Shown here: piece by piece, positions 1-64,000 of the stretch
Layout of the letters: every line of letters begins with the position of its first letter
Numbering within the stretch: position 1 is the stretch's first letter
DNA from: an uncultured Alphaproteobacteria bacterium
Lineage (GTDB): Bacteria > Pseudomonadota > Alphaproteobacteria > Rs-D84
DNA: 64,000 bases
Direction of reading: 5' to 3'
Assembly: GCA_944393245.1 (NCBI GenBank)
Contig: CALXZM010000004.1
Coordinates: 66,942 to 130,941 of the forward strand
The notes under the pieces: model-generated
The model's database searches: none
What the model was told of the DNA's origin: nothing
The model's input: only the letters and a program-made list of their open reading frames with translations
Translations under genes and position numbers: made by a program

Positions 1-222
1 CGGAATTTAAGTATACGGTATATTCACCCATTGTTTTTGGCTGATACGGTTGTGGTGGAAACGACTGTGACTAAATTGGGGGCGGCTTCGTTGTCTGTTG
101 AACAAAAATTCGTGAAAGATGGTGTGATTTGTGCTATACTGTCGGGGACGGCGGCGTATATAGGTGCAAACATGCAGCCAAAACGTATACCTGACAGTGT
201 CGCGGAACCGTTTAGGGAATAA
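1..222 (+). CDS. ybgC: YbgC-like acyl-CoA thioesterase, 5'-truncated by window edge
   Basis: Frame 1 is open from base 1 (RNLSIRYIHPLFLADTVVVETTV...), a hotdog-fold thioesterase pattern. It lies directly upstream of tolQ-tolR-tolA, the canonical ybgC position. Confidence 0.7.
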   Translation, partial: RNLSIRYIHPLFLADTVVVETTVTKLGAASLSVEQKFVKDGVICAILSGTAAYIGANMQPKRIPDSVAEPFRE

Positions 223-243
223 TTAAAAAATAAGGATTTAGTA

Positions 244-753
244 ATGACAAATGCTTTTTCTTTGACGACGTTGTTTACCGGTGATTGGATGACGTTGTTT
301 ATATCGTTGGTTTTAATATTGGGCAGTGTTATATCATGGGCGGTTATTATTGAAAAAATACGTCTGTGGCATTTTCAAAAAAAACATCCTGTTCAGATTA
401 AAAATGGTGATAATTTGGCCTTGATTGCGGACAAGTTGATTCGTCCATTTGATAAAAATTTATGGTTTTTATCCATGGTGTCGTATGTTGCGCCGTTTAT
501 TGGACTGTTCGGAACAATTTGGGGCGTAATGGATTCTTTTGCATCAATTGGTGTGAATCAATCGGTGTCAATTGGCGTTATTGCACCGGGATTGGCAACT
601 GCGTTGGGAACAACGGCGTTGGGATTGATTGCGGCGGTGCCGGCGGCGATTGCGTATCAATATTTCAGCAAAAAATCTGACAACTTGTATGATATTTTGA
701 CAGAACGTGTCAAAGAAATAAAGGCTGGAAAATTTAATAACAAGCATAAATAA
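244..753 (+). CDS. tolQ: TolQ/ExbB (MotA family) proton-channel subunit
   Basis: APFIGLFGTIWGVMDSF and APGLATALGTTALGLIAAVPA motifs. Confidence 0.9.
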   Translation: MTNAFSLTTLFTGDWMTLFISLVLILGSVISWAVIIEKIRLWHFQKKHPVQIKNGDNLALIADKLIRPFDKNLWFLSMVSYVAPFIGLFGTIWGVMDSFASIGVNQSVSIGVIAPGLATALGTTALGLIAAVPAAIAYQYFSKKSDNLYDILTERVKEIKAGKFNNKHK

Positions 754-765
754 GGGTCATATAAC

Positions 766-1170
766 ATGACACGCAGAAGAAACAGAAATACCGATGTCAA
801 TATTTCACTGACGCCGATGATTGATATTATGACGGTGTTGCTGGCGGTGTTTATGGTTACAACACCAATGTTGACAACCGGTATTGATTTAAATTTGCCA
901 CGTGCCGGAAATTCGGCATTGACGGGTAACGATCATGCAATACAAATCAGCGTTGATGCGGCGGGACGTTACTATGTTGGAAAAACAGAATTGTCCCGCG
1001 ATGATGCCGTGCGGCGTGTTGTGGCCATGCGTGGGGAAAATCCTGATTTGACAATTATGATAAGTGGTGATGCCGCCGCAGATTATGGCGCGGTTATGGC
1101 CATTATGGGTCAGTTAAAAGATGCGGGTTTCCAACGCGTTGGTTTGCGTACACAAATTGATAATAACTAA
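766..1170 (+). CDS. tolR: TolR/ExbD
   Basis: NISLTPMIDIMTVLLAVFMVTTPM TM motif; GDAAADYG..M..MGQLK.AGF.RVGL C-terminus. Confidence 0.92.
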   Translation: MTRRRNRNTDVNISLTPMIDIMTVLLAVFMVTTPMLTTGIDLNLPRAGNSALTGNDHAIQISVDAAGRYYVGKTELSRDDAVRRVVAMRGENPDLTIMISGDAAADYGAVMAIMGQLKDAGFQRVGLRTQIDNN

Positions 1171-1185
1171 GCCCGGGGCAAGGAT

Positions 1186-2004
1186 ATGAAGTTTGACACC
1201 CGTTTTTCATCAGAAAACTTTTTAATGTCTGTGTGCGGGCATTTGGCATTGTTTGCAATAATGGTAACGTCGTTTGCGGTTGTTGTAAATCGTGCGCAAT
1301 TGGTTGCCCCAGACAGAATTGAAATATTGGAAATAGATTTGGCAAATGTGCGTGTTACTGGTGATGAAACGGTTTTGCATAATGTAAATGCCGATATGGA
1401 ACCTGAACCAGATGTTGCGACAGAATCAGTGGATGTTGAACCCGCACCGTCTGTTGATGTGCCGGCGCAACCTGAAAATAATGACCCCCAACCCGTGGAA
1501 TCAGAACCAGAACAAATCATTGCGCCCAGTTTGGTTACTGAACAACAAAATGTTCAGGAATTGCCAGAACCCGTTGTAAAACCAGTTGAAAAAGAAAACA
1601 CTGATGACCAGGTGTCTGAAACAAAAGAAAAACCCAAAAAGAAAAAGACTGTTGTTCGTGTAAATCGTGAAGTTGTATCGTTGGACAGAACGCTGACTGT
1701 TTCAGTGGTTGATGCGTTGCGTGTCGCGATGACGCGGTGTTGGACGATTGATACATCGCGCGCGGATATTGGCGACATTCGTGCAGTGGCACATTTGACA
1801 ATGCGTCGTAATGGTACTGTGCGTGATGTATGGTTTGAATCCGCTGCGCGTGCTGAAACAGATCCAGCGTTTGCGTATGTTTTGGACACTATACGCAGTG
1901 CGATAAATGTATGCCAACCGTTTACAATGTTGCCAGAAAATGAATTTGATAAATGGGAAAAAATTCAGTTAACTTTTTACCCAACCCAGGGCAAGGTTAT
2001 GTAA
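1186..2004 (+). CDS. tolA: TolA/TonB-like energy transducer
   Basis: N-terminal TM with SxxxH motif (SVCGH), Pro/Glu-rich linker and TolA-like C-domain; follows tolQR. Confidence 0.7.
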   Translation: MKFDTRFSSENFLMSVCGHLALFAIMVTSFAVVVNRAQLVAPDRIEILEIDLANVRVTGDETVLHNVNADMEPEPDVATESVDVEPAPSVDVPAQPENNDPQPVESEPEQIIAPSLVTEQQNVQELPEPVVKPVEKENTDDQVSETKEKPKKKKTVVRVNREVVSLDRTLTVSVVDALRVAMTRCWTIDTSRADIGDIRAVAHLTMRRNGTVRDVWFESAARAETDPAFAYVLDTIRSAINVCQPFTMLPENEFDKWEKIQLTFYPTQGKVM

Positions 2005-2032
2005 AAAAATCCCGTAAATGACGGGATTTTTT
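2003..2032. terminator. Intrinsic (bidirectional-type) terminator after tolA
   Basis: aaaaaaatcccgt-aaatg-acgggatttttt hairpin with A and T tracts. Confidence 0.8.
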
Positions 2033-2229
2033 ATTGTTTTATGTTGGCAAAATATAGTGTATGGTATGGCATAATGCGTGTTAAAAATAATAATTATATC
2101 CCCCGACATTGGATGGTGCATGAATTATAAATCGGATAATTCGTAATAAAGATTGCGTGAAATTTTTATAATAAAAAATTTTTATTTTTGCGGTTGCCCA
2201 TGTGGGACTTTTTTTGCTATTGTCGTGGC

Positions 2230-5200
2230 ATGGAAAATCAATTTATTCATCTTCGTACGCATTCGCGGATTTCTATTGGTGCAGGAACGCTGAAAATCAA
2301 GCAAATTCCTGAATTATGTATTGCAAATAATATGTTTGCGTGCGCATTGACTGATACAAATATGATGTCTGGGTGTGCTGAATTTTCAGACGTCATGCCG
2401 AAAAACAAGGTTCAGCCAATAATAGGAACTGAAATCACATTGAATCAGCATAATGCTGACCCGAAAATATTGCGGCAAAGCGCGTTGTCGCGTATTGTTT
2501 TGTTGGCGCAAAATCATGAAGGGTATTTAAATTTGTGCGAATTAAGCCGTATTATGTATATGCGTACGGAAAATCACCATTTGGGGCCGTATATTACGTT
2601 TGATGAATTGGCGACGCACAGTTCTGGGTTGATTTGTCTGTCGGGGGCACATACTGGTCCGATTGGTATGGCGATTTTAAATGCACAAAATGGCCAGGCA
2701 CGCCAATATGCAGAACAACTGTATAATATTTTTGGCGACCGGTTTTATATGGAAATTCAGCGGCACGGTTTGGACGATGAAATAAAAACAGAACCTGAAT
2801 TTTTGAAAATCGCGTTGGAAATGAATATACCAATTGTCGCAACAAATGATGTTGAATTCGCCACGCCACATGATTACGAGGCCGAAGATGCATTAAGTTG
2901 CGTATTGGGCCAGACCAAGGTTATTGACCCCAATCGTCCGCGTAAATCATCTGAACAATATTTTAAGTCCGCTGATGAAATGGCTGAATTGTTTTCTGAT
3001 TTACCCGAAGCCATCGAAAACACGGTCATTATCGCCAATCGGTGTGGTTTTATGGTGAATGTGCATGAAAAACCATTGTTGCCACGTTTTGGTGATGATT
3101 TGGAACAAGAATGTCAAATGCTGCGCGACAATACCATGAACGGATTGGCTAAAAAATTGGCCCAGCATGGAATTACAGATACCAAACCATATTATGAACA
3201 GGCCGAATTTGAATTGGGCGTAATTATAAATATGGGGTTCCCTGGATATTTCTTAATCGTTGCAGATTATATTGATTGGTGTCGTCACAATGATATTTTA
3301 ACTGGGCCTGGGCGTGGTTCAGGGGCCGGGTCAATTGTTGCGTGGGCGTTGGGGATAACGCATGTTAATCCGTTGAAATATGGATTGCTGTTTGAACGAT
3401 TTTTGAATCCTGACCGTATTTCAATGCCTGATTTTGACGTGGATTTTGAACCGACGGGTATTGAACGCGTGTTGGCGTATATTTGTGATAAATATGGACA
3501 TGATTCCGTTTGTCGAATCATTACGTTCGGCAGTTTACAGGCGCGTGGTGCAATTCGTGATATTGGGCGCGTGTATGGAATACCTTATTCTAAATCTGAC
3601 CGATTGTCTAAACTGATACCCCAGGATGCAAAAACATTAAAAGATGCCGTAGATGCATCGCCTGAAATTCAAATGGTGTTACAGACCGATGAAGACATGA
3701 ACAAGGTTGTCACCATTGCCGAAGAATTAGAGGGGTCTTTGCGTAATTTGGGCCAGCATGCATGTGGTGTGGTTATTGGCGACCGGCCAACAACTAAAAT
3801 TGCGCCGGTATATCGTGATCCAGCAAATGCGTTGCCGTCATGTCAGTTTGATGGACATTATTTGGAATCGTCTGGGTTAATCAAATTTGACTTTTTGGGT
3901 TTGGAAACGTTGGCAATATTAAAATATGCCATAAAATTAATTCAGCAAACGCGCGGAATTAATATAGATTTGGATAAAATTCCAACAGATGATCCAAAAA
4001 CAATGAAATTATGGCAATCGGGTCTGACCGAAGGCATATTCCAATTCGATGCCCCGTTTGTTCAGCAGACGTTGCGTAAAATGCATCCGACCAGTTTTTT
4101 GGAAATATCGGCATTGAATGCATTGAACCGACCTGGGCCAATTGCTTTTATTCCACAATTTATCGCACGTATGCACGGCGAAGAAAAAATAGAATACGTT
4201 CATCCGCGGGCGGAACCTATTTTAAAGGAAACATATGGTATTATCGTATACCAGGAACAGGTTATGCAATTGACGCGTGTATTGGCCGGGTTTACACGTG
4301 GCCAATCGGACAACGTGCGCAAGGCAATGGGTAAAAAAATTGCCAAGATGTTGGATGAACTGGAAGGAAAATTTTATGACGGATGCGAAAAAGAACAAAC
4401 ACTGAACCGGGACCAGGCCAAAGCATTGTGGGAACAATTTAAGGAATTTGCAAAATATGCATTTAATAAATCGCATGCGGTGGCTTATTCGATTGTTGCA
4501 AACCAGTGCGCGTATTTAAAGGCGAATTATACACCTGAATTTTTGGCTGCGTCCATGTCCAGTAACCTGAATGATACGGACCAGTTGGCGTTGTTTGTTG
4601 ACGATGCAAAGTCGAATTTTGGAATTCAAATTGTTGCGCCTGATATTAATGAAAGCGAATCGTTGTTTACTGTGCGGGGTGGCAAAATTATTTATGCACT
4701 GGCCGCAATAAAGGGTGTGGGGACCGTCGCAACGGATGCGATTGTTGCGGAACGTAATGCAAATGGAAAATTTAAAAACCTGACCGATTTTGCAAAGCGG
4801 TGTGCAACGATTATGAACAAACGTATATTAGAAGCATTTGCCAAGGTCGGTGTTCTGGATTCTTTGGAACCAAATCGTGCGGCAATATTTATGAATGCTG
4901 ATGCGATTTTATCGTATGCGTCTAAATCACGTGATGGTGCGAATTCTTTATCACTGTTTGCAAATACGGTTGAAGATGATGTCGCCGAAGACAGATTGAA
5001 AAAGAATTTGCCAAACACACCGGCATGGACATTCGCGCAACGTTTGGAAAATGAATTGTCTGCGTTGGGTTTTTATATTTCGGCCCATCCGTTGGATCAG
5101 TATAAACATTTAATCAGCCGGGCTAAATTGGCCACCAGTGCGACGTTGGCGGAACTGGGTGACAGAAAACCGGTACATATTGCCGCAACTGTCAGTTCTT

Positions 5201-5640
5201 TTTCACGTCGTCGGACCAAGGCCGGTAAAGATATGATTACAATTAACGCGTCCGACAGTTTTGGTAATATAGATGCGGTGGCGTTCGGACAATCTGCTGC
5301 TGAATTTGCCCAGATTTTAAGCACGGAAACACTGGTATTAATTTCGGGAAAAACGTCGTGTCGTGATGACAGGGTATCGGTGTTTGTGGATTCTATTATG
5401 CCGTTGACGCAATGGGTGGCACAAATAGCAAAAAAAATAACCCTGGATATTTATGATGGTGGCGTATTATCCGATGTGAAAAAGGCTTTACAGGCATTGC
5501 GTGCGGGGACAACGCGGGTGGTGTTAAATTTGCATGCTGGGGATAAAGTTGCGGCGATGGCTTTGCCTGGTGGGGTTGAATTGGGGGCGACAACCGCAAA
5601 TGACTTTGTTAATCTGGGGATAAGGGTTGAAATAGAATAA
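2230..5640 (+). CDS. dnaE: DNA polymerase III alpha subunit
   Basis: PHP domain (FIHLRTHS), GPGRGSGAGS, RISMPDFDVDF, FNKSHAVAY and OB fold. ATG 2230 preferred over the track start at 2188. Confidence 0.98.
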   Translation: MENQFIHLRTHSRISIGAGTLKIKQIPELCIANNMFACALTDTNMMSGCAEFSDVMPKNKVQPIIGTEITLNQHNADPKILRQSALSRIVLLAQNHEGYLNLCELSRIMYMRTENHHLGPYITFDELATHSSGLICLSGAHTGPIGMAILNAQNGQARQYAEQLYNIFGDRFYMEIQRHGLDDEIKTEPEFLKIALEMNIPIVATNDVEFATPHDYEAEDALSCVLGQTKVIDPNRPRKSSEQYFKSADEMAELFSDLPEAIENTVIIANRCGFMVNVHEKPLLPRFGDDLEQECQMLRDNTMNGLAKKLAQHGITDTKPYYEQAEFELGVIINMGFPGYFLIVADYIDWCRHNDILTGPGRGSGAGSIVAWALGITHVNPLKYGLLFERFLNPDRISMPDFDVDFEPTGIERVLAYICDKYGHDSVCRIITFGSLQARGAIRDIGRVYGIPYSKSDRLSKLIPQDAKTLKDAVDASPEIQMVLQTDEDMNKVVTIAEELEGSLRNLGQHACGVVIGDRPTTKIAPVYRDPANALPSCQFDGHYLESSGLIKFDFLGLETLAILKYAIKLIQQTRGINIDLDKIPTDDPKTMKLWQSGLTEGIFQFDAPFVQQTLRKMHPTSFLEISALNALNRPGPIAFIPQFIARMHGEEKIEYVHPRAEPILKETYGIIVYQEQVMQLTRVLAGFTRGQSDNVRKAMGKKIAKMLDELEGKFYDGCEKEQTLNRDQAKALWEQFKEFAKYAFNKSHAVAYSIVANQCAYLKANYTPEFLAASMSSNLNDTDQLALFVDDAKSNFGIQIVAPDINESESLFTVRGGKIIYALAAIKGVGTVATDAIVAERNANGKFKNLTDFAKRCATIMNKRILEAFAKVGVLDSLEPNRAAIFMNADAILSYASKSRDGANSLSLFANTVEDDVAEDRLKKNLPNTPAWTFAQRLENELSALGFYISAHPLDQYKHLISRAKLATSATLAELGDRKPVHIAATVSSFSRRRTKAGKDMITINASDSFGNIDAVAFGQSAAEFAQILSTETLVLISGKTSCRDDRVSVFVDSIMPLTQWVAQIAKKITLDIYDGGVLSDVKKALQALRAGTTRVVLNLHAGDKVAAMALPGGVELGATTANDFVNLGIRVEIE

Positions 5641-6485
5641 TGAAACATATACCAGTATTATTAAACGCTGTGATGGATGCATTGGGGGATATTGCGGGGC
5701 GTAATATTATTGACGCAACGTTTGGGGCCGGTGGGTATTCACGTGCTTTTTTGAATGCGGGGGCGCGCGTAACCGCGTTTGACCGTGATCCAAATGTTGT
5801 GGCGGACGCGGAACAAATGGGGGCGGAATTCCCAGGCCGGTTTGCTTTTATACCCCGCCCTTTTTCGCATATTGCTGATTTGTCTGAAACGTATGATGCA
5901 ATTGTGTTTGATTTGGGTATTTCGTCTATGCAGATTGATGTTGCCGCGCGCGGGTTTTCTTTTCGTGGTGATGGGCCGTTGGATATGCGTATGTCTGGGG
6001 CGGGCCAAAGTGCGGCTGATTTAATTCAAAATGTGTCTGTGGACGAATTAGCAAAAATTTTGCGTGATTTCGGTGATGTGAAAAAAAGTACTGTTTTGGC
6101 CAGGGTAATTAAGGATGCTGCCCCAAAAACTACATTTGAATTAAAGAATTTAATTCATAATCCGCATGATGTGGCCCCGGTGTTTCAGGCCCTGCGCATT
6201 GCGGTAAATGATGAAATGGGTGAATTAATGCGCGCATTGGATGCGGTGCCGGCACGTTTGAATGTTGGCGGGAAATGCGTTTGTGTGACTTTCCATTCAA
6301 TAGAAGATCGCATTGTAAAAAATATTTTCCGTACATGGACAACGCCCGCCGGCGACCCGCGTTTGCCAACCGTTGCGTCTGCGCAATTTATGCCGATGCG
6401 CGCGGTTACGCCAGATGTGGCGGAACTGAATAATAATCCACGTGCCCGCAGTGCGCACATGCGTGGCGTGATAAAATCATATTGA
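5640..6485 (+). CDS. rsmH: 16S rRNA m4C1402 methyltransferase
   Basis: HIPVLL, DATFGAGGYS, DLGISSMQID, GPLDMRM, FQALRIAVNDE and NPRARSA motifs. Confidence 0.97.
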   Translation: MKHIPVLLNAVMDALGDIAGRNIIDATFGAGGYSRAFLNAGARVTAFDRDPNVVADAEQMGAEFPGRFAFIPRPFSHIADLSETYDAIVFDLGISSMQIDVAARGFSFRGDGPLDMRMSGAGQSAADLIQNVSVDELAKILRDFGDVKKSTVLARVIKDAAPKTTFELKNLIHNPHDVAPVFQALRIAVNDEMGELMRALDAVPARLNVGGKCVCVTFHSIEDRIVKNIFRTWTTPAGDPRLPTVASAQFMPMRAVTPDVAELNNNPRARSAHMRGVIKSY

Positions 6486-6545
6486 CCGAATAATAAGAAT
6501 TTTTGTACGATGTTAAAAACTGAATTAATTAACAGGGGAAAAATT

Positions 6546-7055
6546 ATGAAAAGAATGGTTTCACAAATACTTTTTGCTGCGTTGGCTGTTGTTATGTTAA
6601 TGCCGGCTGCAATGGCGGTATGTCCGGTTTGCACGGTTGCAGTTGGTGCCGGACTGGAAGGCATGCGTTTATTGGGGGTCGATGATGTAATTACTGGAAT
6701 TTGGGCCGGTGGTTTGACTTTGTCGCTGTTTTTCTGGACGGCTGGTTGGTTAAAAAAGCATAATGTGAAAAGTGTTTTTTGGCAGATTGTTGTTCCGTTT
6801 GTTGTGTATTATGGGCTGTTGGCGGCGGTTTATGCACTGCCCAGTATGGAATTTGGGGCGGCGACGCTGTGGGGAATTGACAAGTTCCTGTTGGGTGTAA
6901 TTGTTGGTACGATTGCGTTCTATCTGGGGGCGCGTTGGTATGTAAAGATAAAGCGCGATAATGGTGGGCATGCAAAATTCGCATTTCAAAAGGTTGTGGT
7001 GCCATTATCTTTTTTAATTGTGGCGACAATAATATTCTGGTTTATCACGATGTAG
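6546..7055 (+). CDS. Uncharacterised multi-TM membrane protein with N-terminal CPVC motif
   Basis: Signal-like N-terminus, AVCPVCTVAVGAG, then about four hydrophobic helices. RBS aggggaaaa before ATG 6546. Confidence 0.85.
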   Translation: MKRMVSQILFAALAVVMLMPAAMAVCPVCTVAVGAGLEGMRLLGVDDVITGIWAGGLTLSLFFWTAGWLKKHNVKSVFWQIVVPFVVYYGLLAAVYALPSMEFGAATLWGIDKFLLGVIVGTIAFYLGARWYVKIKRDNGGHAKFAFQKVVVPLSFLIVATIIFWFITM

Positions 7056-7085
7056 AAATAAATTTTATATAAAGGAAGGAAAATT

Positions 7086-7730
7086 ATGGCAAAAAAATCG
7101 GAAAAAAATACACAGACTGCGAATTCAGGAAAGAAAACGCGCGCGCCCAAAATGACGCTGGAAGAAATGGTCGCAAAAGTTGACGCGTCAAAGAAAGTTA
7201 ACCCGTTGGATTTGTCGTCTGACCAGGATTTATCCATCGCGTTAATGAATCTGATTTCGCTGGAAGAACACTTTTTCTTTAGTGGTGCAAAAACACAAAA
7301 AACAGGCTTTTATGATTTAATAAATACCGTGCGGGACATGCGCAAAGAATTAATGGCGCGTATCGTAAAAAAATCAACGTCTGAAAATGGCGAAGTTTGG
7401 TGCATATCAAAGCATTTGTTGGCGGCATCCATGCGTATTATGGAGGTCGGAACCAAGGCTTTGTCCGCCGGTAATACCCAGGACGCATATAATTTATTTA
7501 ATAAATCGTATGAATTGTATTCACTGTTTTGGGGAATAAATATGGATTTAATTGATTTGACTGGCGTAAAGCAAGTCGCCCCAGAAGTATATGCAAAATG
7601 TGTCGTTGATAATGAAAAAAAATCTGTGAACGCATCAGCAAATAACACACCAACGGTTGCTGAATCTAAATCAGCCGTTCGTCGTTTGGGTGATTGGGTA
7701 AAAAATGCAGTAAATTGTTGCATAGAGTAA
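7086..7730 (+). CDS. Uncharacterised helical protein (DLSSDQDLSIALMNLISLEEH...WCISKHLL..., C-terminal NCCIE)
   Basis: Strong RBS aaggaagg, 214-aa ORF co-oriented with the CPVC membrane gene. Confidence 0.85.
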   Translation: MAKKSEKNTQTANSGKKTRAPKMTLEEMVAKVDASKKVNPLDLSSDQDLSIALMNLISLEEHFFFSGAKTQKTGFYDLINTVRDMRKELMARIVKKSTSENGEVWCISKHLLAASMRIMEVGTKALSAGNTQDAYNLFNKSYELYSLFWGINMDLIDLTGVKQVAPEVYAKCVVDNEKKSVNASANNTPTVAESKSAVRRLGDWVKNAVNCCIE

Positions 7731-7789
7731 ATTGATTGTTGATTAACATCGGCAAAAAATGATAAAATGTAAACAGAGAGATGTAAAAT

Positions 7790-10390
7790 TTGAAAACATG
7801 CTTTGTTGATTTTTGCAAAATACCATTTGTTTTTGCGGCGGTATTGGCCACGTTTACCGCGGTTGCAGACCAGGCCCCTAACCCACGGGCCACGTCGTCA
7901 AATGTTATGAATTCGTCGGCTGTGACGGCGGGGGCAACATCACGCGGAAACAGTGATCGTGTTGTCAATGTTAATTCCAACAAATCTGAATCTGGTGCGA
8001 CAACCAGTGGCCGTTCGTCGGCAACCGTTACCCGCAGTGCGACAACCGCCACACGGCCCAGTACGACAATATCGCGCGCCGCGGTTAATCAGCCGTCAAA
8101 AACAACGGTTGTTACGGGACGCAGTGGAACGGTGCGCCAAATGGCATCCGCGCCAACGGTAACATCATCTGCGCGCAGTGCAACAACATCACGTGCGGCG
8201 GCGTCAAATGTTGTGCGTGGTGCAACGCATAATCCGGCCAGTACGGCGCGCGCGGCATCAAATAATTCTGTGGTGGGGGCGTCGCGTGCGGCGACTGCAC
8301 GTGCAACGGCGGTATTTACAGATATTGATGCGATTGGTGGTGGATATGCCGAATGTCGCCAGGCGTACGCCACATGCATGGATCAATTTTGCGCCAACGC
8401 AAATGACACATATCGCAGATGTGTTTGCAGCGCACGATATAATGAATTCCGTAATACTGAAAATGCAATTAGTGAAGCGTTGGATTTGTTGGCGCAATTT
8501 CAGGATAATAATTTGACTGCGGTTGGTTTGTCCGCCGAAGAAGTTAATGCCATGTACACCGCGACCGAGGGCGAAAATGCGATTAAGCGTGATACCAGTG
8601 CCGCGGGCGAAATGTTGGCGGAAATTGATGATTTGTTATCTGGGAATGTATCGTCTTCGTCGGGCAATACAAATAATTCATTGGGATTATTGACGGTTGA
8701 TTTTACATCTGATTTGGGGGATATTTGGGGCGATGGTGGTAATTCTATATTTGATTCATCGACCGGGGTTGATTTGTCCACTTTGACCGGTGAAGAATTA
8801 TATTCCGAAGCCAGCAAACAATGTATGCAATTAATTGCTGATTCGTGTGAAAACAATGCGGTGTTAACCATGGCGCGCAGTGCGTACAGTATCATGATTA
8901 CCCAGGATTGTAATATTTATGAACGCAATATTAATTCACAAAAAGAAAGTTTGGAACAAACGGTACGTACGGCGGAAAAATACCTGCGCGAAGCCCGCCT
9001 GGAAGAATATCAATCACATAATTCAGCCGATGTTAACGAATGTTTGGAAAGTGTTCGCAGTGCAATGTTGGCCGATGTGGCGTGTGGGGCAAATTATGTT
9101 CGGTGCTTGGACCCGACCGGGGCGTATATAAACGCGACGACAGGTGATCCAATTTATTCGCCACGTTTATTCCAGTTGGCAAATACAATAACCCTGCCTG
9201 GTGTTACAGATAGCGGATTTGAAGATAATATACTTAGTTCTAATTCCGGGTATGATAATTTCCTGGAATCAAAAAAGATGTTCGCTGAAACCGCATTGGA
9301 TTCATGTCGTGATATATCGGATATTGTGTGGAATGAATTCAAGCGTCAGGCAATTATTGAAATTGCCCAGGCCCAGGATGAAAAAATAGAAGAAGTAAAA
9401 ATGTCGTGTGTCAGCACAATGGCAGAATGTTATGATACACAAATGGGGGCTTTGCGCGATTTTGATACAACAACCGCACAGTACAGCGGGGCATTAAGTG
9501 CGGCGGCCGCACGTTCAATGTGCCAGGACCAGGTTATTGCATGTGCGTCATTGTATGGAAACACTGACGGCTGTGATTTTGACGGCAACGGCAGATTAGT
9601 TGCTGGCAGCGGTAATAACAGTAGCAGTTTAACCGGTGAAGCCGCCAATGATCGTTGTGGATTAACGGCGTTGTTACAGTTTGTTGATTCTGTGGATACC
9701 ACACGTATTAACGAGGGGTGTGAAACCGCACTGCAAAATTACGCCACCGAATTGTGCACGCCGTCAAACAGTGAAAATGTGTATCCATACGGATGTATTG
9801 GGTTATCCAGGAATGATTTGGAACAAACTTTGAATGCGTTTGCAAACAGAAACTGTGCGGCGGGTGGAAATCGTTTGACCATGGATATTGATGGGTTGGT
9901 TGACAATATGATAAGTGATATTGATGATGCATTATTGGGCAGTTTGTCTGAACAGTGTGAAGAAATGGGTGGTTATTGGATTTATGAAAATGATGAAACA
10001 TATGGTGCACTGGGGTCAAATGCAACGCCGTTTACAGAATTTTATACCAGTGTATTTGGTATACGTTTGACCAATTTTAACGAGGCCACATCCGCCGGTG
10101 ATGGTGCCAGATATGGGTTGTCATACGGTCAATGCGCAGAAAACACAATTCAGGTACGTTGTTTGGATTACAATAATTTGTATGGTGCGAATGTTGCAAC
10201 ATATAATGAATCACGTAATGAATGTGTATTGAACGAAGAATGGTATGCACAACAGTGTGAAAGTGCGTTGGACGGATATTATGAAAATGGTACATGTTAT
10301 GCGCTTTCCGCTGATACAATTTCGTATTCAGTTGATACAATTTCGCATTCAGTAAATGGGATGTCGCGCAAGGACTTTGAAAATCAATAA
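7790..10390 (+). CDS. Large secreted Cys-rich protein (866 aa) with S/T/A/R-rich N-terminal stalk
   Basis: Signal peptide, RATSS/RSA/RAA low-complexity region, then many Cys in helical C-x6-C-type motifs. Confidence 0.88.
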   Translation: MKTCFVDFCKIPFVFAAVLATFTAVADQAPNPRATSSNVMNSSAVTAGATSRGNSDRVVNVNSNKSESGATTSGRSSATVTRSATTATRPSTTISRAAVNQPSKTTVVTGRSGTVRQMASAPTVTSSARSATTSRAAASNVVRGATHNPASTARAASNNSVVGASRAATARATAVFTDIDAIGGGYAECRQAYATCMDQFCANANDTYRRCVCSARYNEFRNTENAISEALDLLAQFQDNNLTAVGLSAEEVNAMYTATEGENAIKRDTSAAGEMLAEIDDLLSGNVSSSSGNTNNSLGLLTVDFTSDLGDIWGDGGNSIFDSSTGVDLSTLTGEELYSEASKQCMQLIADSCENNAVLTMARSAYSIMITQDCNIYERNINSQKESLEQTVRTAEKYLREARLEEYQSHNSADVNECLESVRSAMLADVACGANYVRCLDPTGAYINATTGDPIYSPRLFQLANTITLPGVTDSGFEDNILSSNSGYDNFLESKKMFAETALDSCRDISDIVWNEFKRQAIIEIAQAQDEKIEEVKMSCVSTMAECYDTQMGALRDFDTTTAQYSGALSAAAARSMCQDQVIACASLYGNTDGCDFDGNGRLVAGSGNNSSSLTGEAANDRCGLTALLQFVDSVDTTRINEGCETALQNYATELCTPSNSENVYPYGCIGLSRNDLEQTLNAFANRNCAAGGNRLTMDIDGLVDNMISDIDDALLGSLSEQCEEMGGYWIYENDETYGALGSNATPFTEFYTSVFGIRLTNFNEATSAGDGARYGLSYGQCAENTIQVRCLDYNNLYGANVATYNESRNECVLNEEWYAQQCESALDGYYENGTCYALSADTISYSVDTISHSVNGMSRKDFENQ

Positions 10391-10395
10391 AATAA

Positions 10396-11862
10396 GTGTT
10401 AAACATGACAAAGAAGTTGATGATTTTTGTAATGATTATACTTTGTTCCGCCAATGCATATGCGTGGGATGCCAGTCAATATGCCAGTTCTTGGGGGGTG
10501 CCATCGGGTTGGGATACGTGTGGCGCCATGTACTTGGGCGAAGGCGAACATAAGTTCGCGGCAATTGGACCCGAAAGACTAGAGTGTGCAATTAATGATT
10601 CTTATGACTTTGAAGAGTGTATTGTGAAAAATAATCCATGTAAGGTTGGTGGCAATGCTTATGTTCGTGGTTTTTCTATGTTGATTGCGCGCGAATTGAA
10701 TGAAAATGGGGCATATTTGTGCCCAACGATTATTGGTGGTGATAAAAGCGGTGGATGGGAATGGTCAAAAGTTGGTTGGGATAAACCATATATAACACGT
10801 TATTACGAGGTTTCATCGAGTGCTTCCAAGAATTGTTTTTGGTTATGTAAATCAGGATATTCTGGTGAGGGTTGCCAGGAAACCACAGTGTCATCGTGTA
10901 ATTTGAACACAGTTAAACAAGCGAATTTTGATGGTGAAGAATTTAGTGTCCAAAATTCAGTGCGTGATGTAGAAGATAGTGTGGCCATGTTTGTTGCAGG
11001 GCATAAAGAACGATGCGAGGGAAAGTCTTGTCGTTCGGTTAGATGTTCGCCACGTGAACATGATATGGTTTTGGGGGTAATAGGTTGGTTGCCCAGTGAG
11101 CATGGGGTTAAAGTGCAACCATTTATTGTTCGGGCTGGATATGATCCTTCGAAGGTGCAGAAACAAAATAACAGTAGCAATTCTACCTGCAAAGGGGGGT
11201 ACAAAGGGTGGAATTATGGCCCTGGTCGTGTTGTTGCGTATGCTGTTGGAACACAGACTTTGTTGTGCGCGTCGGGGTATGAACCTAACTTTAATAATTC
11301 TGACTGTATACCAGTTGATGAATCATTATGTGCCGTAACTGAGGCCATGGAAAGCGACAAAACATGTAATGCCAAAAATGCAAGTTATGCCAGTTTGGAT
11401 GCATTTGATTCAAGCACAATGGAACTGCACTATTTTGATACCGATGGATGCCAGGGAATAATATGTTCACAGGCCGGTTACGGGTTTGACCCAAATAACA
11501 TTGTCAGACCAACGTGTATTGATTGCGGCATGGATGACGATGTACGTAATGGTATTGATAAATATGGTCGTTGCGTTCGTTGTGATGTGGGGCAAATATT
11601 TAACAGAATGTCCAGTAAATGTGTGCCAGCAACCGTACTGGATTGGGACAGATTAAAGTTTGGCCCAGGAAAAAGTGCATCCACGCCGATTATTGAACAA
11701 TGTTGGACGCAACCAGACCAATATTCTTATTCTGATTGTGTATGGGCCAAAACAACAAGTAATACTAACACTGCCATTAGAGTGACAGGAGTATATTCTG
11801 GTGGTCTTGCAACTCCTATTGTTGCTGATGTTGATGTTGCTACTGTTGCTGATGGTAACTAA
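10396..11862 (+). CDS. Secreted Cys-rich protein (488 aa), possibly with frameshifted tail to 11992
   Basis: Signal peptide (MTKKLMIFVMIILCSANAYA), about 30 Cys; see the finding on the tail. Confidence 0.82.
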   Translation: MLNMTKKLMIFVMIILCSANAYAWDASQYASSWGVPSGWDTCGAMYLGEGEHKFAAIGPERLECAINDSYDFEECIVKNNPCKVGGNAYVRGFSMLIARELNENGAYLCPTIIGGDKSGGWEWSKVGWDKPYITRYYEVSSSASKNCFWLCKSGYSGEGCQETTVSSCNLNTVKQANFDGEEFSVQNSVRDVEDSVAMFVAGHKERCEGKSCRSVRCSPREHDMVLGVIGWLPSEHGVKVQPFIVRAGYDPSKVQKQNNSSNSTCKGGYKGWNYGPGRVVAYAVGTQTLLCASGYEPNFNNSDCIPVDESLCAVTEAMESDKTCNAKNASYASLDAFDSSTMELHYFDTDGCQGIICSQAGYGFDPNNIVRPTCIDCGMDDDVRNGIDKYGRCVRCDVGQIFNRMSSKCVPATVLDWDRLKFGPGKSASTPIIEQCWTQPDQYSYSDCVWAKTTSNTNTAIRVTGVYSGGLATPIVADVDVATVADGN

Positions 11863-11997
11863 TCCCCAAACATGGTTACGACCGACAGAAACATCAGGAC
11901 TTACCGTTGGACCATATACTGGTGGTGTTGGTGGTAATAGTGGTTCAAATAATGTGAATACAAGTATAAGCAGTGGTTTTAGAATGTATTAAGCCAA

Positions 11998-12029
11998 TAA
12001 AAATCCCCCGTTTGGGGGGATTTAATTTT
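11998..12029. terminator. Bidirectional terminator between convergent genes
   Basis: aaaaatccccc-gttt-ggggggattt hairpin. Confidence 0.7.
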
Positions 12030-12047
12030 ATGATGTTTTTTATATGG

Positions 12048-12464
12048 TTATTCAATGCCATTCAGTGCGCGTAACATATTCATAATTGTTGCACGTTGTT
12101 CATCGTTTGGCAGTTTCCAATATAAATTTATTAACTGTAATGATTCATTTTTAGCCAACGGATCATTTGATTTTTGTTCAGATACACGTGGCGTAATGCG
12201 ACCGCTGCGGTTCGGTTCCGGCATGTATCCAGGTAATCCATGGAAAAAAAACGATATAGGTGTTTCCAGGGCGGAACTTAATTCAAATAACCGTGATGCA
12301 GAAATGCGATTTCCCGCACTTTCGTATTTCTGAATTTGCTGAAATGTGACACCACAAATTTTTGCTAAATCTTTTTGCGATAAACCCATCATGACGCGAC
12401 GCAATTGCACGCGTTGACCAATGTGTTTGTCAATAGCCGTTGGTTCAAAAGGTTTCCCACTCAT
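12048..12464 (-). CDS. XRE-family HTH transcriptional regulator (alphaproteobacterial type)
   Basis: DKHIGQRVQLRR...GLSQKDLA...GVTFQQIQKYE..GNRISASRL. Confidence 0.93.
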   Translation of the reverse strand: MSGKPFEPTAIDKHIGQRVQLRRVMMGLSQKDLAKICGVTFQQIQKYESAGNRISASRLFELSSALETPISFFFHGLPGYMPEPNRSGRITPRVSEQKSNDPLAKNESLQLINLYWKLPNDEQRATIMNMLRALNGIE

Positions 12465-12599
12465 AGTCGTTTTATCTCTTTGTTGTTGGTTAAGAAATAC
12501 TTCCTAGGTATACAAATTTATACAATTTTTCTTTTTCTTTTGCAATCAAAAAACTGTTATGCTACATTTTTGCAGTAAAAACATGGGGGACTGGAAAAT

Positions 12600-14075
12600 A
12601 TGACAAAACCATTGGTTTTATGTATTATGGACGGTGTCGGTGTTGCGCCAGACGGCGCGCATAACGCGGTGACAATGGCGAATATGCCATTCTTTGATAA
12701 ATTATTAAATGATTATCCGCATTCTTATTTGAATGCCAGTGGGCCGGCGGTCGGATTGCCCGATGGAACAATGGGTAATTCAGAAGTTGGACATATAACC
12801 ATTGGGGCTGGCCGGGTTGTAAATCAATTCCTGCGGCGGTTTCAATTGGAAAATTGGGACGAAAATATCCCGTTACGCACGTTTATTGAATCTGTGCGTA
12901 AAGACGGGGGAATTGTGCATTTGGCGGGACTGATGTCCGACGGACGTGTCCATGCCGACATTCATGATATGATGAATATTGCACGTCGGGTTTTGGATGC
13001 TGGATTGCGGCTGTGTATTCATTTTATCGCAGATGGGCGTGATACACCGCCCCAGTCCGCCCCAGAATATGTTGCAATGATAAAAGATGCTTTGGCGCCA
13101 TATCTGGCGGATGGGCGGGCCGTTTTTGGAACTTTGTCTGGGCGGTATTATGCCATGGACAGAAATCAAAATATGGACAGAACGGAATTAGCATTTAATG
13201 CAATTGCGCGCGCTGAATCCGAATATCATGCGCAGAACATAGATGCGGCACTGCGCGCGGCATATAATCGTGGTGAAACCGACGAATTTATTCGCCCAAC
13301 CGTGATTGACGGCGATGTTCCAATCAGTGCGAACGACGGATTCTTGTTCGGTAATTACCGCAGTGACCGCGCGCGCCAGATTGTTCGTGCAATTTTGAAA
13401 ACTGGTGCAAAGATGCTGTGCTTTTCACAATATGGCGAAGGATTGAATGAATTATGCCCCGCCCTGTTGCCGGATGTGGCGGTTGAAAATACGTTGGGCG
13501 ATGTGTTGGCCGCGCATGGAAAATCGCAATTGCGTATCGCAGAAACTGAAAAATATAATCATGTAACGTATTTTTTTGACGCGGAACGCAATATAGATTT
13601 TGACGGTGGTGAAAAAGTTCTGATTCCGTCGCCCGATGTTGCAACGTTTGATTTAAAACCAGAAATGTCCGCGCGTGAAATCACAGACGCTTTGCTGACC
13701 AAATTATCACAATTTGATGTGGTGATTTTAAATTACGCAAATGGCGATATGGTTGGTCATACTGGCAAAGAAGACGCGGCAATCCGCGCGATGGAATTTT
13801 TAGATATCCAGTTGGCGCGTTTGGTGCCAGCGGTGCTGGAATTGGGCGGAACTGTTTTGATTACCGCAGACCACGGAAATGCCGAAAAAATGTGGGATGA
13901 TGAAAACAACCTGCCCTGGACGGCGCATACAACAAATCCGGTGAACTTTATTGTGGTGTCAAACAATCCGCACAGTGTGCATGATGGCGGTTTGGCGGAT
14001 ATTGCACCGACAATGTTAAAATTACTGGGGTTACCACAACCATCAGATATGACCGGGCGCAGTTTGGTTGACTGA
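12600..14075 (+). CDS. gpmI: 2,3-bisphosphoglycerate-independent phosphoglycerate mutase
   Basis: VGLPDGTMGNSEVGH, DGRD, RYYAMDR, AETEKYNHVTYFF, NGDMVGHTG and TADHGNAE motifs. Confidence 0.97.
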   Translation: MTKPLVLCIMDGVGVAPDGAHNAVTMANMPFFDKLLNDYPHSYLNASGPAVGLPDGTMGNSEVGHITIGAGRVVNQFLRRFQLENWDENIPLRTFIESVRKDGGIVHLAGLMSDGRVHADIHDMMNIARRVLDAGLRLCIHFIADGRDTPPQSAPEYVAMIKDALAPYLADGRAVFGTLSGRYYAMDRNQNMDRTELAFNAIARAESEYHAQNIDAALRAAYNRGETDEFIRPTVIDGDVPISANDGFLFGNYRSDRARQIVRAILKTGAKMLCFSQYGEGLNELCPALLPDVAVENTLGDVLAAHGKSQLRIAETEKYNHVTYFFDAERNIDFDGGEKVLIPSPDVATFDLKPEMSAREITDALLTKLSQFDVVILNYANGDMVGHTGKEDAAIRAMEFLDIQLARLVPAVLELGGTVLITADHGNAEKMWDDENNLPWTAHTTNPVNFIVVSNNPHSVHDGGLADIAPTMLKLLGLPQPSDMTGRSLVD

Positions 14076-14093
14076 TATAAAAAACGGCGGATT

Positions 14094-14552
14094 TTATTCG
14101 CCGTTTTTATTTTTGCGTCGTGCGATGAAAAATTCGCGCAGCAGTGTTGCGGATTCATCCGCGTATTCAGGAATTTGGGTTACATTCGGTCGCCACAGGT
14201 GCCGGTCTGATTCATATACTTTGGCATTGTGGGCAATGCCCCCGCCCTTTTCGTCCGCGGCCGCGTAATATACGTGCCTGATTCGGGCAAAGGATATTGC
14301 AGTGGCGCACATTGCGCATGGTTCCAGGGTGATATATATATCGCAATCATCTAAAAATTTTGTCCCCAGTTTTTTACATGCGCGGTTAATGGCGACTATT
14401 TCGGCGTGTAATGTCGGGTTTTGTTTCAATTGCACCATATTTTCACCACGGGCGATTATTTGACCGTTGTGGACAATAACCGCGCCAATTGGTACATCTG
14501 CGTGCGATTGTGCACGAATTGCGGAATTTAAGGCTTGCTTCATAAACGTCAT
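14094..14552 (-). CDS. tadA: tRNA adenosine(34) deaminase
   Basis: DVPIGAV, HAEIVAI and TLEPCAMC Zn-deaminase motifs; start placed at MTFMKQ. Confidence 0.9.
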   Translation of the reverse strand: MTFMKQALNSAIRAQSHADVPIGAVIVHNGQIIARGENMVQLKQNPTLHAEIVAINRACKKLGTKFLDDCDIYITLEPCAMCATAISFARIRHVYYAAADEKGGGIAHNAKVYESDRHLWRPNVTQIPEYADESATLLREFFIARRKNKNGE

Positions 14553-14569
14553 GATGTACACTGTAACGC

Positions 14570-15133
14570 ATGGATTCAAAATTGCAAATTATTTCAGGGC
14601 GGTTCAAGGGACGTAAATTATATTTACCAAATGGCGCGCGGCCAACACAAAATCGTGCGCGGGCGGCTTTGTTTAATATGCTGGCGGGCGGATTGATTAA
14701 TTATGGTGATGAATTTACTGTTTGGGATGCCTTTGCCGGCAGTGGGGCGTTTGGTTTGGAATGTTTGTCGCGGTGTCCAAATGCGCGGGTCGTATTTACT
14801 GATGTGTCACCTGAATCTATAAAAACAGTTCGTCGTAATTTGGCGTTGCTGAATGTTGGCGTTGTCGCAACCACGGAACAAACTGATGCAATTGGGGCGG
14901 TAAAAAAATATGGTGCTGATGCGGATTTGATTTTTGTTGACGCGCCGTATGATATGGCGGATGACGGGGCCGCGTTTGTACGCGCTTTGTCGCGATGCGC
15001 AAAAAGTGGCGCGATTTTGATTTGGGAACAAGAGGCCACAAACCCAATGCCTGTACCACAGGGGTGGAATATTTTACGTGATAAAACATATGGTCGGGCG
15101 CGTTTTTTGATAATGAAACGTGGTGACGAATAA
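14570..15133 (+). CDS. rsmD: 16S rRNA m2G966 methyltransferase
   Basis: IISGRFKGRKL, RPT, DAFAGSGAFGLECLSR, DAPY and KTYG motifs. Confidence 0.92.
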   Translation: MDSKLQIISGRFKGRKLYLPNGARPTQNRARAALFNMLAGGLINYGDEFTVWDAFAGSGAFGLECLSRCPNARVVFTDVSPESIKTVRRNLALLNVGVVATTEQTDAIGAVKKYGADADLIFVDAPYDMADDGAAFVRALSRCAKSGAILIWEQEATNPMPVPQGWNILRDKTYGRARFLIMKRGDE

Positions 15134-15222
15134 AAACCTTGATTTTTCAATAATTTTAGTAAATAATATGGCCCGCGTGACACCCTTGGAGGTTGCGCAA
15201 GCATTAAATAAAAGGAATAAAA

Positions 15223-15864
15223 ATGTCTATTAAATTAAAAGCAGAAATTCGCAACGCTGCCGGCAAGGGGGCCGCACGTAGCATTCGCAAAAACAAGAAT
15301 ATCCCCGCTGTCATTTATGGCGAAAAAAAGGCACCTGTGGCAATTGAATTAAATGGTCGTGATTTTGAAATGTTGTTGCAAACCCCCAGTTTGCGTACAA
15401 AATTATTTGAAATCGATACCGCAAATGGCCAAGAAGATGCCATGTTGATGGATATTCAGTATCATCCTGTGACCGATAATGTCGTTCACGTTGATTTTAA
15501 ACGTATTGATGTTAAACGCCCTGTCAGCGTCAGCGTACCCGTAGAGGTTATTAATGCCGATGTTTCCAAGGGCTTGAAACTGGGTGGTGTATTGAACTTT
15601 GCCGTGCGCAAGGTTGCACTGCGCGGTTTGGTTCATGATATTCCAGAAAAAATTACAATTGATTTGACTAATTTGAGTATTGGTGATTCCGTACACGGTT
15701 CAGATTTGGTTTTGCCAAATGGCGTTGAACTGGGACTGCACCAGGCGGAATTGGCATTCGCAACAATTGGCGGAAAAATGCCGGATGAAGATACGCAAAA
15801 GCCTGCGGCAGCAGCAGCACCGCAAGCGGCGGCAGCGGCACCAGCGGCTGATGCAAAAAAATAA
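15223..15864 (+). CDS. rplY: 50S ribosomal protein L25 / Ctc
   Basis: GKGAARSIR...IPAVIYG, DIQYHPVTD.V.HVDF and Ctc beta domain. Confidence 0.97.
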   Translation: MSIKLKAEIRNAAGKGAARSIRKNKNIPAVIYGEKKAPVAIELNGRDFEMLLQTPSLRTKLFEIDTANGQEDAMLMDIQYHPVTDNVVHVDFKRIDVKRPVSVSVPVEVINADVSKGLKLGGVLNFAVRKVALRGLVHDIPEKITIDLTNLSIGDSVHGSDLVLPNGVELGLHQAELAFATIGGKMPDEDTQKPAAAAAPQAAAAAPAADAKK

Positions 15865-15883
15865 TCAATTTGTGATATTTTTG

Positions 15884-15911
15884 AAAACCGTCCGCTTATG
15901 GACGGTTTTTT
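15884..15911 (+). terminator. Terminator after rplY
   Basis: aaaaccgtcc-gcttat-ggacggtttttt. Confidence 0.8.
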
Positions 15912-15933
15912 ATTATTATTTTTTTCCTGTGGC

Positions 15934-15962
15934 CTTGAAAACGCTTTTAGTGTTCACTATAT
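15934..15962 (+). promoter_or_regulatory. Putative sigma32 (RpoH) promoter of dnaK
   Basis: CTTG-N17-CACTATAT resembles the alphaproteobacterial RpoH consensus and lies about 40 nt before the dnaK ATG. Confidence 0.6.
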
Positions 15963-16003
15963 GGTAAATCAGTAAAAAGAAAACAGTTTGCAAGGAGTGA
16001 AAA

Positions 16004-17899
16004 ATGGGAAAAGTATTAGGTATCGATTTGGGTACAACTAATTCCGCCATGGCTTTCATGGACGGTGGTGATCCAAAAATAATTGAAAACGCCGAAGGAC
16101 AACGCACAACACCGTCTGTTGTTGCGATGACGTCCAATGGCGAACAATTGGTTGGTATCACGGCAAAGAATCAGGCTGTGACAAATCCAGAAAACACTAT
16201 TTATGAAATCAAACGTTTGATGGGATTGCGTTTTGACAGCCCGGCGGTAAAGGAAATTGCCGCACGTGTTCCGTATAAAATTGTTGCGGGCGACAATGGC
16301 GATGCCTGGGTTGAAATAGAAGGTAAAAAGTATGCCCCGTCACAAATTTCCGCTATGATTTTGGCAAAATTGAAAAAGGATGCCGAAGCATATTTGGGCG
16401 AAACCGTATCCGATGCGGTTATTACGGTGCCTGCGTACTTTAATGATTCACAGCGTCAGGCGACCAAAGATGCCGGTCGTATTGCGGGGCTGAATGTTCT
16501 GCGTATTGTAAATGAACCGACGGCTGCTGCGTTGGCGTACGGATTGGACAAGAACAAGAATGGTACAATCGCCGTGTACGATTTGGGTGGTGGTACGTTT
16601 GATATTTCCATTTTGGAAATTGTTGATGGCGTGTTCGAGGTTAAATCCACAAACGGTGATACTGCATTGGGTGGGTCGGATTTTGATGCCCGTATATTGA
16701 AATACTTGATTGATGAATTCAAATCACAAACTGGTATTGATTTGTCTGGCGATAAATTGGCATTACAACGTTTAAAGGAAGCCGCCGAAAAGGCAAAAAT
16801 CGAACTGTCGTCCAAGACGTCAACGGACATCAATCTGCCGTTCTTGACGGCTGATGCGTCCGGGCCAAAGCACTTTAACACAACATTGACACGTGCGAAG
16901 TTGGAATCGTTGGTGGACGATTTGATTCAAAAGACAATTGAACCATGCCACAAGGCGTTGAAAGATGCTGGCCTGGACAAGAGTCAGATAAATGAAGTCA
17001 TTTTGGTTGGTGGTCAGACCCGTATGCCAAAGGTTCAGGAAACCGTCAAAGAATTCTTTGGCCGTGAACCGCACAAGGGTGTAAATCCGGACGAAGTTGT
17101 CGCATTGGGGGCCGCGATTCAGGGTGGCGTATTAAAGGGCGATGTCAAAGACGTATTATTGTTGGATGTTACCCCGTTGTCATTGGGTATTGAAACATTG
17201 GGTGGTGTGTTCACACGTCTGATTGATCGTAACACCACAATTCCGACAAAGAAGTCCCAGGTGTTCAGTACCGCCGAAGATAACCAGTCAGCCGTGACAA
17301 TTCGTGTGTTCCAGGGTGAACGCGATATGGCCGCAGATAATAAACTGTTGGGTCAGTTTAATCTGGAAGGTATCGCCCCTGCCCCACGTGGTATGCCACA
17401 GATAGAGGTATCATTTGATATCGACGCAAACGGTATTGTGCACGTTTCCGCCAAGGATAAAGGTACCGGCAAAGAACAGGCGATTTCCATTAAATCCGAC
17501 GGTGGTTTAAGCGAAGACGAAATCAAGCGTATGGTTGATGAAGCCGCTGCCAATGCCGACGCGGACAAGAAAAAACGCGAACTGGCCGAGGCAAAAAATA
17601 ACGCTGAAACCGCGGTGTTTACGGTTGAAAAGGCGTTGAAAGAACACGGCGACAAAATCAGTGCCGATGAAAAGAAGGCGATTGAAGACGCGAAAAAAGA
17701 ACTGTCCGACGAATTGGCGAAATCCGATGCGACGGCGGAATCGCTGAAAGCCAAGACAGATGCATTGACCGAAAAGTCAATGAAACTGGGCGAAGCGGTA
17801 TATAAAGCGTCCCAAGAAGCAGCACAGTCAGCGGGTGGTGATGATAACAAGCCAAACGATGACGGTACGCGTGACGCGGACTTTTCTGAAAAGAAATAA
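16004..17899 (+). CDS. dnaK: Chaperone DnaK (Hsp70)
   Basis: [32 protein letters not shown] and [11 protein letters not shown] motifs. Confidence 0.99.
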
Positions 17900-17925
17900 A
17901 AAACGGGGCATTTGCCCCGTTTTTT
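17897..17925. terminator. Terminator after dnaK (ACGGGGC-N4-GCCCCGT family)
   Basis: aaaaaacggggc-attt-gccccgtttttt. Confidence 0.85.
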
Positions 17926-17962
17926 GTTACTCGTTGCTGGCTACTTGATACTCGTATATCCT

Positions 17963-18512
17963 TTGTCATCGCGAGCGTAGCGAAGCAATCCATTATTTAT
18001 CTTTGTGTCACATAATGTGTCGCTCGGGTACTGCGTACCCTGTGCGTATCCTCGTATTTGTTCAAACTGCGCAATTGCTTGTTTTCACATACTCGGATTC
18101 ATTGCGAGCCACGTTAGTGGCGTGGCAATCCAGTTATAATCAAAGTCGCGCATATTTACTGGATTGCTTCGTTTCACTCGCAATGACAAAGGAAAGACAC
18201 AAGTCACGAACAACTGGTCACAAGTCACGAATAGCCAGCCATGGATAACTAGTAAACGTATCTGGATTGCTTCGCGTTGCTCGCAATGACAAATAGATTT
18301 ATGGCATATACTTATTTATGGGTCATTTGGTGTTGTACCTTTCAAATATTTTTAATATCTCAGTATAACAATCCTAATATACTTACCTGCACCCAACCTT
18401 GTCATTGCGAGCAACGCGAAGCAATCCAGTAAATGATGCCCGCACGCAATCAGCGTGCGACTCTATTATAACTGGATCGCCACGGTCGTTATACTCCCTC
18501 GCGATGACAAGG
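17963..18512. repeat. Cluster of GTCA(T/C)GCGAG...GAAGCAATCC palindromic repeats (RPE/REP-like)
   Basis: Left arms at 17963-17992, 18098-18134 and 18399-18430; right arms at 18158-18189, 18262-18292 and 18471-18512. 18262-18292 is the exact 31-bp reverse complement of 18399-18429. Confidence 0.88.
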
Positions 18513-18578
18513 TGGGTGCGTAAGTGTATTATTATCATAGGTATACAAATACATACGATTACCCAGTACCCGGTAACT

Positions 18579-18604
18579 AAAAAAATCCGCCGTGGGGCGG
18601 ATTT
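18579..18604 (-). terminator. Terminator of rnpB
   Basis: Hairpin aaatccgcc/ggcggattt followed on the minus strand by a T tract, immediately 3' of the RNA. Confidence 0.75.
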
Positions 18605-18605
18605 C

Positions 18606-18927
18606 GCAGATGAACTGTAAGCCGGATTCTGTTCTGCCCCGGGCCAGTCGTTTCCAACCACCCCGGGGTAGCGAGCATAATTAATCTGCATAATGTGTTA
18701 CCACAAGATGTCAAGCCCTCTACCCGTCCCCATGCATGGGACATGCGTCGGGGACCTATTCGAGGTTGCTGCGCATAGAGATTGCCCGTTTCACCCGATT
18801 TTTTAAATCGATTCGTCACTGTTGCTCTAATCGTCGGATTGCTCCGCCCGGTCATTAGCCGGTATGCTGTCCCAAGCAGTCCGGACTTTCCTCTGGCACG
18901 GATGCCAGCTATGCTCCATTCATCTGC
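18606..18927 (-). ncRNA. rnpB: RNase P RNA
   Basis: Minus strand carries GAGGAAAGTCCGG and GAACAGAATCCGGCTTACAG. P1 is GCAGATGAA/TTCATCTGC and P2 is GAGCATA/TATGCTC. Confidence 0.96.
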
Positions 18928-19052
18928 GGGTATCAGTTTATCATTGTTTTTATGTTTTGCAATTAAAAACACGTTTTTTCACTTGCAACACATGCCCTGT
19001 TTTTCATAAAATATAGAAAACGGGAAAAAGAAGTAGAAGTAGGAAACATTAA

Positions 19053-22000
19053 ATGTCAAAAATTCTGCATTGTTTTTTGTGTCTGATATTTTTGGGTTAT
19101 ACTGGCGTTGCAATGGCTGCAACGGTTGTTGGTGGGGGGACTGTTGTTGCCCCAGGAGGCGGAACCGTTGTCGGCCCCAGTGCCACCCCAAGTGGTTCGT
19201 ATTCGTGTCCAACGTACAGAAAATATTCCAGTTGTACGGAGGGATATTATCTGGCGTATTCTTATACGGGGACGTCATATAATAGTATCAGACATTATTC
19301 AATACCACGTGCGGGAAATGCGTGTAGACCATGTACGGATTATGATACTTACTATAATAAGCCCGATGGTTCATATTACTGTGCGGGTGGAAAGACGGCA
19401 CCAGTATTTAATAAGGTTACAATTACATATGACCTGAATGGGGGGGATGGGAGTGTACCAAGCCCTGAACTTTGCACGCCGAATTCAACATGCCCATTGG
19501 TTAAAGGAAATACAACATCGTTTTATCGTGCGGGATATGTGTTTAAGGGGTGGACACCAGAGGGAAGCACATCCGATAAAGTTGTAGATTTTGATGATTT
19601 TGTGCCAGGATCTGAAAATATGACTTTATATGCCGTGTGGACGCCATGTGGCATCGGTAAGTACAAGCCCGGCAGTGGAACCCAGGCTGCGGCCGCATGT
19701 TCGTCATGTCCAGAATTAACCCCGGGGTTTGAATATTTCCCCGCAACAACAAATGCCAGTTTAACGGAATGCCGTCAGGGTATTACAAATGCCGAAGATG
19801 CTAACAAATATTGCGATGCACCATCAGAAACAACCGAACTGTTTGACATCCAATGTTATGCCACGTCTGATGGAACATGGGGTGATTGTGCAATAGGAAA
19901 TGTTTGGACGGCCAAACCCGGCAGTTATGTTGGTATTTGGAAACAGGAAATGCCGGCAGAGGATGTTATTGAAAATATGTGTATACCATGTGGTGTTGGC
20001 ACATACAGTGAAGGCGGACTGATAAACAGTTGTTCATCATGTCCAGAATTAACACCTGGGTTTGAATACGCGCCGTTGAAAAGACTTACCAGCATAGATA
20101 ATTGTACCCAAGTAAATTATGATATAAGTTTAATTAATAATAATTGTACAAGTTTGCCAGGGCAAGAAAGTCGACCTAAAATCAATATTAGAGCATCTGC
20201 TGAAACTGGCGATTGGGCTACATATGCCGTTTCGCCGACAGAAGGAGCTGTATATGCGGTGCCAGGGGCTTATGTAAATCAAGATATGATGACCAATGGG
20301 GAACATTTGGATATATCTGGGTTTAATGCAAGTAATTTGTGTGTCATGTGCACCGATGCAACATTTAGTCCAGGTGGTGACGTGCATTCGTGTTCTGCGT
20401 GTCCGCCCGGGTATGATGCCAACACAGAGACGGGAAAAACATCAGCGGCCGAATGCCAAATCAGTTGTAATGCCGGAACGTATGTTGCAACCGCAAATGC
20501 GACGTGTACCACGGTGGGCAGTGGGTACTATAAGGCGGCACATACTGTGAACTATGGTTCGACCAGTACACGTGACCAGTGTCCGACCGCGTATCCGAAT
20601 TCAGATACTGGGGCCGCTGCGGTTACATCTTGTTACAGTAATACCAAATCACGTCCATGGACTGGGTCACAGGTGAATGGCACTGTCCCGACAAATTGCA
20701 GTGCAGTTACCGAATGGGGAACATGTTCGAAGGATTCGTGTGAATATGTGGCATACGCTAACAGTGCCGGTACGGCGGACGGAACGATTAAGTCTGGATG
20801 TTCAACGAACGCGGCCAGTTGTACCAAGCCAGTACAGGCAGTATCTGCTAAACCCGGGTTCTATGATGCAGGAACAACCTGTACGGCATGTCCGTCGGCA
20901 TATCCAAATTCTGCTGATGATAATGAAGGTGGTATATCTAAATGCTATATGAGTGTTTCCGGCGGTAAATACGTTGCAACGGCAAATGCGACATCTGTAT
21001 CGACCTGTGCGGCGGGTACATATAAAGCGGCGCATACGGTTTATTACGGATCAACATCTTCGTGCAGTGCGTGTACTGGACGTACCAAGTACAGTGCGGC
21101 TGGCGCATCGGCGTGTAGCACCGTCGGCAGTGGTTATTATACAACGGGCTGCAATACCAGTGGCAACAACTGTACTGGTCAGTCACAGTGTACCGGCGCG
21201 ACATATTGCAGCGGTGGTGTGCAAACCGATTGCCCTGCACAAACATCTGGGTGGACACGTAATGGGGGTACTGGGTGGACTTCTTATACTCAGTGCAATC
21301 AAACACGTGCGGCAACATCGGTCAGTTCATACTGCAGTGCTGGCCAATTAAAGCAAACGGCAACCAGTGCAACCGCGTGGGGCGCATCCTCCATATCGAC
21401 CGCGTTCCAGGCCAAGGCCGGTGCATATGTAAATGGTCAGACCTGTTCACAATGTACGGCGGATAATTACTGTACTGGTGGCACGGCTGCACCAACAGAT
21501 TGTCCGTCTGGTTATCCGAATTCAGATGTCGGGGCCGCTGCGGTTACATCTTGTTACAGTAACACTAAATCACGTCCATGGTCTGGGTCACAGGTGAATG
21601 GCACTGTCCCGACAAATTGCAGTGCAGTTACCGAATGGGGAACATGTTCGAAGGATTCGTGTGAATACGTGGCATATGCTAACAGTGCCGGTACGGCGGA
21701 CGGAACGATTAAGTCTGGATGTTCAACGAACGCGGCCAATTGTACCAAGCCAGTAAAGGCAGTATCGGCTAAATCCGGGTTCTATGATGCGGGAACAACC
21801 TGTACGGCATGTCCGTCTGGATACCCGAACAGTGATGCAGATAACGAAGGTGGCGTAACCCAGTGTTACAGTGATGAAAAATCGCGGCCGTGGATGGGTG
21901 GACAAATATCGTGCAAAACACCGGCGGGCTGTTCGGACAGTACGTGTAATATATGTACTTTGCCGGCGTGTTCATACGTGGCATATTCCAACAGTACCGG

Positions 22001-23045
22001 CAGTGCAGACGGTGCAATTAAATCGGGATGTGCAACAAATAACGAAGATTGTCAGCAAACCGTAAAATCAGTTACTGCCAATGCTGGACGGTATGTCAGT
22101 GGCATAACATGTCCAGCGTGCGCAGTTGGCACGTTCCAGGGGGCTGATGACAGCACAGCAACGTCTTGTTCAGTGTGTGCCGCCAATACTTATGCCGCAT
22201 CAACTGGAATGTCGGCGTGTACGGCGTGTCCGTCTGGATATTCAACCAGTGGTGACACAGCCGCGAACCACGATGCAAAATCTGATTGCAGTATTACTTG
22301 TGCGGCGGGAACACGTGTGGTAACACCAGATGCTGCGTGCACAACACCAACGGGCAGTTGGTATACTGCATCGCACAGTGTGGCGGCGGGTTCAACAACA
22401 CCGACTGCAACGGTCAAAGCATGTCTGACGAATTATTCAACGCCCAACACAACAACGCGTACGGACCACGATGCATCAACGGATTGTAAAATCAGTTGTG
22501 ATGCGGGCACCAGAATTACCGCGGCAAACGCAACAAGTTGTACTACACCGGCTGGTAATTGGTACGTTGGTGCACACAGTGTCGCCCAGGGCAGTGTCAG
22601 TTCGTACAGCAACTGTTTGACCAACTATACAATCAGTGGTACCGCAGCAGCAAACCACGATACGGCAAGTGATTGTAAGATTTCCTGTGGCGGCGGTTCA
22701 TATATTGCGAACGCAAATAACACAACGTGTTCTGATGTTGGTGCCGGATATTGGGCGGCGGCGTCCACCGTGTCTCAGGGCAGCCCAGGCGTTCGTAATG
22801 CGTGTGATGATGGTTTGACCACAATTGGTTCGGGCGCCGGGGCGGACGAAGCCGGTGATTGTGGGCGGGTGCTGAATGTGAACGGTGAAAAGATTTACCT
22901 GCGCAGCACGAAAAAGACCACACCGTCATTGAATGTTGGAATTAATGGCAAAACGTTCTATGGCAATATGGGTACGGCGACCAAGGGAACGCTGCGAATT
23001 AATTCAGGTGGAACGACTTATTCCGTATATGACGACAGTATGTAA
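19053..23045 (+). CDS. 1330-aa secreted Cys-rich repeat protein with one InlB B-repeat (Flg_new)-like module
   Basis: Signal peptide; ITYDLNGG...F.GW...TLYAVW module; many CxxC/CPxG(Y/T) repeats; beta-rich C-terminal tail ending YSVYDDSM. Confidence 0.9.
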   Translation: MSKILHCFLCLIFLGYTGVAMAATVVGGGTVVAPGGGTVVGPSATPSGSYSCPTYRKYSSCTEGYYLAYSYTGTSYNSIRHYSIPRAGNACRPCTDYDTYYNKPDGSYYCAGGKTAPVFNKVTITYDLNGGDGSVPSPELCTPNSTCPLVKGNTTSFYRAGYVFKGWTPEGSTSDKVVDFDDFVPGSENMTLYAVWTPCGIGKYKPGSGTQAAAACSSCPELTPGFEYFPATTNASLTECRQGITNAEDANKYCDAPSETTELFDIQCYATSDGTWGDCAIGNVWTAKPGSYVGIWKQEMPAEDVIENMCIPCGVGTYSEGGLINSCSSCPELTPGFEYAPLKRLTSIDNCTQVNYDISLINNNCTSLPGQESRPKINIRASAETGDWATYAVSPTEGAVYAVPGAYVNQDMMTNGEHLDISGFNASNLCVMCTDATFSPGGDVHSCSACPPGYDANTETGKTSAAECQISCNAGTYVATANATCTTVGSGYYKAAHTVNYGSTSTRDQCPTAYPNSDTGAAAVTSCYSNTKSRPWTGSQVNGTVPTNCSAVTEWGTCSKDSCEYVAYANSAGTADGTIKSGCSTNAASCTKPVQAVSAKPGFYDAGTTCTACPSAYPNSADDNEGGISKCYMSVSGGKYVATANATSVSTCAAGTYKAAHTVYYGSTSSCSACTGRTKYSAAGASACSTVGSGYYTTGCNTSGNNCTGQSQCTGATYCSGGVQTDCPAQTSGWTRNGGTGWTSYTQCNQTRAATSVSSYCSAGQLKQTATSATAWGASSISTAFQAKAGAYVNGQTCSQCTADNYCTGGTAAPTDCPSGYPNSDVGAAAVTSCYSNTKSRPWSGSQVNGTVPTNCSAVTEWGTCSKDSCEYVAYANSAGTADGTIKSGCSTNAANCTKPVKAVSAKSGFYDAGTTCTACPSGYPNSDADNEGGVTQCYSDEKSRPWMGGQISCKTPAGCSDSTCNICTLPACSYVAYSNSTGSADGAIKSGCATNNEDCQQTVKSVTANAGRYVSGITCPACAVGTFQGADDSTATSCSVCAANTYAASTGMSACTACPSGYSTSGDTAANHDAKSDCSITCAAGTRVVTPDAACTTPTGSWYTASHSVAAGSTTPTATVKACLTNYSTPNTTTRTDHDASTDCKISCDAGTRITAANATSCTTPAGNWYVGAHSVAQGSVSSYSNCLTNYTISGTAAANHDTASDCKISCGGGSYIANANNTTCSDVGAGYWAAASTVSQGSPGVRNACDDGLTTIGSGAGADEAGDCGRVLNVNGEKIYLRSTKKTTPSLNVGINGKTFYGNMGTATKGTLRINSGGTTYSVYDDSM
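20592..21817 (+). repeat. Intragenic ~305-bp direct repeat (20592-20896 and 21513-21817)
   Basis: Near-identical DNA at a 921-bp offset, encoding SCYSNTKSRPW...CTACPS. A third, diverged copy is visible at protein level near 21860-22120. Confidence 0.92.
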
Positions 23046-23071
23046 AAAAACGGGGCAAATGCCCCGTTTTT
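23043..23071. terminator. Terminator (ACGGGGC-N4-GCCCCGT family)
   Basis: aaaaaaacggggc-aaat-gccccgttttt. Confidence 0.85.
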
Positions 23072-23212
23072 ATCTTTGCAAACGTAAGACCCCCGGGCGT
23101 AAGCCCGAGGGTGTTTTATTGCTAGATACTAGTAATTTTATATTCGTTAATCAATATTCGGGGTGTTGCCCGTATTTATTGTAAATACTGGTTAATGGTA
23201 TCGAATCACGGG

Positions 23213-23437
23213 TTACTGGCATCGTTTTTCGCCCTGGTGACGGGCGGCAGATAATGCCGTACGCAGTGATTGTTCGGCAATTTGTCTAATTTTTTGCGAA
23301 AATGTGCGCAAATTCAATGTGTCGGCAACGGTGTCCGCGAATATTTGTGATATGTATTCGATTTGTGTTGGTGCAATTATAAAAACTTCACTGGTTATGT
23401 TTGCCGGATTCAGTCGGCGCGCCGTTGGTTCACGCAT
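23213..23437 (-). CDS. Small hypothetical protein (74 aa)
   Basis: G8 tract then ataaaaATG (MREPTARRLNP...); fills the gap between a hairpin and the secA promoter. Confidence 0.45.
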   Translation of the reverse strand: MREPTARRLNPANITSEVFIIAPTQIEYISQIFADTVADTLNLRTFSQKIRQIAEQSLRTALSAARHQGEKRCQ

Positions 23438-23572
23438 TTTTATCCCCCCCCACATCATAATATTTTTTATGTTTTGTACTTGTTTGTTTCTTTTATTGCA
23501 TTATATCATAAAGTGCCTTGACCGCAAGGCACAAAATTGCTATACCATCAGGGATAATACAAGGATTTTGGT

Positions 23573-26182
23573 ATGTTAAAAAATGTTATAGGAAAATTGT
23601 TGGGATCGGCCAACGACAGAATTGTCAAATCATATGACAAAGTTGTTTCACTGATAAATGATTTAGAACCCAAATACCACGCAATGTCTGATGCGGAATT
23701 GCGGGCACAGACAGATGTTTTGCGTAAACGGTTGGCAGACGGGGAAAAAGAAAAAAATATTTTACCAGACGCGTTCGCCGTCGTGCGCGAGGCTGCAAAC
23801 CGAACAATCGGATTACGGCACTTTAACGTTCAATTAATTGGTGGTATGGTTTTGACAAATGGCCAGATTGCAGAAATGAAAACCGGCGAAGGTAAAACAT
23901 TGGTTGCAACACTGGCATTATATTTAAAGGCTTTGCACGGCAAAGGCGCACATCTGATTACTGTAAATGATTATTTGGCGTCACGTGATGCGGAATGGAT
24001 GGGGCAAGTGTATAAATTCCTGGGGATGACCGTTGGAATTATTCAGCATGATATGACTGATGATGAACGCCGTAATGCGTATGCGTGTGATATTACATAT
24101 GTGACTAATTCAGAACTAGGTTTTGATTATCTGCGCGATAATATGAAATTTTCCAAGGCACAACAGGTGTTGCGTCCGTTGTTCTTTGCGATTGTTGACG
24201 AAGTCGACAGTATTTTAATTGACGAGGCGCGTACCCCATTGATTATTTCTGGCCCGGCCGAAGATACCAGCGAATTATATGAAAAAGTTGATTCCGTCGT
24301 TGCGCAATTGTCGCCAGATGATTATAAAAAAGATGAAAAAGACCGTCATGTTACGTTGACTGAAACCGGTGTTGATACGGCAACAAAATTGCTAAAAGAC
24401 GCAGGGTTGTTGGTGGGTGATAATTTGTATGCGTCTGAAAATGCGGCAATTGTTATGCATATTCAGCAATCTTTGTTGGCGCATCATTTGTATCAGAAAA
24501 ATGTAAATTATGTTGTACGTAATGGGGAAATATTAATCGTAGATGAATTTACCGGACGTGTAATGACCGGCCGACGCTTTGGCAAGGGGTTGCATCAGGC
24601 AATAGAGGCCAAAGAACATGTAAAAGTTCAGCCAGAAAACCAAACAGTGTCCAGTATTTCATATCAAAATCTGTTCCGCTTGTATCCGACTTTATCAGGT
24701 ATGACCGGAACTGCCATGACCGAGGCCGCAGAATTTGAAGAAATTTATAAATTGCGTGTCGTTTCTATTCCGACAAATCGCCCCGTGGCGCGTATTGACC
24801 ATCATGATGAAATTTATCGCAACAAAGATGAAAAATATGACGCAATTATAAAACAAATTTCTGATTGTATGGAACGGCAACAACCTGTGTTGGTTGGAAC
24901 CGTTTCTATTGAAAAATCCGAAGAATTGGCCGCAATAGTGCGTAAAAAATTGGGCATTAATCCAGCGGTGTTGAATGCCAAACATCATGAATCAGAGGCT
25001 AAAATTGTTGCACAGGCGGGCGCGCCTGGTGCCGTTACCATTGCAACAAATATGGCCGGACGTGGAACGGATATTAAACTGGGGGGTAATGCAGAAGAAT
25101 TAATTGCAGAATTATCACCAGAAGATCCTGAATTTGATGTAAAAAAGAAAGAAATATACGAACGGATAGAGGCCAACAAGAAAAAAGTATTAGATGCCGG
25201 CGGATTGTACGTCATTGGTACAGAACGGCACGAATCGCGGCGTATTGATAATCAGCTGCGTGGTCGTTCCGGCCGCCAGGGGGACCCGGGTGATTCAAAA
25301 TTCTTTTTGGCGTTGGATGATGATTTAATGCGCATATTTGGTGCAGCCAGATTACAGGGTATGTTGACCACATTGGGATTAAAACCAGGCGAGGCAATCA
25401 CGCACCCGTGGATAACCAAGGCGTTGGAAAAAGCACAAAAGCGTGTAGAGGCCAGATACTTTGAATCACGTAAAGAATTATTGAAATACGATGACGTTAT
25501 GAACGAACAACGTGGTGTCGTGTACAAGCAACGTGATGACTTAATGGTGTCCGAAGATTTAACACCATTGGCGCATGAAATGATTGGCGATGTTGTGGAA
25601 ATGATTTGTGAAAACAATATCCCAGAAAAAGCGCATCCAGCCGATTGGAATATTCAGGGTATTCATGACGCAATGTTGCGTATATTCGCATTGGATATTA
25701 CTGATATAGAAAAGTGGAAAACAGATGAAACCATTTCGGAACGTCGCGCGTATGAAATACTGAATAACCTGGCCATGCGTCGGTATCAGCATCAGGCCGA
25801 AAAATACGGGCCTGAATTGATGCAAATGGCATCACGTCAAATGATGTTGGGCGCATTGGATTCAGTGTGGAAACGTCATTTACAACAGATGGATTATTTA
25901 CAGACGGCAATCGGATTACGCGGATATGCCCAGAAAAATCCACTGTATGAATATAAACGTGAAGCATTGGATTTATTCAAGAATACTATTAATAATTTCA
26001 AGATAATGTCTGTGTCGTACATATGTCGTATGGAATTAACACGTGAAGATGTTGCCGCAACTGAAAAAGAACGCGCACAACATGATGCCGCGTTAAATGA
26101 TGCAGGTGAAGCACGCCGTAATGCGCCCTGCCCGTGCGGTTCTGGATTAAAATACAAACATTGTCATGGAAAATTAAAATAA
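23573..26182 (+). CDS. secA: Preprotein translocase SecA
   Basis: MKTGEGKTL, DEVDSILIDEARTPLIISG, TNMAGRGTDI and C-terminal CPCGSGLKYKHCHG. Confidence 0.99.
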   Translation: MLKNVIGKLLGSANDRIVKSYDKVVSLINDLEPKYHAMSDAELRAQTDVLRKRLADGEKEKNILPDAFAVVREAANRTIGLRHFNVQLIGGMVLTNGQIAEMKTGEGKTLVATLALYLKALHGKGAHLITVNDYLASRDAEWMGQVYKFLGMTVGIIQHDMTDDERRNAYACDITYVTNSELGFDYLRDNMKFSKAQQVLRPLFFAIVDEVDSILIDEARTPLIISGPAEDTSELYEKVDSVVAQLSPDDYKKDEKDRHVTLTETGVDTATKLLKDAGLLVGDNLYASENAAIVMHIQQSLLAHHLYQKNVNYVVRNGEILIVDEFTGRVMTGRRFGKGLHQAIEAKEHVKVQPENQTVSSISYQNLFRLYPTLSGMTGTAMTEAAEFEEIYKLRVVSIPTNRPVARIDHHDEIYRNKDEKYDAIIKQISDCMERQQPVLVGTVSIEKSEELAAIVRKKLGINPAVLNAKHHESEAKIVAQAGAPGAVTIATNMAGRGTDIKLGGNAEELIAELSPEDPEFDVKKKEIYERIEANKKKVLDAGGLYVIGTERHESRRIDNQLRGRSGRQGDPGDSKFFLALDDDLMRIFGAARLQGMLTTLGLKPGEAITHPWITKALEKAQKRVEARYFESRKELLKYDDVMNEQRGVVYKQRDDLMVSEDLTPLAHEMIGDVVEMICENNIPEKAHPADWNIQGIHDAMLRIFALDITDIEKWKTDETISERRAYEILNNLAMRRYQHQAEKYGPELMQMASRQMMLGALDSVWKRHLQQMDYLQTAIGLRGYAQKNPLYEYKREALDLFKNTINNFKIMSVSYICRMELTREDVAATEKERAQHDAALNDAGEARRNAPCPCGSGLKYKHCHGKLK

Positions 26183-26207
26183 AAAATGGGGCAAATGCCC
26201 CATTTTT
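26180..26207. terminator. Bidirectional terminator between secA and pfkA
   Basis: aaaaaatggggc-aaat-gccccattttt. Confidence 0.85.
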
Positions 26208-26208
26208 A

Positions 26209-27288
26209 TTATTTCATTTCACCAATATAAATTCCCATGTCTGTGGCAATGCTTAATAACGGGTCATCTGGTGAAACGTATGCATCGGATGTTTGTAAAT
26301 CTGGAATGTTTGGATCGGCCGTTACGTATCCAGTATTAAAGAAGTCTGATAAGCTGACCGTTTCACATTTGCAATCATTAACCGCCGTCATGACGTATGT
26401 TTCGTTGTTTTCGATTGCATGTAGTGCGCAATCCGCCATGCGTGCGGCCAGAATTCTGTCCGCGGCGGTTGTGTCACCAACGCGTTGGGTGTGTTCTGGA
26501 TATGCAGTGCGGTTCATTATGCCGGCCGCGGTTAATTTCCTGGAAATCATATCCGCAGGACGACCAGAATGACCACGTAATGATATGCCTTCGGATACCA
26601 GAATTATGCCATAATCCGTGGGCGCATGTTTTATGTGGTTAATCAATGCAGTTGTGTCGAATTTTATTTCTGGAATTAATATCGCAGTTGCACCAATTGC
26701 GATTCCTGCATTTAATGCCAATTGGCCACAATCGCGTCCCATGGTTTGTGTCACAAACCAGCGATGATGACTGCGCGCCGTTAACATCAATTGGTCACAA
26801 AATGTTGTTAATTGTTGAACAGCAGTGTTAAACCCAATTGTTTTATCTGTCAATGGAATATCCATGTCGATGGTTTTGGGTATGCATATTAATTGCAGGC
26901 CTGAATATATTTCATGATTGCGCCATGCCAGGGATAAACTGCCATTGCCGCCAATTAAAATTAATGCGTCCAGTTTCAGTGCCATCAAAGATTTGCGTAA
27001 CTGTTTATTAAATTGCGCCAATTTGCCCGTTGCCGCCGCAGTTTCAAAATTCAATGCATCTGCACGACCATTGTGCAGTAAACTGCCGGCCAAACGTGCA
27101 TTTTCAATTGGCAATGTATCATCGTTAAATTCCACAACGCGTGGTGGGTTCGTGCATAAACCGTCCGTTCCGTCCAATATCCCAACAACATGCCATCCAC
27201 GTAATGTTGCACCACGATATAAACGCTGAATTACGGTGTTTAATCCCGAACAATCACCGCCCGTTGTCATTATTCCTATTCGTTTCAT
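26209..27288 (-). CDS. pfkA: 6-phosphofructokinase (PfkA family)
   Basis: TTGGDCSGLN, IGGNGS, IPKTID, TMGRDCG and SEG motifs. Confidence 0.9.
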   Translation of the reverse strand: MKRIGIMTTGGDCSGLNTVIQRLYRGATLRGWHVVGILDGTDGLCTNPPRVVEFNDDTLPIENARLAGSLLHNGRADALNFETAAATGKLAQFNKQLRKSLMALKLDALILIGGNGSLSLAWRNHEIYSGLQLICIPKTIDMDIPLTDKTIGFNTAVQQLTTFCDQLMLTARSHHRWFVTQTMGRDCGQLALNAGIAIGATAILIPEIKFDTTALINHIKHAPTDYGIILVSEGISLRGHSGRPADMISRKLTAAGIMNRTAYPEHTQRVGDTTAADRILAARMADCALHAIENNETYVMTAVNDCKCETVSLSDFFNTGYVTADPNIPDLQTSDAYVSPDDPLLSIATDMGIYIGEMK

Positions 27289-27398
27289 TTTTTCCCCTTG
27301 GTATTCGCTAAATTATAACACAAATAAGTTGACAAAGAAATTATATTTGCAATAATTTGTCCAAAAGTTATTTGGTATATTTTCAGGAGAATATCGGC

Positions 27399-28577
27399 AT
27401 GTCAAAAAACAACAAATCCAATAATAATATTGGGAAAACCAAGCGTTCAACCGACGATTTGATTGACAGTGCAATCGCCCAACAAAATGATTGGATGGAA
27501 AATCGCCGTAATTTTGCGCGACGCTTTTTGAAAACATTGAATATTTTTGCGCGCCCAAATCCTAAAAAGGAGGATAACGGTGCGGAAAATGTGGCGTCGG
27601 ATGTGCAACATCCTGAACGGCGTGGTGGTGGTTTGGCATCGTATTGGTTCCCGATATTGTGTGCGATTATTGTTATTTTGATTGCTGTTTGGGTGGCTTT
27701 CTTTCATCGGCCCACTGATAAAGTGATAGTTGTGCCGCCTGTTGCCACAACAGAACCCACAACAATTGATGTTGAAACTTTTGATACTGTTGCCGTTCCA
27801 ACATTTGACATTGTACGCATAGAACCCGATGGAAAAGTTATCGTTGCGGGGCGTTGGATGGCAAATGACGCCGTGTCTGTTGTTGTGAATGGCGAAATAG
27901 TCGCAACAGAACGAACAAACAGAAATGGGGAATTTGTATATTCGCCTGTTAAGCAATTTACGCCTGGGAATTACACAATTTCATTAATCGGCATAACGAA
28001 TAATGTAAAATCCAATGAAAATGTTTTTGTATATATTTCGCCGCGCGGATATCAGAATTCTGTATCTTTGTTAATGACTGATGATGGCAGCACTTTGTTA
28101 CAGGCCCCGACAATGTTGGTTGATGGTGATTTGGTTGTAACAAAAATTGATTATTTAGATACCGGACGTATTGTTATAACCGGTGATGCATTGCCGCGTT
28201 TGCGTGTATCATTGTCGTTGGATGACAAGTATTTAGGTTTCGCACGTGTTTCTGATTACAAACATTTTGGACTGGGGGCCGATGTTGGGAATTTAGTTCC
28301 AGGTCGCGAATATAAATTAACCGTTCGTTTGCATGACGGTGACGGTCGCGCAATTGCCGAAGTGGCACATGAATTTGTCATGCCAGAAATGACCGGTGAT
28401 GATGATACTTATTATACCGTGCGCCGTGGTGATTGTTTGTGGGTTATTGCGCGCAATTTCCTGCGTCGGGGCGTGCTGTTTAGTATAATTGCAGATAAAA
28501 ACAATATAGAAAATCCAAATCTGATATTTCCGGATCAAAATTTACAAATACCGGTGTCAGCTGGGGAACATGTATGA
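27399..28577 (+). CDS. Membrane-anchored Ig-like + C-terminal LysM domain protein
   Basis: TM helix, PTFDIVRIEPDG...VAGR, and C-terminal YTVRRGDCLW.IAR...NPNLIFPDQ LysM. Confidence 0.9.
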   Translation: MSKNNKSNNNIGKTKRSTDDLIDSAIAQQNDWMENRRNFARRFLKTLNIFARPNPKKEDNGAENVASDVQHPERRGGGLASYWFPILCAIIVILIAVWVAFFHRPTDKVIVVPPVATTEPTTIDVETFDTVAVPTFDIVRIEPDGKVIVAGRWMANDAVSVVVNGEIVATERTNRNGEFVYSPVKQFTPGNYTISLIGITNNVKSNENVFVYISPRGYQNSVSLLMTDDGSTLLQAPTMLVDGDLVVTKIDYLDTGRIVITGDALPRLRVSLSLDDKYLGFARVSDYKHFGLGADVGNLVPGREYKLTVRLHDGDGRAIAEVAHEFVMPEMTGDDDTYYTVRRGDCLWVIARNFLRRGVLFSIIADKNNIENPNLIFPDQNLQIPVSAGEHV

Positions 28578-28828
28578 ACGAAAAAAGGAATAATAAAAGA
28601 AAATTTCAACAGGCAGAAACAGACGAAGAGTTAGATTGGCAACAATTACTGTATATGATTTCTGCGTTGGCTGATACTGCCCGGGCACGTGGTGCGTATG
28701 CTGTTTTGACACAGTTAGAAGCCATGCGAAAATCAATGGTGCGCAGTAATATAAATAAAAAAATAATTCGTGCAACCCAGGCCAAGTATGAAAAACTGCG
28801 TGACGAATTAAATCAAAAAACCAGATAA
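28574..28828 (+). CDS. Small hypothetical protein (84 aa)
   Basis: ATGA overlap with the LysM gene stop; helical sequence. Confidence 0.6.
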   Translation: MNEKRNNKRKFQQAETDEELDWQQLLYMISALADTARARGAYAVLTQLEAMRKSMVRSNINKKIIRATQAKYEKLRDELNQKTR

Positions 28829-28863
28829 TGTTTTCTTAAAATGATGGGGGGGGGGATAAAGCG

Positions 28864-29367
28864 ATGCGTGCCAGTATGAAAAATATATTTGGATATTTTG
28901 TTGGGATTGTATTGTTTTTGGTTATTATTCCGACATTGATGTGGGTTGTTTCTGTAAAATTGATGCTGGATATCAATTTGACTGGTATCAATATAATTGG
29001 CGCGTTGTTGATGGCGGTGGGTGCGTTTTTTATGATTTGGTCAAATATCGATATGGTGAAAATTGGTCGCGGATGTCCCACAGATGGTTTTAATATCTCA
29101 TTGGGTGAACGCACAAAAAAACTGATTGTTCAAGGACCGTATAAATATACGCGTAATCCAATGTTGTTTGGTACGTTTGTTTTTTATGTTGGGTTGGCAT
29201 TGTTACTGAATTCTTATTCTGCATTGATTGTGCCGATTGTGTTTATTTTGTATATGGTGTGGCATGTCAAGAAATATGAAGAACCCAGGTTATATAATGA
29301 TTTCAAAGAAGAATATATTGAATATAAAAAAAGAACACCATTATTGTTCCCAAAATTCAAAAAATAA
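28864..29367 (+). CDS. Isoprenylcysteine carboxyl methyltransferase / PEMT-family membrane protein
   Basis: G.GCP...KLIVQGPYKYTRNPM..G and EEPRL...F..EY.EYKKRTP motifs. Confidence 0.88.
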   Translation: MRASMKNIFGYFVGIVLFLVIIPTLMWVVSVKLMLDINLTGINIIGALLMAVGAFFMIWSNIDMVKIGRGCPTDGFNISLGERTKKLIVQGPYKYTRNPMLFGTFVFYVGLALLLNSYSALIVPIVFILYMVWHVKKYEEPRLYNDFKEEYIEYKKRTPLLFPKFKK

Positions 29368-29395
29368 AACCGACACAAGGTCGGTTTAATTATCA

Positions 29396-29638
29396 TTACC
29401 ATAATCGTTTGTTGGCAAAGGCCTGGCCTGAACCACTTTTTAGGTATGTTTCAAAATTTTTTGCGGATGTTTCATCTGAAAATGCGATGTAAGTTACTAA
29501 CTTCCAAGGTTTAAATTTTGACGTGTGTTTGGAATATCCAGCATTATGGTCGGTCAGTCGTTGTTTTAAATCAGCAGAATAGCCAATGTATCTTTGATTT
29601 GGAAATTTTTCAGATTCTATAAGATAAACATAAAACAT
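29396..29638 (-). CDS. Stand-alone GIY-YIG nuclease (80 aa)
   Basis: FYVYLI...YIGYSADLKQRL.DHN.G...T.K.KPWKLV...A..FE.YLKSGSG. Confidence 0.92.
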   Translation of the reverse strand: MFYVYLIESEKFPNQRYIGYSADLKQRLTDHNAGYSKHTSKFKPWKLVTYIAFSDETSAKNFETYLKSGSGQAFANKRLW

Positions 29639-29659
29639 ATAAAAATATTATTATATTCA

Positions 29660-29757
29660 GCCACACTTCGTCAAGACTTCGTGTGGCACTCTTTCGCCTG
29701 TGCGGCTCGTCTGACGTGTGGCGCAGCCACCCGAAGCCTCGCCGAGGCGAAGGGTGG
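29660..29757. repeat. Pair of palindromic hairpins between tRNA-Gly and the GIY-YIG gene
   Basis: gccacac(29660-66)/gtgtggc(29681-87), and ccaccc-gaa-gcctcgccgaggc-gaa-gggtgg overlapping the tRNA CCA. Confidence 0.7.
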
Positions 29758-29828
29758 TGCGGGCGAAGGGAATCGAACCCTCGTCTTCAGCTTGGGAAGC
29801 TGACGTGCTGCCATTATACCACGCCCGC
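29755..29828 (-). tRNA. tRNA-Gly(CCC)
   Basis: GCGGGCGTGGTATAATGGCAGCACGTCAGCTTCCCAAGCTGAAGACGAGGGTTCGATTCCCTTCGCCCGCACCA; anticodon loop TTCCCAA. Confidence 0.96.
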
Positions 29829-29968
29829 AATATGTATGGCCGGATTTTATAACCATGAATGCAAAATGTCCAGCATAAAAATTCATTTGGCTTTTTATTA
29901 TTGATTTTTTGCTTTTTCAGTCCTACCATTTATTCCTGCATGTTATACAACATAAGGGAGTTATAATC

Positions 29969-31222
29969 ATGGCTAATGAAAATATGAATCCGTTAATCGG
30001 TGCCCAGCAACGCGTAAAGGTCGCATGTGAAAAGTTGGGCATGGGTCAGGATGTTTATGAAATTTTAAAATACCCACAACGTATAGTAGAGGTATCAATC
30101 CCTGTAAAAATGGACGACGGTTCCATTCGTGTGTTTACAGGTTTCCGTGCACAGCACAATACTGCGATTGGCCCGTCAAAGGGTGGCGTACGCTTTCATC
30201 CAAATGTTACACGTGATGAAGTCGCGGCGTTGTCTATTTGGATGACGTTTAAGTGTTCCGTGACTGGTATCCCGTATGGCGGTGGCAAAGGCGGAATTAT
30301 CGTTGATCCAAAAGAATTGTCAACCGGCGAACTGGAACGTTTGTGCCGTGGATATGTGGATGCAATTTATCCGATATTGGGCGAAAAGAAAGACGTACCT
30401 GCCCCAGACGTTAACACCAATGGCCAGATTATGGCATGGATGATTGATGAATATATCAAATTATCCGGCGACGCATCGTTTGGTACATTTACTGGTAAAC
30501 CTGTTGAATTGGCCGGGTCCAAGGGACGTAATGCCGCCACGGGTTTGGGCATTTCCATCATTATCGCCCAGGCATTAAAAAAGCAAGGCAAAGATATGCG
30601 TGGTGCACGTATTGCTATTCAGGGCTTTGGCAATGTCGGCAGTTTTACTGCAAAATGCAGCAGCGATATGGGGGCCAAAATTGTTGCAATCGCCGAATGG
30701 AATACAATACTGTTTAATGAAAACGGTTTGGACATCAATGCGTTAATGCAATACAAGGCCGACAACAAGGGCAGTATCAAGGGATTCCCAGATGCGTCTG
30801 AAATTTCATTAGAACAATTCTGGGGGTTGGATGTTGATGTATTGTCACCATGTGCAATGGAAAACACCATCAACAAGGATACCGCACCGTTAATCAAAAC
30901 AAAATTGGTTGTAGAAGGCGCAAATGGCCCAACAACATTAGAAGGCGAAGAAATATTGCTGAACAATGGCGTTACTGTTGTGCCTGATATTTTGGCCAAT
31001 GCGGGTGGTGTTACCGTTTCGTATTTTGAATGGGTACAAAATCGCTATGGATATTATTGGGAAGAAGACGAAGTCCAACAGAAAGAAGAAGTAGCGATGA
31101 AAAACGCATTTGATGCAATTTATAAAATCAAAGAAGAATATAATGTATCAATGCGTGAAGCCGCATATATGCACTCTATTAAGCGTATTGCCGCTGCAAT
31201 GAAATTGCGTGGTTGGTGCTAA
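29969..31222 (+). CDS. gdhA: Glutamate dehydrogenase (Glu/Leu/Phe/Val dehydrogenase family)
   Basis: GPSKGGVRFHP, GGGKGG, PAPDVNT, GFGNVG, EGANGPTT, GGVTVSYFEWVQN. RBS aagggag before ATG 29969. Confidence 0.95.
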   Translation: MANENMNPLIGAQQRVKVACEKLGMGQDVYEILKYPQRIVEVSIPVKMDDGSIRVFTGFRAQHNTAIGPSKGGVRFHPNVTRDEVAALSIWMTFKCSVTGIPYGGGKGGIIVDPKELSTGELERLCRGYVDAIYPILGEKKDVPAPDVNTNGQIMAWMIDEYIKLSGDASFGTFTGKPVELAGSKGRNAATGLGISIIIAQALKKQGKDMRGARIAIQGFGNVGSFTAKCSSDMGAKIVAIAEWNTILFNENGLDINALMQYKADNKGSIKGFPDASEISLEQFWGLDVDVLSPCAMENTINKDTAPLIKTKLVVEGANGPTTLEGEEILLNNGVTVVPDILANAGGVTVSYFEWVQNRYGYYWEEDEVQQKEEVAMKNAFDAIYKIKEEYNVSMREAAYMHSIKRIAAAMKLRGWC

Positions 31223-31239
31223 AAAAATAAATACGCATA

Positions 31240-31270
31240 ATAAAAAATCCCCAAATTTGGGGATTTTTTA
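31240..31270. terminator. Bidirectional terminator
   Basis: aaaaaatcccca-aatt-tggggatttttt. Confidence 0.8.
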
Positions 31271-31286
31271 TTTAAATGAATGATTG

Positions 31287-31697
31287 TTATTCTGAACATA
31301 CCTCTACGGCATAAAATTCTGTTTCCATGTCGGCGGCAGTGCCACAGAACAAACGGAAATTGCACTTGTTTTCAGGCGTGTTCATCGATGCCATCGTGTT
31401 GTCCGGTATTATGTTCAACAGGCATGTTCCTTCGGCTGCATATTGGGCAGGATTGTCAATAGACAGAAATGTAACGGTTTTTTTCTTGGATGCGATTTTT
31501 GTCAGCGCATCTGTGGCCGGCAAAGATATGATGTAATCACCGCCCTGGCCCAATGCAACAATAGAAATTGGTGCATCGTTACTGGATGATTTTTGAATTT
31601 CAGTATTAATTGTTACATAATCTTCGGGGGTGGCCAGATTGTCGCCACATGCCGCCAATGCAACCGCGGTCAATGCCAATAATGACAGTTTTTTCAT
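31287..31697 (-). CDS. Lipoprotein of unknown function
   Basis: MKKLSLLALTAVALAAC lipobox; RBS aggag. Confidence 0.85.
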   Translation of the reverse strand: MKKLSLLALTAVALAACGDNLATPEDYVTINTEIQKSSSNDAPISIVALGQGGDYIISLPATDALTKIASKKKTVTFLSIDNPAQYAAEGTCLLNIIPDNTMASMNTPENKCNFRLFCGTAADMETEFYAVEVCSE

Positions 31698-31955
31698 GAT
31701 TTTTCTCCTTTGTGTTATGTTTTGGCTGTATTTAGTATACCATAAAAAATAAATAAGCCATGTAAATTTTTATAAAATATTTGACTTTTGTGGTTTTATA
31801 ATTCATACTGTATGTCGCAAATCCCAAAGATTGCCATTTAAATTACCCCAGTACGCGGTTGGCGTATGGTACATCATCCGACGAGTGTTCGTCTTTGATG
31901 TCGGTTTTCTTTGTGGAAAAAGTTTGTTGTTAAGTTATAACCAAGGAGCAAAATT

Positions 31956-32408
31956 ATGGCAACAGTTATCAGATTGGCGCGTTTCGGTGCAAAAAAACGC
32001 CCTTATTATCACGTTGTTGTTACAGATTCACGTAACGCGCGTAATTCAGGCAACGTTTTGGCAACAGTGGGTAAATATAACCCGATGTTGGCACGTGATG
32101 ATGAAAAACGTGTTATATTGAATGTCGATGAAATCAAAGAATGGATGGCCAAGGGTGCAAAACCATCTGATCGTGTTTATCGTTTCCTGGCCAAGGCTGG
32201 TCTGGTTGCGGAACGCAAAATACCAAATCAGACAAAGAAAAATCTGCAATCTGAAAAAACGCAGATGAAAATCAAAGACAAACAAGAAAAACTGGCCAAA
32301 ATAGCCGAAGAAAAAGCAGCGGCCGAAGCCGCCGCCAAGGCCGCAGCCGAAACCCCAGCAGAAGAATCTGCGCCGGCAGAGGCCCCAGCGGAAACTGTTG
32401 CTGAATAA
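31956..32408 (+). CDS. rpsP: 30S ribosomal protein S16
   Basis: [26 protein letters not shown]...GKYNP; long Ala/Glu tail. Confidence 0.98.
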
Positions 32409-32467
32409 TTTTGCAATGCCCGGGCGCGTCCCGGGCATATGTTTGTTTGATTGTGGGGGTATGTCAG

Positions 32468-32656
32468 ATGGCACGCTGTCCGTATGATTCAAGAATAAAA
32501 TGTGGATATTTGTATCGAGAGGCTGAGTTGATGCGGCAATTTGAACGCCTTTTGCCAAATCAATTACATAAAAAGTGTTTTGACGGGGTTGAATGCCCTG
32601 TTAAATCTGACTTGTGCGCGCGTTTGTCCCGGGGAACGTTGCAAAAACAACGATGA
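32468..32656 (+). CDS. Small Cys-rich hypothetical protein (62 aa)
   Basis: G-rich RBS, MARCPYDSRIKC...CFDGVECPVKSDLC; stop overlaps rimM ATGA. Confidence 0.6.
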   Translation: MARCPYDSRIKCGYLYREAELMRQFERLLPNQLHKKCFDGVECPVKSDLCARLSRGTLQKQR

Positions 32657-33147
32657 ATGTGTATAATAATAAACAAATGAACAACAGTGACCAGATTTTA
32701 GTCGGTAAAATTGTCGCGCCCCAAGGAATCCGTGGCGACGTTCGGGTGCAAACGTATACGGCCCATCCGAATGATTTACAAAAATTGGTCCTGTACAGTC
32801 CAGGTATTGCAGATGGTGCGTTTCATTTTATTCGGCAATTAAAACCAGGATCATCAATGATTGTTGCGCATATCGATGGAACAAATGACCGTAATGCCGC
32901 AGAATTATTACGTGGCGTGGAATTGTTTATAAATCGTGCTGATTTGCCTGCCCTGCCCGATGGTGAATATTATCATGCTGACTTAATAGGTATGCGGGTT
33001 GTTCGCGATGGTTTGACAATTGGTGTGGTTGATAATATACAAAATTATGGCGGTGGGGATATTTTGGAATTGGATAATGGTGATATGATTGCATTTGGTC
33101 GGGTAAATGTGGATTTACAGAACCGTGTAATTTATATAAATGAATAA
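32653..33147 (+). CDS. rimM: Ribosome maturation factor RimM
   Basis: VGKIVAPQGIRGDVRV, DRNAAELLRG, LP.GEYYHADLIG and NYGGGDILE; start 32653 or 32677. Confidence 0.95.
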   Translation: MNVYNNKQMNNSDQILVGKIVAPQGIRGDVRVQTYTAHPNDLQKLVLYSPGIADGAFHFIRQLKPGSSMIVAHIDGTNDRNAAELLRGVELFINRADLPALPDGEYYHADLIGMRVVRDGLTIGVVDNIQNYGGGDILELDNGDMIAFGRVNVDLQNRVIYINE

Positions 33148-33164
33148 TTTTTAAGGGGATAAAA

Positions 33165-33521
33165 ATGATGTCCAGGGCATTTGTATTAGAATCAAATCAA
33201 TATTCTTGTGTGTATTTACCCAAAATGCCAACGGTGCGCAAAGGTGAACGTTATGGCCCGTGTGTTTATATGTGTACACAATTTATGGAATATCCTGTTG
33301 ACCAATGGGGACGCAGGGTTATTCCCGCCGACGCGGTATGTCCGTATGTAAAAGAATGTGACGGGTTGCCTGTGCGGTGCAACGGGCAATATGTTTGGTA
33401 TAATGGCAATATAATTGAGAGTCTGTACAGATATGCCCCCGTGTCATGCGTGATTAATTCCGAATCAGACAGGCAAAGGTTGATTGCAGACGCAGCAAAA
33501 AGGAACCAAAATGGCAGATAA
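33165..33521 (+). CDS. Cys-rich hypothetical protein (118 aa)
   Basis: RBS aagggga; seven Cys; overlaps the next ORF. Confidence 0.7.
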   Translation: MMSRAFVLESNQYSCVYLPKMPTVRKGERYGPCVYMCTQFMEYPVDQWGRRVIPADAVCPYVKECDGLPVRCNGQYVWYNGNIIESLYRYAPVSCVINSESDRQRLIADAAKRNQNGR

Positions 33522-33777
33522 ACAACATCGTATGTTGGTGTTTTTTAAAATTGGGGATTATGGGTATAAAGACGTTGTTGCCGTGTGTGCCGATAATACG
33601 TCGTGTCCTGTGTTTGATTTGTTGGATGCATGTAAAACATATTATGCAACATACCGTCATGTGCCGAACAGGTTACGCGCAGTCAGTGTCGCGACACTGA
33701 AAGACAAAAACGCAACAAACAGCATGATAACATTAACTGAATATGTGTGTAAAAATTGTAAAAACAGGATTCGTTAA
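33511..33777 (+). CDS. Cys-rich hypothetical protein (88 aa)
   Basis: RBS aagga, MADKQHR...YVCKNCKNRIR; ends 3 nt before trmD. Confidence 0.7.
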   Translation: MADKQHRMLVFFKIGDYGYKDVVAVCADNTSCPVFDLLDACKTYYATYRHVPNRLRAVSVATLKDKNATNSMITLTEYVCKNCKNRIR

Positions 33778-33780
33778 TAT

Positions 33781-34461
33781 ATGCACTTTAACGTATTGAC
33801 TATTTTTCCAGAAATGTTTCCTGGCACTTTGGGTGGCGGGGTGGTTGGTCGTGCGTTAAATCGCGGAATATGGTCATATGACGCGATAAACATTCGTGAT
33901 TTCGCGCATGACAATTACGGCAGTGTTGATGACGAACAATTTGGTGGTGGTGTTGGCCAGGTTATGCGCGCAGACGTGTTGGGCGACGCACTGGATTCGG
34001 TTAAAAATCGCGGTAAAATAATTTATTTTTCACCACGTGGCCCACAATTAACACAAAAAATGGTACGTGAATTTGCAAGTGCGCCAGACGGTGTTTTTAC
34101 ATTGCTGTGTGGCCGATACGAGGGTATTGATCAACGAATCATCGATGAATATGATATAATGGAATTATCCATTGGCGATTATATACTGTCGGGCGGTGAA
34201 ATCGCCGCGCAAGTTTTTATTGACAGCGTCGTTCGCGTGATGGATAATGTGTTGGGTGGTGGCGCAGATGCCACACTGAATGAAAGTTTTGAAATCGGGG
34301 GGTTGGAATGGCCGTTATACACCCGCCCGTCGGCATGGCGTGGACGTAATGTCCCAGAAGTCCTGCTGTCCGGTCACCACGGCAATATAGAACGGTGGCG
34401 GAAACAACAATCGGACGAAATAACAAAAAAACGTCGTCCGGATTTGATAAAGGAAAAGTAA
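33781..34461 (+). CDS. trmD: tRNA (guanine-N1)-methyltransferase
   Basis: [38 protein letters not shown] and [10 protein letters not shown] motifs. Confidence 0.98.
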
Positions 34462-34463
34462 AA

Positions 34464-34871
34464 ATGAGTATCATTAAAAAAATTGAACAGGCCCAGGTCG
34501 AAAAACTGAAAAGTGGCAAAAATATCCCTGATTTTAAGTCTGGGGATACTGTAAAGGTTCACGTCAAAATCAAAGATGGTGACAAATTCCGCATTCAGGT
34601 ATTCGAAGGCGTTGTTATCGCACGTGACGGCGGCAATGGTAATAATGCATCTTTTACCGTGCGTCGTGAATCATACGGTGTTGGTGTGGAACGTAAATTC
34701 CCGCTGTACAGCCCTGCGATTGATAAAATCGAAAAGGTTCGCACCGGTAAAGTTCGTCGTGCAAAATTGTTCTTTCTGCGTGGGTTGTCTGGTAAAAAGG
34801 CACGTATTGTTGAAGATTTGTCCGCCACAGCCGCAGAAAAGGCAGAAAAAAGCGCGTCAGATAATAAATAA
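34464..34871 (+). CDS. rplS: 50S ribosomal protein L19
   Basis: [15 protein letters not shown]...[10 protein letters not shown]...[15 protein letters not shown]. Confidence 0.98.
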
Positions 34872-34890
34872 TATTTATTATTATGACACA

Positions 34891-34921
34891 AAAGACCCGC
34901 GTAAAATGCGGGTCTTGTTTT
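34891..34921 (+). terminator. Terminator after rplS
   Basis: aagacccgc-gtaaaat-gcgggtcttgttttt. Confidence 0.75.
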
Positions 34922-34984
34922 TGATAAAATTTGTCCGAATTTAATGGTTTGACTTTATACCATGCCAATTGTACAATACCAACC

Positions 34985-35338
34985 ATGAAAAAAGTATTCG
35001 CAATTGTTTTTTGCACTGTGATTGCCATGTTGTCTGAATGTGCAAATGCATACGTTGATCGCACAAATGCAATTATTAGAATTATGGATAAAACCGCTGG
35101 CAAGGTGCAAAATGTTACCCTGCCCGTTGGACAGACGGCACAGTATGGAAAATTGAATATGACGGTGCGTGCGTGCAAACAAACCGACCCGTTTGATGCA
35201 GAAGATTTCTTTATGTTCATAGAAATTGATAAATCAGATGATGGTAAAATTTTTAGCGGTTGGATGAGTGCAAATGAACCCGGGGATAATCCGCTGCAAA
35301 ATGCCGATTATGATGTTTGGTTGGTAAAATGTGAATAA
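34985..35338 (+). CDS. DUF2155-domain periplasmic protein
   Basis: Signal peptide; MDKTAG..., FSGWMSA.EP..NPLQ..DYDVWLVKC. Confidence 0.85.
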   Translation: MKKVFAIVFCTVIAMLSECANAYVDRTNAIIRIMDKTAGKVQNVTLPVGQTAQYGKLNMTVRACKQTDPFDAEDFFMFIEIDKSDDGKIFSGWMSANEPGDNPLQNADYDVWLVKCE

Positions 35339-35340
35339 TT

Positions 35341-35661
35341 GTGGGGTATGCCAGAATGGTATCTGTGAAAAAAATTTTGAAAATCATCATCGGGGTTGCG
35401 GTATTGATATTGGCGGTGGTTGTATTCTTTTTTGCCGAACAATCCAGTGATTTAGAAAATGGGGATTTGAAAAAATGGCGCAGTGCGGATTTTAATCGGC
35501 GCATGGCGGCGGCACAAATACTGACCGCGTCCGATGAAAATTTGGATTTGTTGGTTCAATGTGTGGATAAAATGGCAACATTGCCGGAATCTGGGGATTT
35601 TGCTGTGCGTGACGCTGTGGCATTGTGTTATACTGGTATTCAGGTTAATCAAAACAACTGA
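35341..35661 (+). CDS. Small membrane-anchored hypothetical protein
   Basis: N-terminal TM helix; operon position. Confidence 0.65.
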   Translation: MGYARMVSVKKILKIIIGVAVLILAVVVFFFAEQSSDLENGDLKKWRSADFNRRMAAAQILTASDENLDLLVQCVDKMATLPESGDFAVRDAVALCYTGIQVNQNN

Positions 35662-35671
35662 TTTGTTTACA

Positions 35672-36367
35672 ATGAAATGGATGGCACTGTTTGTTTTTCT
35701 GGTTGCGTGTTCGGTGCCTGAATCACATAAATATGATATTGGAACAGAATATGTCGGCGTGCCGTATGTGGCCGACCCGTTGGGTGAAGAAATGCCCCCT
35801 GATACAGACCCGTTGATGCGCGTTGATGCGTTTGATTGTACAACGTTTGTTGAAACGGCTGTGGCTGGAGGTGATGTGGAAAAATTAACACGTATCAGGT
35901 ATAAAAATGGCAATATTGGTTTTTCTGCACGTAATCATTTTATTGAAACAGATTGGTTGGCCAATAATGCAGATTTTGTAACAGATGTTACCGCACAATA
36001 TGGCAAAACCGCCGTTCGCCATGTTGTTATTGATAAACAGAACTGGTTTAGGGTCGTACATAATATCGATTCAGACGCCCCAATTCAAACAGTTGATTTA
36101 AATTATATACCATATGAAAACCTGGGGCATATTACGACGTCTGAACCACTAATAGTTTTATTTATTGATGACAAATCAAAAATTAGTGATAAAATAGGCA
36201 CTGATTTGGCGGTTAAACACATGGGGTTTTTACTGCCAAACGGAACATTTAGGCATGCTTCGTCACAATATGGGCGTGTAATAGATGTTGATTTTGATGA
36301 ATATGTTGCACGTCGGGCAAGTGGCACAAACGCATTGGGGATAATGTTGGTGAAGATAAATGACTGA
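35672..36367 (+). CDS. DUF1460-like (NlpC/P60-fold amidase) lipoprotein
   Basis: Lipobox (FVFLVAC), GVPY...LGE, FDCTTFVET, RNHF..W, HMG and HASS motifs. Confidence 0.85.
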   Translation: MKWMALFVFLVACSVPESHKYDIGTEYVGVPYVADPLGEEMPPDTDPLMRVDAFDCTTFVETAVAGGDVEKLTRIRYKNGNIGFSARNHFIETDWLANNADFVTDVTAQYGKTAVRHVVIDKQNWFRVVHNIDSDAPIQTVDLNYIPYENLGHITTSEPLIVLFIDDKSKISDKIGTDLAVKHMGFLLPNGTFRHASSQYGRVIDVDFDEYVARRASGTNALGIMLVKIND

Positions 36368-37493
36368 TGAAAAAATAATTCGTATGGATATGGGCGATTT
36401 GTGTGGTGTTGCAAATGACGCTGACGATACGGCGCGCCCCGTGTTATGTTTGGGCATAGAATCGTCATGTGATGAAACATCGGCCGCCATTGTCGATTCC
36501 AACAGAAATATTTTATCGCATATAATTTATTCACAAATTCCAGAACATCAAAAATACGGCGGGGTTGTGCCTGAATTGGCGGCACGTGCGCACATATTGG
36601 CAATTGACGATGTTATTCGGCAAACGTTGGCCAAGGCCGGAAAAAGCATATCTGATATTGATGTTATTGCCGCCACTGCCGGACCCGGGTTAATTGGGGG
36701 TGTGTTAATTGGGTGGATGGCCGCAACTGGAATTGCCCAGGCCACTGGTAAACCATTGGTTGCCGTTAATCATTTAGAAGGCCACGCCCTGGTCCCGCGT
36801 TTACATGCCGCTGTGGCAAATGGTACTGATGGTGCGGTGTCGGTTGATTTCCCATATTTATTAATGTTGGCATCGGGTGGACATTGTCAGATTTTATTAG
36901 TGCGCGGCGTCGGTCAATATGAAATGATTGGCCAAACTTTGGATGACAGTGCCGGTGAAGCATTTGATAAAGTTGCAAAAATGTTGGGGTTGGGTTATCC
37001 AGGTGGTCCAATAGTTGACAAGCGTGCCGCAAACGGTAATCCACGCGCATTTAAATTTCCGCGGCCATTGTGTGACAAGCCTGGATGTGATTTTTCATTC
37101 AGTGGAATTAAAACAGCGGCACGAACATTCTTGTCACGGGTTGATGCGCCGTATTCTGATGATTTTATAAATGATTTTTGTGCTTCATTTCAGGCGGCAG
37201 TTGTTGATTGTATCATAGATCGCCTGGGGAATGCATTGGCAGATGAACGTGTTATTGCCGCATCCCCACAGACTTTGGTTGTGGCGGGTGGCGTTGCAAA
37301 AAACAGTGCTGTACGCAGCGCAATGGAAACGTTGGCCCAACGCCATAATATAACATTTGCTGCGCCACCAATGAATTTATGTACTGACAATGGCGCAATG
37401 ATTGCATGGGCCGGATTGGAAAACTATAAATTGGGACGTGTGGTCACCGAACCAGTTGCACCGCGGCCACGTTGGCCACTGACAGAATTATAA
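36360..37493 (+). CDS. tsaD: t6A synthase subunit TsaD
   Basis: LGIESSCDETSAA, GGVVPELAARAH, VNHLEGH, SGGH, DDSAGEAFDK and CTDNGAMIA motifs. Confidence 0.98.
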   Translation: MTDEKIIRMDMGDLCGVANDADDTARPVLCLGIESSCDETSAAIVDSNRNILSHIIYSQIPEHQKYGGVVPELAARAHILAIDDVIRQTLAKAGKSISDIDVIAATAGPGLIGGVLIGWMAATGIAQATGKPLVAVNHLEGHALVPRLHAAVANGTDGAVSVDFPYLLMLASGGHCQILLVRGVGQYEMIGQTLDDSAGEAFDKVAKMLGLGYPGGPIVDKRAANGNPRAFKFPRPLCDKPGCDFSFSGIKTAARTFLSRVDAPYSDDFINDFCASFQAAVVDCIIDRLGNALADERVIAASPQTLVVAGGVAKNSAVRSAMETLAQRHNITFAAPPMNLCTDNGAMIAWAGLENYKLGRVVTEPVAPRPRWPLTEL

Positions 37494-37507
37494 AAAGGGG
37501 CATTTAT

Positions 37508-38047
37508 ATGATAACCTATGACGTGGCGACAAAACAATTACAACACCAGGTGGAAAAAATGACTCTGCCCCAGGGGTTTAAGCCACTGCACGACATGGGT
37601 AAAACGGTGTATCGTTTCCGGCAGGCTTTTCAAAATCCAAACATTCGTATAAAAACAATTTCACAAAAATATGAACAGACGCGTGTTGCCCAGGGCCGAT
37701 ATTCAGCCGGCTTTTGTGGTATTGCCAGTTATACGTGGAATCATTTGTTTCGTATGCCAGACGGTTCAGAGGTTTGGCGAATGAAAATGATATCTAATGA
37801 TATGGGGTATAAATTAAATCATGTGTGGTTGGAAAACGTTTTTACTGGCGAACCGTTGGATTTGACATTTGACCAATTTATTGATGCCCATGGGCGTTGT
37901 TTGGAATTGCCATATTCTGAAATTGGCGAATATGTCAGCAGTGATTTTCTGTTTCAGCGCGCATGTGTGTTCGCCAAACATCTGGGAATTCAATTGGATG
38001 GTATAGTTGTGGAAAATGCACTGCATTTAATTGCGCGTGGCAGATAA
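37508..38047 (+). CDS. Hypothetical protein, putative papain/transglutaminase-like fold (paralog 1)
   Basis: GFCGIAS...NHVWLEN...PLDLTFDQF...PY pattern. Confidence 0.7.
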   Translation: MITYDVATKQLQHQVEKMTLPQGFKPLHDMGKTVYRFRQAFQNPNIRIKTISQKYEQTRVAQGRYSAGFCGIASYTWNHLFRMPDGSEVWRMKMISNDMGYKLNHVWLENVFTGEPLDLTFDQFIDAHGRCLELPYSEIGEYVSSDFLFQRACVFAKHLGIQLDGIVVENALHLIARGR

Positions 38048-38087
38048 ACTTGTTTTTAATCGCAGTTATGGTATAATCATTAGCACT

Positions 38088-38588
38088 ATGGATAACAATG
38101 AATATATAAAAAAATACGATGCTGCCACACGTCGCGTATTGGAATTGGCCAGTAATATAGACAGTTTTGCTTTGCGTGAATTTGATGCGCAATATAGGCT
38201 GACTGATATTACGTATGTGTTGCGTAAAAAATTCAAAGATCATCTGTTTCGCGACAGATATGTTGGTAATTTGCCCTTTATGGGTTTTGTCCCCTATCCC
38301 AAGGGTTTTTGTGCACTGTCGACAATATGTATTTATAATTTATATGGTGGCGATGAAATATGGACGCCATCGGCGATTAAGTTGGGCGCGTGGGAACATG
38401 CGCCGGTGGTGTTTCTGCGCGACAGAATGTTTGATACCCCATTTGATGTTACTGGCGACCAATTTGCACCACTGCGTGTGCCATATGAATTGGGCGAACC
38501 GATAAACAGGCGTATGCGCGATATGAAAACGCCAAACAAAGAAAAGTTTTTGGCAGAAATCAAGAAAGAATTAGATGGACGTTATTAA
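38088..38588 (+). CDS. Hypothetical protein, paralog 2 of the preceding gene
   Basis: GFCALST...EIW...PFDVTGDQF...PY.LG pattern. Confidence 0.7.
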   Translation: MDNNEYIKKYDAATRRVLELASNIDSFALREFDAQYRLTDITYVLRKKFKDHLFRDRYVGNLPFMGFVPYPKGFCALSTICIYNLYGGDEIWTPSAIKLGAWEHAPVVFLRDRMFDTPFDVTGDQFAPLRVPYELGEPINRRMRDMKTPNKEKFLAEIKKELDGRY

Positions 38589-38592
38589 TACA

Positions 38593-39831
38593 ATGATGGA
38601 AAAACCACAACCGTTTGTGCAACCTGATACAATATTCAGTGTTTCTGATGCGTCTGCATTATTAAAAAACGTTGTTGAAACGGCGTTTCCGCGTATTCGC
38701 GTCCGTGGTGAATTGTCGCAAATTACACGTGCGTCGTCCGGGCATATGTACATGACTATTAAGGATTCTGGTGCTGCTATATCGGTTATAATTTGGCGCG
38801 GCACCCCCGTCCCATTTAAACTAGAAGATGGACTAGAGGTTATTATAACCGGTCGTTTTACCACATATCCAGCACGCAGTAATTATCAAATTATTGTATC
38901 TGAAATTGAAATGGCCGGGGTCGGTGCGATTTTAAAAATGCTGGAAGAACGCAAACGCAAACTGGCCGCCGAAGGGTTATTTGACCAGGCCAGAAAAAAG
39001 CCTTTGCCACGATTGCCACAACGCATTGGCGTGGTAACCAGTCCAACGGGTGCGGCATTCCAAGATATTCAAAACAGATTACGCGAACGTTTCCCTGTGA
39101 CAGTTGTATTGTATCCCGCCACTGTCCAGGGGGTAACCGCCGCGGCCGAGGTTGCCGCCGGCATAGAATATTTTAATCGTGCAAAAAATGTTGATGTAAT
39201 AATTGTCGCGCGTGGCGGTGGCGCATTGGAAGATTTGCTGCCCTTTTCCGAAGAAATTGTCGTACGGGCCGCCGCAGCCAGTGAAATACCATTAATATCG
39301 GGGGTTGGCCATGAACCTGATTGGATGCTGATTGACTATGCGGCCGATGTCCGTGCGCCAACCCCAACCGGGGCCGCTGAAATGGTTGTGCCGACAAAAT
39401 TATCACTGATTCAGGAACTGGATAATTTGTGGCACAGGTTATCAAATAATTTTACAACACGTTTGGCCAATGCAAAGGCACGCATGGAATCAATTGTAAT
39501 AAAAAGTCCAAAACAAGTATTAATGGAACAACAACAACGCTTGGACGATATAACGCGAACATTAAACATTATTATTGGTGGTAAATTGACCACGGCGCGC
39601 CAACGATTGGATTCTGTGGCAACGTTTCCAAATATATTACAAAATAAAATGACCACATTGAATCAGGCGGTTACGCATATCGGACAAATGCTGAATTCAT
39701 TAAGTTATAAAAATGTTTTGGCGCGCGGATATGCGATTGTGCGTGATAAAAACAATACCATAATCAGTCGCGCAAATGATGGTCTGTGTCCTGCTGAATT
39801 GGAATTTGTTGACGGTATAATAAAATTATAA
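38593..39831 (+). CDS. xseA: Exodeoxyribonuclease VII large subunit
   Basis: VRGELS...SGHMY, IGVVTSPTGAAFQDI, RGGGALEDL, ISGVGHE and APTPTGAAE motifs. Confidence 0.97.
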   Translation: MMEKPQPFVQPDTIFSVSDASALLKNVVETAFPRIRVRGELSQITRASSGHMYMTIKDSGAAISVIIWRGTPVPFKLEDGLEVIITGRFTTYPARSNYQIIVSEIEMAGVGAILKMLEERKRKLAAEGLFDQARKKPLPRLPQRIGVVTSPTGAAFQDIQNRLRERFPVTVVLYPATVQGVTAAAEVAAGIEYFNRAKNVDVIIVARGGGALEDLLPFSEEIVVRAAAASEIPLISGVGHEPDWMLIDYAADVRAPTPTGAAEMVVPTKLSLIQELDNLWHRLSNNFTTRLANAKARMESIVIKSPKQVLMEQQQRLDDITRTLNIIIGGKLTTARQRLDSVATFPNILQNKMTTLNQAVTHIGQMLNSLSYKNVLARGYAIVRDKNNTIISRANDGLCPAELEFVDGIIKL

Positions 39832-39837
39832 AACCGA

Positions 39838-41487
39838 TTAGTTTTGTATCAATGTTTTTGCCGTCGCCAATGATTCAGGGGTAATTTGTGCACCACTGAT
39901 TATGCGCGCAATTTCATTTATACGTTCATCACCCAAAATTTCCGTTACTGTTGTGGTTGTTGTGTCGTTTTCAGAATGTTTGGATATTTTAAAATGTTTG
40001 TTGGCATAACCTGCAACCTGGGCAGAATGGGTCACAACCAATGTTTGGGATTTTTGCGCCAATCTGTTCAGGCGTTGCCCCACAGCACTGGCAGTCGCGC
40101 CACTGATACCCGTGTCGATTTCATCAAATATAAATGTTCGCACGTCGTTTGGAATCAAAACAACACGCAACGCCAACATCAAACGGGACAATTCGCCACC
40201 CGATGCAGCGCGGTTTAATGGTGCAAATGGCATTCCTGGATTTGTTTTTATCATAAAAGTTATGTCGTCAATCCCATTTACCGATGGCGCGGTTTGTGTA
40301 CATTCCACCATAAAATCAGCCGTTCCCAGTTTTAAATCCGGTAATTCTGCCAATATTTTTGTGCGCAGTTGGGCGGCCACCGTGGCACGGGCGGCACTTA
40401 ATTCACGCGCAGCAGCATCAAAAGCCGTTCGTGCGGCATTAAGTTCAGATTGAGTTTTTTGCAACTGGGCATCTGAATTTTCAATGGTGTTTAACTGGGC
40501 AGACATTTGAGCCAATTTTTCCGGTAATTCATCGGGGGAAACACGATGCTTGCGCGCCACCGCCCGAATTGCAAACAGGCGTTCTTCGGTTGCGTCCAAT
40601 GTTTCTGTATCTATATCGGCGGGGGCCAGTTTTTCTGAAACATCGGATAAAATTTCTGCTGCACTATATAAATCATCTATTTGTTGTGCATATGGATTTG
40701 GATCTGTTTTTATTCGCAATAAAATATTTGCCGCGGCATAAATATTATCGCACACATATTCGCCACGTGGATTTAATGCTGCAACGGCATCCGATAATAT
40801 AGCAGCATCTTTTTCCGCATTCATCATTTCTGTGCGTTTTGCGGACAAAGTGGCTTCTTCGCCAACATGAACATTTAATGCCGTCAGTTCGTTAACATTA
40901 TGTTCCAAAAATTCGCGTTCCGCGGCCGACGTGTCCAGCATTTGTTGCAATTCGTGCATGCGTTTTTCCGCCGAATGATATTCATTATATTTTACGCGAA
41001 CTGTATCCAATAACTGATTGTATTTTGGATTGTTTATTACGCCGAACGAATCCAGGGCCAATCGATGTGTTGCCGGATTTAGCAGTGTATGATTTGCAAA
41101 TTGACCATGGATTTCAACCAGCCCATCACCAATCTGTTTTAACATTTTTACCGATACAGGAACATCGTTTATCCATGCGCGACTTTTACCATCGACGGAC
41201 AATGTTCTGCGTAATATTAATGTGCCGTCAAAATCAATTCCATTTTCGTCCAATGATTTTCTGGTCCCGGCATCGATATTATCGAATTCCGCGATGACAG
41301 ACGCCGTATCGCAACCATGACGCACCAATCCAACATCGGACCGCGCCCCCAATGCCAACGCCAACGCGTCCAGTAAAATACTTTTACCGGCACCCGTTTC
41401 ACCCGTTAAAATATTTAAACCCGCCCCGAATTCTAAATTCAGTTTATCAATTAATACAATGTTTGATATGTGCAAGTGTGTTAACAT
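39838..41487 (-). CDS. recN: DNA repair protein RecN
   Basis: LTGETGAGKSILLDAL, EIHGQ, ASGGELSRLMLAL, FDEIDTGISG and VTHSAQVA motifs. Confidence 0.97.
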   Translation of the reverse strand: MLTHLHISNIVLIDKLNLEFGAGLNILTGETGAGKSILLDALALALGARSDVGLVRHGCDTASVIAEFDNIDAGTRKSLDENGIDFDGTLILRRTLSVDGKSRAWINDVPVSVKMLKQIGDGLVEIHGQFANHTLLNPATHRLALDSFGVINNPKYNQLLDTVRVKYNEYHSAEKRMHELQQMLDTSAAEREFLEHNVNELTALNVHVGEEATLSAKRTEMMNAEKDAAILSDAVAALNPRGEYVCDNIYAAANILLRIKTDPNPYAQQIDDLYSAAEILSDVSEKLAPADIDTETLDATEERLFAIRAVARKHRVSPDELPEKLAQMSAQLNTIENSDAQLQKTQSELNAARTAFDAAARELSAARATVAAQLRTKILAELPDLKLGTADFMVECTQTAPSVNGIDDITFMIKTNPGMPFAPLNRAASGGELSRLMLALRVVLIPNDVRTFIFDEIDTGISGATASAVGQRLNRLAQKSQTLVVTHSAQVAGYANKHFKISKHSENDTTTTTVTEILGDERINEIARIISGAQITPESLATAKTLIQN

Positions 41488-41528
41488 GTCTGAATTATAT
41501 CCGTTATGATAACATCGTTTCAAGTTTT

Positions 41529-41975
41529 TTATATCAATTGTTCTAATTCAAAATCGTGCAACCATAATATGTACGCAGATATTTTATACGACGGATAGAT
41601 TTCTGATAATAATCGTGTGTATTCAGACAATTGATTAAAATACTTGTCACGAAACATTAATTTGTTTATGTCGGTTTTATAATCTAGTATTTTTACAGTT
41701 TTGTCCGCATTGTTTACAATCATGCGGTCAATGCGACGGCTGACAAATTGTTTGTTTAAATAACCTGCAATGGGGACCTCGGTCTGGGCGGTGGTTGCAA
41801 AAAAAGGTATTAATTCGGGGCGCGATAAAATTTGCGCGCACAACCCAGTGTCACCACGAACGGTTGGCCCGTCAATTGTTATTTGTTGCATTTTTAAATG
41901 TGCATCACGTCCCGCCTTGGTGGAATAATCCTGGCGTTGTAATGCTGACAGTGTTTCTTGTAACTTATTCGACAT
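41529..41975 (-). CDS. PD-(D/E)XK nuclease domain, separated C-terminal part of AddA
   Basis: TEVPIAG...RIDR...ILDYKTD...Y..QL..Y RecB-family motifs; own RBS (AGGA) and ATG overlapping the helicase stop. Confidence 0.8.
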   Translation of the reverse strand: MSNKLQETLSALQRQDYSTKAGRDAHLKMQQITIDGPTVRGDTGLCAQILSRPELIPFFATTAQTEVPIAGYLNKQFVSRRIDRMIVNNADKTVKILDYKTDINKLMFRDKYFNQLSEYTRLLSEIYPSYKISAYILWLHDFELEQLI

Positions 41976-44610
41976 TTTCAATCCTGATAAATTCATCCGA
42001 TATGGTGGCGTGTGCGTCGTTGGACAATACGCGCCACAATTGTGTATGCCACGACAAATCCTGGGCCGGTGTGCCCTTGGACGCAAAACCATACACATAC
42101 AACCGATTAATGGCACGCGTCATTGCAACGTATAATAATCTATAATATTCAGAAATACGCGTTTTATTTAATTGCTGTTCTGCGTATGTGTATATTTCTG
42201 AATTAACTTTTCTGGGGACCCAAATCCATGGTGGTGGCATATTTGTGTAATTGGTGTTTTTTAAATCATGATTAATTGGAAATATACGTTCTGGTTTTGG
42301 GGTTCTGACCGTATCAATCAGAAACACAACCGGTGCTTCCAGGCCTTTGCTGCCGTGTATGGTGGCGATACGAACGCCGGGCGCATTGTCCATGTCGCGT
42401 TTTATAACACTGCCACCTGTGATAAACCATTTCAAAAATTCGCGCAATGTACCGCTTTGTGTGCGTTCATACGACAGGCAAATTGTCATGAATTCTTCCA
42501 GCGGGTCAATTATTTGTGCCCCCAGTGCCGCAATCATGCTTTGTCGCGAATTATTGTCATTCAGGACATACGAAAAGAATGAATACGGCCCCAATTGCTG
42601 TGAATGTTTTAGTATATCTGACACACGGTTATATACCGTGGGATTTTGTTTTTCCAGAACGGTAAAAACAGTTATTGGGGCCGTGTCAGCAGATGCGGAA
42701 CGCGCCGCTTTGTTCCATTCATTTCGCGCATGACAAATGTTAAAAATATCGGCCTCTTTCAATCTGAAAAGTGGGCTTTTTAACACGCAACACAAACTAA
42801 AATCATCATTTGGATTTATGCAAAAACGAACCAAGTTTAACAGGTCGCGTATCGCCGGAAAACGTGGCAATACAATTCTGTCACTGCCGGCAACGGGGAT
42901 ATTCAGACGCTTTAATTCCTTTACCAACAATGGCGCCATTGGGTCACGATTTTGAACCAGCACCATAATATCACTTGGGGTAAAAATACCCTCTGATAAT
43001 ACGGTTTTGATTTGTGTCGCGATTCCGGCCACGAATGCGTTATTGTCAACATCGGCATCCTTGGCATCAATTATTTTGTGTATTTCAACAAAGGATGATT
43101 TTGCGGGCTTTACCCATTTATGCGAATTGTTAACGAACCCTGTTTTTTCTTTTATTTCCTGGTCGTTAAAGAATGTATCAACCGCATATAAAATTGGTGG
43201 CATGGAACGGAAACTTTGCACCAATGGCACTTCGCTTAATGTGCGCATATTTTGCTGAATTTGTTTTTTTATTTCAGTGCGACTGTCGTCAAAGGCGCGC
43301 GGGTCTGCACCCTGAAAACCATAAATAGATTGCTTTGTATCGCCAACCACAAACATAGAATGCGGATTTTGTGCAGTGTTACCATCTGTAAAAAAGTCAC
43401 CAGCCAACAATCTTAAAATATCCCATTGTAACGGACTGGTATCCTGGGCCTCGTCAACCAGGATGTGTGTCAGGCGCACATTTAACTGTGATAAAACCCA
43501 CCCCATCACATCAGGCGACGAAAACAATTTTTTTGTATATAAAATCAAATCTTCAAAATCCAATAAATTGAATTGGCGTTTTGTTTGGGCATACATTTGT
43601 GCGAATGCCGCCGACAAATCAAAAACAGACATTGTGTCCGTGAAAATTTGTTCCGACACATTGTATTGATCAACGGCATAAACGCGCATTTGTTCCGCAG
43701 CCAAATATGCTTTTGCGGAAATGTTTTTTCGCGGTGTGCCATTTGCGGTTAAATAGATTTTTTTGTATTCGTCAAAATTAATAGTATTATTAATATATTG
43801 TTTTGTTATATTAATAATGTCTGTTAAGTATTGCGCCGGCTTTTTTGATGAATTTTTATCCATTGTGGCCAATTCTATGATTTTTTGCAATTCATCCACA
43901 GAATATTGCGTTTGTACCGGTGTATCCAGATTTAAAAATTTTCTAATTGTATCAATAAAATATTTGCGATAATTAAAGTTGTTTTCCGTCTGAATAAAAT
44001 CTTTGTAGTGCATAACCAGAATGTTTAATAATTCCGATAGTTTTGATGCGTCTATTCTTTCAACAATATGCGCAAAAGCCCCAGCAACAGTTTCCGAATT
44101 TGACGTATTTATTAATTTATTAAATGTATCAACCAATAAAGTCCGTTGCACGTCATCAGAAATTAATGACCATGCGGGTGATATACCGGCTTCTAGTGGA
44201 AATTGACGCAAAATTTCTTCACAAAAACTGTGAATGGTTTTTATTTTTAATAAATCCGGATTATCGATATATGTAAAAAATATTTTACGTGCGTGTGCGA
44301 TGTCTGTTTCTGTTATTTTGGCGGAAACAGATATACCAACCAACATATCCGATAATTCATCGTCTGTGGCCATTGCCCATTTTTGTAATTCGCGCAAAAT
44401 TCTGTTGCGCATTTCACCGGCCGCGGCCTTGGTATACGTCAGGCACAATATGCCACAATTTTCAATATTGTCACTGCGGAACAATATGCGCAACAAACGT
44501 TGAACCAGAACACTGGTTTTCCCAGTGCCGGCATTTGCCTGGACCCATACATTATTGGACGGATTGGCGGCCATATTTTGTTCCGGTGAAAGTGTAATTT
44601 TTTTTACCAT
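41965..44610 (-). CDS. addA: AddA-type UvrD helicase lacking the nuclease domain
   Basis: QANAGTGKT, CLTYTKAAA.EM, TIHSFC, LVDEAQDT, VGDTKQSIYGFQGAD, TIHGSKGLEAP and LLYVAMTRA motifs. Confidence 0.9.
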   Translation of the reverse strand: MVKKITLSPEQNMAANPSNNVWVQANAGTGKTSVLVQRLLRILFRSDNIENCGILCLTYTKAAAGEMRNRILRELQKWAMATDDELSDMLVGISVSAKITETDIAHARKIFFTYIDNPDLLKIKTIHSFCEEILRQFPLEAGISPAWSLISDDVQRTLLVDTFNKLINTSNSETVAGAFAHIVERIDASKLSELLNILVMHYKDFIQTENNFNYRKYFIDTIRKFLNLDTPVQTQYSVDELQKIIELATMDKNSSKKPAQYLTDIINITKQYINNTINFDEYKKIYLTANGTPRKNISAKAYLAAEQMRVYAVDQYNVSEQIFTDTMSVFDLSAAFAQMYAQTKRQFNLLDFEDLILYTKKLFSSPDVMGWVLSQLNVRLTHILVDEAQDTSPLQWDILRLLAGDFFTDGNTAQNPHSMFVVGDTKQSIYGFQGADPRAFDDSRTEIKKQIQQNMRTLSEVPLVQSFRSMPPILYAVDTFFNDQEIKEKTGFVNNSHKWVKPAKSSFVEIHKIIDAKDADVDNNAFVAGIATQIKTVLSEGIFTPSDIMVLVQNRDPMAPLLVKELKRLNIPVAGSDRIVLPRFPAIRDLLNLVRFCINPNDDFSLCCVLKSPLFRLKEADIFNICHARNEWNKAARSASADTAPITVFTVLEKQNPTVYNRVSDILKHSQQLGPYSFFSYVLNDNNSRQSMIAALGAQIIDPLEEFMTICLSYERTQSGTLREFLKWFITGGSVIKRDMDNAPGVRIATIHGSKGLEAPVVFLIDTVRTPKPERIFPINHDLKNTNYTNMPPPWIWVPRKVNSEIYTYAEQQLNKTRISEYYRLLYVAMTRAINRLYVYGFASKGTPAQDLSWHTQLWRVLSNDAHATISDEFIRIENVE

Positions 44611-44718
44611 TATGCTCTTGCTTTGTTTGTTGGATTTTAGTATAAATTCCATAGAACTGCAAGGATATATCCTGGGCGAATTTTGTATTATAAAAACAAT
44701 CAAATACGGGGGGATTTT

Positions 44719-46650
44719 ATGGGCGTTGACCAAATTTTCATAATTGTTGGCGGTGTGTTGGGCGGTTTGCTGTTGCTGGCACTGATTATATTGTTTTTTA
44801 TTTCCAGAAAATCCCAAAAGGTTATGCAATCGCTGTTAACATTGCTGACAAAACCAGAACGCGCACGCGTTCAGGATGCTGTGCGGGTGTTAAATTCTTT
44901 GTTGGCCGATGAAATGATAAAAATGGAATCCAATTTTCAAAATATTCGCGATGAAATGGAATCGCAAATATCGGCCGCCACAGAATTAAAAAATAATTTA
45001 GAACAACAAAATGACAAATTGGTTGCAACAACCGATGACGCAATTAAAAAAATTGCTGTGATGTCACAACGATTGGATAACACTGTCACCAGTTTGCAAG
45101 AAATTGTTAAATCCGCCAAATGGCAGGATGTCGAAATTTCCACAGACAGATTTAGTGCCACTGTTAACGATTTGTTGGCTAAAATAGATGTAACCACCCA
45201 GGACACAACCGAACGTGTCGCGCAAATTCAATCCAGCATGGATAAATGGATAGAGGCCAGCGATACATTATCAAATCAATTAAAGGCGGATTTTGAATCC
45301 AATACTGAACAAATGCGTAACCTGAATACTGAATATACCAGTATGCAACAAAATATGAATGATTTGTCCCAAACAACCGCCACTGGATTTGAAAATGTAA
45401 AAACTGCGGCAACCGGGTATGAAGAAACAATGGCGCAAAATAACAAGGCACTGGATGACCATTTGGCAAAAATGGACAGTTTTAATAAACGTGCACAAAA
45501 ACAGTTGTCAACCCAGGTAACGGCATTAACAAATACTGCGAATGTTGTCGCCGGCCAGGTACGTTTGTCTGAAACATCGGTCGAATCCCAGGTTCGTAAA
45601 TTAACCGGCGCGGTGGAATCTTTGATGAATTCTGCCACATCGACCGAGGCCGCCGTACGTAATATTTCCAAGGAATTGACTGAACTGTGCAATCATTTTA
45701 ACAAGGATATAACAGGATTCACCAATGATATTGTTGGCGAATTAAAAACCGTTTCTGGGGTTGCGAATTCCACATTGGAAAACACAAAAACTGCGGCTGG
45801 CGCATTTTCAGAATCCGTTCGCGCAATGGCGACCGGTGTACGCGAAACATTAATAGAAATGAATACAGCACATACACAATTGTCTGGTCAATCGGAAAAT
45901 CTGATTAAAATGTCGGCCGAAACAACGGCACAGTTGCAACCGCTGTCCGAATTGATAGAAAAATATTATTCGGCCCTGCCCGATTTGGCACGCGATTCAA
46001 TGACGACTGGTGACAACCTGCAAAAGATTGTGGAAAATCTGAACGAAAAAATTGCTTTGATGAAACAAACTGTTACAGAATCAACAACAACTATTGCGGA
46101 TTCTGCCGTTAAATTAGAAGATTTGGCCGGCCAATCACGTCAACAAATGATTGATTTGATGTCTGATTATACCAAGGCCGTAAATACAATGCAGACACTG
46201 AACAAGCAGATGATGGTTGCACGCGCCACCGCCCCAATGGATGCAATTGGCGCAACGCCGACGGGCACACCCGCATACGGACGCGTCAGCCCCCAGGACT
46301 TTTTACAGCAAAGTGAAAAAATGTTCGAAAAACTGCATGAACAAACCATGGATTTAACCCGTGCGGCGGGTGTTGAAATTCCAGATGTTATATGGAAAAA
46401 GTATCACGCCGGTGACAAAACAGTATTTTCGAAATGGTTTGCAAAAATTATGGCCGCAGCCGACAAAAAACAAGTTCGTGAAATGTTGAAAAATAACGCT
46501 GCATTCCGTTCCCAGGCAACGCAGTTCGTTCGCGGATTTGATAAAATACTGACCGCTGCGCGTAATGCGGATGGCACCGATAAATTGGCCGGCACATTGG
46601 CGAAAACCGACCTGGGCCAGATTTATATCGCCCTGAAAGGACACATATAA
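44719..46650 (+). CDS. Membrane-anchored coiled-coil protein, TipN/GPR-like polar scaffold candidate
   Basis: N-terminal TM, long coiled coil, C-terminal IWKKY..GDK.VF...FR..A.QF...F..IL...TD.G.IY..L domain. Confidence 0.75.
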   Translation: MGVDQIFIIVGGVLGGLLLLALIILFFISRKSQKVMQSLLTLLTKPERARVQDAVRVLNSLLADEMIKMESNFQNIRDEMESQISAATELKNNLEQQNDKLVATTDDAIKKIAVMSQRLDNTVTSLQEIVKSAKWQDVEISTDRFSATVNDLLAKIDVTTQDTTERVAQIQSSMDKWIEASDTLSNQLKADFESNTEQMRNLNTEYTSMQQNMNDLSQTTATGFENVKTAATGYEETMAQNNKALDDHLAKMDSFNKRAQKQLSTQVTALTNTANVVAGQVRLSETSVESQVRKLTGAVESLMNSATSTEAAVRNISKELTELCNHFNKDITGFTNDIVGELKTVSGVANSTLENTKTAAGAFSESVRAMATGVRETLIEMNTAHTQLSGQSENLIKMSAETTAQLQPLSELIEKYYSALPDLARDSMTTGDNLQKIVENLNEKIALMKQTVTESTTTIADSAVKLEDLAGQSRQQMIDLMSDYTKAVNTMQTLNKQMMVARATAPMDAIGATPTGTPAYGRVSPQDFLQQSEKMFEKLHEQTMDLTRAAGVEIPDVIWKKYHAGDKTVFSKWFAKIMAAADKKQVREMLKNNAAFRSQATQFVRGFDKILTAARNADGTDKLAGTLAKTDLGQIYIALKGHI

Positions 46651-46694
46651 AATATATGTTTTGCCAATTAATACGAATAAAAACAGGGCATTTT

Positions 46695-47468
46695 TCATAT
46701 GCCCTGTTTATTATTGATATTTGTGTCAACATTGTTCGCGTCGTCAAACACATAATTTATTAATACATTTCCAACCGCCCCGCCAACAACACCGGCACCA
46801 CCAACAATGCCACCGGTTTGAACTTTCTGCGCGGTTTCCGATTGCTGGGCCGACCACGCGACCGCATCCGCACTGGTTGTGTCGGACAATGCACGTGAAA
46901 CCGATGCATACGCACCATCTGTTATACCAATTGCAGTATCATCATACAAACCAGACGTCGCCACATCGGAAATTATTTCTGATTCTATCCCAGGTGCCAT
47001 ACCCAGGACCTCTTTTCGTGCCTGCAAATCCGTCGCCAGGGTGATATATTCGTTGTACAGCGGTAATAATACGTTTGCACCGGGTAATTGTACATTTGTT
47101 TGGCCACCGGCAACAGTCATGCCAGCACCATAATTACATTTAAATGTTGCCAGATACGCCGCCATATCACGTTCAGCGTCCGCATCCGCGCGTTGTTCCG
47201 CAATACCAGACGCCAACATCATTCCACCAATACCACCCGCACCAATTGCCGCCGCACCCAACATACGATTTGCCAATGACTGTTCCCGCGCAGCAGCAGA
47301 ATTATATTTTTGTTCCAGGCCAGATATATCTGAATACAGCATCAATAATTCCATACCATTTGTATCATTATACATATCATTATATGGGTTGTCTGTCACT
47401 GGCATAAAGCCCCGTGCCGATTTTGGCAGTACGACAATTAATGTGAAAATAATAAACAACTTTTTCAT
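46695..47468 (-). CDS. Exported protein with two glycine-zipper hydrophobic segments
   Basis: Signal peptide; LGAAAIGAGGIGGMMLASG and GGIVGGAGVVGGAVGNVL. Confidence 0.75.
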   Translation of the reverse strand: MKKLFIIFTLIVVLPKSARGFMPVTDNPYNDMYNDTNGMELLMLYSDISGLEQKYNSAAAREQSLANRMLGAAAIGAGGIGGMMLASGIAEQRADADAERDMAAYLATFKCNYGAGMTVAGGQTNVQLPGANVLLPLYNEYITLATDLQARKEVLGMAPGIESEIISDVATSGLYDDTAIGITDGAYASVSRALSDTTSADAVAWSAQQSETAQKVQTGGIVGGAGVVGGAVGNVLINYVFDDANNVDTNINNKQGI

Positions 47469-48313
47469 TTATTGGTTACAGATTGGGAAAAATTTCTGAT
47501 ACGCCCACGCGCACGCGACGTCGGGAGTTTATTGGATTTCCATTCACGCGATTCATCCATTTGTATTGCCAATGGATAAAATGGCGAATTGGGGTCTGGT
47601 TGTCCGTTATCTGAGACTGGTATGTATTTGCCAGCACGAATGTCCGCCATTTCTTGGTTGCGCCACGCATACCATTCGTCATAATTATATTCTTCAACCA
47701 TTGTGCGTAATACAATATTATCAAATTGTTGTGCCATACCGGTGGTTTCATAATTATCAGAAGTGTTAGTTAAAGATATATCAATCTCATAATGGGTGTT
47801 TGATTCCTTGTCATCCATATCGATACGCAATGTTTGAATCATACCGCCCGTGTCTTTTTCAATATTAAAGTCTTCAAATCCATCCGGGTAATCACAGGCA
47901 CGGCGTTCCACTGTGTTATAACATAAATTTGCGTTATCCAGTTCACCCCTGTCCAGCCACAGTTTTTCCCTGGTCATTCCATTTATCAAATCTTGGGTGT
48001 CTGTTTTTATTGCGCGCCCCGTACTGTTGGATGCGTCTTGTAACATTTGTGTGTATTTTTTATCATAATATTCAAATGTTTTTTGGGCCAAAAATCCACG
48101 TATCTGGCGAACCTGCTGTGTCAATGGCATTGATTCCAACGATGCAACAAAATCGGCATCCACCGCCAACAATCTGTTTTTTATTGTGTCCAGTTCTGTT
48201 TCTAATATTGGGTCCGTTGAAAATATTAAATTTGCTGTGTTACCGACATCATTATCTGCGTATACAGGCAACGATGTAAAAAGAAACAGACAATAACAAA
48301 AAAATTTTCTCAT
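47465..48313 (-). CDS. Exported hypothetical protein
   Basis: MRKFFCYCLFLFTSLPVYA signal peptide; stop overlaps the next gene. Confidence 0.75.
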   Translation of the reverse strand: MRKFFCYCLFLFTSLPVYADNDVGNTANLIFSTDPILETELDTIKNRLLAVDADFVASLESMPLTQQVRQIRGFLAQKTFEYYDKKYTQMLQDASNSTGRAIKTDTQDLINGMTREKLWLDRGELDNANLCYNTVERRACDYPDGFEDFNIEKDTGGMIQTLRIDMDDKESNTHYEIDISLTNTSDNYETTGMAQQFDNIVLRTMVEEYNYDEWYAWRNQEMADIRAGKYIPVSDNGQPDPNSPFYPLAIQMDESREWKSNKLPTSRARGRIRNFSQSVTNK

Positions 48314-48329
48314 CCCGCGCCCCCATAAC

Positions 48330-48504
48330 AAAAAACCACCGAAAAAATTCAGGTGGTTGGAGGTTCGTTACAATTTTAGTCCAAATTGTGCTGTTTATTC
48401 AATCTATTCACAGCCCCCCAACCCGTGGTTGAGGGATTTACGTCTGATATCAGACGGGACTAAATACGGGTAACGACACCCCAATATGACAACACGTCAT
48501 ATCA
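48330..48504 (-). promoter_or_regulatory. Structured 5' leader RNA with terminator/antiterminator (copy A)
   Basis: Homologous to 58519-58697 with compensatory changes; terminator aaccacc/ggtggtt + U tract about 15 nt before the downstream ATG. Confidence 0.75.
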
Positions 48505-48548
48505 GTATATAATTTTATCAAATAATGATTACAGAATCAATTCTTTTG

Positions 48549-49235
48549 TCATCGTGTGCGCGCGCGGATAAAATTATCCAGTACCGGGCGCAGTTGCGCA
48601 AACACTTCATTAATTCCCATACGCGTGCCATCGTTGCGCATTTCGTCAACCACAGTCCATGTTTTTGGATTGGCGGCGGCTATCTGTTTATATACGTTTG
48701 ACACATCGTACAGTAATTTAAAATCACTTTCGTGAATGTCGGGACGACCATTTTGATACTGCTTTAACCCGGTGTGACGCATATTGTATGATATACGCGG
48801 GTCCAGATATAAATATATATTATGGTCTGGGCGAATTATGCCCATTTGATTAAATTCTAAATCTTCCATAAATTGGATTTTTTGCGCCCACTGGTCGCGC
48901 GGGTATTTTGCAACCGAAAAAGAATTGCTGTAAGTATACCTGTCCAATATAACCCATTTGCCGTCACGCAACCATTCAGCGATTTTGGGTTGATGCTGTA
49001 ACCTGTCCAATGCGTATGGCAACATAGTATATTCAGCGGGCAAATCACGCGTCGCGCCGAATTTGCCGTTTAAATAATCACGCACCAGCCGACCAAAAAA
49101 TGCATTATATTGTGGAAAATCCAGTGTTTCGGCCGCAATTCCGCGCGATTGCAAATATTTCATAATATTCATAACCTGGGTATGTTTACCGGCTTTATCG
49201 GTGCCTTCGACTGCAATCATATATCCATTGTTCAT
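48549..49235 (-). CDS. tmk: Thymidylate kinase
   Basis: EGTDKAGKHTQ P-loop, FPQY, ILDRYTYS, PD..IYL and HE.D motifs. Confidence 0.9.
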   Translation of the reverse strand: MNNGYMIAVEGTDKAGKHTQVMNIMKYLQSRGIAAETLDFPQYNAFFGRLVRDYLNGKFGATRDLPAEYTMLPYALDRLQHQPKIAEWLRDGKWVILDRYTYSNSFSVAKYPRDQWAQKIQFMEDLEFNQMGIIRPDHNIYLYLDPRISYNMRHTGLKQYQNGRPDIHESDFKLLYDVSNVYKQIAAANPKTWTVVDEMRNDGTRMGINEVFAQLRPVLDNFIRARTR

Positions 49236-49297
49236 AATAATCCCCTGTTTGTGTTTATAAAAAATGAAATCCCGCCACGGCGGGATTTTGATTTATT

Positions 49298-51379
49298 TTA
49301 ATCTTCCAGAAAGCTGCGCAGTTTGCGCGCACGTGTTGGATGTTTTAATTTATTCAGTGCCTTTTGTTCAATCTGACGAATACGTTCGCGTGTAACACCG
49401 ATGTATTCACCAACCTCTTCCAATGTGCTGGTTTTATTTGTACTCATCCCGAAACGCTGACGCAGAACGGTTTCTTCCTTGGGATCCAGTTCGGACAAAA
49501 TCTGGGTAACAATTTTACGCAGATTTTTCTGGGCCGCGGAAACGAACGGATTTTTAGCAGTTTCGTCCGCGATGATTTCAATACGACTGCTGTCATCTTC
49601 GGTGCCGACGGGGGCCTCTAATGAAATTGGTTTCAGATTTACCTTTAACGCCTTGTGAATTTTATCAACCGGCAGATAGATAATTTTTGATAATTCTTCG
49701 GGTGTGGGTTGACGGCCGTATTTATGCATAAATTGACGTGTGGCACGCTGAATTTTATGTATATTGTCAATCATATGCACTGGGATGCGGATTGTGCGGG
49801 CCTGGTCAGCGATACTGCGTGAAATACCCTGTTGAATCCAGTTTGTTGCATATGTTGAAAATTTATTACCCAAACGATAATCGAATTTATCCACCGCCTT
49901 CATCAGGCCAATATTACCGTCCTGGACCAAATCAGAAAAGTCCAATCCCAATCCGCGCGGGCTGTTCTTTTTGGCAAACTTTATTACCAGGCGCAGGTTG
50001 GCCTCTATCATTTCGCGCTTTGCACGGGCGGCTTCGGCCTGGCCACGACGAACCAATTCTACGACCTTTTTATATTCGGCGGTTGGTTGCCCTGTTTCGA
50101 CGGCGATTGCGGTTATGTCTTCTTGAATTTTTAAAATATCGTTTTCATGCTTTTTTGCAAAATTCGCCCAAGTCGGATTTTTGCTGCGCATTAACTTTTT
50201 AACCCAATTGCGGTTTATTTCATTCCCGGTGTATTCAGCCAAGAAATCTTCGCGTTTGATTTTATTCGCCATGGCCAAACGCAATAATTTACCTTCTAGT
50301 CCCATTAATAATTGGTCGCGTTTGGTTAATTGTTCCAAAATTTCTGCGATACGATCATCGTTCAGACGGATTTTGCTGACATATTCAAATAATTCCAGGC
50401 GCATTTTGGTGTACTTTTTTTCCAATGCTTCGTCTGGTTTGGATGATGCTTCCAAATTTTCCAAACGTTTTGCCTGTAATTTTTGCATATTGTTAAATAT
50501 GCGCTTTATCTTGCTGAATAAATCCATGACCATCGGCATCAGTGATTCTTCCATTACAGGAATTGGAACGCCAGATGTGCCACGTGGCGAATCTTCTTTT
50601 TTTATATCGCCATCTTCGTCATCGTCTTCTTCATCTTCGTCATCATCTGACATGGTTGATTCTTCTAAATCATCCAAATCTTCGTCGTCCAATTCATCAA
50701 CGTGTTCAACGCCCTTGGACTTTAATGTTTCAGATAATGCCGTCAATGATTTTTGTTCGGCGTCGCTGGAATACATAACTTCCAGATTTACAATATAACG
50801 CAGACGAATATCTTCGTTTAACAACTGTTGATACCAATCCAACATGGCCTGAATAGTCATTGGACTTTCGCACAGACCATATACCATTAAACGTGATGCA
50901 GCCTCTATACGTTGCGCAATGGCCACTTCGCCAGCGGCGGTTAATAATTGAACTGTACCAATTTGCTTTAAGTAAGATTGAACGGAATCCTGAACACCTA
51001 AAACCAGACTGCCCGTTTGGCTGCGTTCCAATTGTTTGGCATAATGTTCATAATCGTCATCGTTAACATCAACCTGTTCAGCATCAGAATGCAATAAATC
51101 ACGTGGTTTGTCCGCCGGGTCGTCGGAATCATCGTCATAATATTTTTCCATGCCCTGGGCATACGTGTCTGTTTCCAAAACTTCCAGTCCCAAATCCTGT
51201 TGAAAGAAATCCAGAACTTCTTCCTTTTCATCGGGTGGAACTTCGTCAGCGTCGGTTGCATCATCAAAATCTATTTTTGATAAATATCCGATTTCCACCG
51301 CGTTGGTGGCCAGTTTTTGTAAATTTTCTGGTAATGAATCAATCAATAACTTGGTTGCTTCGTCCAATTTCTTAGCCAT
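49298..51379 (-). CDS. rpoD: RNA polymerase primary sigma factor
   Basis: YLKQIG.VQLLT..GE, NLRLV, DLVQDGNIGLMKAVDKF, FSTYATNWI, QARTIRIPVHM and TRERIRQIE motifs. Confidence 0.97.
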   Translation of the reverse strand: MAKKLDEATKLLIDSLPENLQKLATNAVEIGYLSKIDFDDATDADEVPPDEKEEVLDFFQQDLGLEVLETDTYAQGMEKYYDDDSDDPADKPRDLLHSDAEQVDVNDDDYEHYAKQLERSQTGSLVLGVQDSVQSYLKQIGTVQLLTAAGEVAIAQRIEAASRLMVYGLCESPMTIQAMLDWYQQLLNEDIRLRYIVNLEVMYSSDAEQKSLTALSETLKSKGVEHVDELDDEDLDDLEESTMSDDDEDEEDDDEDGDIKKEDSPRGTSGVPIPVMEESLMPMVMDLFSKIKRIFNNMQKLQAKRLENLEASSKPDEALEKKYTKMRLELFEYVSKIRLNDDRIAEILEQLTKRDQLLMGLEGKLLRLAMANKIKREDFLAEYTGNEINRNWVKKLMRSKNPTWANFAKKHENDILKIQEDITAIAVETGQPTAEYKKVVELVRRGQAEAARAKREMIEANLRLVIKFAKKNSPRGLGLDFSDLVQDGNIGLMKAVDKFDYRLGNKFSTYATNWIQQGISRSIADQARTIRIPVHMIDNIHKIQRATRQFMHKYGRQPTPEELSKIIYLPVDKIHKALKVNLKPISLEAPVGTEDDSSRIEIIADETAKNPFVSAAQKNLRKIVTQILSELDPKEETVLRQRFGMSTNKTSTLEEVGEYIGVTRERIRQIEQKALNKLKHPTRARKLRSFLED

Positions 51380-51414
51380 AAACAAACCTTCCCGTGTATT
51401 TATTTTTTATTGCG

Positions 51415-51948
51415 TTATTTATTGTTTTGTGTTTTACGTGCCTTGGTAACGGCGTCATGCAATGCAGATTCCGATACCAACCCCAAAACAATCGGGCTTT
51501 GAATTTGAATTGCTGAATAAGATTTGTGTGTTTTGTTACGCACAGACGCAACCGTCGGATTCGTACTGCGCATCAGGCGCGCAATTTGACCGTCCGATAA
51601 TTCAGGATAATTTTTTAAAATCCATAAAATGCCACCCAAACGGTTTTGACGATGCAATTTTGGTGTGTATCCGACACCTTTTTTATTTTGCGCCTTTTGC
51701 GCCATAACGATTTCAGAACGCAATGTCAAACGTGCGTTTGGATCGGATTCACAACGTTCAATATCTTCACGGGTTAATTGACCATTTAAAATCGGATTTA
51801 AACCCTGGATTTTTGATGTTTCCGCATCAGCGATACTTTTAACCTCTAATTCATGCAGGCCGCAGAATTCAGCGATTTGTTCAAACGTCAATGACGTGTT
51901 TTCAATCAACCACAGCGCGGTGGATTTTGGCATATATGGGTAATTCAT
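51415..51948 (-). CDS. DUF1013-domain protein
   Basis: MPKSTALWLIENTSLTFEQIAEFCGLHELEV..IAD; YTP...RQNR; ELSDGQIARL. Confidence 0.9.
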   Translation of the reverse strand: MNYPYMPKSTALWLIENTSLTFEQIAEFCGLHELEVKSIADAETSKIQGLNPILNGQLTREDIERCESDPNARLTLRSEIVMAQKAQNKKGVGYTPKLHRQNRLGGILWILKNYPELSDGQIARLMRSTNPTVASVRNKTHKSYSAIQIQSPIVLGLVSESALHDAVTKARKTQNNK

Positions 51949-52051
51949 AGAACGTTCCTCTTGCTTGACGGGGTGTAATATATACCAAAATCCCCGTTAT
52001 TTCAAGCCTTTTTTGTATAAAATTTTATACAAATTGACGTCTGGACGTTTT

Positions 52052-53470
52052 TTATATTTTTTTGACCAATTTCACCCCGTCGCGCGTGTCGATAACTGTC
52101 CAGCCGGCGGCATCAATTTGCGCGCGTAATTCGTCGGCACGCGCCCAATCTTTGGCCGCCTTGGCCGCGGTGCGCGCATCCGCCAAGGCAACTATTTCGA
52201 CCGGTGCGGCTTCTGATTCTGCATCATTTAACTTTTTCGCACGGTCAATGAATTGCAATCCCAACAGACGGTCAATAAATTCAAACAAAGCTGCTTTTGT
52301 TGCGGCATCAGTGTCGGTGTCTTTTAACAATTCGTGTACAATCACCAATGTTTCAGCAGTTTTCATATTGTCAGATATTGTATTTAATATTTTATCATGC
52401 CATGCGTTAAATGTATCTTGGTTGATTTGAACAGAATTCGCATTTTTTAACAATTCTGCCACTTTGCGTACAATAGATTTATAACCTGTGCTGGCGGCAT
52501 CCAATGCGTCAAAAGAAAAATCCTGCGGTTGACGATAATGCCCCATCAACAGCATATACCGAAATGCCATTGGATCGTATCCACGGTCTATTAAATCTTG
52601 AACAGTTAAGAAATCACCAGACGATTTAGACATTTTGCCGTCTTTGGATAACAACCATTCGTAATGAACCCAATAATTGACCCATGGTTTGCCAACGATT
52701 GGTTCGCTTTGTGCGATTTCATCGGTATGATGAACCTTGATATGTTCTTGACCACCAACATGGATGTCAAAATGCGGCCCCAGGTATTTCATACTCATCG
52801 CACTGCATTCAATGTGCCACCCAGGGAACCCAATGCCCCAAGGACTGTCCCATTCCATGTCGCGTTTTTTATCTGTTGGTGAAAATTTCCACAACGCGAA
52901 ATCAGTCGGATTTTTTTTGCCACTGTCATCAATTCGTGCGCCACCGCGTAATTCAGATAAATTTTGACCACCCAATGCACCGTAATCTGGGAATTTGCTG
53001 GTATCATAGTATATGCCATTACCAGGAATTTCGTATGTATAACCTAATTTTTCCAGTTGTTTTATTAGGTCTATTTGTTCGGGGATGTTATCTGTCGCAC
53101 GTGGCATAACCGTTGGACGGATGATATTTAATGAATCTATGTCACGCAAAAAAGAATCTATATATTTTTGCGCGATATCCCATACAGACATCTTTTCGCG
53201 GGCGGCCCCTTTTTCCATTTTGTCTTCCCCAGTATCTTCATCACTGGTTAAATGGCCAACGTCGGTTATATTTATAACATGGCGGACATCGTATCCATTT
53301 TCAATAAACATACGTTTCAAAATATCACTGACTACAAAAGCGCGCATATTACCAATATGCTGATCCCAATAAACCGTTGGACCGCATGAATAAAACCCCA
53401 TTTTGCCGGGAACCAATGGTTTGAATTCTTCTGTTTTGCGGGTCATGGTATTAAATAATCTGATTATCAT
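52052..53470 (-). CDS. cysS: Cysteine--tRNA ligase
   Basis: YSCGPTVY..HIGN, NITDVGH, DFALWK, SPWG.GFPGWHIECSAM and KMSKS motifs. Confidence 0.98.
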   Translation of the reverse strand: MIIRLFNTMTRKTEEFKPLVPGKMGFYSCGPTVYWDQHIGNMRAFVVSDILKRMFIENGYDVRHVINITDVGHLTSDEDTGEDKMEKGAAREKMSVWDIAQKYIDSFLRDIDSLNIIRPTVMPRATDNIPEQIDLIKQLEKLGYTYEIPGNGIYYDTSKFPDYGALGGQNLSELRGGARIDDSGKKNPTDFALWKFSPTDKKRDMEWDSPWGIGFPGWHIECSAMSMKYLGPHFDIHVGGQEHIKVHHTDEIAQSEPIVGKPWVNYWVHYEWLLSKDGKMSKSSGDFLTVQDLIDRGYDPMAFRYMLLMGHYRQPQDFSFDALDAASTGYKSIVRKVAELLKNANSVQINQDTFNAWHDKILNTISDNMKTAETLVIVHELLKDTDTDAATKAALFEFIDRLLGLQFIDRAKKLNDAESEAAPVEIVALADARTAAKAAKDWARADELRAQIDAAGWTVIDTRDGVKLVKKI

Positions 53471-53521
53471 ATGCGTGTCCTTTGATGATTGATATAAAAA
53501 TGATAGTTAAATGGAAAAAAT

Positions 53522-53596
53522 ATTGCAAACGAAAACGTTTGCCAAAACGACAATTCAGCGCCAACAACAGTAAAAATCAATAAATCTGATTGTCAT
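53522..53596 (-). promoter_or_regulatory. Candidate Cys-codon attenuator (uORF MTIRFIDFYCCWR + hairpin) before cysS
   Basis: ORF 53596-53555; hairpin gcaaacg/cgtttgc followed by a U-rich run. Confidence 0.4.
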
Positions 53597-53614
53597 TGTA
53601 ATAAAACACAATCC

Positions 53615-53703
53615 TGGCGGAGCGTATAGGACTCGAACCTATGGACCGCTAAAACACGGTCACAGATTAGCAATCTGCTGCATTACCACTCTGCCAACGC
53701 TCC
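53615..53703 (-). tRNA. tRNA-Ser(GCT)
   Basis: GGAGCGT acceptor stem, anticodon loop TTGCTAA, long variable arm, GGTTCGAGTCC, encoded CCA. Confidence 0.96.
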
Positions 53704-53724
53704 GCGTGGTTGCAGGGGGTATTA

Positions 53725-53753
53725 TACAGAAACACAAATTTAAATGCAAGTCA
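53725..53753 (-). promoter_or_regulatory. sigma70 promoter of tRNA-Ser(GCT)
   Basis: TTGCAT-N17-TATAAT on the minus strand. Confidence 0.75.
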
Positions 53754-54143
53754 GAAATAACCGCCAACGAAACAAAAATTCACCCCCGACATTGAACACC
53801 GTCGCCCCAGGAACATGTTCTGCTGTGCTTTCTGATAATGTGATGACGCATTCACATCAAATCCATAGGAATATGGATTCACAGGGCCTGGGGAACCCCA
53901 TAACAAACCGATGCAGTGATGCATTGTTATCCGATATAATGGTGCACCTGCATCGTTATATCCCCGAAAAATGTCGGGGTGTGTTGGGAATAGAACACGG
54001 GAAACCGAAATACCAACAGGTCATTAGTTTGTTATGATTTTTCTGGCACCCCGACCACCATTTTAGTGTGGTCGATTTTTATTCCGTGTCACCGTATGAT
54101 AGAGAAAAAGTTCTCTATCCTATGGCATATGGTGGAATGGAAT

Positions 54144-54171
54144 AAAAAAAACGCCCAAACGGGCGTTTTTT
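54144..54171. terminator. Terminator after accD-accA fusion
   Basis: aaaaaaaacgccc-aaac-gggcgtttttt. Confidence 0.8.
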
Positions 54172-55912
54172 ATTTATCGTCGGCGTCATGGTCGGGCGCA
54201 CAAAAATCAACATCACGCGTCATGGCCAGAAATTTTTCTGCACGACGGGCCGGCAATTCATTAACCGGGATTTTTTGCAAATCTGTGATTTGTTCCGACA
54301 CAGCCGTGGCCAACAATTCCATTGTTGTTTGCCAATCGGTATGGGCACCACCCGCAGGTTCGTCCACTATCTGGTCAATAACATTCAATTCCGCCATATC
54401 GCGCGCGGTCAATTTCATTGCCGCAGCGGCCGTGGCCTTGAACTTGTTATCTTTCCACAGAATGCTGGCACAGGATTCAGGGGCAATCACTGAATAAATC
54501 GTGTTTTCCAACATTAAAACGCGATCCCCGGTACCAATTGCAATTGCGCCGCCACTGCCGCCCTCGCCCACGTTGACGGCAACGTATGGCGTTTTGATTG
54601 ACAATCCCGTTGCAATTGATGATGCAACGGCCTGGGACTGGCCACGTTCTTCGGCGGCACTGCCCGCGAACGCGCCCGCCGTATCAAACAATGTTATAAC
54701 CGGCAAATTTAATTTTTCTGCCAAACGCATTAAACGTTGCGCCTTGCGATAACCTTCGGGATTGGGCATTCCAAAGCGATGAAATTGGCGGGTTTCTATA
54801 TCACGACCCTTTTCCTGGCCAATTATGACGGCCGGAATATCACGCCAATAACCAATACCACCACACATGGCTGGATCTTCACCAAACAAACGGTCGCCCG
54901 CCAAATATGTCCAATCTTCGACTATGCCATTTATATAGTCCAAGAAATGCGGACGGTTTTCATTACGGGCCAATAAAACCTTGTCATATGCATCTGTTTC
55001 GCCCATACCACGGACCTTTTTGTTGTCGTGTGTCGGGGTTGTAATATTAATTGCATGTGGTTTGTGGGGCTGTTTGGTCAAAACAGATAATATTTTTTCC
55101 AATTTGCCCTTTAATTCGTCACGCGGGACAACCATATCAACCATACCATGTTCATACAGGTATTCTGCCGTTTGGAAATTAGACGGTAATTTTTCACGAA
55201 TGTTTTGTTCAATAACACGACGGCCCGCAAAACCAATACGTGCGCCCTTTTCCGCAATATGAATGTCGCCCAACATCGCAAATGATGCCGTTACACCACC
55301 AAATGTCGGATCTGTCAATAATACGATGTATGGAATGCCATTTTCATGCAGTTTATTAACAGCAACGGTTGTGCGCGCCATTTGCATTAATGACAATATG
55401 TTTTCCTGCATACGTGCACCGCCACTGCATGTGACCATAATAAATGGTTGACGTTTGTCAATTGCGTGTTCCATGCTGGCGACGATGCCGTCCCCGGCCG
55501 CACGCCCCATGGATCCCAACATAAAATCACCATTCAAAACACATATGGTCGTCGGAATACCGCCAATCACACCGTCTGCCGTGGTGATGGCGTCGTTGTA
55601 CCCTGTTTCAGTACGTGCCTCTGCCAGGCGGTCTTTATACGATTTACGGTCAACAAAATTCAGCGGATCGTCCGTAACAACCGGTAATTTTAAACGTTCC
55701 CATTCATTATTATCAAACAACAAATCAAAACGTTGTTTGGGCGTCATGATAAATGCACGACCACAGCGTGGGCAAATATAATGATTTGTTTTGTAATCTT
55801 TGTAATATACCAAATGGCCGCACGATTCACACTTTATCCACATCAATCGACGAATGCGGTCATAGCGTTCGCGATTGCGATTTTTTATGCCTGCTCTTTT
55901 ACCAAATAACAT
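54170..55912 (-). CDS. Acetyl-CoA carboxylase carboxyltransferase, beta-alpha (AccD-AccA) fusion
   Basis: WIKCESC...CPRC Zn ribbon, GSMG, SGGARMQE, PTFGGVTASFA (AccD), then RP..LDYI, FGMPNPEGYRKAQR, GEGGSGGA, YSVIAPESCASILW (AccA) in one frame. Confidence 0.95.
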   Translation of the reverse strand: MLFGKRAGIKNRNRERYDRIRRLMWIKCESCGHLVYYKDYKTNHYICPRCGRAFIMTPKQRFDLLFDNNEWERLKLPVVTDDPLNFVDRKSYKDRLAEARTETGYNDAITTADGVIGGIPTTICVLNGDFMLGSMGRAAGDGIVASMEHAIDKRQPFIMVTCSGGARMQENILSLMQMARTTVAVNKLHENGIPYIVLLTDPTFGGVTASFAMLGDIHIAEKGARIGFAGRRVIEQNIREKLPSNFQTAEYLYEHGMVDMVVPRDELKGKLEKILSVLTKQPHKPHAINITTPTHDNKKVRGMGETDAYDKVLLARNENRPHFLDYINGIVEDWTYLAGDRLFGEDPAMCGGIGYWRDIPAVIIGQEKGRDIETRQFHRFGMPNPEGYRKAQRLMRLAEKLNLPVITLFDTAGAFAGSAAEERGQSQAVASSIATGLSIKTPYVAVNVGEGGSGGAIAIGTGDRVLMLENTIYSVIAPESCASILWKDNKFKATAAAAMKLTARDMAELNVIDQIVDEPAGGAHTDWQTTMELLATAVSEQITDLQKIPVNELPARRAEKFLAMTRDVDFCAPDHDADDK

Positions 55913-55913
55913 C

Positions 55914-56195
55914 TTATTGCTCGTTCATTTTTTTTGTTAATTCACGGCTGGGTTTGAACAAAATAGTCGTACTGGCGTCCAAATGCATTGGTTGACCAGT
56001 GCATGGGTTATATCCTATCTTGGTCGCGCGCGCGCGTGGTTGAAACGTGCCGAAACCACGAACCTCTATCCTGTTGCCATTCGCCACAGATTCCATCATT
56101 TGGTCCGCAACCGTATCCAATATGGCGGCCGCATCCGTGGCACGCATGTGTTTGAATTGAACCTGAATAGATCGTACAATGTCAGAACGTTTCAT
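55914..56195 (-). CDS. ihfB: Integration host factor beta / HU-family protein
   Basis: MKRSDI...GNRIEVRGFGTF..R.R....GYNP.TG...FKPS.EL. Confidence 0.85.
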   Translation of the reverse strand: MKRSDIVRSIQVQFKHMRATDAAAILDTVADQMMESVANGNRIEVRGFGTFQPRARATKIGYNPCTGQPMHLDASTTILFKPSRELTKKMNEQ

Positions 56196-56317
56196 CTTTT
56201 ATATCCTTTGTTTTAATCATTATTATTTATTTATGAAATCATTTTATCAAGAACAAAGTTTTTTATAACAAAAAAATTGGGCGACACAATAAGTGTCGCC
56301 CTTATATTAAATCTGGA

Positions 56318-57046
56318 CTAGAAACTATACCGCATACCAAATAAAAATTCATGCGAATATATGTCGGAATCTGATTCTATGTACGGGTTATTTGGGACCG
56401 CACCACCAAATTCCATGTCTGTGCCACCATAATCAGTAAATCTGTATCCTGCATCAATCGTTAAACGCGTGGTTGCAGCATATGACACACCGGCACCCAA
56501 CTGAAATGCAAAATTACTGGCATTATCATTGCGGGAAATATTCATGCGTCCACCATTCGGTAATTCTGTGTGCATGGTTACGTCACTGCGCGTATATGCG
56601 TATCCAATACCACCACCAACGTATGGGACCAAACGATAGCCTAAATCCCAATCAAAATACACATTTAACATTGCGGTATATGCAGATGTTTTTATATCAT
56701 AATCCATAATAACAGGTGTATATGCAATAAACATGTTGCCTGTGTCTGATGTGGATGTTTCCAGCATACCACCCAATTCCAATTCTGTGCGAACACGGCC
56801 ATATTTAATTGGCATTCCCAAACCATATGCAATCTTGCCCCCCAGCAAAAAATCTGACGTATCAAATTCAGATTCACCGTAATATCGTGTGGGGGTTGAT
56901 GTTATGTACAAAACATCTGTTTCAATATCATTGTTCATTATACCAATTCCCACACGCAATGCGGCATATTGATTCCAATTGGACGGCAACGCATTTGCAG
57001 CACCACATGTGCAAATTGTTGCTGAAATTATTAACAGTTTTTTCAT
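56318..57046 (-). CDS. Outer-membrane beta-barrel protein (Omp25/opacity-like)
   Basis: Signal peptide, N.Y.D...RLVPYVGGGIG, FAFQLGAGVSY, DAGYRF, terminal MRYSF. Confidence 0.88.
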   Translation of the reverse strand: MKKLLIISATICTCGAANALPSNWNQYAALRVGIGIMNNDIETDVLYITSTPTRYYGESEFDTSDFLLGGKIAYGLGMPIKYGRVRTELELGGMLETSTSDTGNMFIAYTPVIMDYDIKTSAYTAMLNVYFDWDLGYRLVPYVGGGIGYAYTRSDVTMHTELPNGGRMNISRNDNASNFAFQLGAGVSYAATTRLTIDAGYRFTDYGGTDMEFGGAVPNNPYIESDSDIYSHEFLFGMRYSF

Positions 57047-57179
57047 AATGTTCCCCCCCCATAATTATATTATATGGTTCATTATAATCTGTAACCACAT
57101 GCATAACCATAAGATTATACACCTGTATATTATCATGCCCCAGATACATATAATAAAAATCGCAACCAAAGGAGATTTT

Positions 57180-57956
57180 ATGCATAACTTTTTTGAACAT
57201 TGTGGATGTGGCGAATGCGATAATATGCATGATGATATGTCACATATGCCGTTGATTGGTGATATGGCACCTGAATTTATCGCAGAAACAACAAATGGCG
57301 AAATTCATTTCCCCAGTGACTATACAGGCAAATGGGTGGTGCTGTTTTCACATCCTGCGGATTTTACCCCGGTATGCACAACTGAATTTATGGCTTTTCA
57401 ATCAATAATGGATAAACTGCATGAATTAAATACTGAACTGGTTGGGTTGTCCGTTGGAACACTGACCGGGCATTTGGCATGGATAGACGCCATACGTAAT
57501 ATAAAATATCGTGGCTGGGAAAATGTTAATATTTCGTTTCCGATAATAGACGATATGAACATGCAAATAGCAAAAAAGTACGGCATGATTCACCCAAACG
57601 CATCTGATTCCAAGGCCGTGCGTGCAGTATTTGTTATTGATCCGACGGGTAAAATACGCGCAATTTTATATTATCCATTGACCACAGGACGCAATATGGA
57701 TGAAATTTTGCGATTGTTAATGGCATTGCAAACAACCGACAATTTTGGCGTTTCCACACCGGCTGATTGGCAACCGGGCGACGACGTGTTGGTTGGTGCG
57801 CCTGCCACAACCACAGAAATGCACAAACGTATTAATAACCCTGATACAGGATTAGATGTAAAAGCATGGTTTTTATCGTTCAAACCGTTATCAGCAGACA
57901 CAATTATGAACCGAATACAAACCAAACAATCAGCAAAGAAAAATACTAAAAAATAA
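57180..57956 (+). CDS. Peroxiredoxin (Prx6/1-Cys type) with His/Cys-rich N-terminal extension
   Basis: FSHPADFTPVCTTEF, VRAVFVID, YYPLTTGRN and TPADWQPG motifs; RBS aaggag before ATG 57180. Confidence 0.92.
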   Translation: MHNFFEHCGCGECDNMHDDMSHMPLIGDMAPEFIAETTNGEIHFPSDYTGKWVVLFSHPADFTPVCTTEFMAFQSIMDKLHELNTELVGLSVGTLTGHLAWIDAIRNIKYRGWENVNISFPIIDDMNMQIAKKYGMIHPNASDSKAVRAVFVIDPTGKIRAILYYPLTTGRNMDEILRLLMALQTTDNFGVSTPADWQPGDDVLVGAPATTTEMHKRINNPDTGLDVKAWFLSFKPLSADTIMNRIQTKQSAKKNTKK

Positions 57957-57982
57957 AAACAACGGGGCGTTTGCCCCGTTTC
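57955..57982. terminator. Terminator (ACGGGGC-N4-GCCCCGT family)
   Basis: aacggggc-gttt-gccccgttt. Confidence 0.75.
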
Positions 57983-58327
57983 TTAAAACACCAATGGAAA
58001 ATCCCGTATATCTAATGGAACCCCATCACGTTCAGGATCCCATTGGAATTCATCCATTTTTACGCGCTTGTCGCGGGTGAATTTTACGCCTTCGGCTTTT
58101 AGGGCTTTGTACTGTTGTTCAAAAAAGCCGGAACCACACAAACTGCCGTCTTTAAAAACAACGCGGTGCCATGGCAAATGCCAACTGTTTTTATTATTTG
58201 ACGCATATCCAACAAAACGTGCCATACGTGGTCGCCCAATCATGCGCGCAATTTGACCAAATGTCGCAACACGACCGGCTGGAATTCGCGCCACAATATC
58301 ATAAACCTGTTCATTGAAAGTTTTCAT
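57983..58327 (-). CDS. Alkyltransferase-like protein (MGMT family, PWHRV)
   Basis: V.RIPAGRVATFGQIA...ARFVG...LPWHRVV; Trp replaces the catalytic Cys. Confidence 0.88.
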   Translation of the reverse strand: MKTFNEQVYDIVARIPAGRVATFGQIARMIGRPRMARFVGYASNNKNSWHLPWHRVVFKDGSLCGSGFFEQQYKALKAEGVKFTRDKRVKMDEFQWDPERDGVPLDIRDFPLVF

Positions 58328-58344
58328 TGTAATTATAAATCTAG

Positions 58345-58434
58345 TGGCGGAGACGAAGGGATTTGAACCCTTGATACGGTTGCCCGTATACGCGATTTCG
58401 AGTCGCGCGCATTCAACCACTCTGCCACGTCTCC
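58345..58434 (-). tRNA. tRNA-Ser(CGA)
   Basis: GGAGACG acceptor stem, anticodon loop CTCGAAA, long variable arm, encoded CCA. Confidence 0.96.
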
Positions 58435-58518
58435 GATGCGTGCAATTATACAGATTTCGTTTTTATTTGCAAGTGCTTTTGACCTTGCATAAAGCAATAT
58501 ATATTTTTATAGTGATAA

Positions 58519-58697
58519 TGATATGACGAGTTGTCATATTGGGGCTTCACAACCCTTTAACCAGCGTCGGTGACGACGATAAAAATCTCCAATCTGTAAT
58601 GGTTGGAGTGCGGTTAATATATTGAATACCCGCGCAATTCTGGTTAATTGTTGTAAAACTCCAACCACCAAGTATTTATATTGGTGGTTTTGTTTTG
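58519..58697 (+). promoter_or_regulatory. Structured 5' leader RNA with terminator/antiterminator (copy B)
   Basis: Follows a TTGCAT-N17-TATAGT promoter-like sequence; homologous to copy A; terminator aaccaccaa/ttggtggtt + U-rich tail before the OMP gene. Confidence 0.75.
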
Positions 58698-58719
58698 TTA
58701 TTAACAAAGGGGAAATGTT

Positions 58720-59388
58720 ATGAAAAAAGCAATATTAACCGGTATATGTGCACTGGGACTGGTTGGGACGGCATGGGCAGAAACTGCACCGACATCGGAA
58801 TTACCAATAAAAGTATTTCTTGGTGCGAATGTGGCAATGACAATGCCGGTCTGGTCAGATGATGTGAATGATATAATGGATCAAATAAATACAGAATTGC
58901 CAGGATTAAATTTAGGATTGGGGGCCGAAGCCGGTATAAAATTTGGTGCAGCCGATAAAATATATAATTTTGGGGTAAGCGTTGCATATGATTATATGTT
59001 TGATTCTGCCGCAGATATTGGGTATCCATATGATCAGTTGGTTTCTGAAATAAGCACTGGTTTTTCAACAATCAGTATTTATTTTGATAATTATATAAGA
59101 TTTGCTGACAACGCCGGGAAACGCAGCGATTTGGTTTTAGGGGTTGGGTATACAAATGGCACAGAACGCATTCGAATGGCGGCAACACAATTGGGCTATG
59201 AATATGGATTGGATACAACATATGGTGATGATACGGGTTCCTTTATTGGGCTAAAAATCGGGTACTTGCAACAAATTACATCAAATGTAGATTTTTCTAC
59301 TATGTTGCGTATGTTTATTCCGACCGTCAGCGAAAGCGATATAGGTTCTATATTTAATATAAGTGCCGGAATTAGATATAATTTCTAA
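58720..59388 (+). CDS. Outer-membrane beta-barrel protein
   Basis: Signal peptide, alternating beta strands, terminal GIRYNF (BAM-type signal). Confidence 0.85.
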   Translation: MKKAILTGICALGLVGTAWAETAPTSELPIKVFLGANVAMTMPVWSDDVNDIMDQINTELPGLNLGLGAEAGIKFGAADKIYNFGVSVAYDYMFDSAADIGYPYDQLVSEISTGFSTISIYFDNYIRFADNAGKRSDLVLGVGYTNGTERIRMAATQLGYEYGLDTTYGDDTGSFIGLKIGYLQQITSNVDFSTMLRMFIPTVSESDIGSIFNISAGIRYNF

Positions 59389-59420
59389 TAAAAAAAACGC
59401 CCAGTTGGGCGTTTTTTTTA
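59388..59420. terminator. Bidirectional terminator
   Basis: aaaaaaaacgccc-agtt-gggcgtttttttt. Confidence 0.85.
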
Positions 59421-60590
59421 TTAAACATCAAAATTATAACCCTGGACCGATTTTACAATTGCCGCCACTAATTTATCCTGGTGCGCGGATGATTTTAATA
59501 ATTTTTCTTCGGCCGCATTAGATAAATGCCCCAATTCAATTAACGCACCCGGAACGGTCGAACGTAAAACCGCAAACGGTGCATGGCGAACATCCGGCCC
59601 AGGTTGTTGGGTTATTTTTGCACGCTTGAACGCGGATGCACACCCATTCGCATATTCCACCGACATTGCCGCCACAGCGTGCTGTTGCAATGATGACAGC
59701 GCAATACGAATATCTTTATCAAATTGTTCAAATCCACTGACGTCAATTTTATCGGCGGCATTTTCGGCATCGGCCAGTTTTGCAGCCTCTTCATCTGATG
59801 CCTTTTCAGATAATGTATAAATTGAAAAACCCTGCATAGAACGGCGGGGATTCGCATTTGCATGCAACGACAGGAACAAATCAGCATGTTTCTTTTCACC
59901 AATTGATGCACGATGGGCTAATTTTAAATATGTGTCATTGCTGCGCGTTAAATATGTTTGAAATCCAGCCGCGTCCAATTTATTTTTTAATTTTTTTGCA
60001 ACTGATAAAACAACGGTTTTTTCCTGGGTTCCGCCCTTGCCTATACAGCCGGGATCCTTGCCCCCGTGACCAGCATCAATAACAACAACGTATTTGCGCG
60101 ATGGTGCCGATTTTTTTGCCGGGGCCGCGGTTGCGGTTGTGGCCGTCGTTGTTGCCGTGCGGGCGCCACTGCCCGCGACAAAATCCAACACCAAACGATA
60201 TTCATTATCGCCGTTGGGATTTAACAACATAATATTATCACGTGGTATTTCATCAATCGGTTTTGCCAAATCAGCAACAATTTGCAATTTGTCCCCAGAT
60301 TGAATTTGCGTTATTGCCGTAATTAATGTCCCAGACGCCATTGCAGGTGACAATTGCGCGTTTGCCGCAGTGTTTGCCAATGTCACAACCAACTGATTTG
60401 ATGGATATGACAATGAATAAGATGGCCGCGACGATGTTTCAATAACCAGACGTGTTTTGTTGCCCGGCTGAACCCCAGTGCGCACCGTGCGCAATGCATT
60501 ACGTGCCGCAAAGGCAACACGCGGCAACAGTGCAACTATTACCGCCGTTAATCCGGATAATTTCAAAACATTGCGTCGTGTAATAAACAT
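59421..60590 (-). CDS. amiC: N-acetylmuramoyl-L-alanine amidase (Tat signal, AMIN + Amidase_3)
   Basis: TRRNVLK Tat motif, TRLVIE...RLVLD AMIN, IDAGHGGKDPG, SLHAN and LIELGHLSN motifs. Confidence 0.93.
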   Translation of the reverse strand: MFITRRNVLKLSGLTAVIVALLPRVAFAARNALRTVRTGVQPGNKTRLVIETSSRPSYSLSYPSNQLVVTLANTAANAQLSPAMASGTLITAITQIQSGDKLQIVADLAKPIDEIPRDNIMLLNPNGDNEYRLVLDFVAGSGARTATTTATTATAAPAKKSAPSRKYVVVIDAGHGGKDPGCIGKGGTQEKTVVLSVAKKLKNKLDAAGFQTYLTRSNDTYLKLAHRASIGEKKHADLFLSLHANANPRRSMQGFSIYTLSEKASDEEAAKLADAENAADKIDVSGFEQFDKDIRIALSSLQQHAVAAMSVEYANGCASAFKRAKITQQPGPDVRHAPFAVLRSTVPGALIELGHLSNAAEEKLLKSSAHQDKLVAAIVKSVQGYNFDV

Positions 60591-60783
60591 ATCTATTGGT
60601 ATAAAATTATATCAAAAATCCCCCGACCGTTCAAGTTTTATTCAGGAATAAAACCGTTGCGTCGCCGAATAATATTCTGTAATATGTATTTATCAGTTGG
60701 TATTTGGACGTCGGTGCCCATGCTGTTCAGTATGCGTTTGTATCGCCGCCGGTGCGCTGTCTGAATTAGTATAGGAGTTTTTT

Positions 60784-61665
60784 ATGGCCACACGTCCATT
60801 GGTATCTGTGATAATTCCGATGTATAATGCGGAAAAGTTTATTGAAAAATGTATAGAACACCTGGTTCACCAAACATATAAAAATATCGAAATTATTATT
60901 GTTGACGATGGCAGCACTGACAAATCCGTGGCAATATGCAACAATTATCAACATAACGATGCCAGAATACATTTAATATCACAGAAAAACGGCGGTCCAT
61001 CGGTTGCAATGAATACTGGATTGGACGTTGCACGTGGCGATTATATTCATTTTCACGACCATGATGATTTTGTAAATTTAGACTTTTTTGAAAAAATGAT
61101 TGATGCCGCATTGTTGACTGATGCAGACGTACTGTGTGGAGAGGTAAATCAACCAGAATACAATTTTCCACGATTTACCCACATAGAAATTTGCACAACA
61201 TTAGCAGATAAAATTTTGACCACATGCGCAAATAAATTTAATCCTGCATGGCGTTATGTTTATAAGAAAGAATTTCTGGACAAAACAGGTTTACGATATG
61301 AACCCGCCATATTTGGTGCCCAGGATGTATATTTTACAAAACCTGCGATTATATTGGCAAAAACCGTCGCAACGGTACCAGGGGCCGTTTACAATGTTGT
61401 AAACACACCCACCGCCCTGGGCAAAGCCCACAAAACACTGCATGACAAAAATGATACAGATGACGCCCGTGCGGTACGTGAAAAATATAATCGCTTTTTG
61501 ATTGAACACGGGGCCAACGAATTAATGAACACGCCTGATTTACCCATAAAAACCGAAGAATTTAAAATATTTAACATTCCAATTACTAAACGTGCAATAT
61601 TTTATAACAAGGTACGTTATTACCTGTTCGGTATAAATGTTGGCACACGTCGTATAGTTTGGTAA
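60784..61665 (+). CDS. Glycosyltransferase family 2
   Basis: VSVIIPMYN, IVDDGSTD, NGG.S.A.N.GL..ARGDYI.F.D.DD motifs. Confidence 0.93.
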   Translation: MATRPLVSVIIPMYNAEKFIEKCIEHLVHQTYKNIEIIIVDDGSTDKSVAICNNYQHNDARIHLISQKNGGPSVAMNTGLDVARGDYIHFHDHDDFVNLDFFEKMIDAALLTDADVLCGEVNQPEYNFPRFTHIEICTTLADKILTTCANKFNPAWRYVYKKEFLDKTGLRYEPAIFGAQDVYFTKPAIILAKTVATVPGAVYNVVNTPTALGKAHKTLHDKNDTDDARAVREKYNRFLIEHGANELMNTPDLPIKTEEFKIFNIPITKRAIFYNKVRYYLFGINVGTRRIVW

Positions 61666-61711
61666 GAAAGATTTCAAAATATTACGCGGAAAAATTTTAC
61701 GTGGAAAAAAT

Positions 61712-61739
61712 AAAAAGTTGGCCGTTATGCCAACTTTTT
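61712..61739. terminator. Bidirectional terminator
   Basis: aaaaagttggc-cgttat-gccaacttttt. Confidence 0.75.
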
Positions 61740-61759
61740 ATTGTTGTTTGTACAAACAC

Positions 61760-63013
61760 TTATTGGCTGACACAACTGGCAAATGCCTGGGCAATCATGT
61801 TTGATTCAGTTGTTGTCATCGTTGCGACCGGCACGATATAACAACGCGCACTGTCACGAATAATAAATACCTTGGTCCCGCGCGTGTATGCCGTTTGCAT
61901 ATCGCTTAATTGCGCCGTAGTTAAGAACGCGTTTTGCGTTGTAACAGGGTTACTCATTGCGGCCTGAACCAATTGATACGCAGTCGCATAATCATAAATG
62001 TCCGACATTGTTGTTTGTTCCATATACAAACTTTGATTTTCATATGGATTTGGGACATCCGTTGTGGCCACAGGAAACGCCGCGCCCGCCGCCAGTGCCG
62101 CAACAGTTTGTAACGTTGACGGTTGCGACGAATCAGATGTTGACGTTGACGCAGTGTTTATCTGTAAATTATCACCACATGCCAAATTCATGCGGTTGGC
62201 GTAACTGGCCAACACGGAATCAACCGCCATTTGCCAATCTTCACCCTTTTGATTCATGTCCAAATTCAGGATTTTTTCAGCCCATCCCCATACATTCGCA
62301 CCAACATTGCCAGCATTGGCAAACCGTGTAACCATTTCAGCCGACCCGCCCGGCACACCAGCACCACAGGCATCAGTCAGTTGTGTGGTTAACATGCTGG
62401 TCGTTTCGTTGCCGTATGCCAATGCAACCGAATGACATGCCATTGCGGCCTCTAATTCCTGGCGACGTTGCAGACACAGGTCACTGTGCGATTTAGATAA
62501 TTCGTCCGCCATATTCGCCATTGACAGGTATGACATAACCTCTTGCTGGACATATGGGGGACACAAACGCGCGGCCGTGTTCATTCCACTGCCACTGGTG
62601 CGATAATTTGTATTATATTGTGGCAATAATACAGACGTATCCTTTTGCAGGCATAATAACGCATAATTATACAGTTCGCTTTCTGTTGCGTACTGACAAC
62701 GATTTGAACGTTGCCCGGGAACAACAGTGACATCACCACAATATTCCGCCAAACAATTATAAATCTTTTCGCGACATGCGGAATCAACGTCTGGCTGAGT
62801 CACCATATAGTATGTGTTGCGCTGATTTGTTTGATATGCATTTGCCAACCCCTGGTATCCACGATTAACGGTATTTGTTGATGTCCCAGATGATGCATAT
62901 GCCGCAATCCCACGCGACGCAGCATTATTTGCAACGGTTCCAGCCGATACTGCAAATGCCCCAGATGTACACAAACATGCAATTAAACCAAATACAAAAA
63001 ACGAACTTTTCAT
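61760..63013 (-). CDS. Secreted Cys-rich hypothetical protein
   Basis: MKSSFFVFGLIACLCTSGAFA signal peptide; CREKIYNCLAEYC motif. Confidence 0.82.
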   Translation of the reverse strand: MKSSFFVFGLIACLCTSGAFAVSAGTVANNAASRGIAAYASSGTSTNTVNRGYQGLANAYQTNQRNTYYMVTQPDVDSACREKIYNCLAEYCGDVTVVPGQRSNRCQYATESELYNYALLCLQKDTSVLLPQYNTNYRTSGSGMNTAARLCPPYVQQEVMSYLSMANMADELSKSHSDLCLQRRQELEAAMACHSVALAYGNETTSMLTTQLTDACGAGVPGGSAEMVTRFANAGNVGANVWGWAEKILNLDMNQKGEDWQMAVDSVLASYANRMNLACGDNLQINTASTSTSDSSQPSTLQTVAALAAGAAFPVATTDVPNPYENQSLYMEQTTMSDIYDYATAYQLVQAAMSNPVTTQNAFLTTAQLSDMQTAYTRGTKVFIIRDSARCYIVPVATMTTTESNMIAQAFASCVSQ

Positions 63014-63142
63014 ACAGAAAACCTCTCTCGTTACAAAAATTTTAACATATTGTGAAAAAAAAGGCAATATTTCATTTCAATCAAAAACACAAAATTATTG
63101 ATTTGAGTATATAAGCTGTTAATATAACACACTGCTATGATT

Positions 63143-64000
63143 ATGTTAAACGAAGTTTTATCACAAATATCCGACGACATTTCCGCCGTCAGGGGGTTTC
63201 TTTGACCCGGACAAGTTGGAACAGCAAATATCCGAATTAAACATTCAAACAAATTCACCTGATTTATGGAATAATCCTGATAATGCGCGTGCATTAATGC
63301 AAAAAAAATCAGGTCTGGAAAAATCTTTGAACGGATTACGCGAATTGGAATCCGAATATAAAAATTTATCCGAATTGTATGATATGGCGCCCGATGATTC
63401 TGATGTTGTCGCCGCAATTGAAAAATTGGCTGATGCCGCACACAGGGCAAAATTTATCACCCTGTTTCGCGACCCGGCCGATAACAATGGCGCGTTCTTG
63501 TTCATTCAGGCCGGCGCCGGCGGGACCGAAGCCCAAGATTGGGCCCAAATGTTGGCCCGTATGTATGCACGTTGGGCGGAACGTCATGGCTTTTCCTGTG
63601 AAGTTATCGAAGAACACCCGGGCGACACCGCAGGATTAAAAAACATAACATACAGAATTACCGGCAGTCGTGCGTATGGGTGGCTGAAAAATGAAATTGG
63701 TGTGCACAGATTGGTGCGTATATCGCCATTTAACGCAAATGGTAAACGCCAAACCAGTTTTGCATCTGTCGACGTATGGCCTGATGTTGATGATTCCATT
63801 GAAATTGAAATAAATGACAAAGATTTACGCATTGATACATATAGGTCATCGGGCGCAGGTGGCCAACACGTCAATAAAACAGACAGTGCCGTTCGTATAA
63901 CACATATTCCAACCGGTGTTGTTGTAACATGCCAAAATGAACGCAGCCAAATTCAAAACAAAGAAATGGCAATGAAAATGCTGCGCAGTCGTTTATACGA
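63143..64000 (+). CDS. prfB: Peptide chain release factor 2 with programmed +1 frameshift, 3'-truncated by window edge
   Basis: 20-codon first frame ending AGGGGG-TTT-CTT-TGA-C (63191-63206). The +1 frame contains [13 protein letters not shown] and [16 protein letters not shown]. Confidence 0.97.

Follow-up and report, generated by a model that had tools for sequence, protein, structure and literature searches.

A previously uncatalogued family of pseudoknotted 5' leader RNAs with a predicted terminator/antiterminator switch in uncultured gut and rumen bacteria

Two Leader RNAs and Their Downstream Genes

The window, i.e., the whole 64,000-nt stretch of DNA that was analysed, contains two diverged copies, A and B, of a ~165-195-nt 5' leader RNA, both of which are members of a large, previously uncatalogued family. 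The features of copy A and its downstream genes are as follows.

48512-48540, minus strand: promoter-like site TTGATT-17-nt spacer-TAAAAT, 9 nt ahead of the 5' hairpin (consensus scan)
48328-48502, minus: whole leader, 5' hairpin through U tract (fold and covariance model)
48484-48502, minus: P0, 5'-terminal hairpin ATATGAC-GTGTT-GTCATAT (all 7 pairs covary family-wide)
48468-48482, minus: H1, hairpin GGGG...CCC, loop 48477-48471 being the K1 5' strand (covariation)
48457-48463, minus: K2 5' strand TTAGTCC, partner GGACTAA at 48382-48376 in the H5 loop (covariation)
48441-48456, minus: P2, hairpin CGTCTGA-TA-TCAGACG (5/5 pairs covary)
48415-48435, minus: P3, hairpin CCCTCAACC-ACG-GGTTGGGGG (covariation; dG -13.3 kcal/mol)
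48423-48415, minus: switching strand, the P3 3' strand
48390-48414, minus: P4, hairpin GCTGT/ACAGC with conserved A/U-rich loop GAATAGATTGAATAA (6/6 pairs covary)
48371-48388, minus: H5, hairpin CAATT-(T GGACTAA)-AATTG, the loop being the K2 3' strand (covariation)
48364-48370, minus: K1 3' strand TAACGAA, partner 48477-48471 (7/7 pairs covary)
48355-48363, minus: antiterminator strand (AT) CCTCCAACC, complement of the P3 3' strand (compensatory changes)
48328-48358, minus: predicted intrinsic terminator AACCACC-loop-GGTGGTT, then TTTTGT (dG -11.0 kcal/mol; covariation of helix 10)
46695-48313, minus: two genes, 48313-47465 (product of 282 aa) and 47468-46695 (Gly-rich product of 257 aa)

Both proteins encoded after copy A carry a signal peptide. 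Neither has a Pfam match, and an AF2 model of the copy A downstream protein (pLDDT 78) had no PDB match at E<=0.001. Copy B is organized in the same order on the opposite strand.

58479-58513, plus strand: promoter-like region, TTGACC-17-TATTTT (scan) or TTGCAT-17-TATAGT ending at 58513
58521-58698, plus: whole leader (fold and covariance model, 140.7 bits)
58521-58539, plus: P0, 5' hairpin (covariation)
58541-58555, plus: H1, hairpin GGGG...CCC, loop with the K1 5' strand TTCACAA, 58546-58552 (covariation)
58559-58564, plus: K2 5' strand AACCAG, partner CTGGTT at 58640-58645 (covariation)
58565-58578, plus: P2, hairpin CGTCG-GTGA-CGACG (covariation)
58586-58609, plus: P3, hairpin CTCCAATC-TGTAAT-GGTTGGAG (covariation; dG -11.1 kcal/mol); the switching strand is its 3' strand plus T58609
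58610-58633, plus: P4, hairpin with loop TTAATATATTGAATAC (covariation)
58635-58657, plus: H5, hairpin CAATT-CTGGTT-AATTG, the loop being the K2 3' strand, then the K1 3' strand TTGTAAA
58658-58666, plus: AT ACTCCAACC, perfect complement of GGTTGGAGT (58601-58609)
58663-58698, plus: predicted intrinsic terminator AACCACC-loop-GGTGGTT, then TTGTTTTGT (dG -11.3 kcal/mol)
58720-59388, plus: gene for a signal-peptide protein of 222 aa with the C-terminus ...IRYNF

We read the copy B downstream protein as a probable outer-membrane beta-barrel, and its distant homolog P0012 contains PF13505 (OMP_b-brl). One of the sequences labelled as RNA-seq, which were assembled contigs and on the whole uninformative, begins at 58516, near the start of copy B; this is weak evidence. 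The promoter-leader-OMP unit of copy B is wholly missing in some strains, where 58475 is joined to 59420/59421.

Shared Architecture and Covariation

The two copies share one architecture: a 5' hairpin, a double pseudoknot in which each of two hairpin loops pairs with a remote strand, three internal hairpins, a terminator, and a 9-bp alternative helix overlapping the terminator 5' arm. Every pairing proposed in a preliminary description of this DNA is present, in its place, in both copies. These comprise the 5' hairpin ATATGAC/GTCATAT; the GGGG/CCC hairpin with a loop that has its partner downstream (in A, 48477-48471 pairs with 48370-48364; in B, 58546-58552 pairs with 58651-58657); a pairing with the loop of the CAATT/AATTG hairpin, described as 6 bp and here 6-7 bp (A, TTAGTCC/GGACTAA; B, AACCAG/CTGGTT); the CGTC...GACG hairpin; a fifth helix (CCCTCAACC/GGTTGGGGG in A, CTCCAATC/GGTTGGAG in B); a stem around AATA-N-ATTGAATA (GCTGT/ACAGC in A, GCGG/CCGC in B); and a downstream CTCCAACC that overlaps the AACCACC/GGTGGTT terminator with its U tract. 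In the nested minimum-free-energy fold, K1 and K2 serve as the outer helices too; it is only the additional formation of the GGGG/CCC (H1) and CAATT/AATTG (H5) hairpins that makes them pseudoknots, and both hairpins are supported by covariation.

Both copies fold far better than shuffled sequences (z = -6.4 and -5.8), and the window has exactly two occurrences of a 25-nt 5' motif, against 0 expected from 100 shuffles. A covariance model run over the window with filters off found only copy B (140.7 bits) and copy A (130.2 bits, E 4e-45), the third-best match scoring 12.9 bits and the reverse strand ~12 bits.

Covariation was assessed over 58 pairs in 10 helices in 110 aligned copies. The paired fraction of cells was 91.8%, versus 68.5% in shuffled and 36-44% in slid alignments, and compensatory changes were found in 52 of the 58 pairs, so the helices claimed earlier are supported, the pseudoknot hairpins included. 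RNAalifold arrived independently at the nested helices, with 40 pairs of which 37 are compensatory. H1 and H5 covary though the covariance model did not include them as pairs, with pair types GC 72, AU 18, and GU 14 in H1 (helix 2) and AU 57/UA 17 and AU 72/UA 12 in H5 (helices 8-9). All pairs of K1 (helix 3, 7/7) and K2 (helix 4, 9/9, 96% paired) covary, and the P0 palindrome varies freely in sequence while its pairing is kept (UA 63, AU 19, CG 18, etc.). The 5' linker lengthens with K2, from 0-1 nt at 6 bp to 1-2 nt at 7 bp and 2 nt at 8 bp, and the 3' linker is zero in 110 of 111 copies, a geometry that fits a loop-strand pairing stacked on H5. Strong conservation of unpaired nucleotides is largely confined to GGGG/CC, the A-rich J23, and the loop of P4, whose modal length is 15 nt (GAATA...GAATAA). 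P2 is missing in copies ahead of small HTH genes (L011, 12497-12645; L040; L051).

The Terminator/Antiterminator Pairing

In copy A, the terminator stem begins with the last 4 nt of the AT strand. The helix between the P3 3' strand (P3b) and AT is 97-99% paired, although P3/AT conservation is circular in the large copy set, which was gathered by a pattern with fixed P3 and AT sequences. Independent support comes from eight protein-anchored lineages and from a ninth pair. Among the former, compensatory series run from GGTT/AACC to GGCA/TGCC to GGTC/GACC, and the proposed GGTTGGRG:CTCCAACC pairing covaries as GGCAGGAG/CTCCTGCC and GGTCGGGG/CCCCGACC. The ninth pair, between a nucleotide x and the first AT nucleotide, covaries (GC 89, UA 12, AU 5), whereas x and its partner in P3 pair in just 48% of copies. 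The AT duplex is predicted to be stabler than P3 in 111 of 114 copies (-15.2 vs. -12.3 kcal/mol), including copy B (-13.9 vs. -11.1 kcal/mol).

Overall, the fold, the alternative pairing, the terminator, and the leader position support the earlier suggestion of an attenuator-like leader, and it is very probable that this RNA family acts in cis as a structured leader that switches between terminator and antiterminator.

Distribution, Novelty, and Regulon

The hosts of the family form a lineage of uncultured gut and rumen bacteria, the genome of the window itself being labelled Alphaproteobacteria. Relatives of the downstream proteins led to eight diverged lineages with the RNA, a single metagenome pattern scan to >120 gut and rumen loci, and a covariance model search of the kind proposed in the preliminary description to ~140 copies at 47-141 bits. 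Related genomes hold many copies with varied target genes, so the family is larger than the two copies in the window could show. No family in Rfam 15 (4227 families, scanned with permissive filters) matched copy A or copy B, whether at the gathering score or with a cutoff of E<=10, and in another 12 loci with many diverse copies only tRNAs reached the gathering score; a literature search found no description of such a leader RNA. The RNA is thus unrecognized, as had been claimed.

The placement in 5' untranslated regions also held up across the family. In 95 of 98 copies, a -10-like TANNNT box precedes P0 by 2-12 nt; the start codon follows AT at a median of 51 nt and the terminator at about 20 nt, and a same-strand ORF of >=60 aa starts <=250 nt downstream in 83 of 89 assessable copies. 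The RNA is linked to the downstream rather than the upstream gene, which is tmk in some relatives and tatA in others. It is retained upstream of homologs of the copy A genes down to 33% identity; it is conserved ahead of 84-97% homologs of the copy B gene and absent ahead of a 44% homolog. In agreement with the proposed control of envelope genes, most downstream genes encode signal-peptide proteins (Listeria-Bacteroides repeat proteins, OMP barrels, and unknowns), and small XRE-type HTH genes form a second major class. Tandem copies without an ORF between them, each with its own promoter and terminator, occur at two loci (four in L065, two in L092) and leave room for a trans-acting role.

Proposed Mechanism and Alternative Explanations

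Each copy would be transcribed from its own promoter, the RNA opening with the terminal hairpin P0. In the sensor-like domain that follows, the H1 and H5 loops would pair with the K1 and K2 strands, enclosing P2, P3, and P4, and the expression platform would act as a four-segment attenuator. P3a:P3b together with T5:T3 would give the intrinsic terminator and turn the gene off, whereas a 9-bp pairing of P3b with AT, which lies just 3' of K1 and shares 4 nt with the beginning of the terminator stem, would allow read-through. We infer that an effector is bound by the domain; a small molecule or ion is its likeliest, though tentative, identity and would make the RNA a riboswitch. Binding would lock P3 so that the terminator forms; otherwise, the stronger AT:P3b helix may displace P3a before the terminator 3' arm is made. 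That the regulon combines surface/secreted proteins with small XRE-type regulators suggests that the trigger is a global signal, e.g., a second messenger, and not the end-product of a pathway. Taken together, a new cis-acting family of riboswitch-like attenuators, acting as effector-bound OFF switches on a surface/secreted and XRE regulon, is the reading that we somewhat favor.

It is worth noting that P3 alone is a stable hairpin (-12 kcal/mol) and is therefore not obviously ligand-dependent, so that ON-type or factor-dependent logic is equally possible. In a factor-dependent attenuator, an RNA-binding protein (an antiterminator or a LoaP-like NusG-type protein) or a trans RNA would choose between P3 and AT. 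The regulon of the new family is made up of accessory, surface, and mobile-element genes, as are RfaH/UpxY/LoaP-type regulons, and the conserved P0 (G-N-R-U-U) and P4 (GAAUA...GAAUAA) loops could be protein contacts. However, no conserved candidate protein gene adjoins the copies in the neighborhoods examined, an antiterminator helix that is built in and covaries leaves no need for RNA polymerase to be modified, and metabolite aptamers typically have this size and pseudoknot complexity; we regard this alternative as rather unlikely.

The copies might instead, or also, be genes for stable trans-acting sRNAs, whose C/U-rich segments (CCUCC in P3a and AT) would pair with G-rich ribosome-binding sites on other mRNAs, the neighboring genes being secondary. 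The ribosome-binding sites downstream of the copies are indeed rich in G (GGGG/GGAGG). A 5' hairpin and a terminator suit a stable RNA, and the tandem copies suit sRNA genes as well as they suit tandem riboswitches, of which complete examples are known, including a triple c-di-GMP one. This explanation is improbable given the same-strand ORF that closely follows nearly all assessable copies, a start codon so near the terminator that no room is left for a separate promoter, and CCUCC segments that are paired whichever conformer forms.

A diverged member of a known family, e.g., a cyclic-dinucleotide, ykkC-type, or other pseudoknotted riboswitch, would explain the gene context, which resembles that of c-di-GMP riboswitches (adhesin-like/surface proteins, regulators, many copies per genome), but is very improbable after 0 of 4227 Rfam families matched copies A and B at E<=10 and none matched at the gathering score in the 12 loci; we know of no RNA family with this helix order and double pseudoknot. 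Finally, a DNA-level repeat without RNA function (a mobile promoter cassette, operator palindrome, or chance similarity), which the palindrome ATATGAC-N5-GTCATAT at the transcription start and the unit missing in some strains might suggest, is effectively refuted by covariation, since one-strand compensatory changes that include G-U are an RNA-level signature, the palindrome is free to change in sequence while its pairing is kept, and the reverse strand scores poorly.

Comparison with Known Systems

Listeria LhrC1-5 and the alphaproteobacterial alpha-r14/NfeR1-type sRNAs are also tandem and multicopy, with their own promoters and terminators and CCUCC-like motifs. In the new family, by contrast, the C-rich motifs lie inside helices, not loops, an ORF comes directly after nearly every copy, and no Rfam alpha-r family matches. 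The LoaP leader, EAR, and put are likewise structured leader RNAs of accessory/surface-structure operons with intrinsic terminators. Unlike the proposed switch, they work through a modified RNA polymerase or a recruited NusG paralog and lack a covarying antiterminator helix over a specific terminator, and the new family matches none of them in Rfam.

The c-di-GMP-I/II and cGAMP riboswitch regulons of C. difficile and Geobacter comprise many copies per genome before adhesins, surface proteins, and regulators, and complete tandem units are known among c-di-GMP riboswitches, as in the triple tandem of B. thuringiensis. The likeness is in gene context only, the fold being unrelated, and a single GGDEF-motif ORF (in L048) among 363,170 residues of long ORFs, from ~1.07 Mb of DNA sampled, makes a cyclic-di-GMP link speculative. 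In structural terms, the c-di-GMP-II, SAM-II/V, preQ1-II, and fluoride riboswitches are also 5' leaders whose sensor domain pairs a loop with a distant strand, whose terminator 5' arm is common to an alternative helix, and in which a strand of an aptamer helix is the switching strand. The new family differs in having no sequence or structure match in Rfam, a larger size (~140 nt before the terminator), two pseudoknots from two separate hairpin loops around a three-hairpin core, and a ligand that is postulated.

The trp-type and PyrR/TRAP/T-box attenuators follow the same logic, in which segments 1:2 and 3:4 terminate and 2:3 allows read-through, corresponding in the new family to P3a:P3b and T5:T3 versus P3b:AT. 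Unlike trp-type leaders, several copies inspected by eye have no conserved leader peptide, and unlike T-box RNAs, the family has no specifier or T-box sequence. What sets it apart from these four-segment attenuators is the ~55-65 nt of structured RNA, closing the pseudoknots, that lies between segments 2 and 3.

Two Window Copies of an Uncatalogued Leader RNA

Two diverged copies of a structured leader RNA, here termed copies A and B, are present in the window, and the pairings that a preliminary description had claimed for them, as an unrecognised double-pseudoknot leader with a terminator/antiterminator switch, were all found in their places when both sequences were read. The features that concern us are as follows.

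Features of the window
18602-18927, minus strand: RNase P RNA, bacterial class A (193 bits)
29758-29828, minus strand: tRNA gene (Rfam)
53618-53703, minus strand: tRNA gene (Rfam)
58348-58434, minus strand: tRNA gene (Rfam)
44683-46650, plus strand: 655-aa protein, weak coiled-coil-type Pfam matches only
48540-48512, minus strand: promoter-like site of copy A
48502-48328, minus strand: copy A
47465-48313, minus strand: 282-aa secreted protein, encoded after copy A
58479-58507, plus strand: promoter-like site of copy B
58521-58698, plus strand: copy B

The window contains the 25-nt 5' motif of the RNA, GATATGAC-N5-GTCATATTGGGG, just twice, where none would be expected by chance, and a covariance model run over the 64 kb with filters off returned copies A and B as its sole finds. 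Overall identity between the two is about 60%, with identical blocks interrupted by differing stretches, and both are predicted to fold far more stably than shuffled sequences (copy A, -70.3 kcal/mol, z = -6.4; copy B, -62.6 kcal/mol, z = -5.8). Beyond the window, a search with one genome per species located the exact 25-nt motif only on a near-identical MAG contig; the sequence of the 5' hairpin is conserved among close relatives only.

The RNA lies outside every catalogued family. Copies A and B match no family in Rfam 15, in keeping with the term "unrecognised" in the preliminary description: at the gathering threshold the whole window yielded only the RNase P RNA and the three tRNAs, and with permissive filters and a cut-off of E<=10 neither copy gave anything relevant, the best scores being 25.0 bits for STnc230 (gathering 50) and 18.6 bits for rli60 (gathering 60), two unrelated families matched on the wrong strand or in the wrong region. 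Rfam searches of 12 further loci holding copies returned tRNAs only. Full-text literature searches turned up no account of the RNA, and none was seen on looking into a paper reporting 224 motifs (PMC5737381). Two of the three window tRNAs have long variable arms, and the tRNA gene at 58348-58434 and the promoter of copy B stand back-to-back.

Relatives and Size of the Family

Relatives were anchored on the downstream proteins, making the set independent of the RNA sequence. Each homologue of the 282-aa protein that was examined (82, 58, 53, 42, 39, and 33% identity) keeps the RNA upstream. The gene upstream of this unit varies, being tmk in some relatives and tatA in others; therefore, the RNA belongs with the downstream gene. 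The B-type RNA is retained by the closest homologues of the putative outer membrane protein (OMP) encoded after copy B (84-97%), and a 44% OMP homologue is preceded by a 75-nt spacer without the RNA. A third copy type precedes a 76-aa XRE-type HTH gene in locus L011, which brings the set to eight lineages. These were aligned by hand, one element at a time, and used to build a covariance model, R1; a 12-row alignment (A5) was an N-padded structural alignment passed through MAFFT.

A metagenome scan with a pattern built from hairpin P3 and its downstream repeat (described below) returned at least 120 stretches, against about 20 expected by chance on a rough estimate, with viral contigs giving 3 among the matches listed. 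Run over these loci, R1 gave strong matches (about 105 and 33, at 47-141 bits), including copies overlooked by the pattern, and the genes downstream were tabulated (102 proteins). When all loci were searched with a descriptor for more diverged copies, a G-type copy in L011 came up, along with only a few chance matches inside genes. Housekeeping genes of several loci have counterparts in the window lineage with 54-85% amino-acid identity; at least part of the family therefore belongs to that broad lineage. The neighbouring genes include the TrcR family, which we take to be alphaproteobacterial.

Fold and Covariation

Helices of the leader RNA, 5' to 3', with covarying pairs in A7, an alignment of 110 copies made with the covariance model
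P0: 5'-terminal hairpin (7/7)
H1: GGGG...CCC hairpin, whose loop has its partner about 100 nt downstream (3/3)
K1: pairing of the H1 loop with that partner (7/7)
K2: pairing of the single strand following H1 with the loop of H5 (9/9)
P2: first of three hairpins enclosed by the K2 strands (5/5)
P3: second enclosed hairpin, preceded by an A-rich linker, J23 (65% A) (6/9)
P4: third enclosed hairpin, with an A/U-rich loop, GAAUA...GAAUAA (6/6)
H5: hairpin closed by CAATT...AATTG (5/5)
Terminator (4/7)

A7 comprises 58 pairs in 10 helices. Standard pairs fill 91.8% of its cells, compared with 68.5% when the 3' letters are shuffled and 36-44% when partners are slid by 1-3 columns, and cells changed on both sides number 1434, compared with 410 in shuffles, although A7 was fitted to nested helices and its statistics favour them. 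Changes on both sides affect 52 of the 58 pairs, so that the covariation proposed from two copies extends to further homologues. RNAalifold independently recovers the nested helices (40 pairs, 37 compensatory).

In the nested RNAfold structure, too, K1 and K2 appear, as its outer helices; the RNA is pseudoknotted only if the H1 and H5 hairpins form in addition. Both hairpins covary though they are absent as pairs from the model (H1: GC 72, AU 18, GU 14; H5: AU 57, UA 17). H1, with three pairs that are 98.8% paired as GC, AU, or GU, crosses the seven pairs of K1, and H5, with five pairs that are 83-87% paired and show AU/UA swaps, crosses the nine pairs of K2. In an independent positional parse, K2 and H5 are joined on the 3' side by a linker of 0 nt in all but one of 111 copies (110), and the 5' linker lengthens with the length of K2 (rho 0.50, p = 2e-8). 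Stacking of the loop helix on H5 should produce just such a geometry, and K2 and H5 can therefore form together. Overall, the crossing helices (H1/K1 and H5/K2) are each supported by covariation, and we infer that they form simultaneously. The RNA has a conserved structured domain with covariation support, as is required structurally of a riboswitch aptamer.

It is worth noting that the P0 loop (A7 columns 9-25) has the consensus G-N-R-U-U in all copies and that its stem varies freely. The constant loop suggests a tertiary or protein contact.

A Candidate Terminator/Antiterminator Switch

The 3' strand of P3 (P3b), extended by one further base, x, is complementary to the 9 nt immediately 3' of K1. 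This antiterminator strand (AT) is CCUCCAACC in most copies and CTCCAACC in copies A and B, and its last four bases are the start of the terminator stem. In the eight protein-anchored lineages the P3b:AT pairing is 97.2% intact (a second count gave 98.8%), and four of its nine pairs show compensatory changes (GGUU/AACC, GGCA/UGCC, GGUC/GACC). The search pattern dictated P3 and AT in the large set, which makes it circular to speak of their conservation in it. The pattern left the ninth pair free, and this pair covaries (GC 89, UA 12, AU 5). Base x is matched to its partner in P3 in only 48% of copies. Predicted stabilities favour the AT duplex over the P3 hairpin in 111 of the 114 copies compared (-15.2 vs. 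-12.3 kcal/mol). The terminator has a mean dG of -10.4 kcal/mol and a stem of at least six pairs in 112 of the 118 parsed copies, and its pair 285-336 is AU in 57 copies and GC in 36.

As read from these sequences, the leader would be a four-segment attenuator in which P3 and the terminator compete with the P3b:AT helix. The alternative helix would exclude the terminator by occupying part of its 5' arm, and the putative terminator, a G+C-rich hairpin with a U tract, lies between the promoter and the start codon, both as expected of an attenuator. Two other arrangements were considered. In the RNAfold minimum free energy structure, the GGGG strand of H1 pairs with CCUC of AT; this is disfavoured by a G-to-A change in H1 that is compensated in the CCC strand and is impossible in one lineage (F, with UAGG/CCUA), and therefore the H1 hairpin is preferred, GGGG:AT pairing being perhaps a transient alternative. 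A leader peptide over the 5' strand of P3 was rejected, as the short ORFs seen there in some copies have no ribosome-binding site and, by eye, are unconserved.

Position of the Leader and Downstream Genes

The family is associated with 5' leaders, as had been proposed for the window copies. A TANNNT -10-like box stands 2-12 nt (mode 6-7) upstream of P0 in 95 of 98 copies. At the other end, the start codon follows at a median of 51 nt past AT, about 20 nt past the U tract, and of the 89 copies that could be assessed 83 have an ORF of at least 60 aa beginning within 250 nt. Among assembled contigs of RNA-labelled runs, one begins at 58516 and one finishes at 58695, which is anecdotal as to transcript ends, and some cross the promoter. 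In contigs of two runs, 58475 is joined straight to 59420/59421, with 944-945 nt missing in between. The entire promoter-leader-OMP unit (window 58475-59421) is therefore absent from some strains and behaves as a presence/absence cassette.

The genes after both window copies encode putative exported or outer membrane proteins, in agreement with the preliminary description. The 222-aa protein encoded after copy B, which bears a signal peptide and ends in an aromatic residue, we read as a putative outer membrane barrel; copy A precedes 282-aa and 257-aa proteins with signal peptides and no Pfam match. AF2 models the 282-aa protein with confidence (pLDDT 78, pTM 0.75) as a helical N-terminal part followed by an antiparallel sheet, and Foldseek found no PDB match to this model at E<=0.001. 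The gene for the 655-aa protein is convergent with the copy A operon; this protein is 54-63% conserved in two metagenome loci (L085 and L088) and is present in two relatives (L012 and L022).

Across the 102 downstream proteins, most belong to no Pfam family. Listeria-Bacteroides repeat domains occur in 19, OMP_b-brl matches in 2, and XRE-type HTH matches in up to 9 per family, several such families overlapping on the same proteins; a simple heuristic finds a signal-peptide-like N-terminus in 58 of 99. The regulon consists of surface or secreted proteins and small regulators, and the gene context of the copies offers no metabolic clue. Some copies lie within or beside mobile elements, including viral contigs. 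In one relative (L003, 7110-12255), an integrase/DUF927-primase element is inserted 3' of an APH-like gene, and at its far edge another copy of the RNA, cut by the contig end, stands upstream of a 266-aa protein.

Variants and Tandem Copies

A shorter subtype of about 145-150 nt lacks P2 (L011 12497-12645, minus strand; L040, L051, L080, and L092) and sits upstream of XRE-type HTH proteins of 72-85 aa. In locus L048 (1250-1340, plus strand), a variant terminal hairpin, CCGC/GCGG, has no U tract and is followed by GGAGG-ATG; this copy may act on translation instead of termination. Four loci (L034, L041, L047, and L050) carry an extra G+C-rich hairpin, CCCCTC...GAGGGG, just 3' of the terminator, often followed by CCGG...CCGG and with an unusually distant start codon (>100 nt), which may be a second regulatory module.

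Tandem copies also occur. Locus L065 has four head-to-tail copies (158-1000, plus strand); every one of them has a promoter-like site and a terminator to itself, and an ORF comes only after the last (84-96 aa, function unassigned); a fifth copy (5135-5286, minus strand) lies upstream of a small HTH-like ORF. Two adjacent copies are found in L092. The tandem copies could be sRNA genes: four tandem copies, and possibly two others, have the form of independent units with no co-transcribed ORF behind them, as expected of trans-acting sRNAs, but 83 of the 89 copies assessed do not. Tandem riboswitches are a known arrangement, and the tandem copies fit this reading equally well.

Proposed Mechanism and Comparison With Known Systems

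Taking the leader as an attenuator, the folded domain would sense an effector, which would lock P3 and so let the terminator form. When effector is absent, the stronger AT helix would oust the 5' strand of P3 during transcription, ahead of the terminator 3' arm. The switch may instead have the opposite polarity, or its effector may be a protein or an RNA; if the latter is true, the leader would represent a new antitermination system.

The gene set suggests a global signal more than a pathway metabolite, and a messenger of the cyclic-dinucleotide type would be conceivable by analogy with known regulons. When related loci totalling about 1.07 Mb (363,170 residues in long ORFs) were scanned for the GGDEF motif, a single convincing ORF emerged, in L048, too little to argue either way. 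A bolder reading, to which we give rather less than even weight, is that a new riboswitch class reads a global signal, which would be either a cue coming from the host or a second messenger, for instance an alarmone or a cyclic di- or oligonucleotide. Dozens of copies per genome would then switch surface and secreted proteins, small XRE regulators, and genes of mobile elements in an uncultured lineage of gut Alphaproteobacteria, with tandem copies sharpening the response.

This is a large and well-supported class of structured RNA, new to Rfam 15, from bacteria without cultured representatives, and it combines an unusual double loop-strand pseudoknot with a clear expression platform. The alignment and covariance model make the question of the effector directly testable. 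The leader behaves like an orphan riboswitch whose regulon comprises adhesin-like repeat proteins, OMPs, secreted proteins of unknown function, and small regulators, and the identity of its effector would therefore reveal a signal used by gut symbionts to remodel their surface. Compared with known systems, the leader RNA is a new class within a known kind, the riboswitch-like transcription attenuator.
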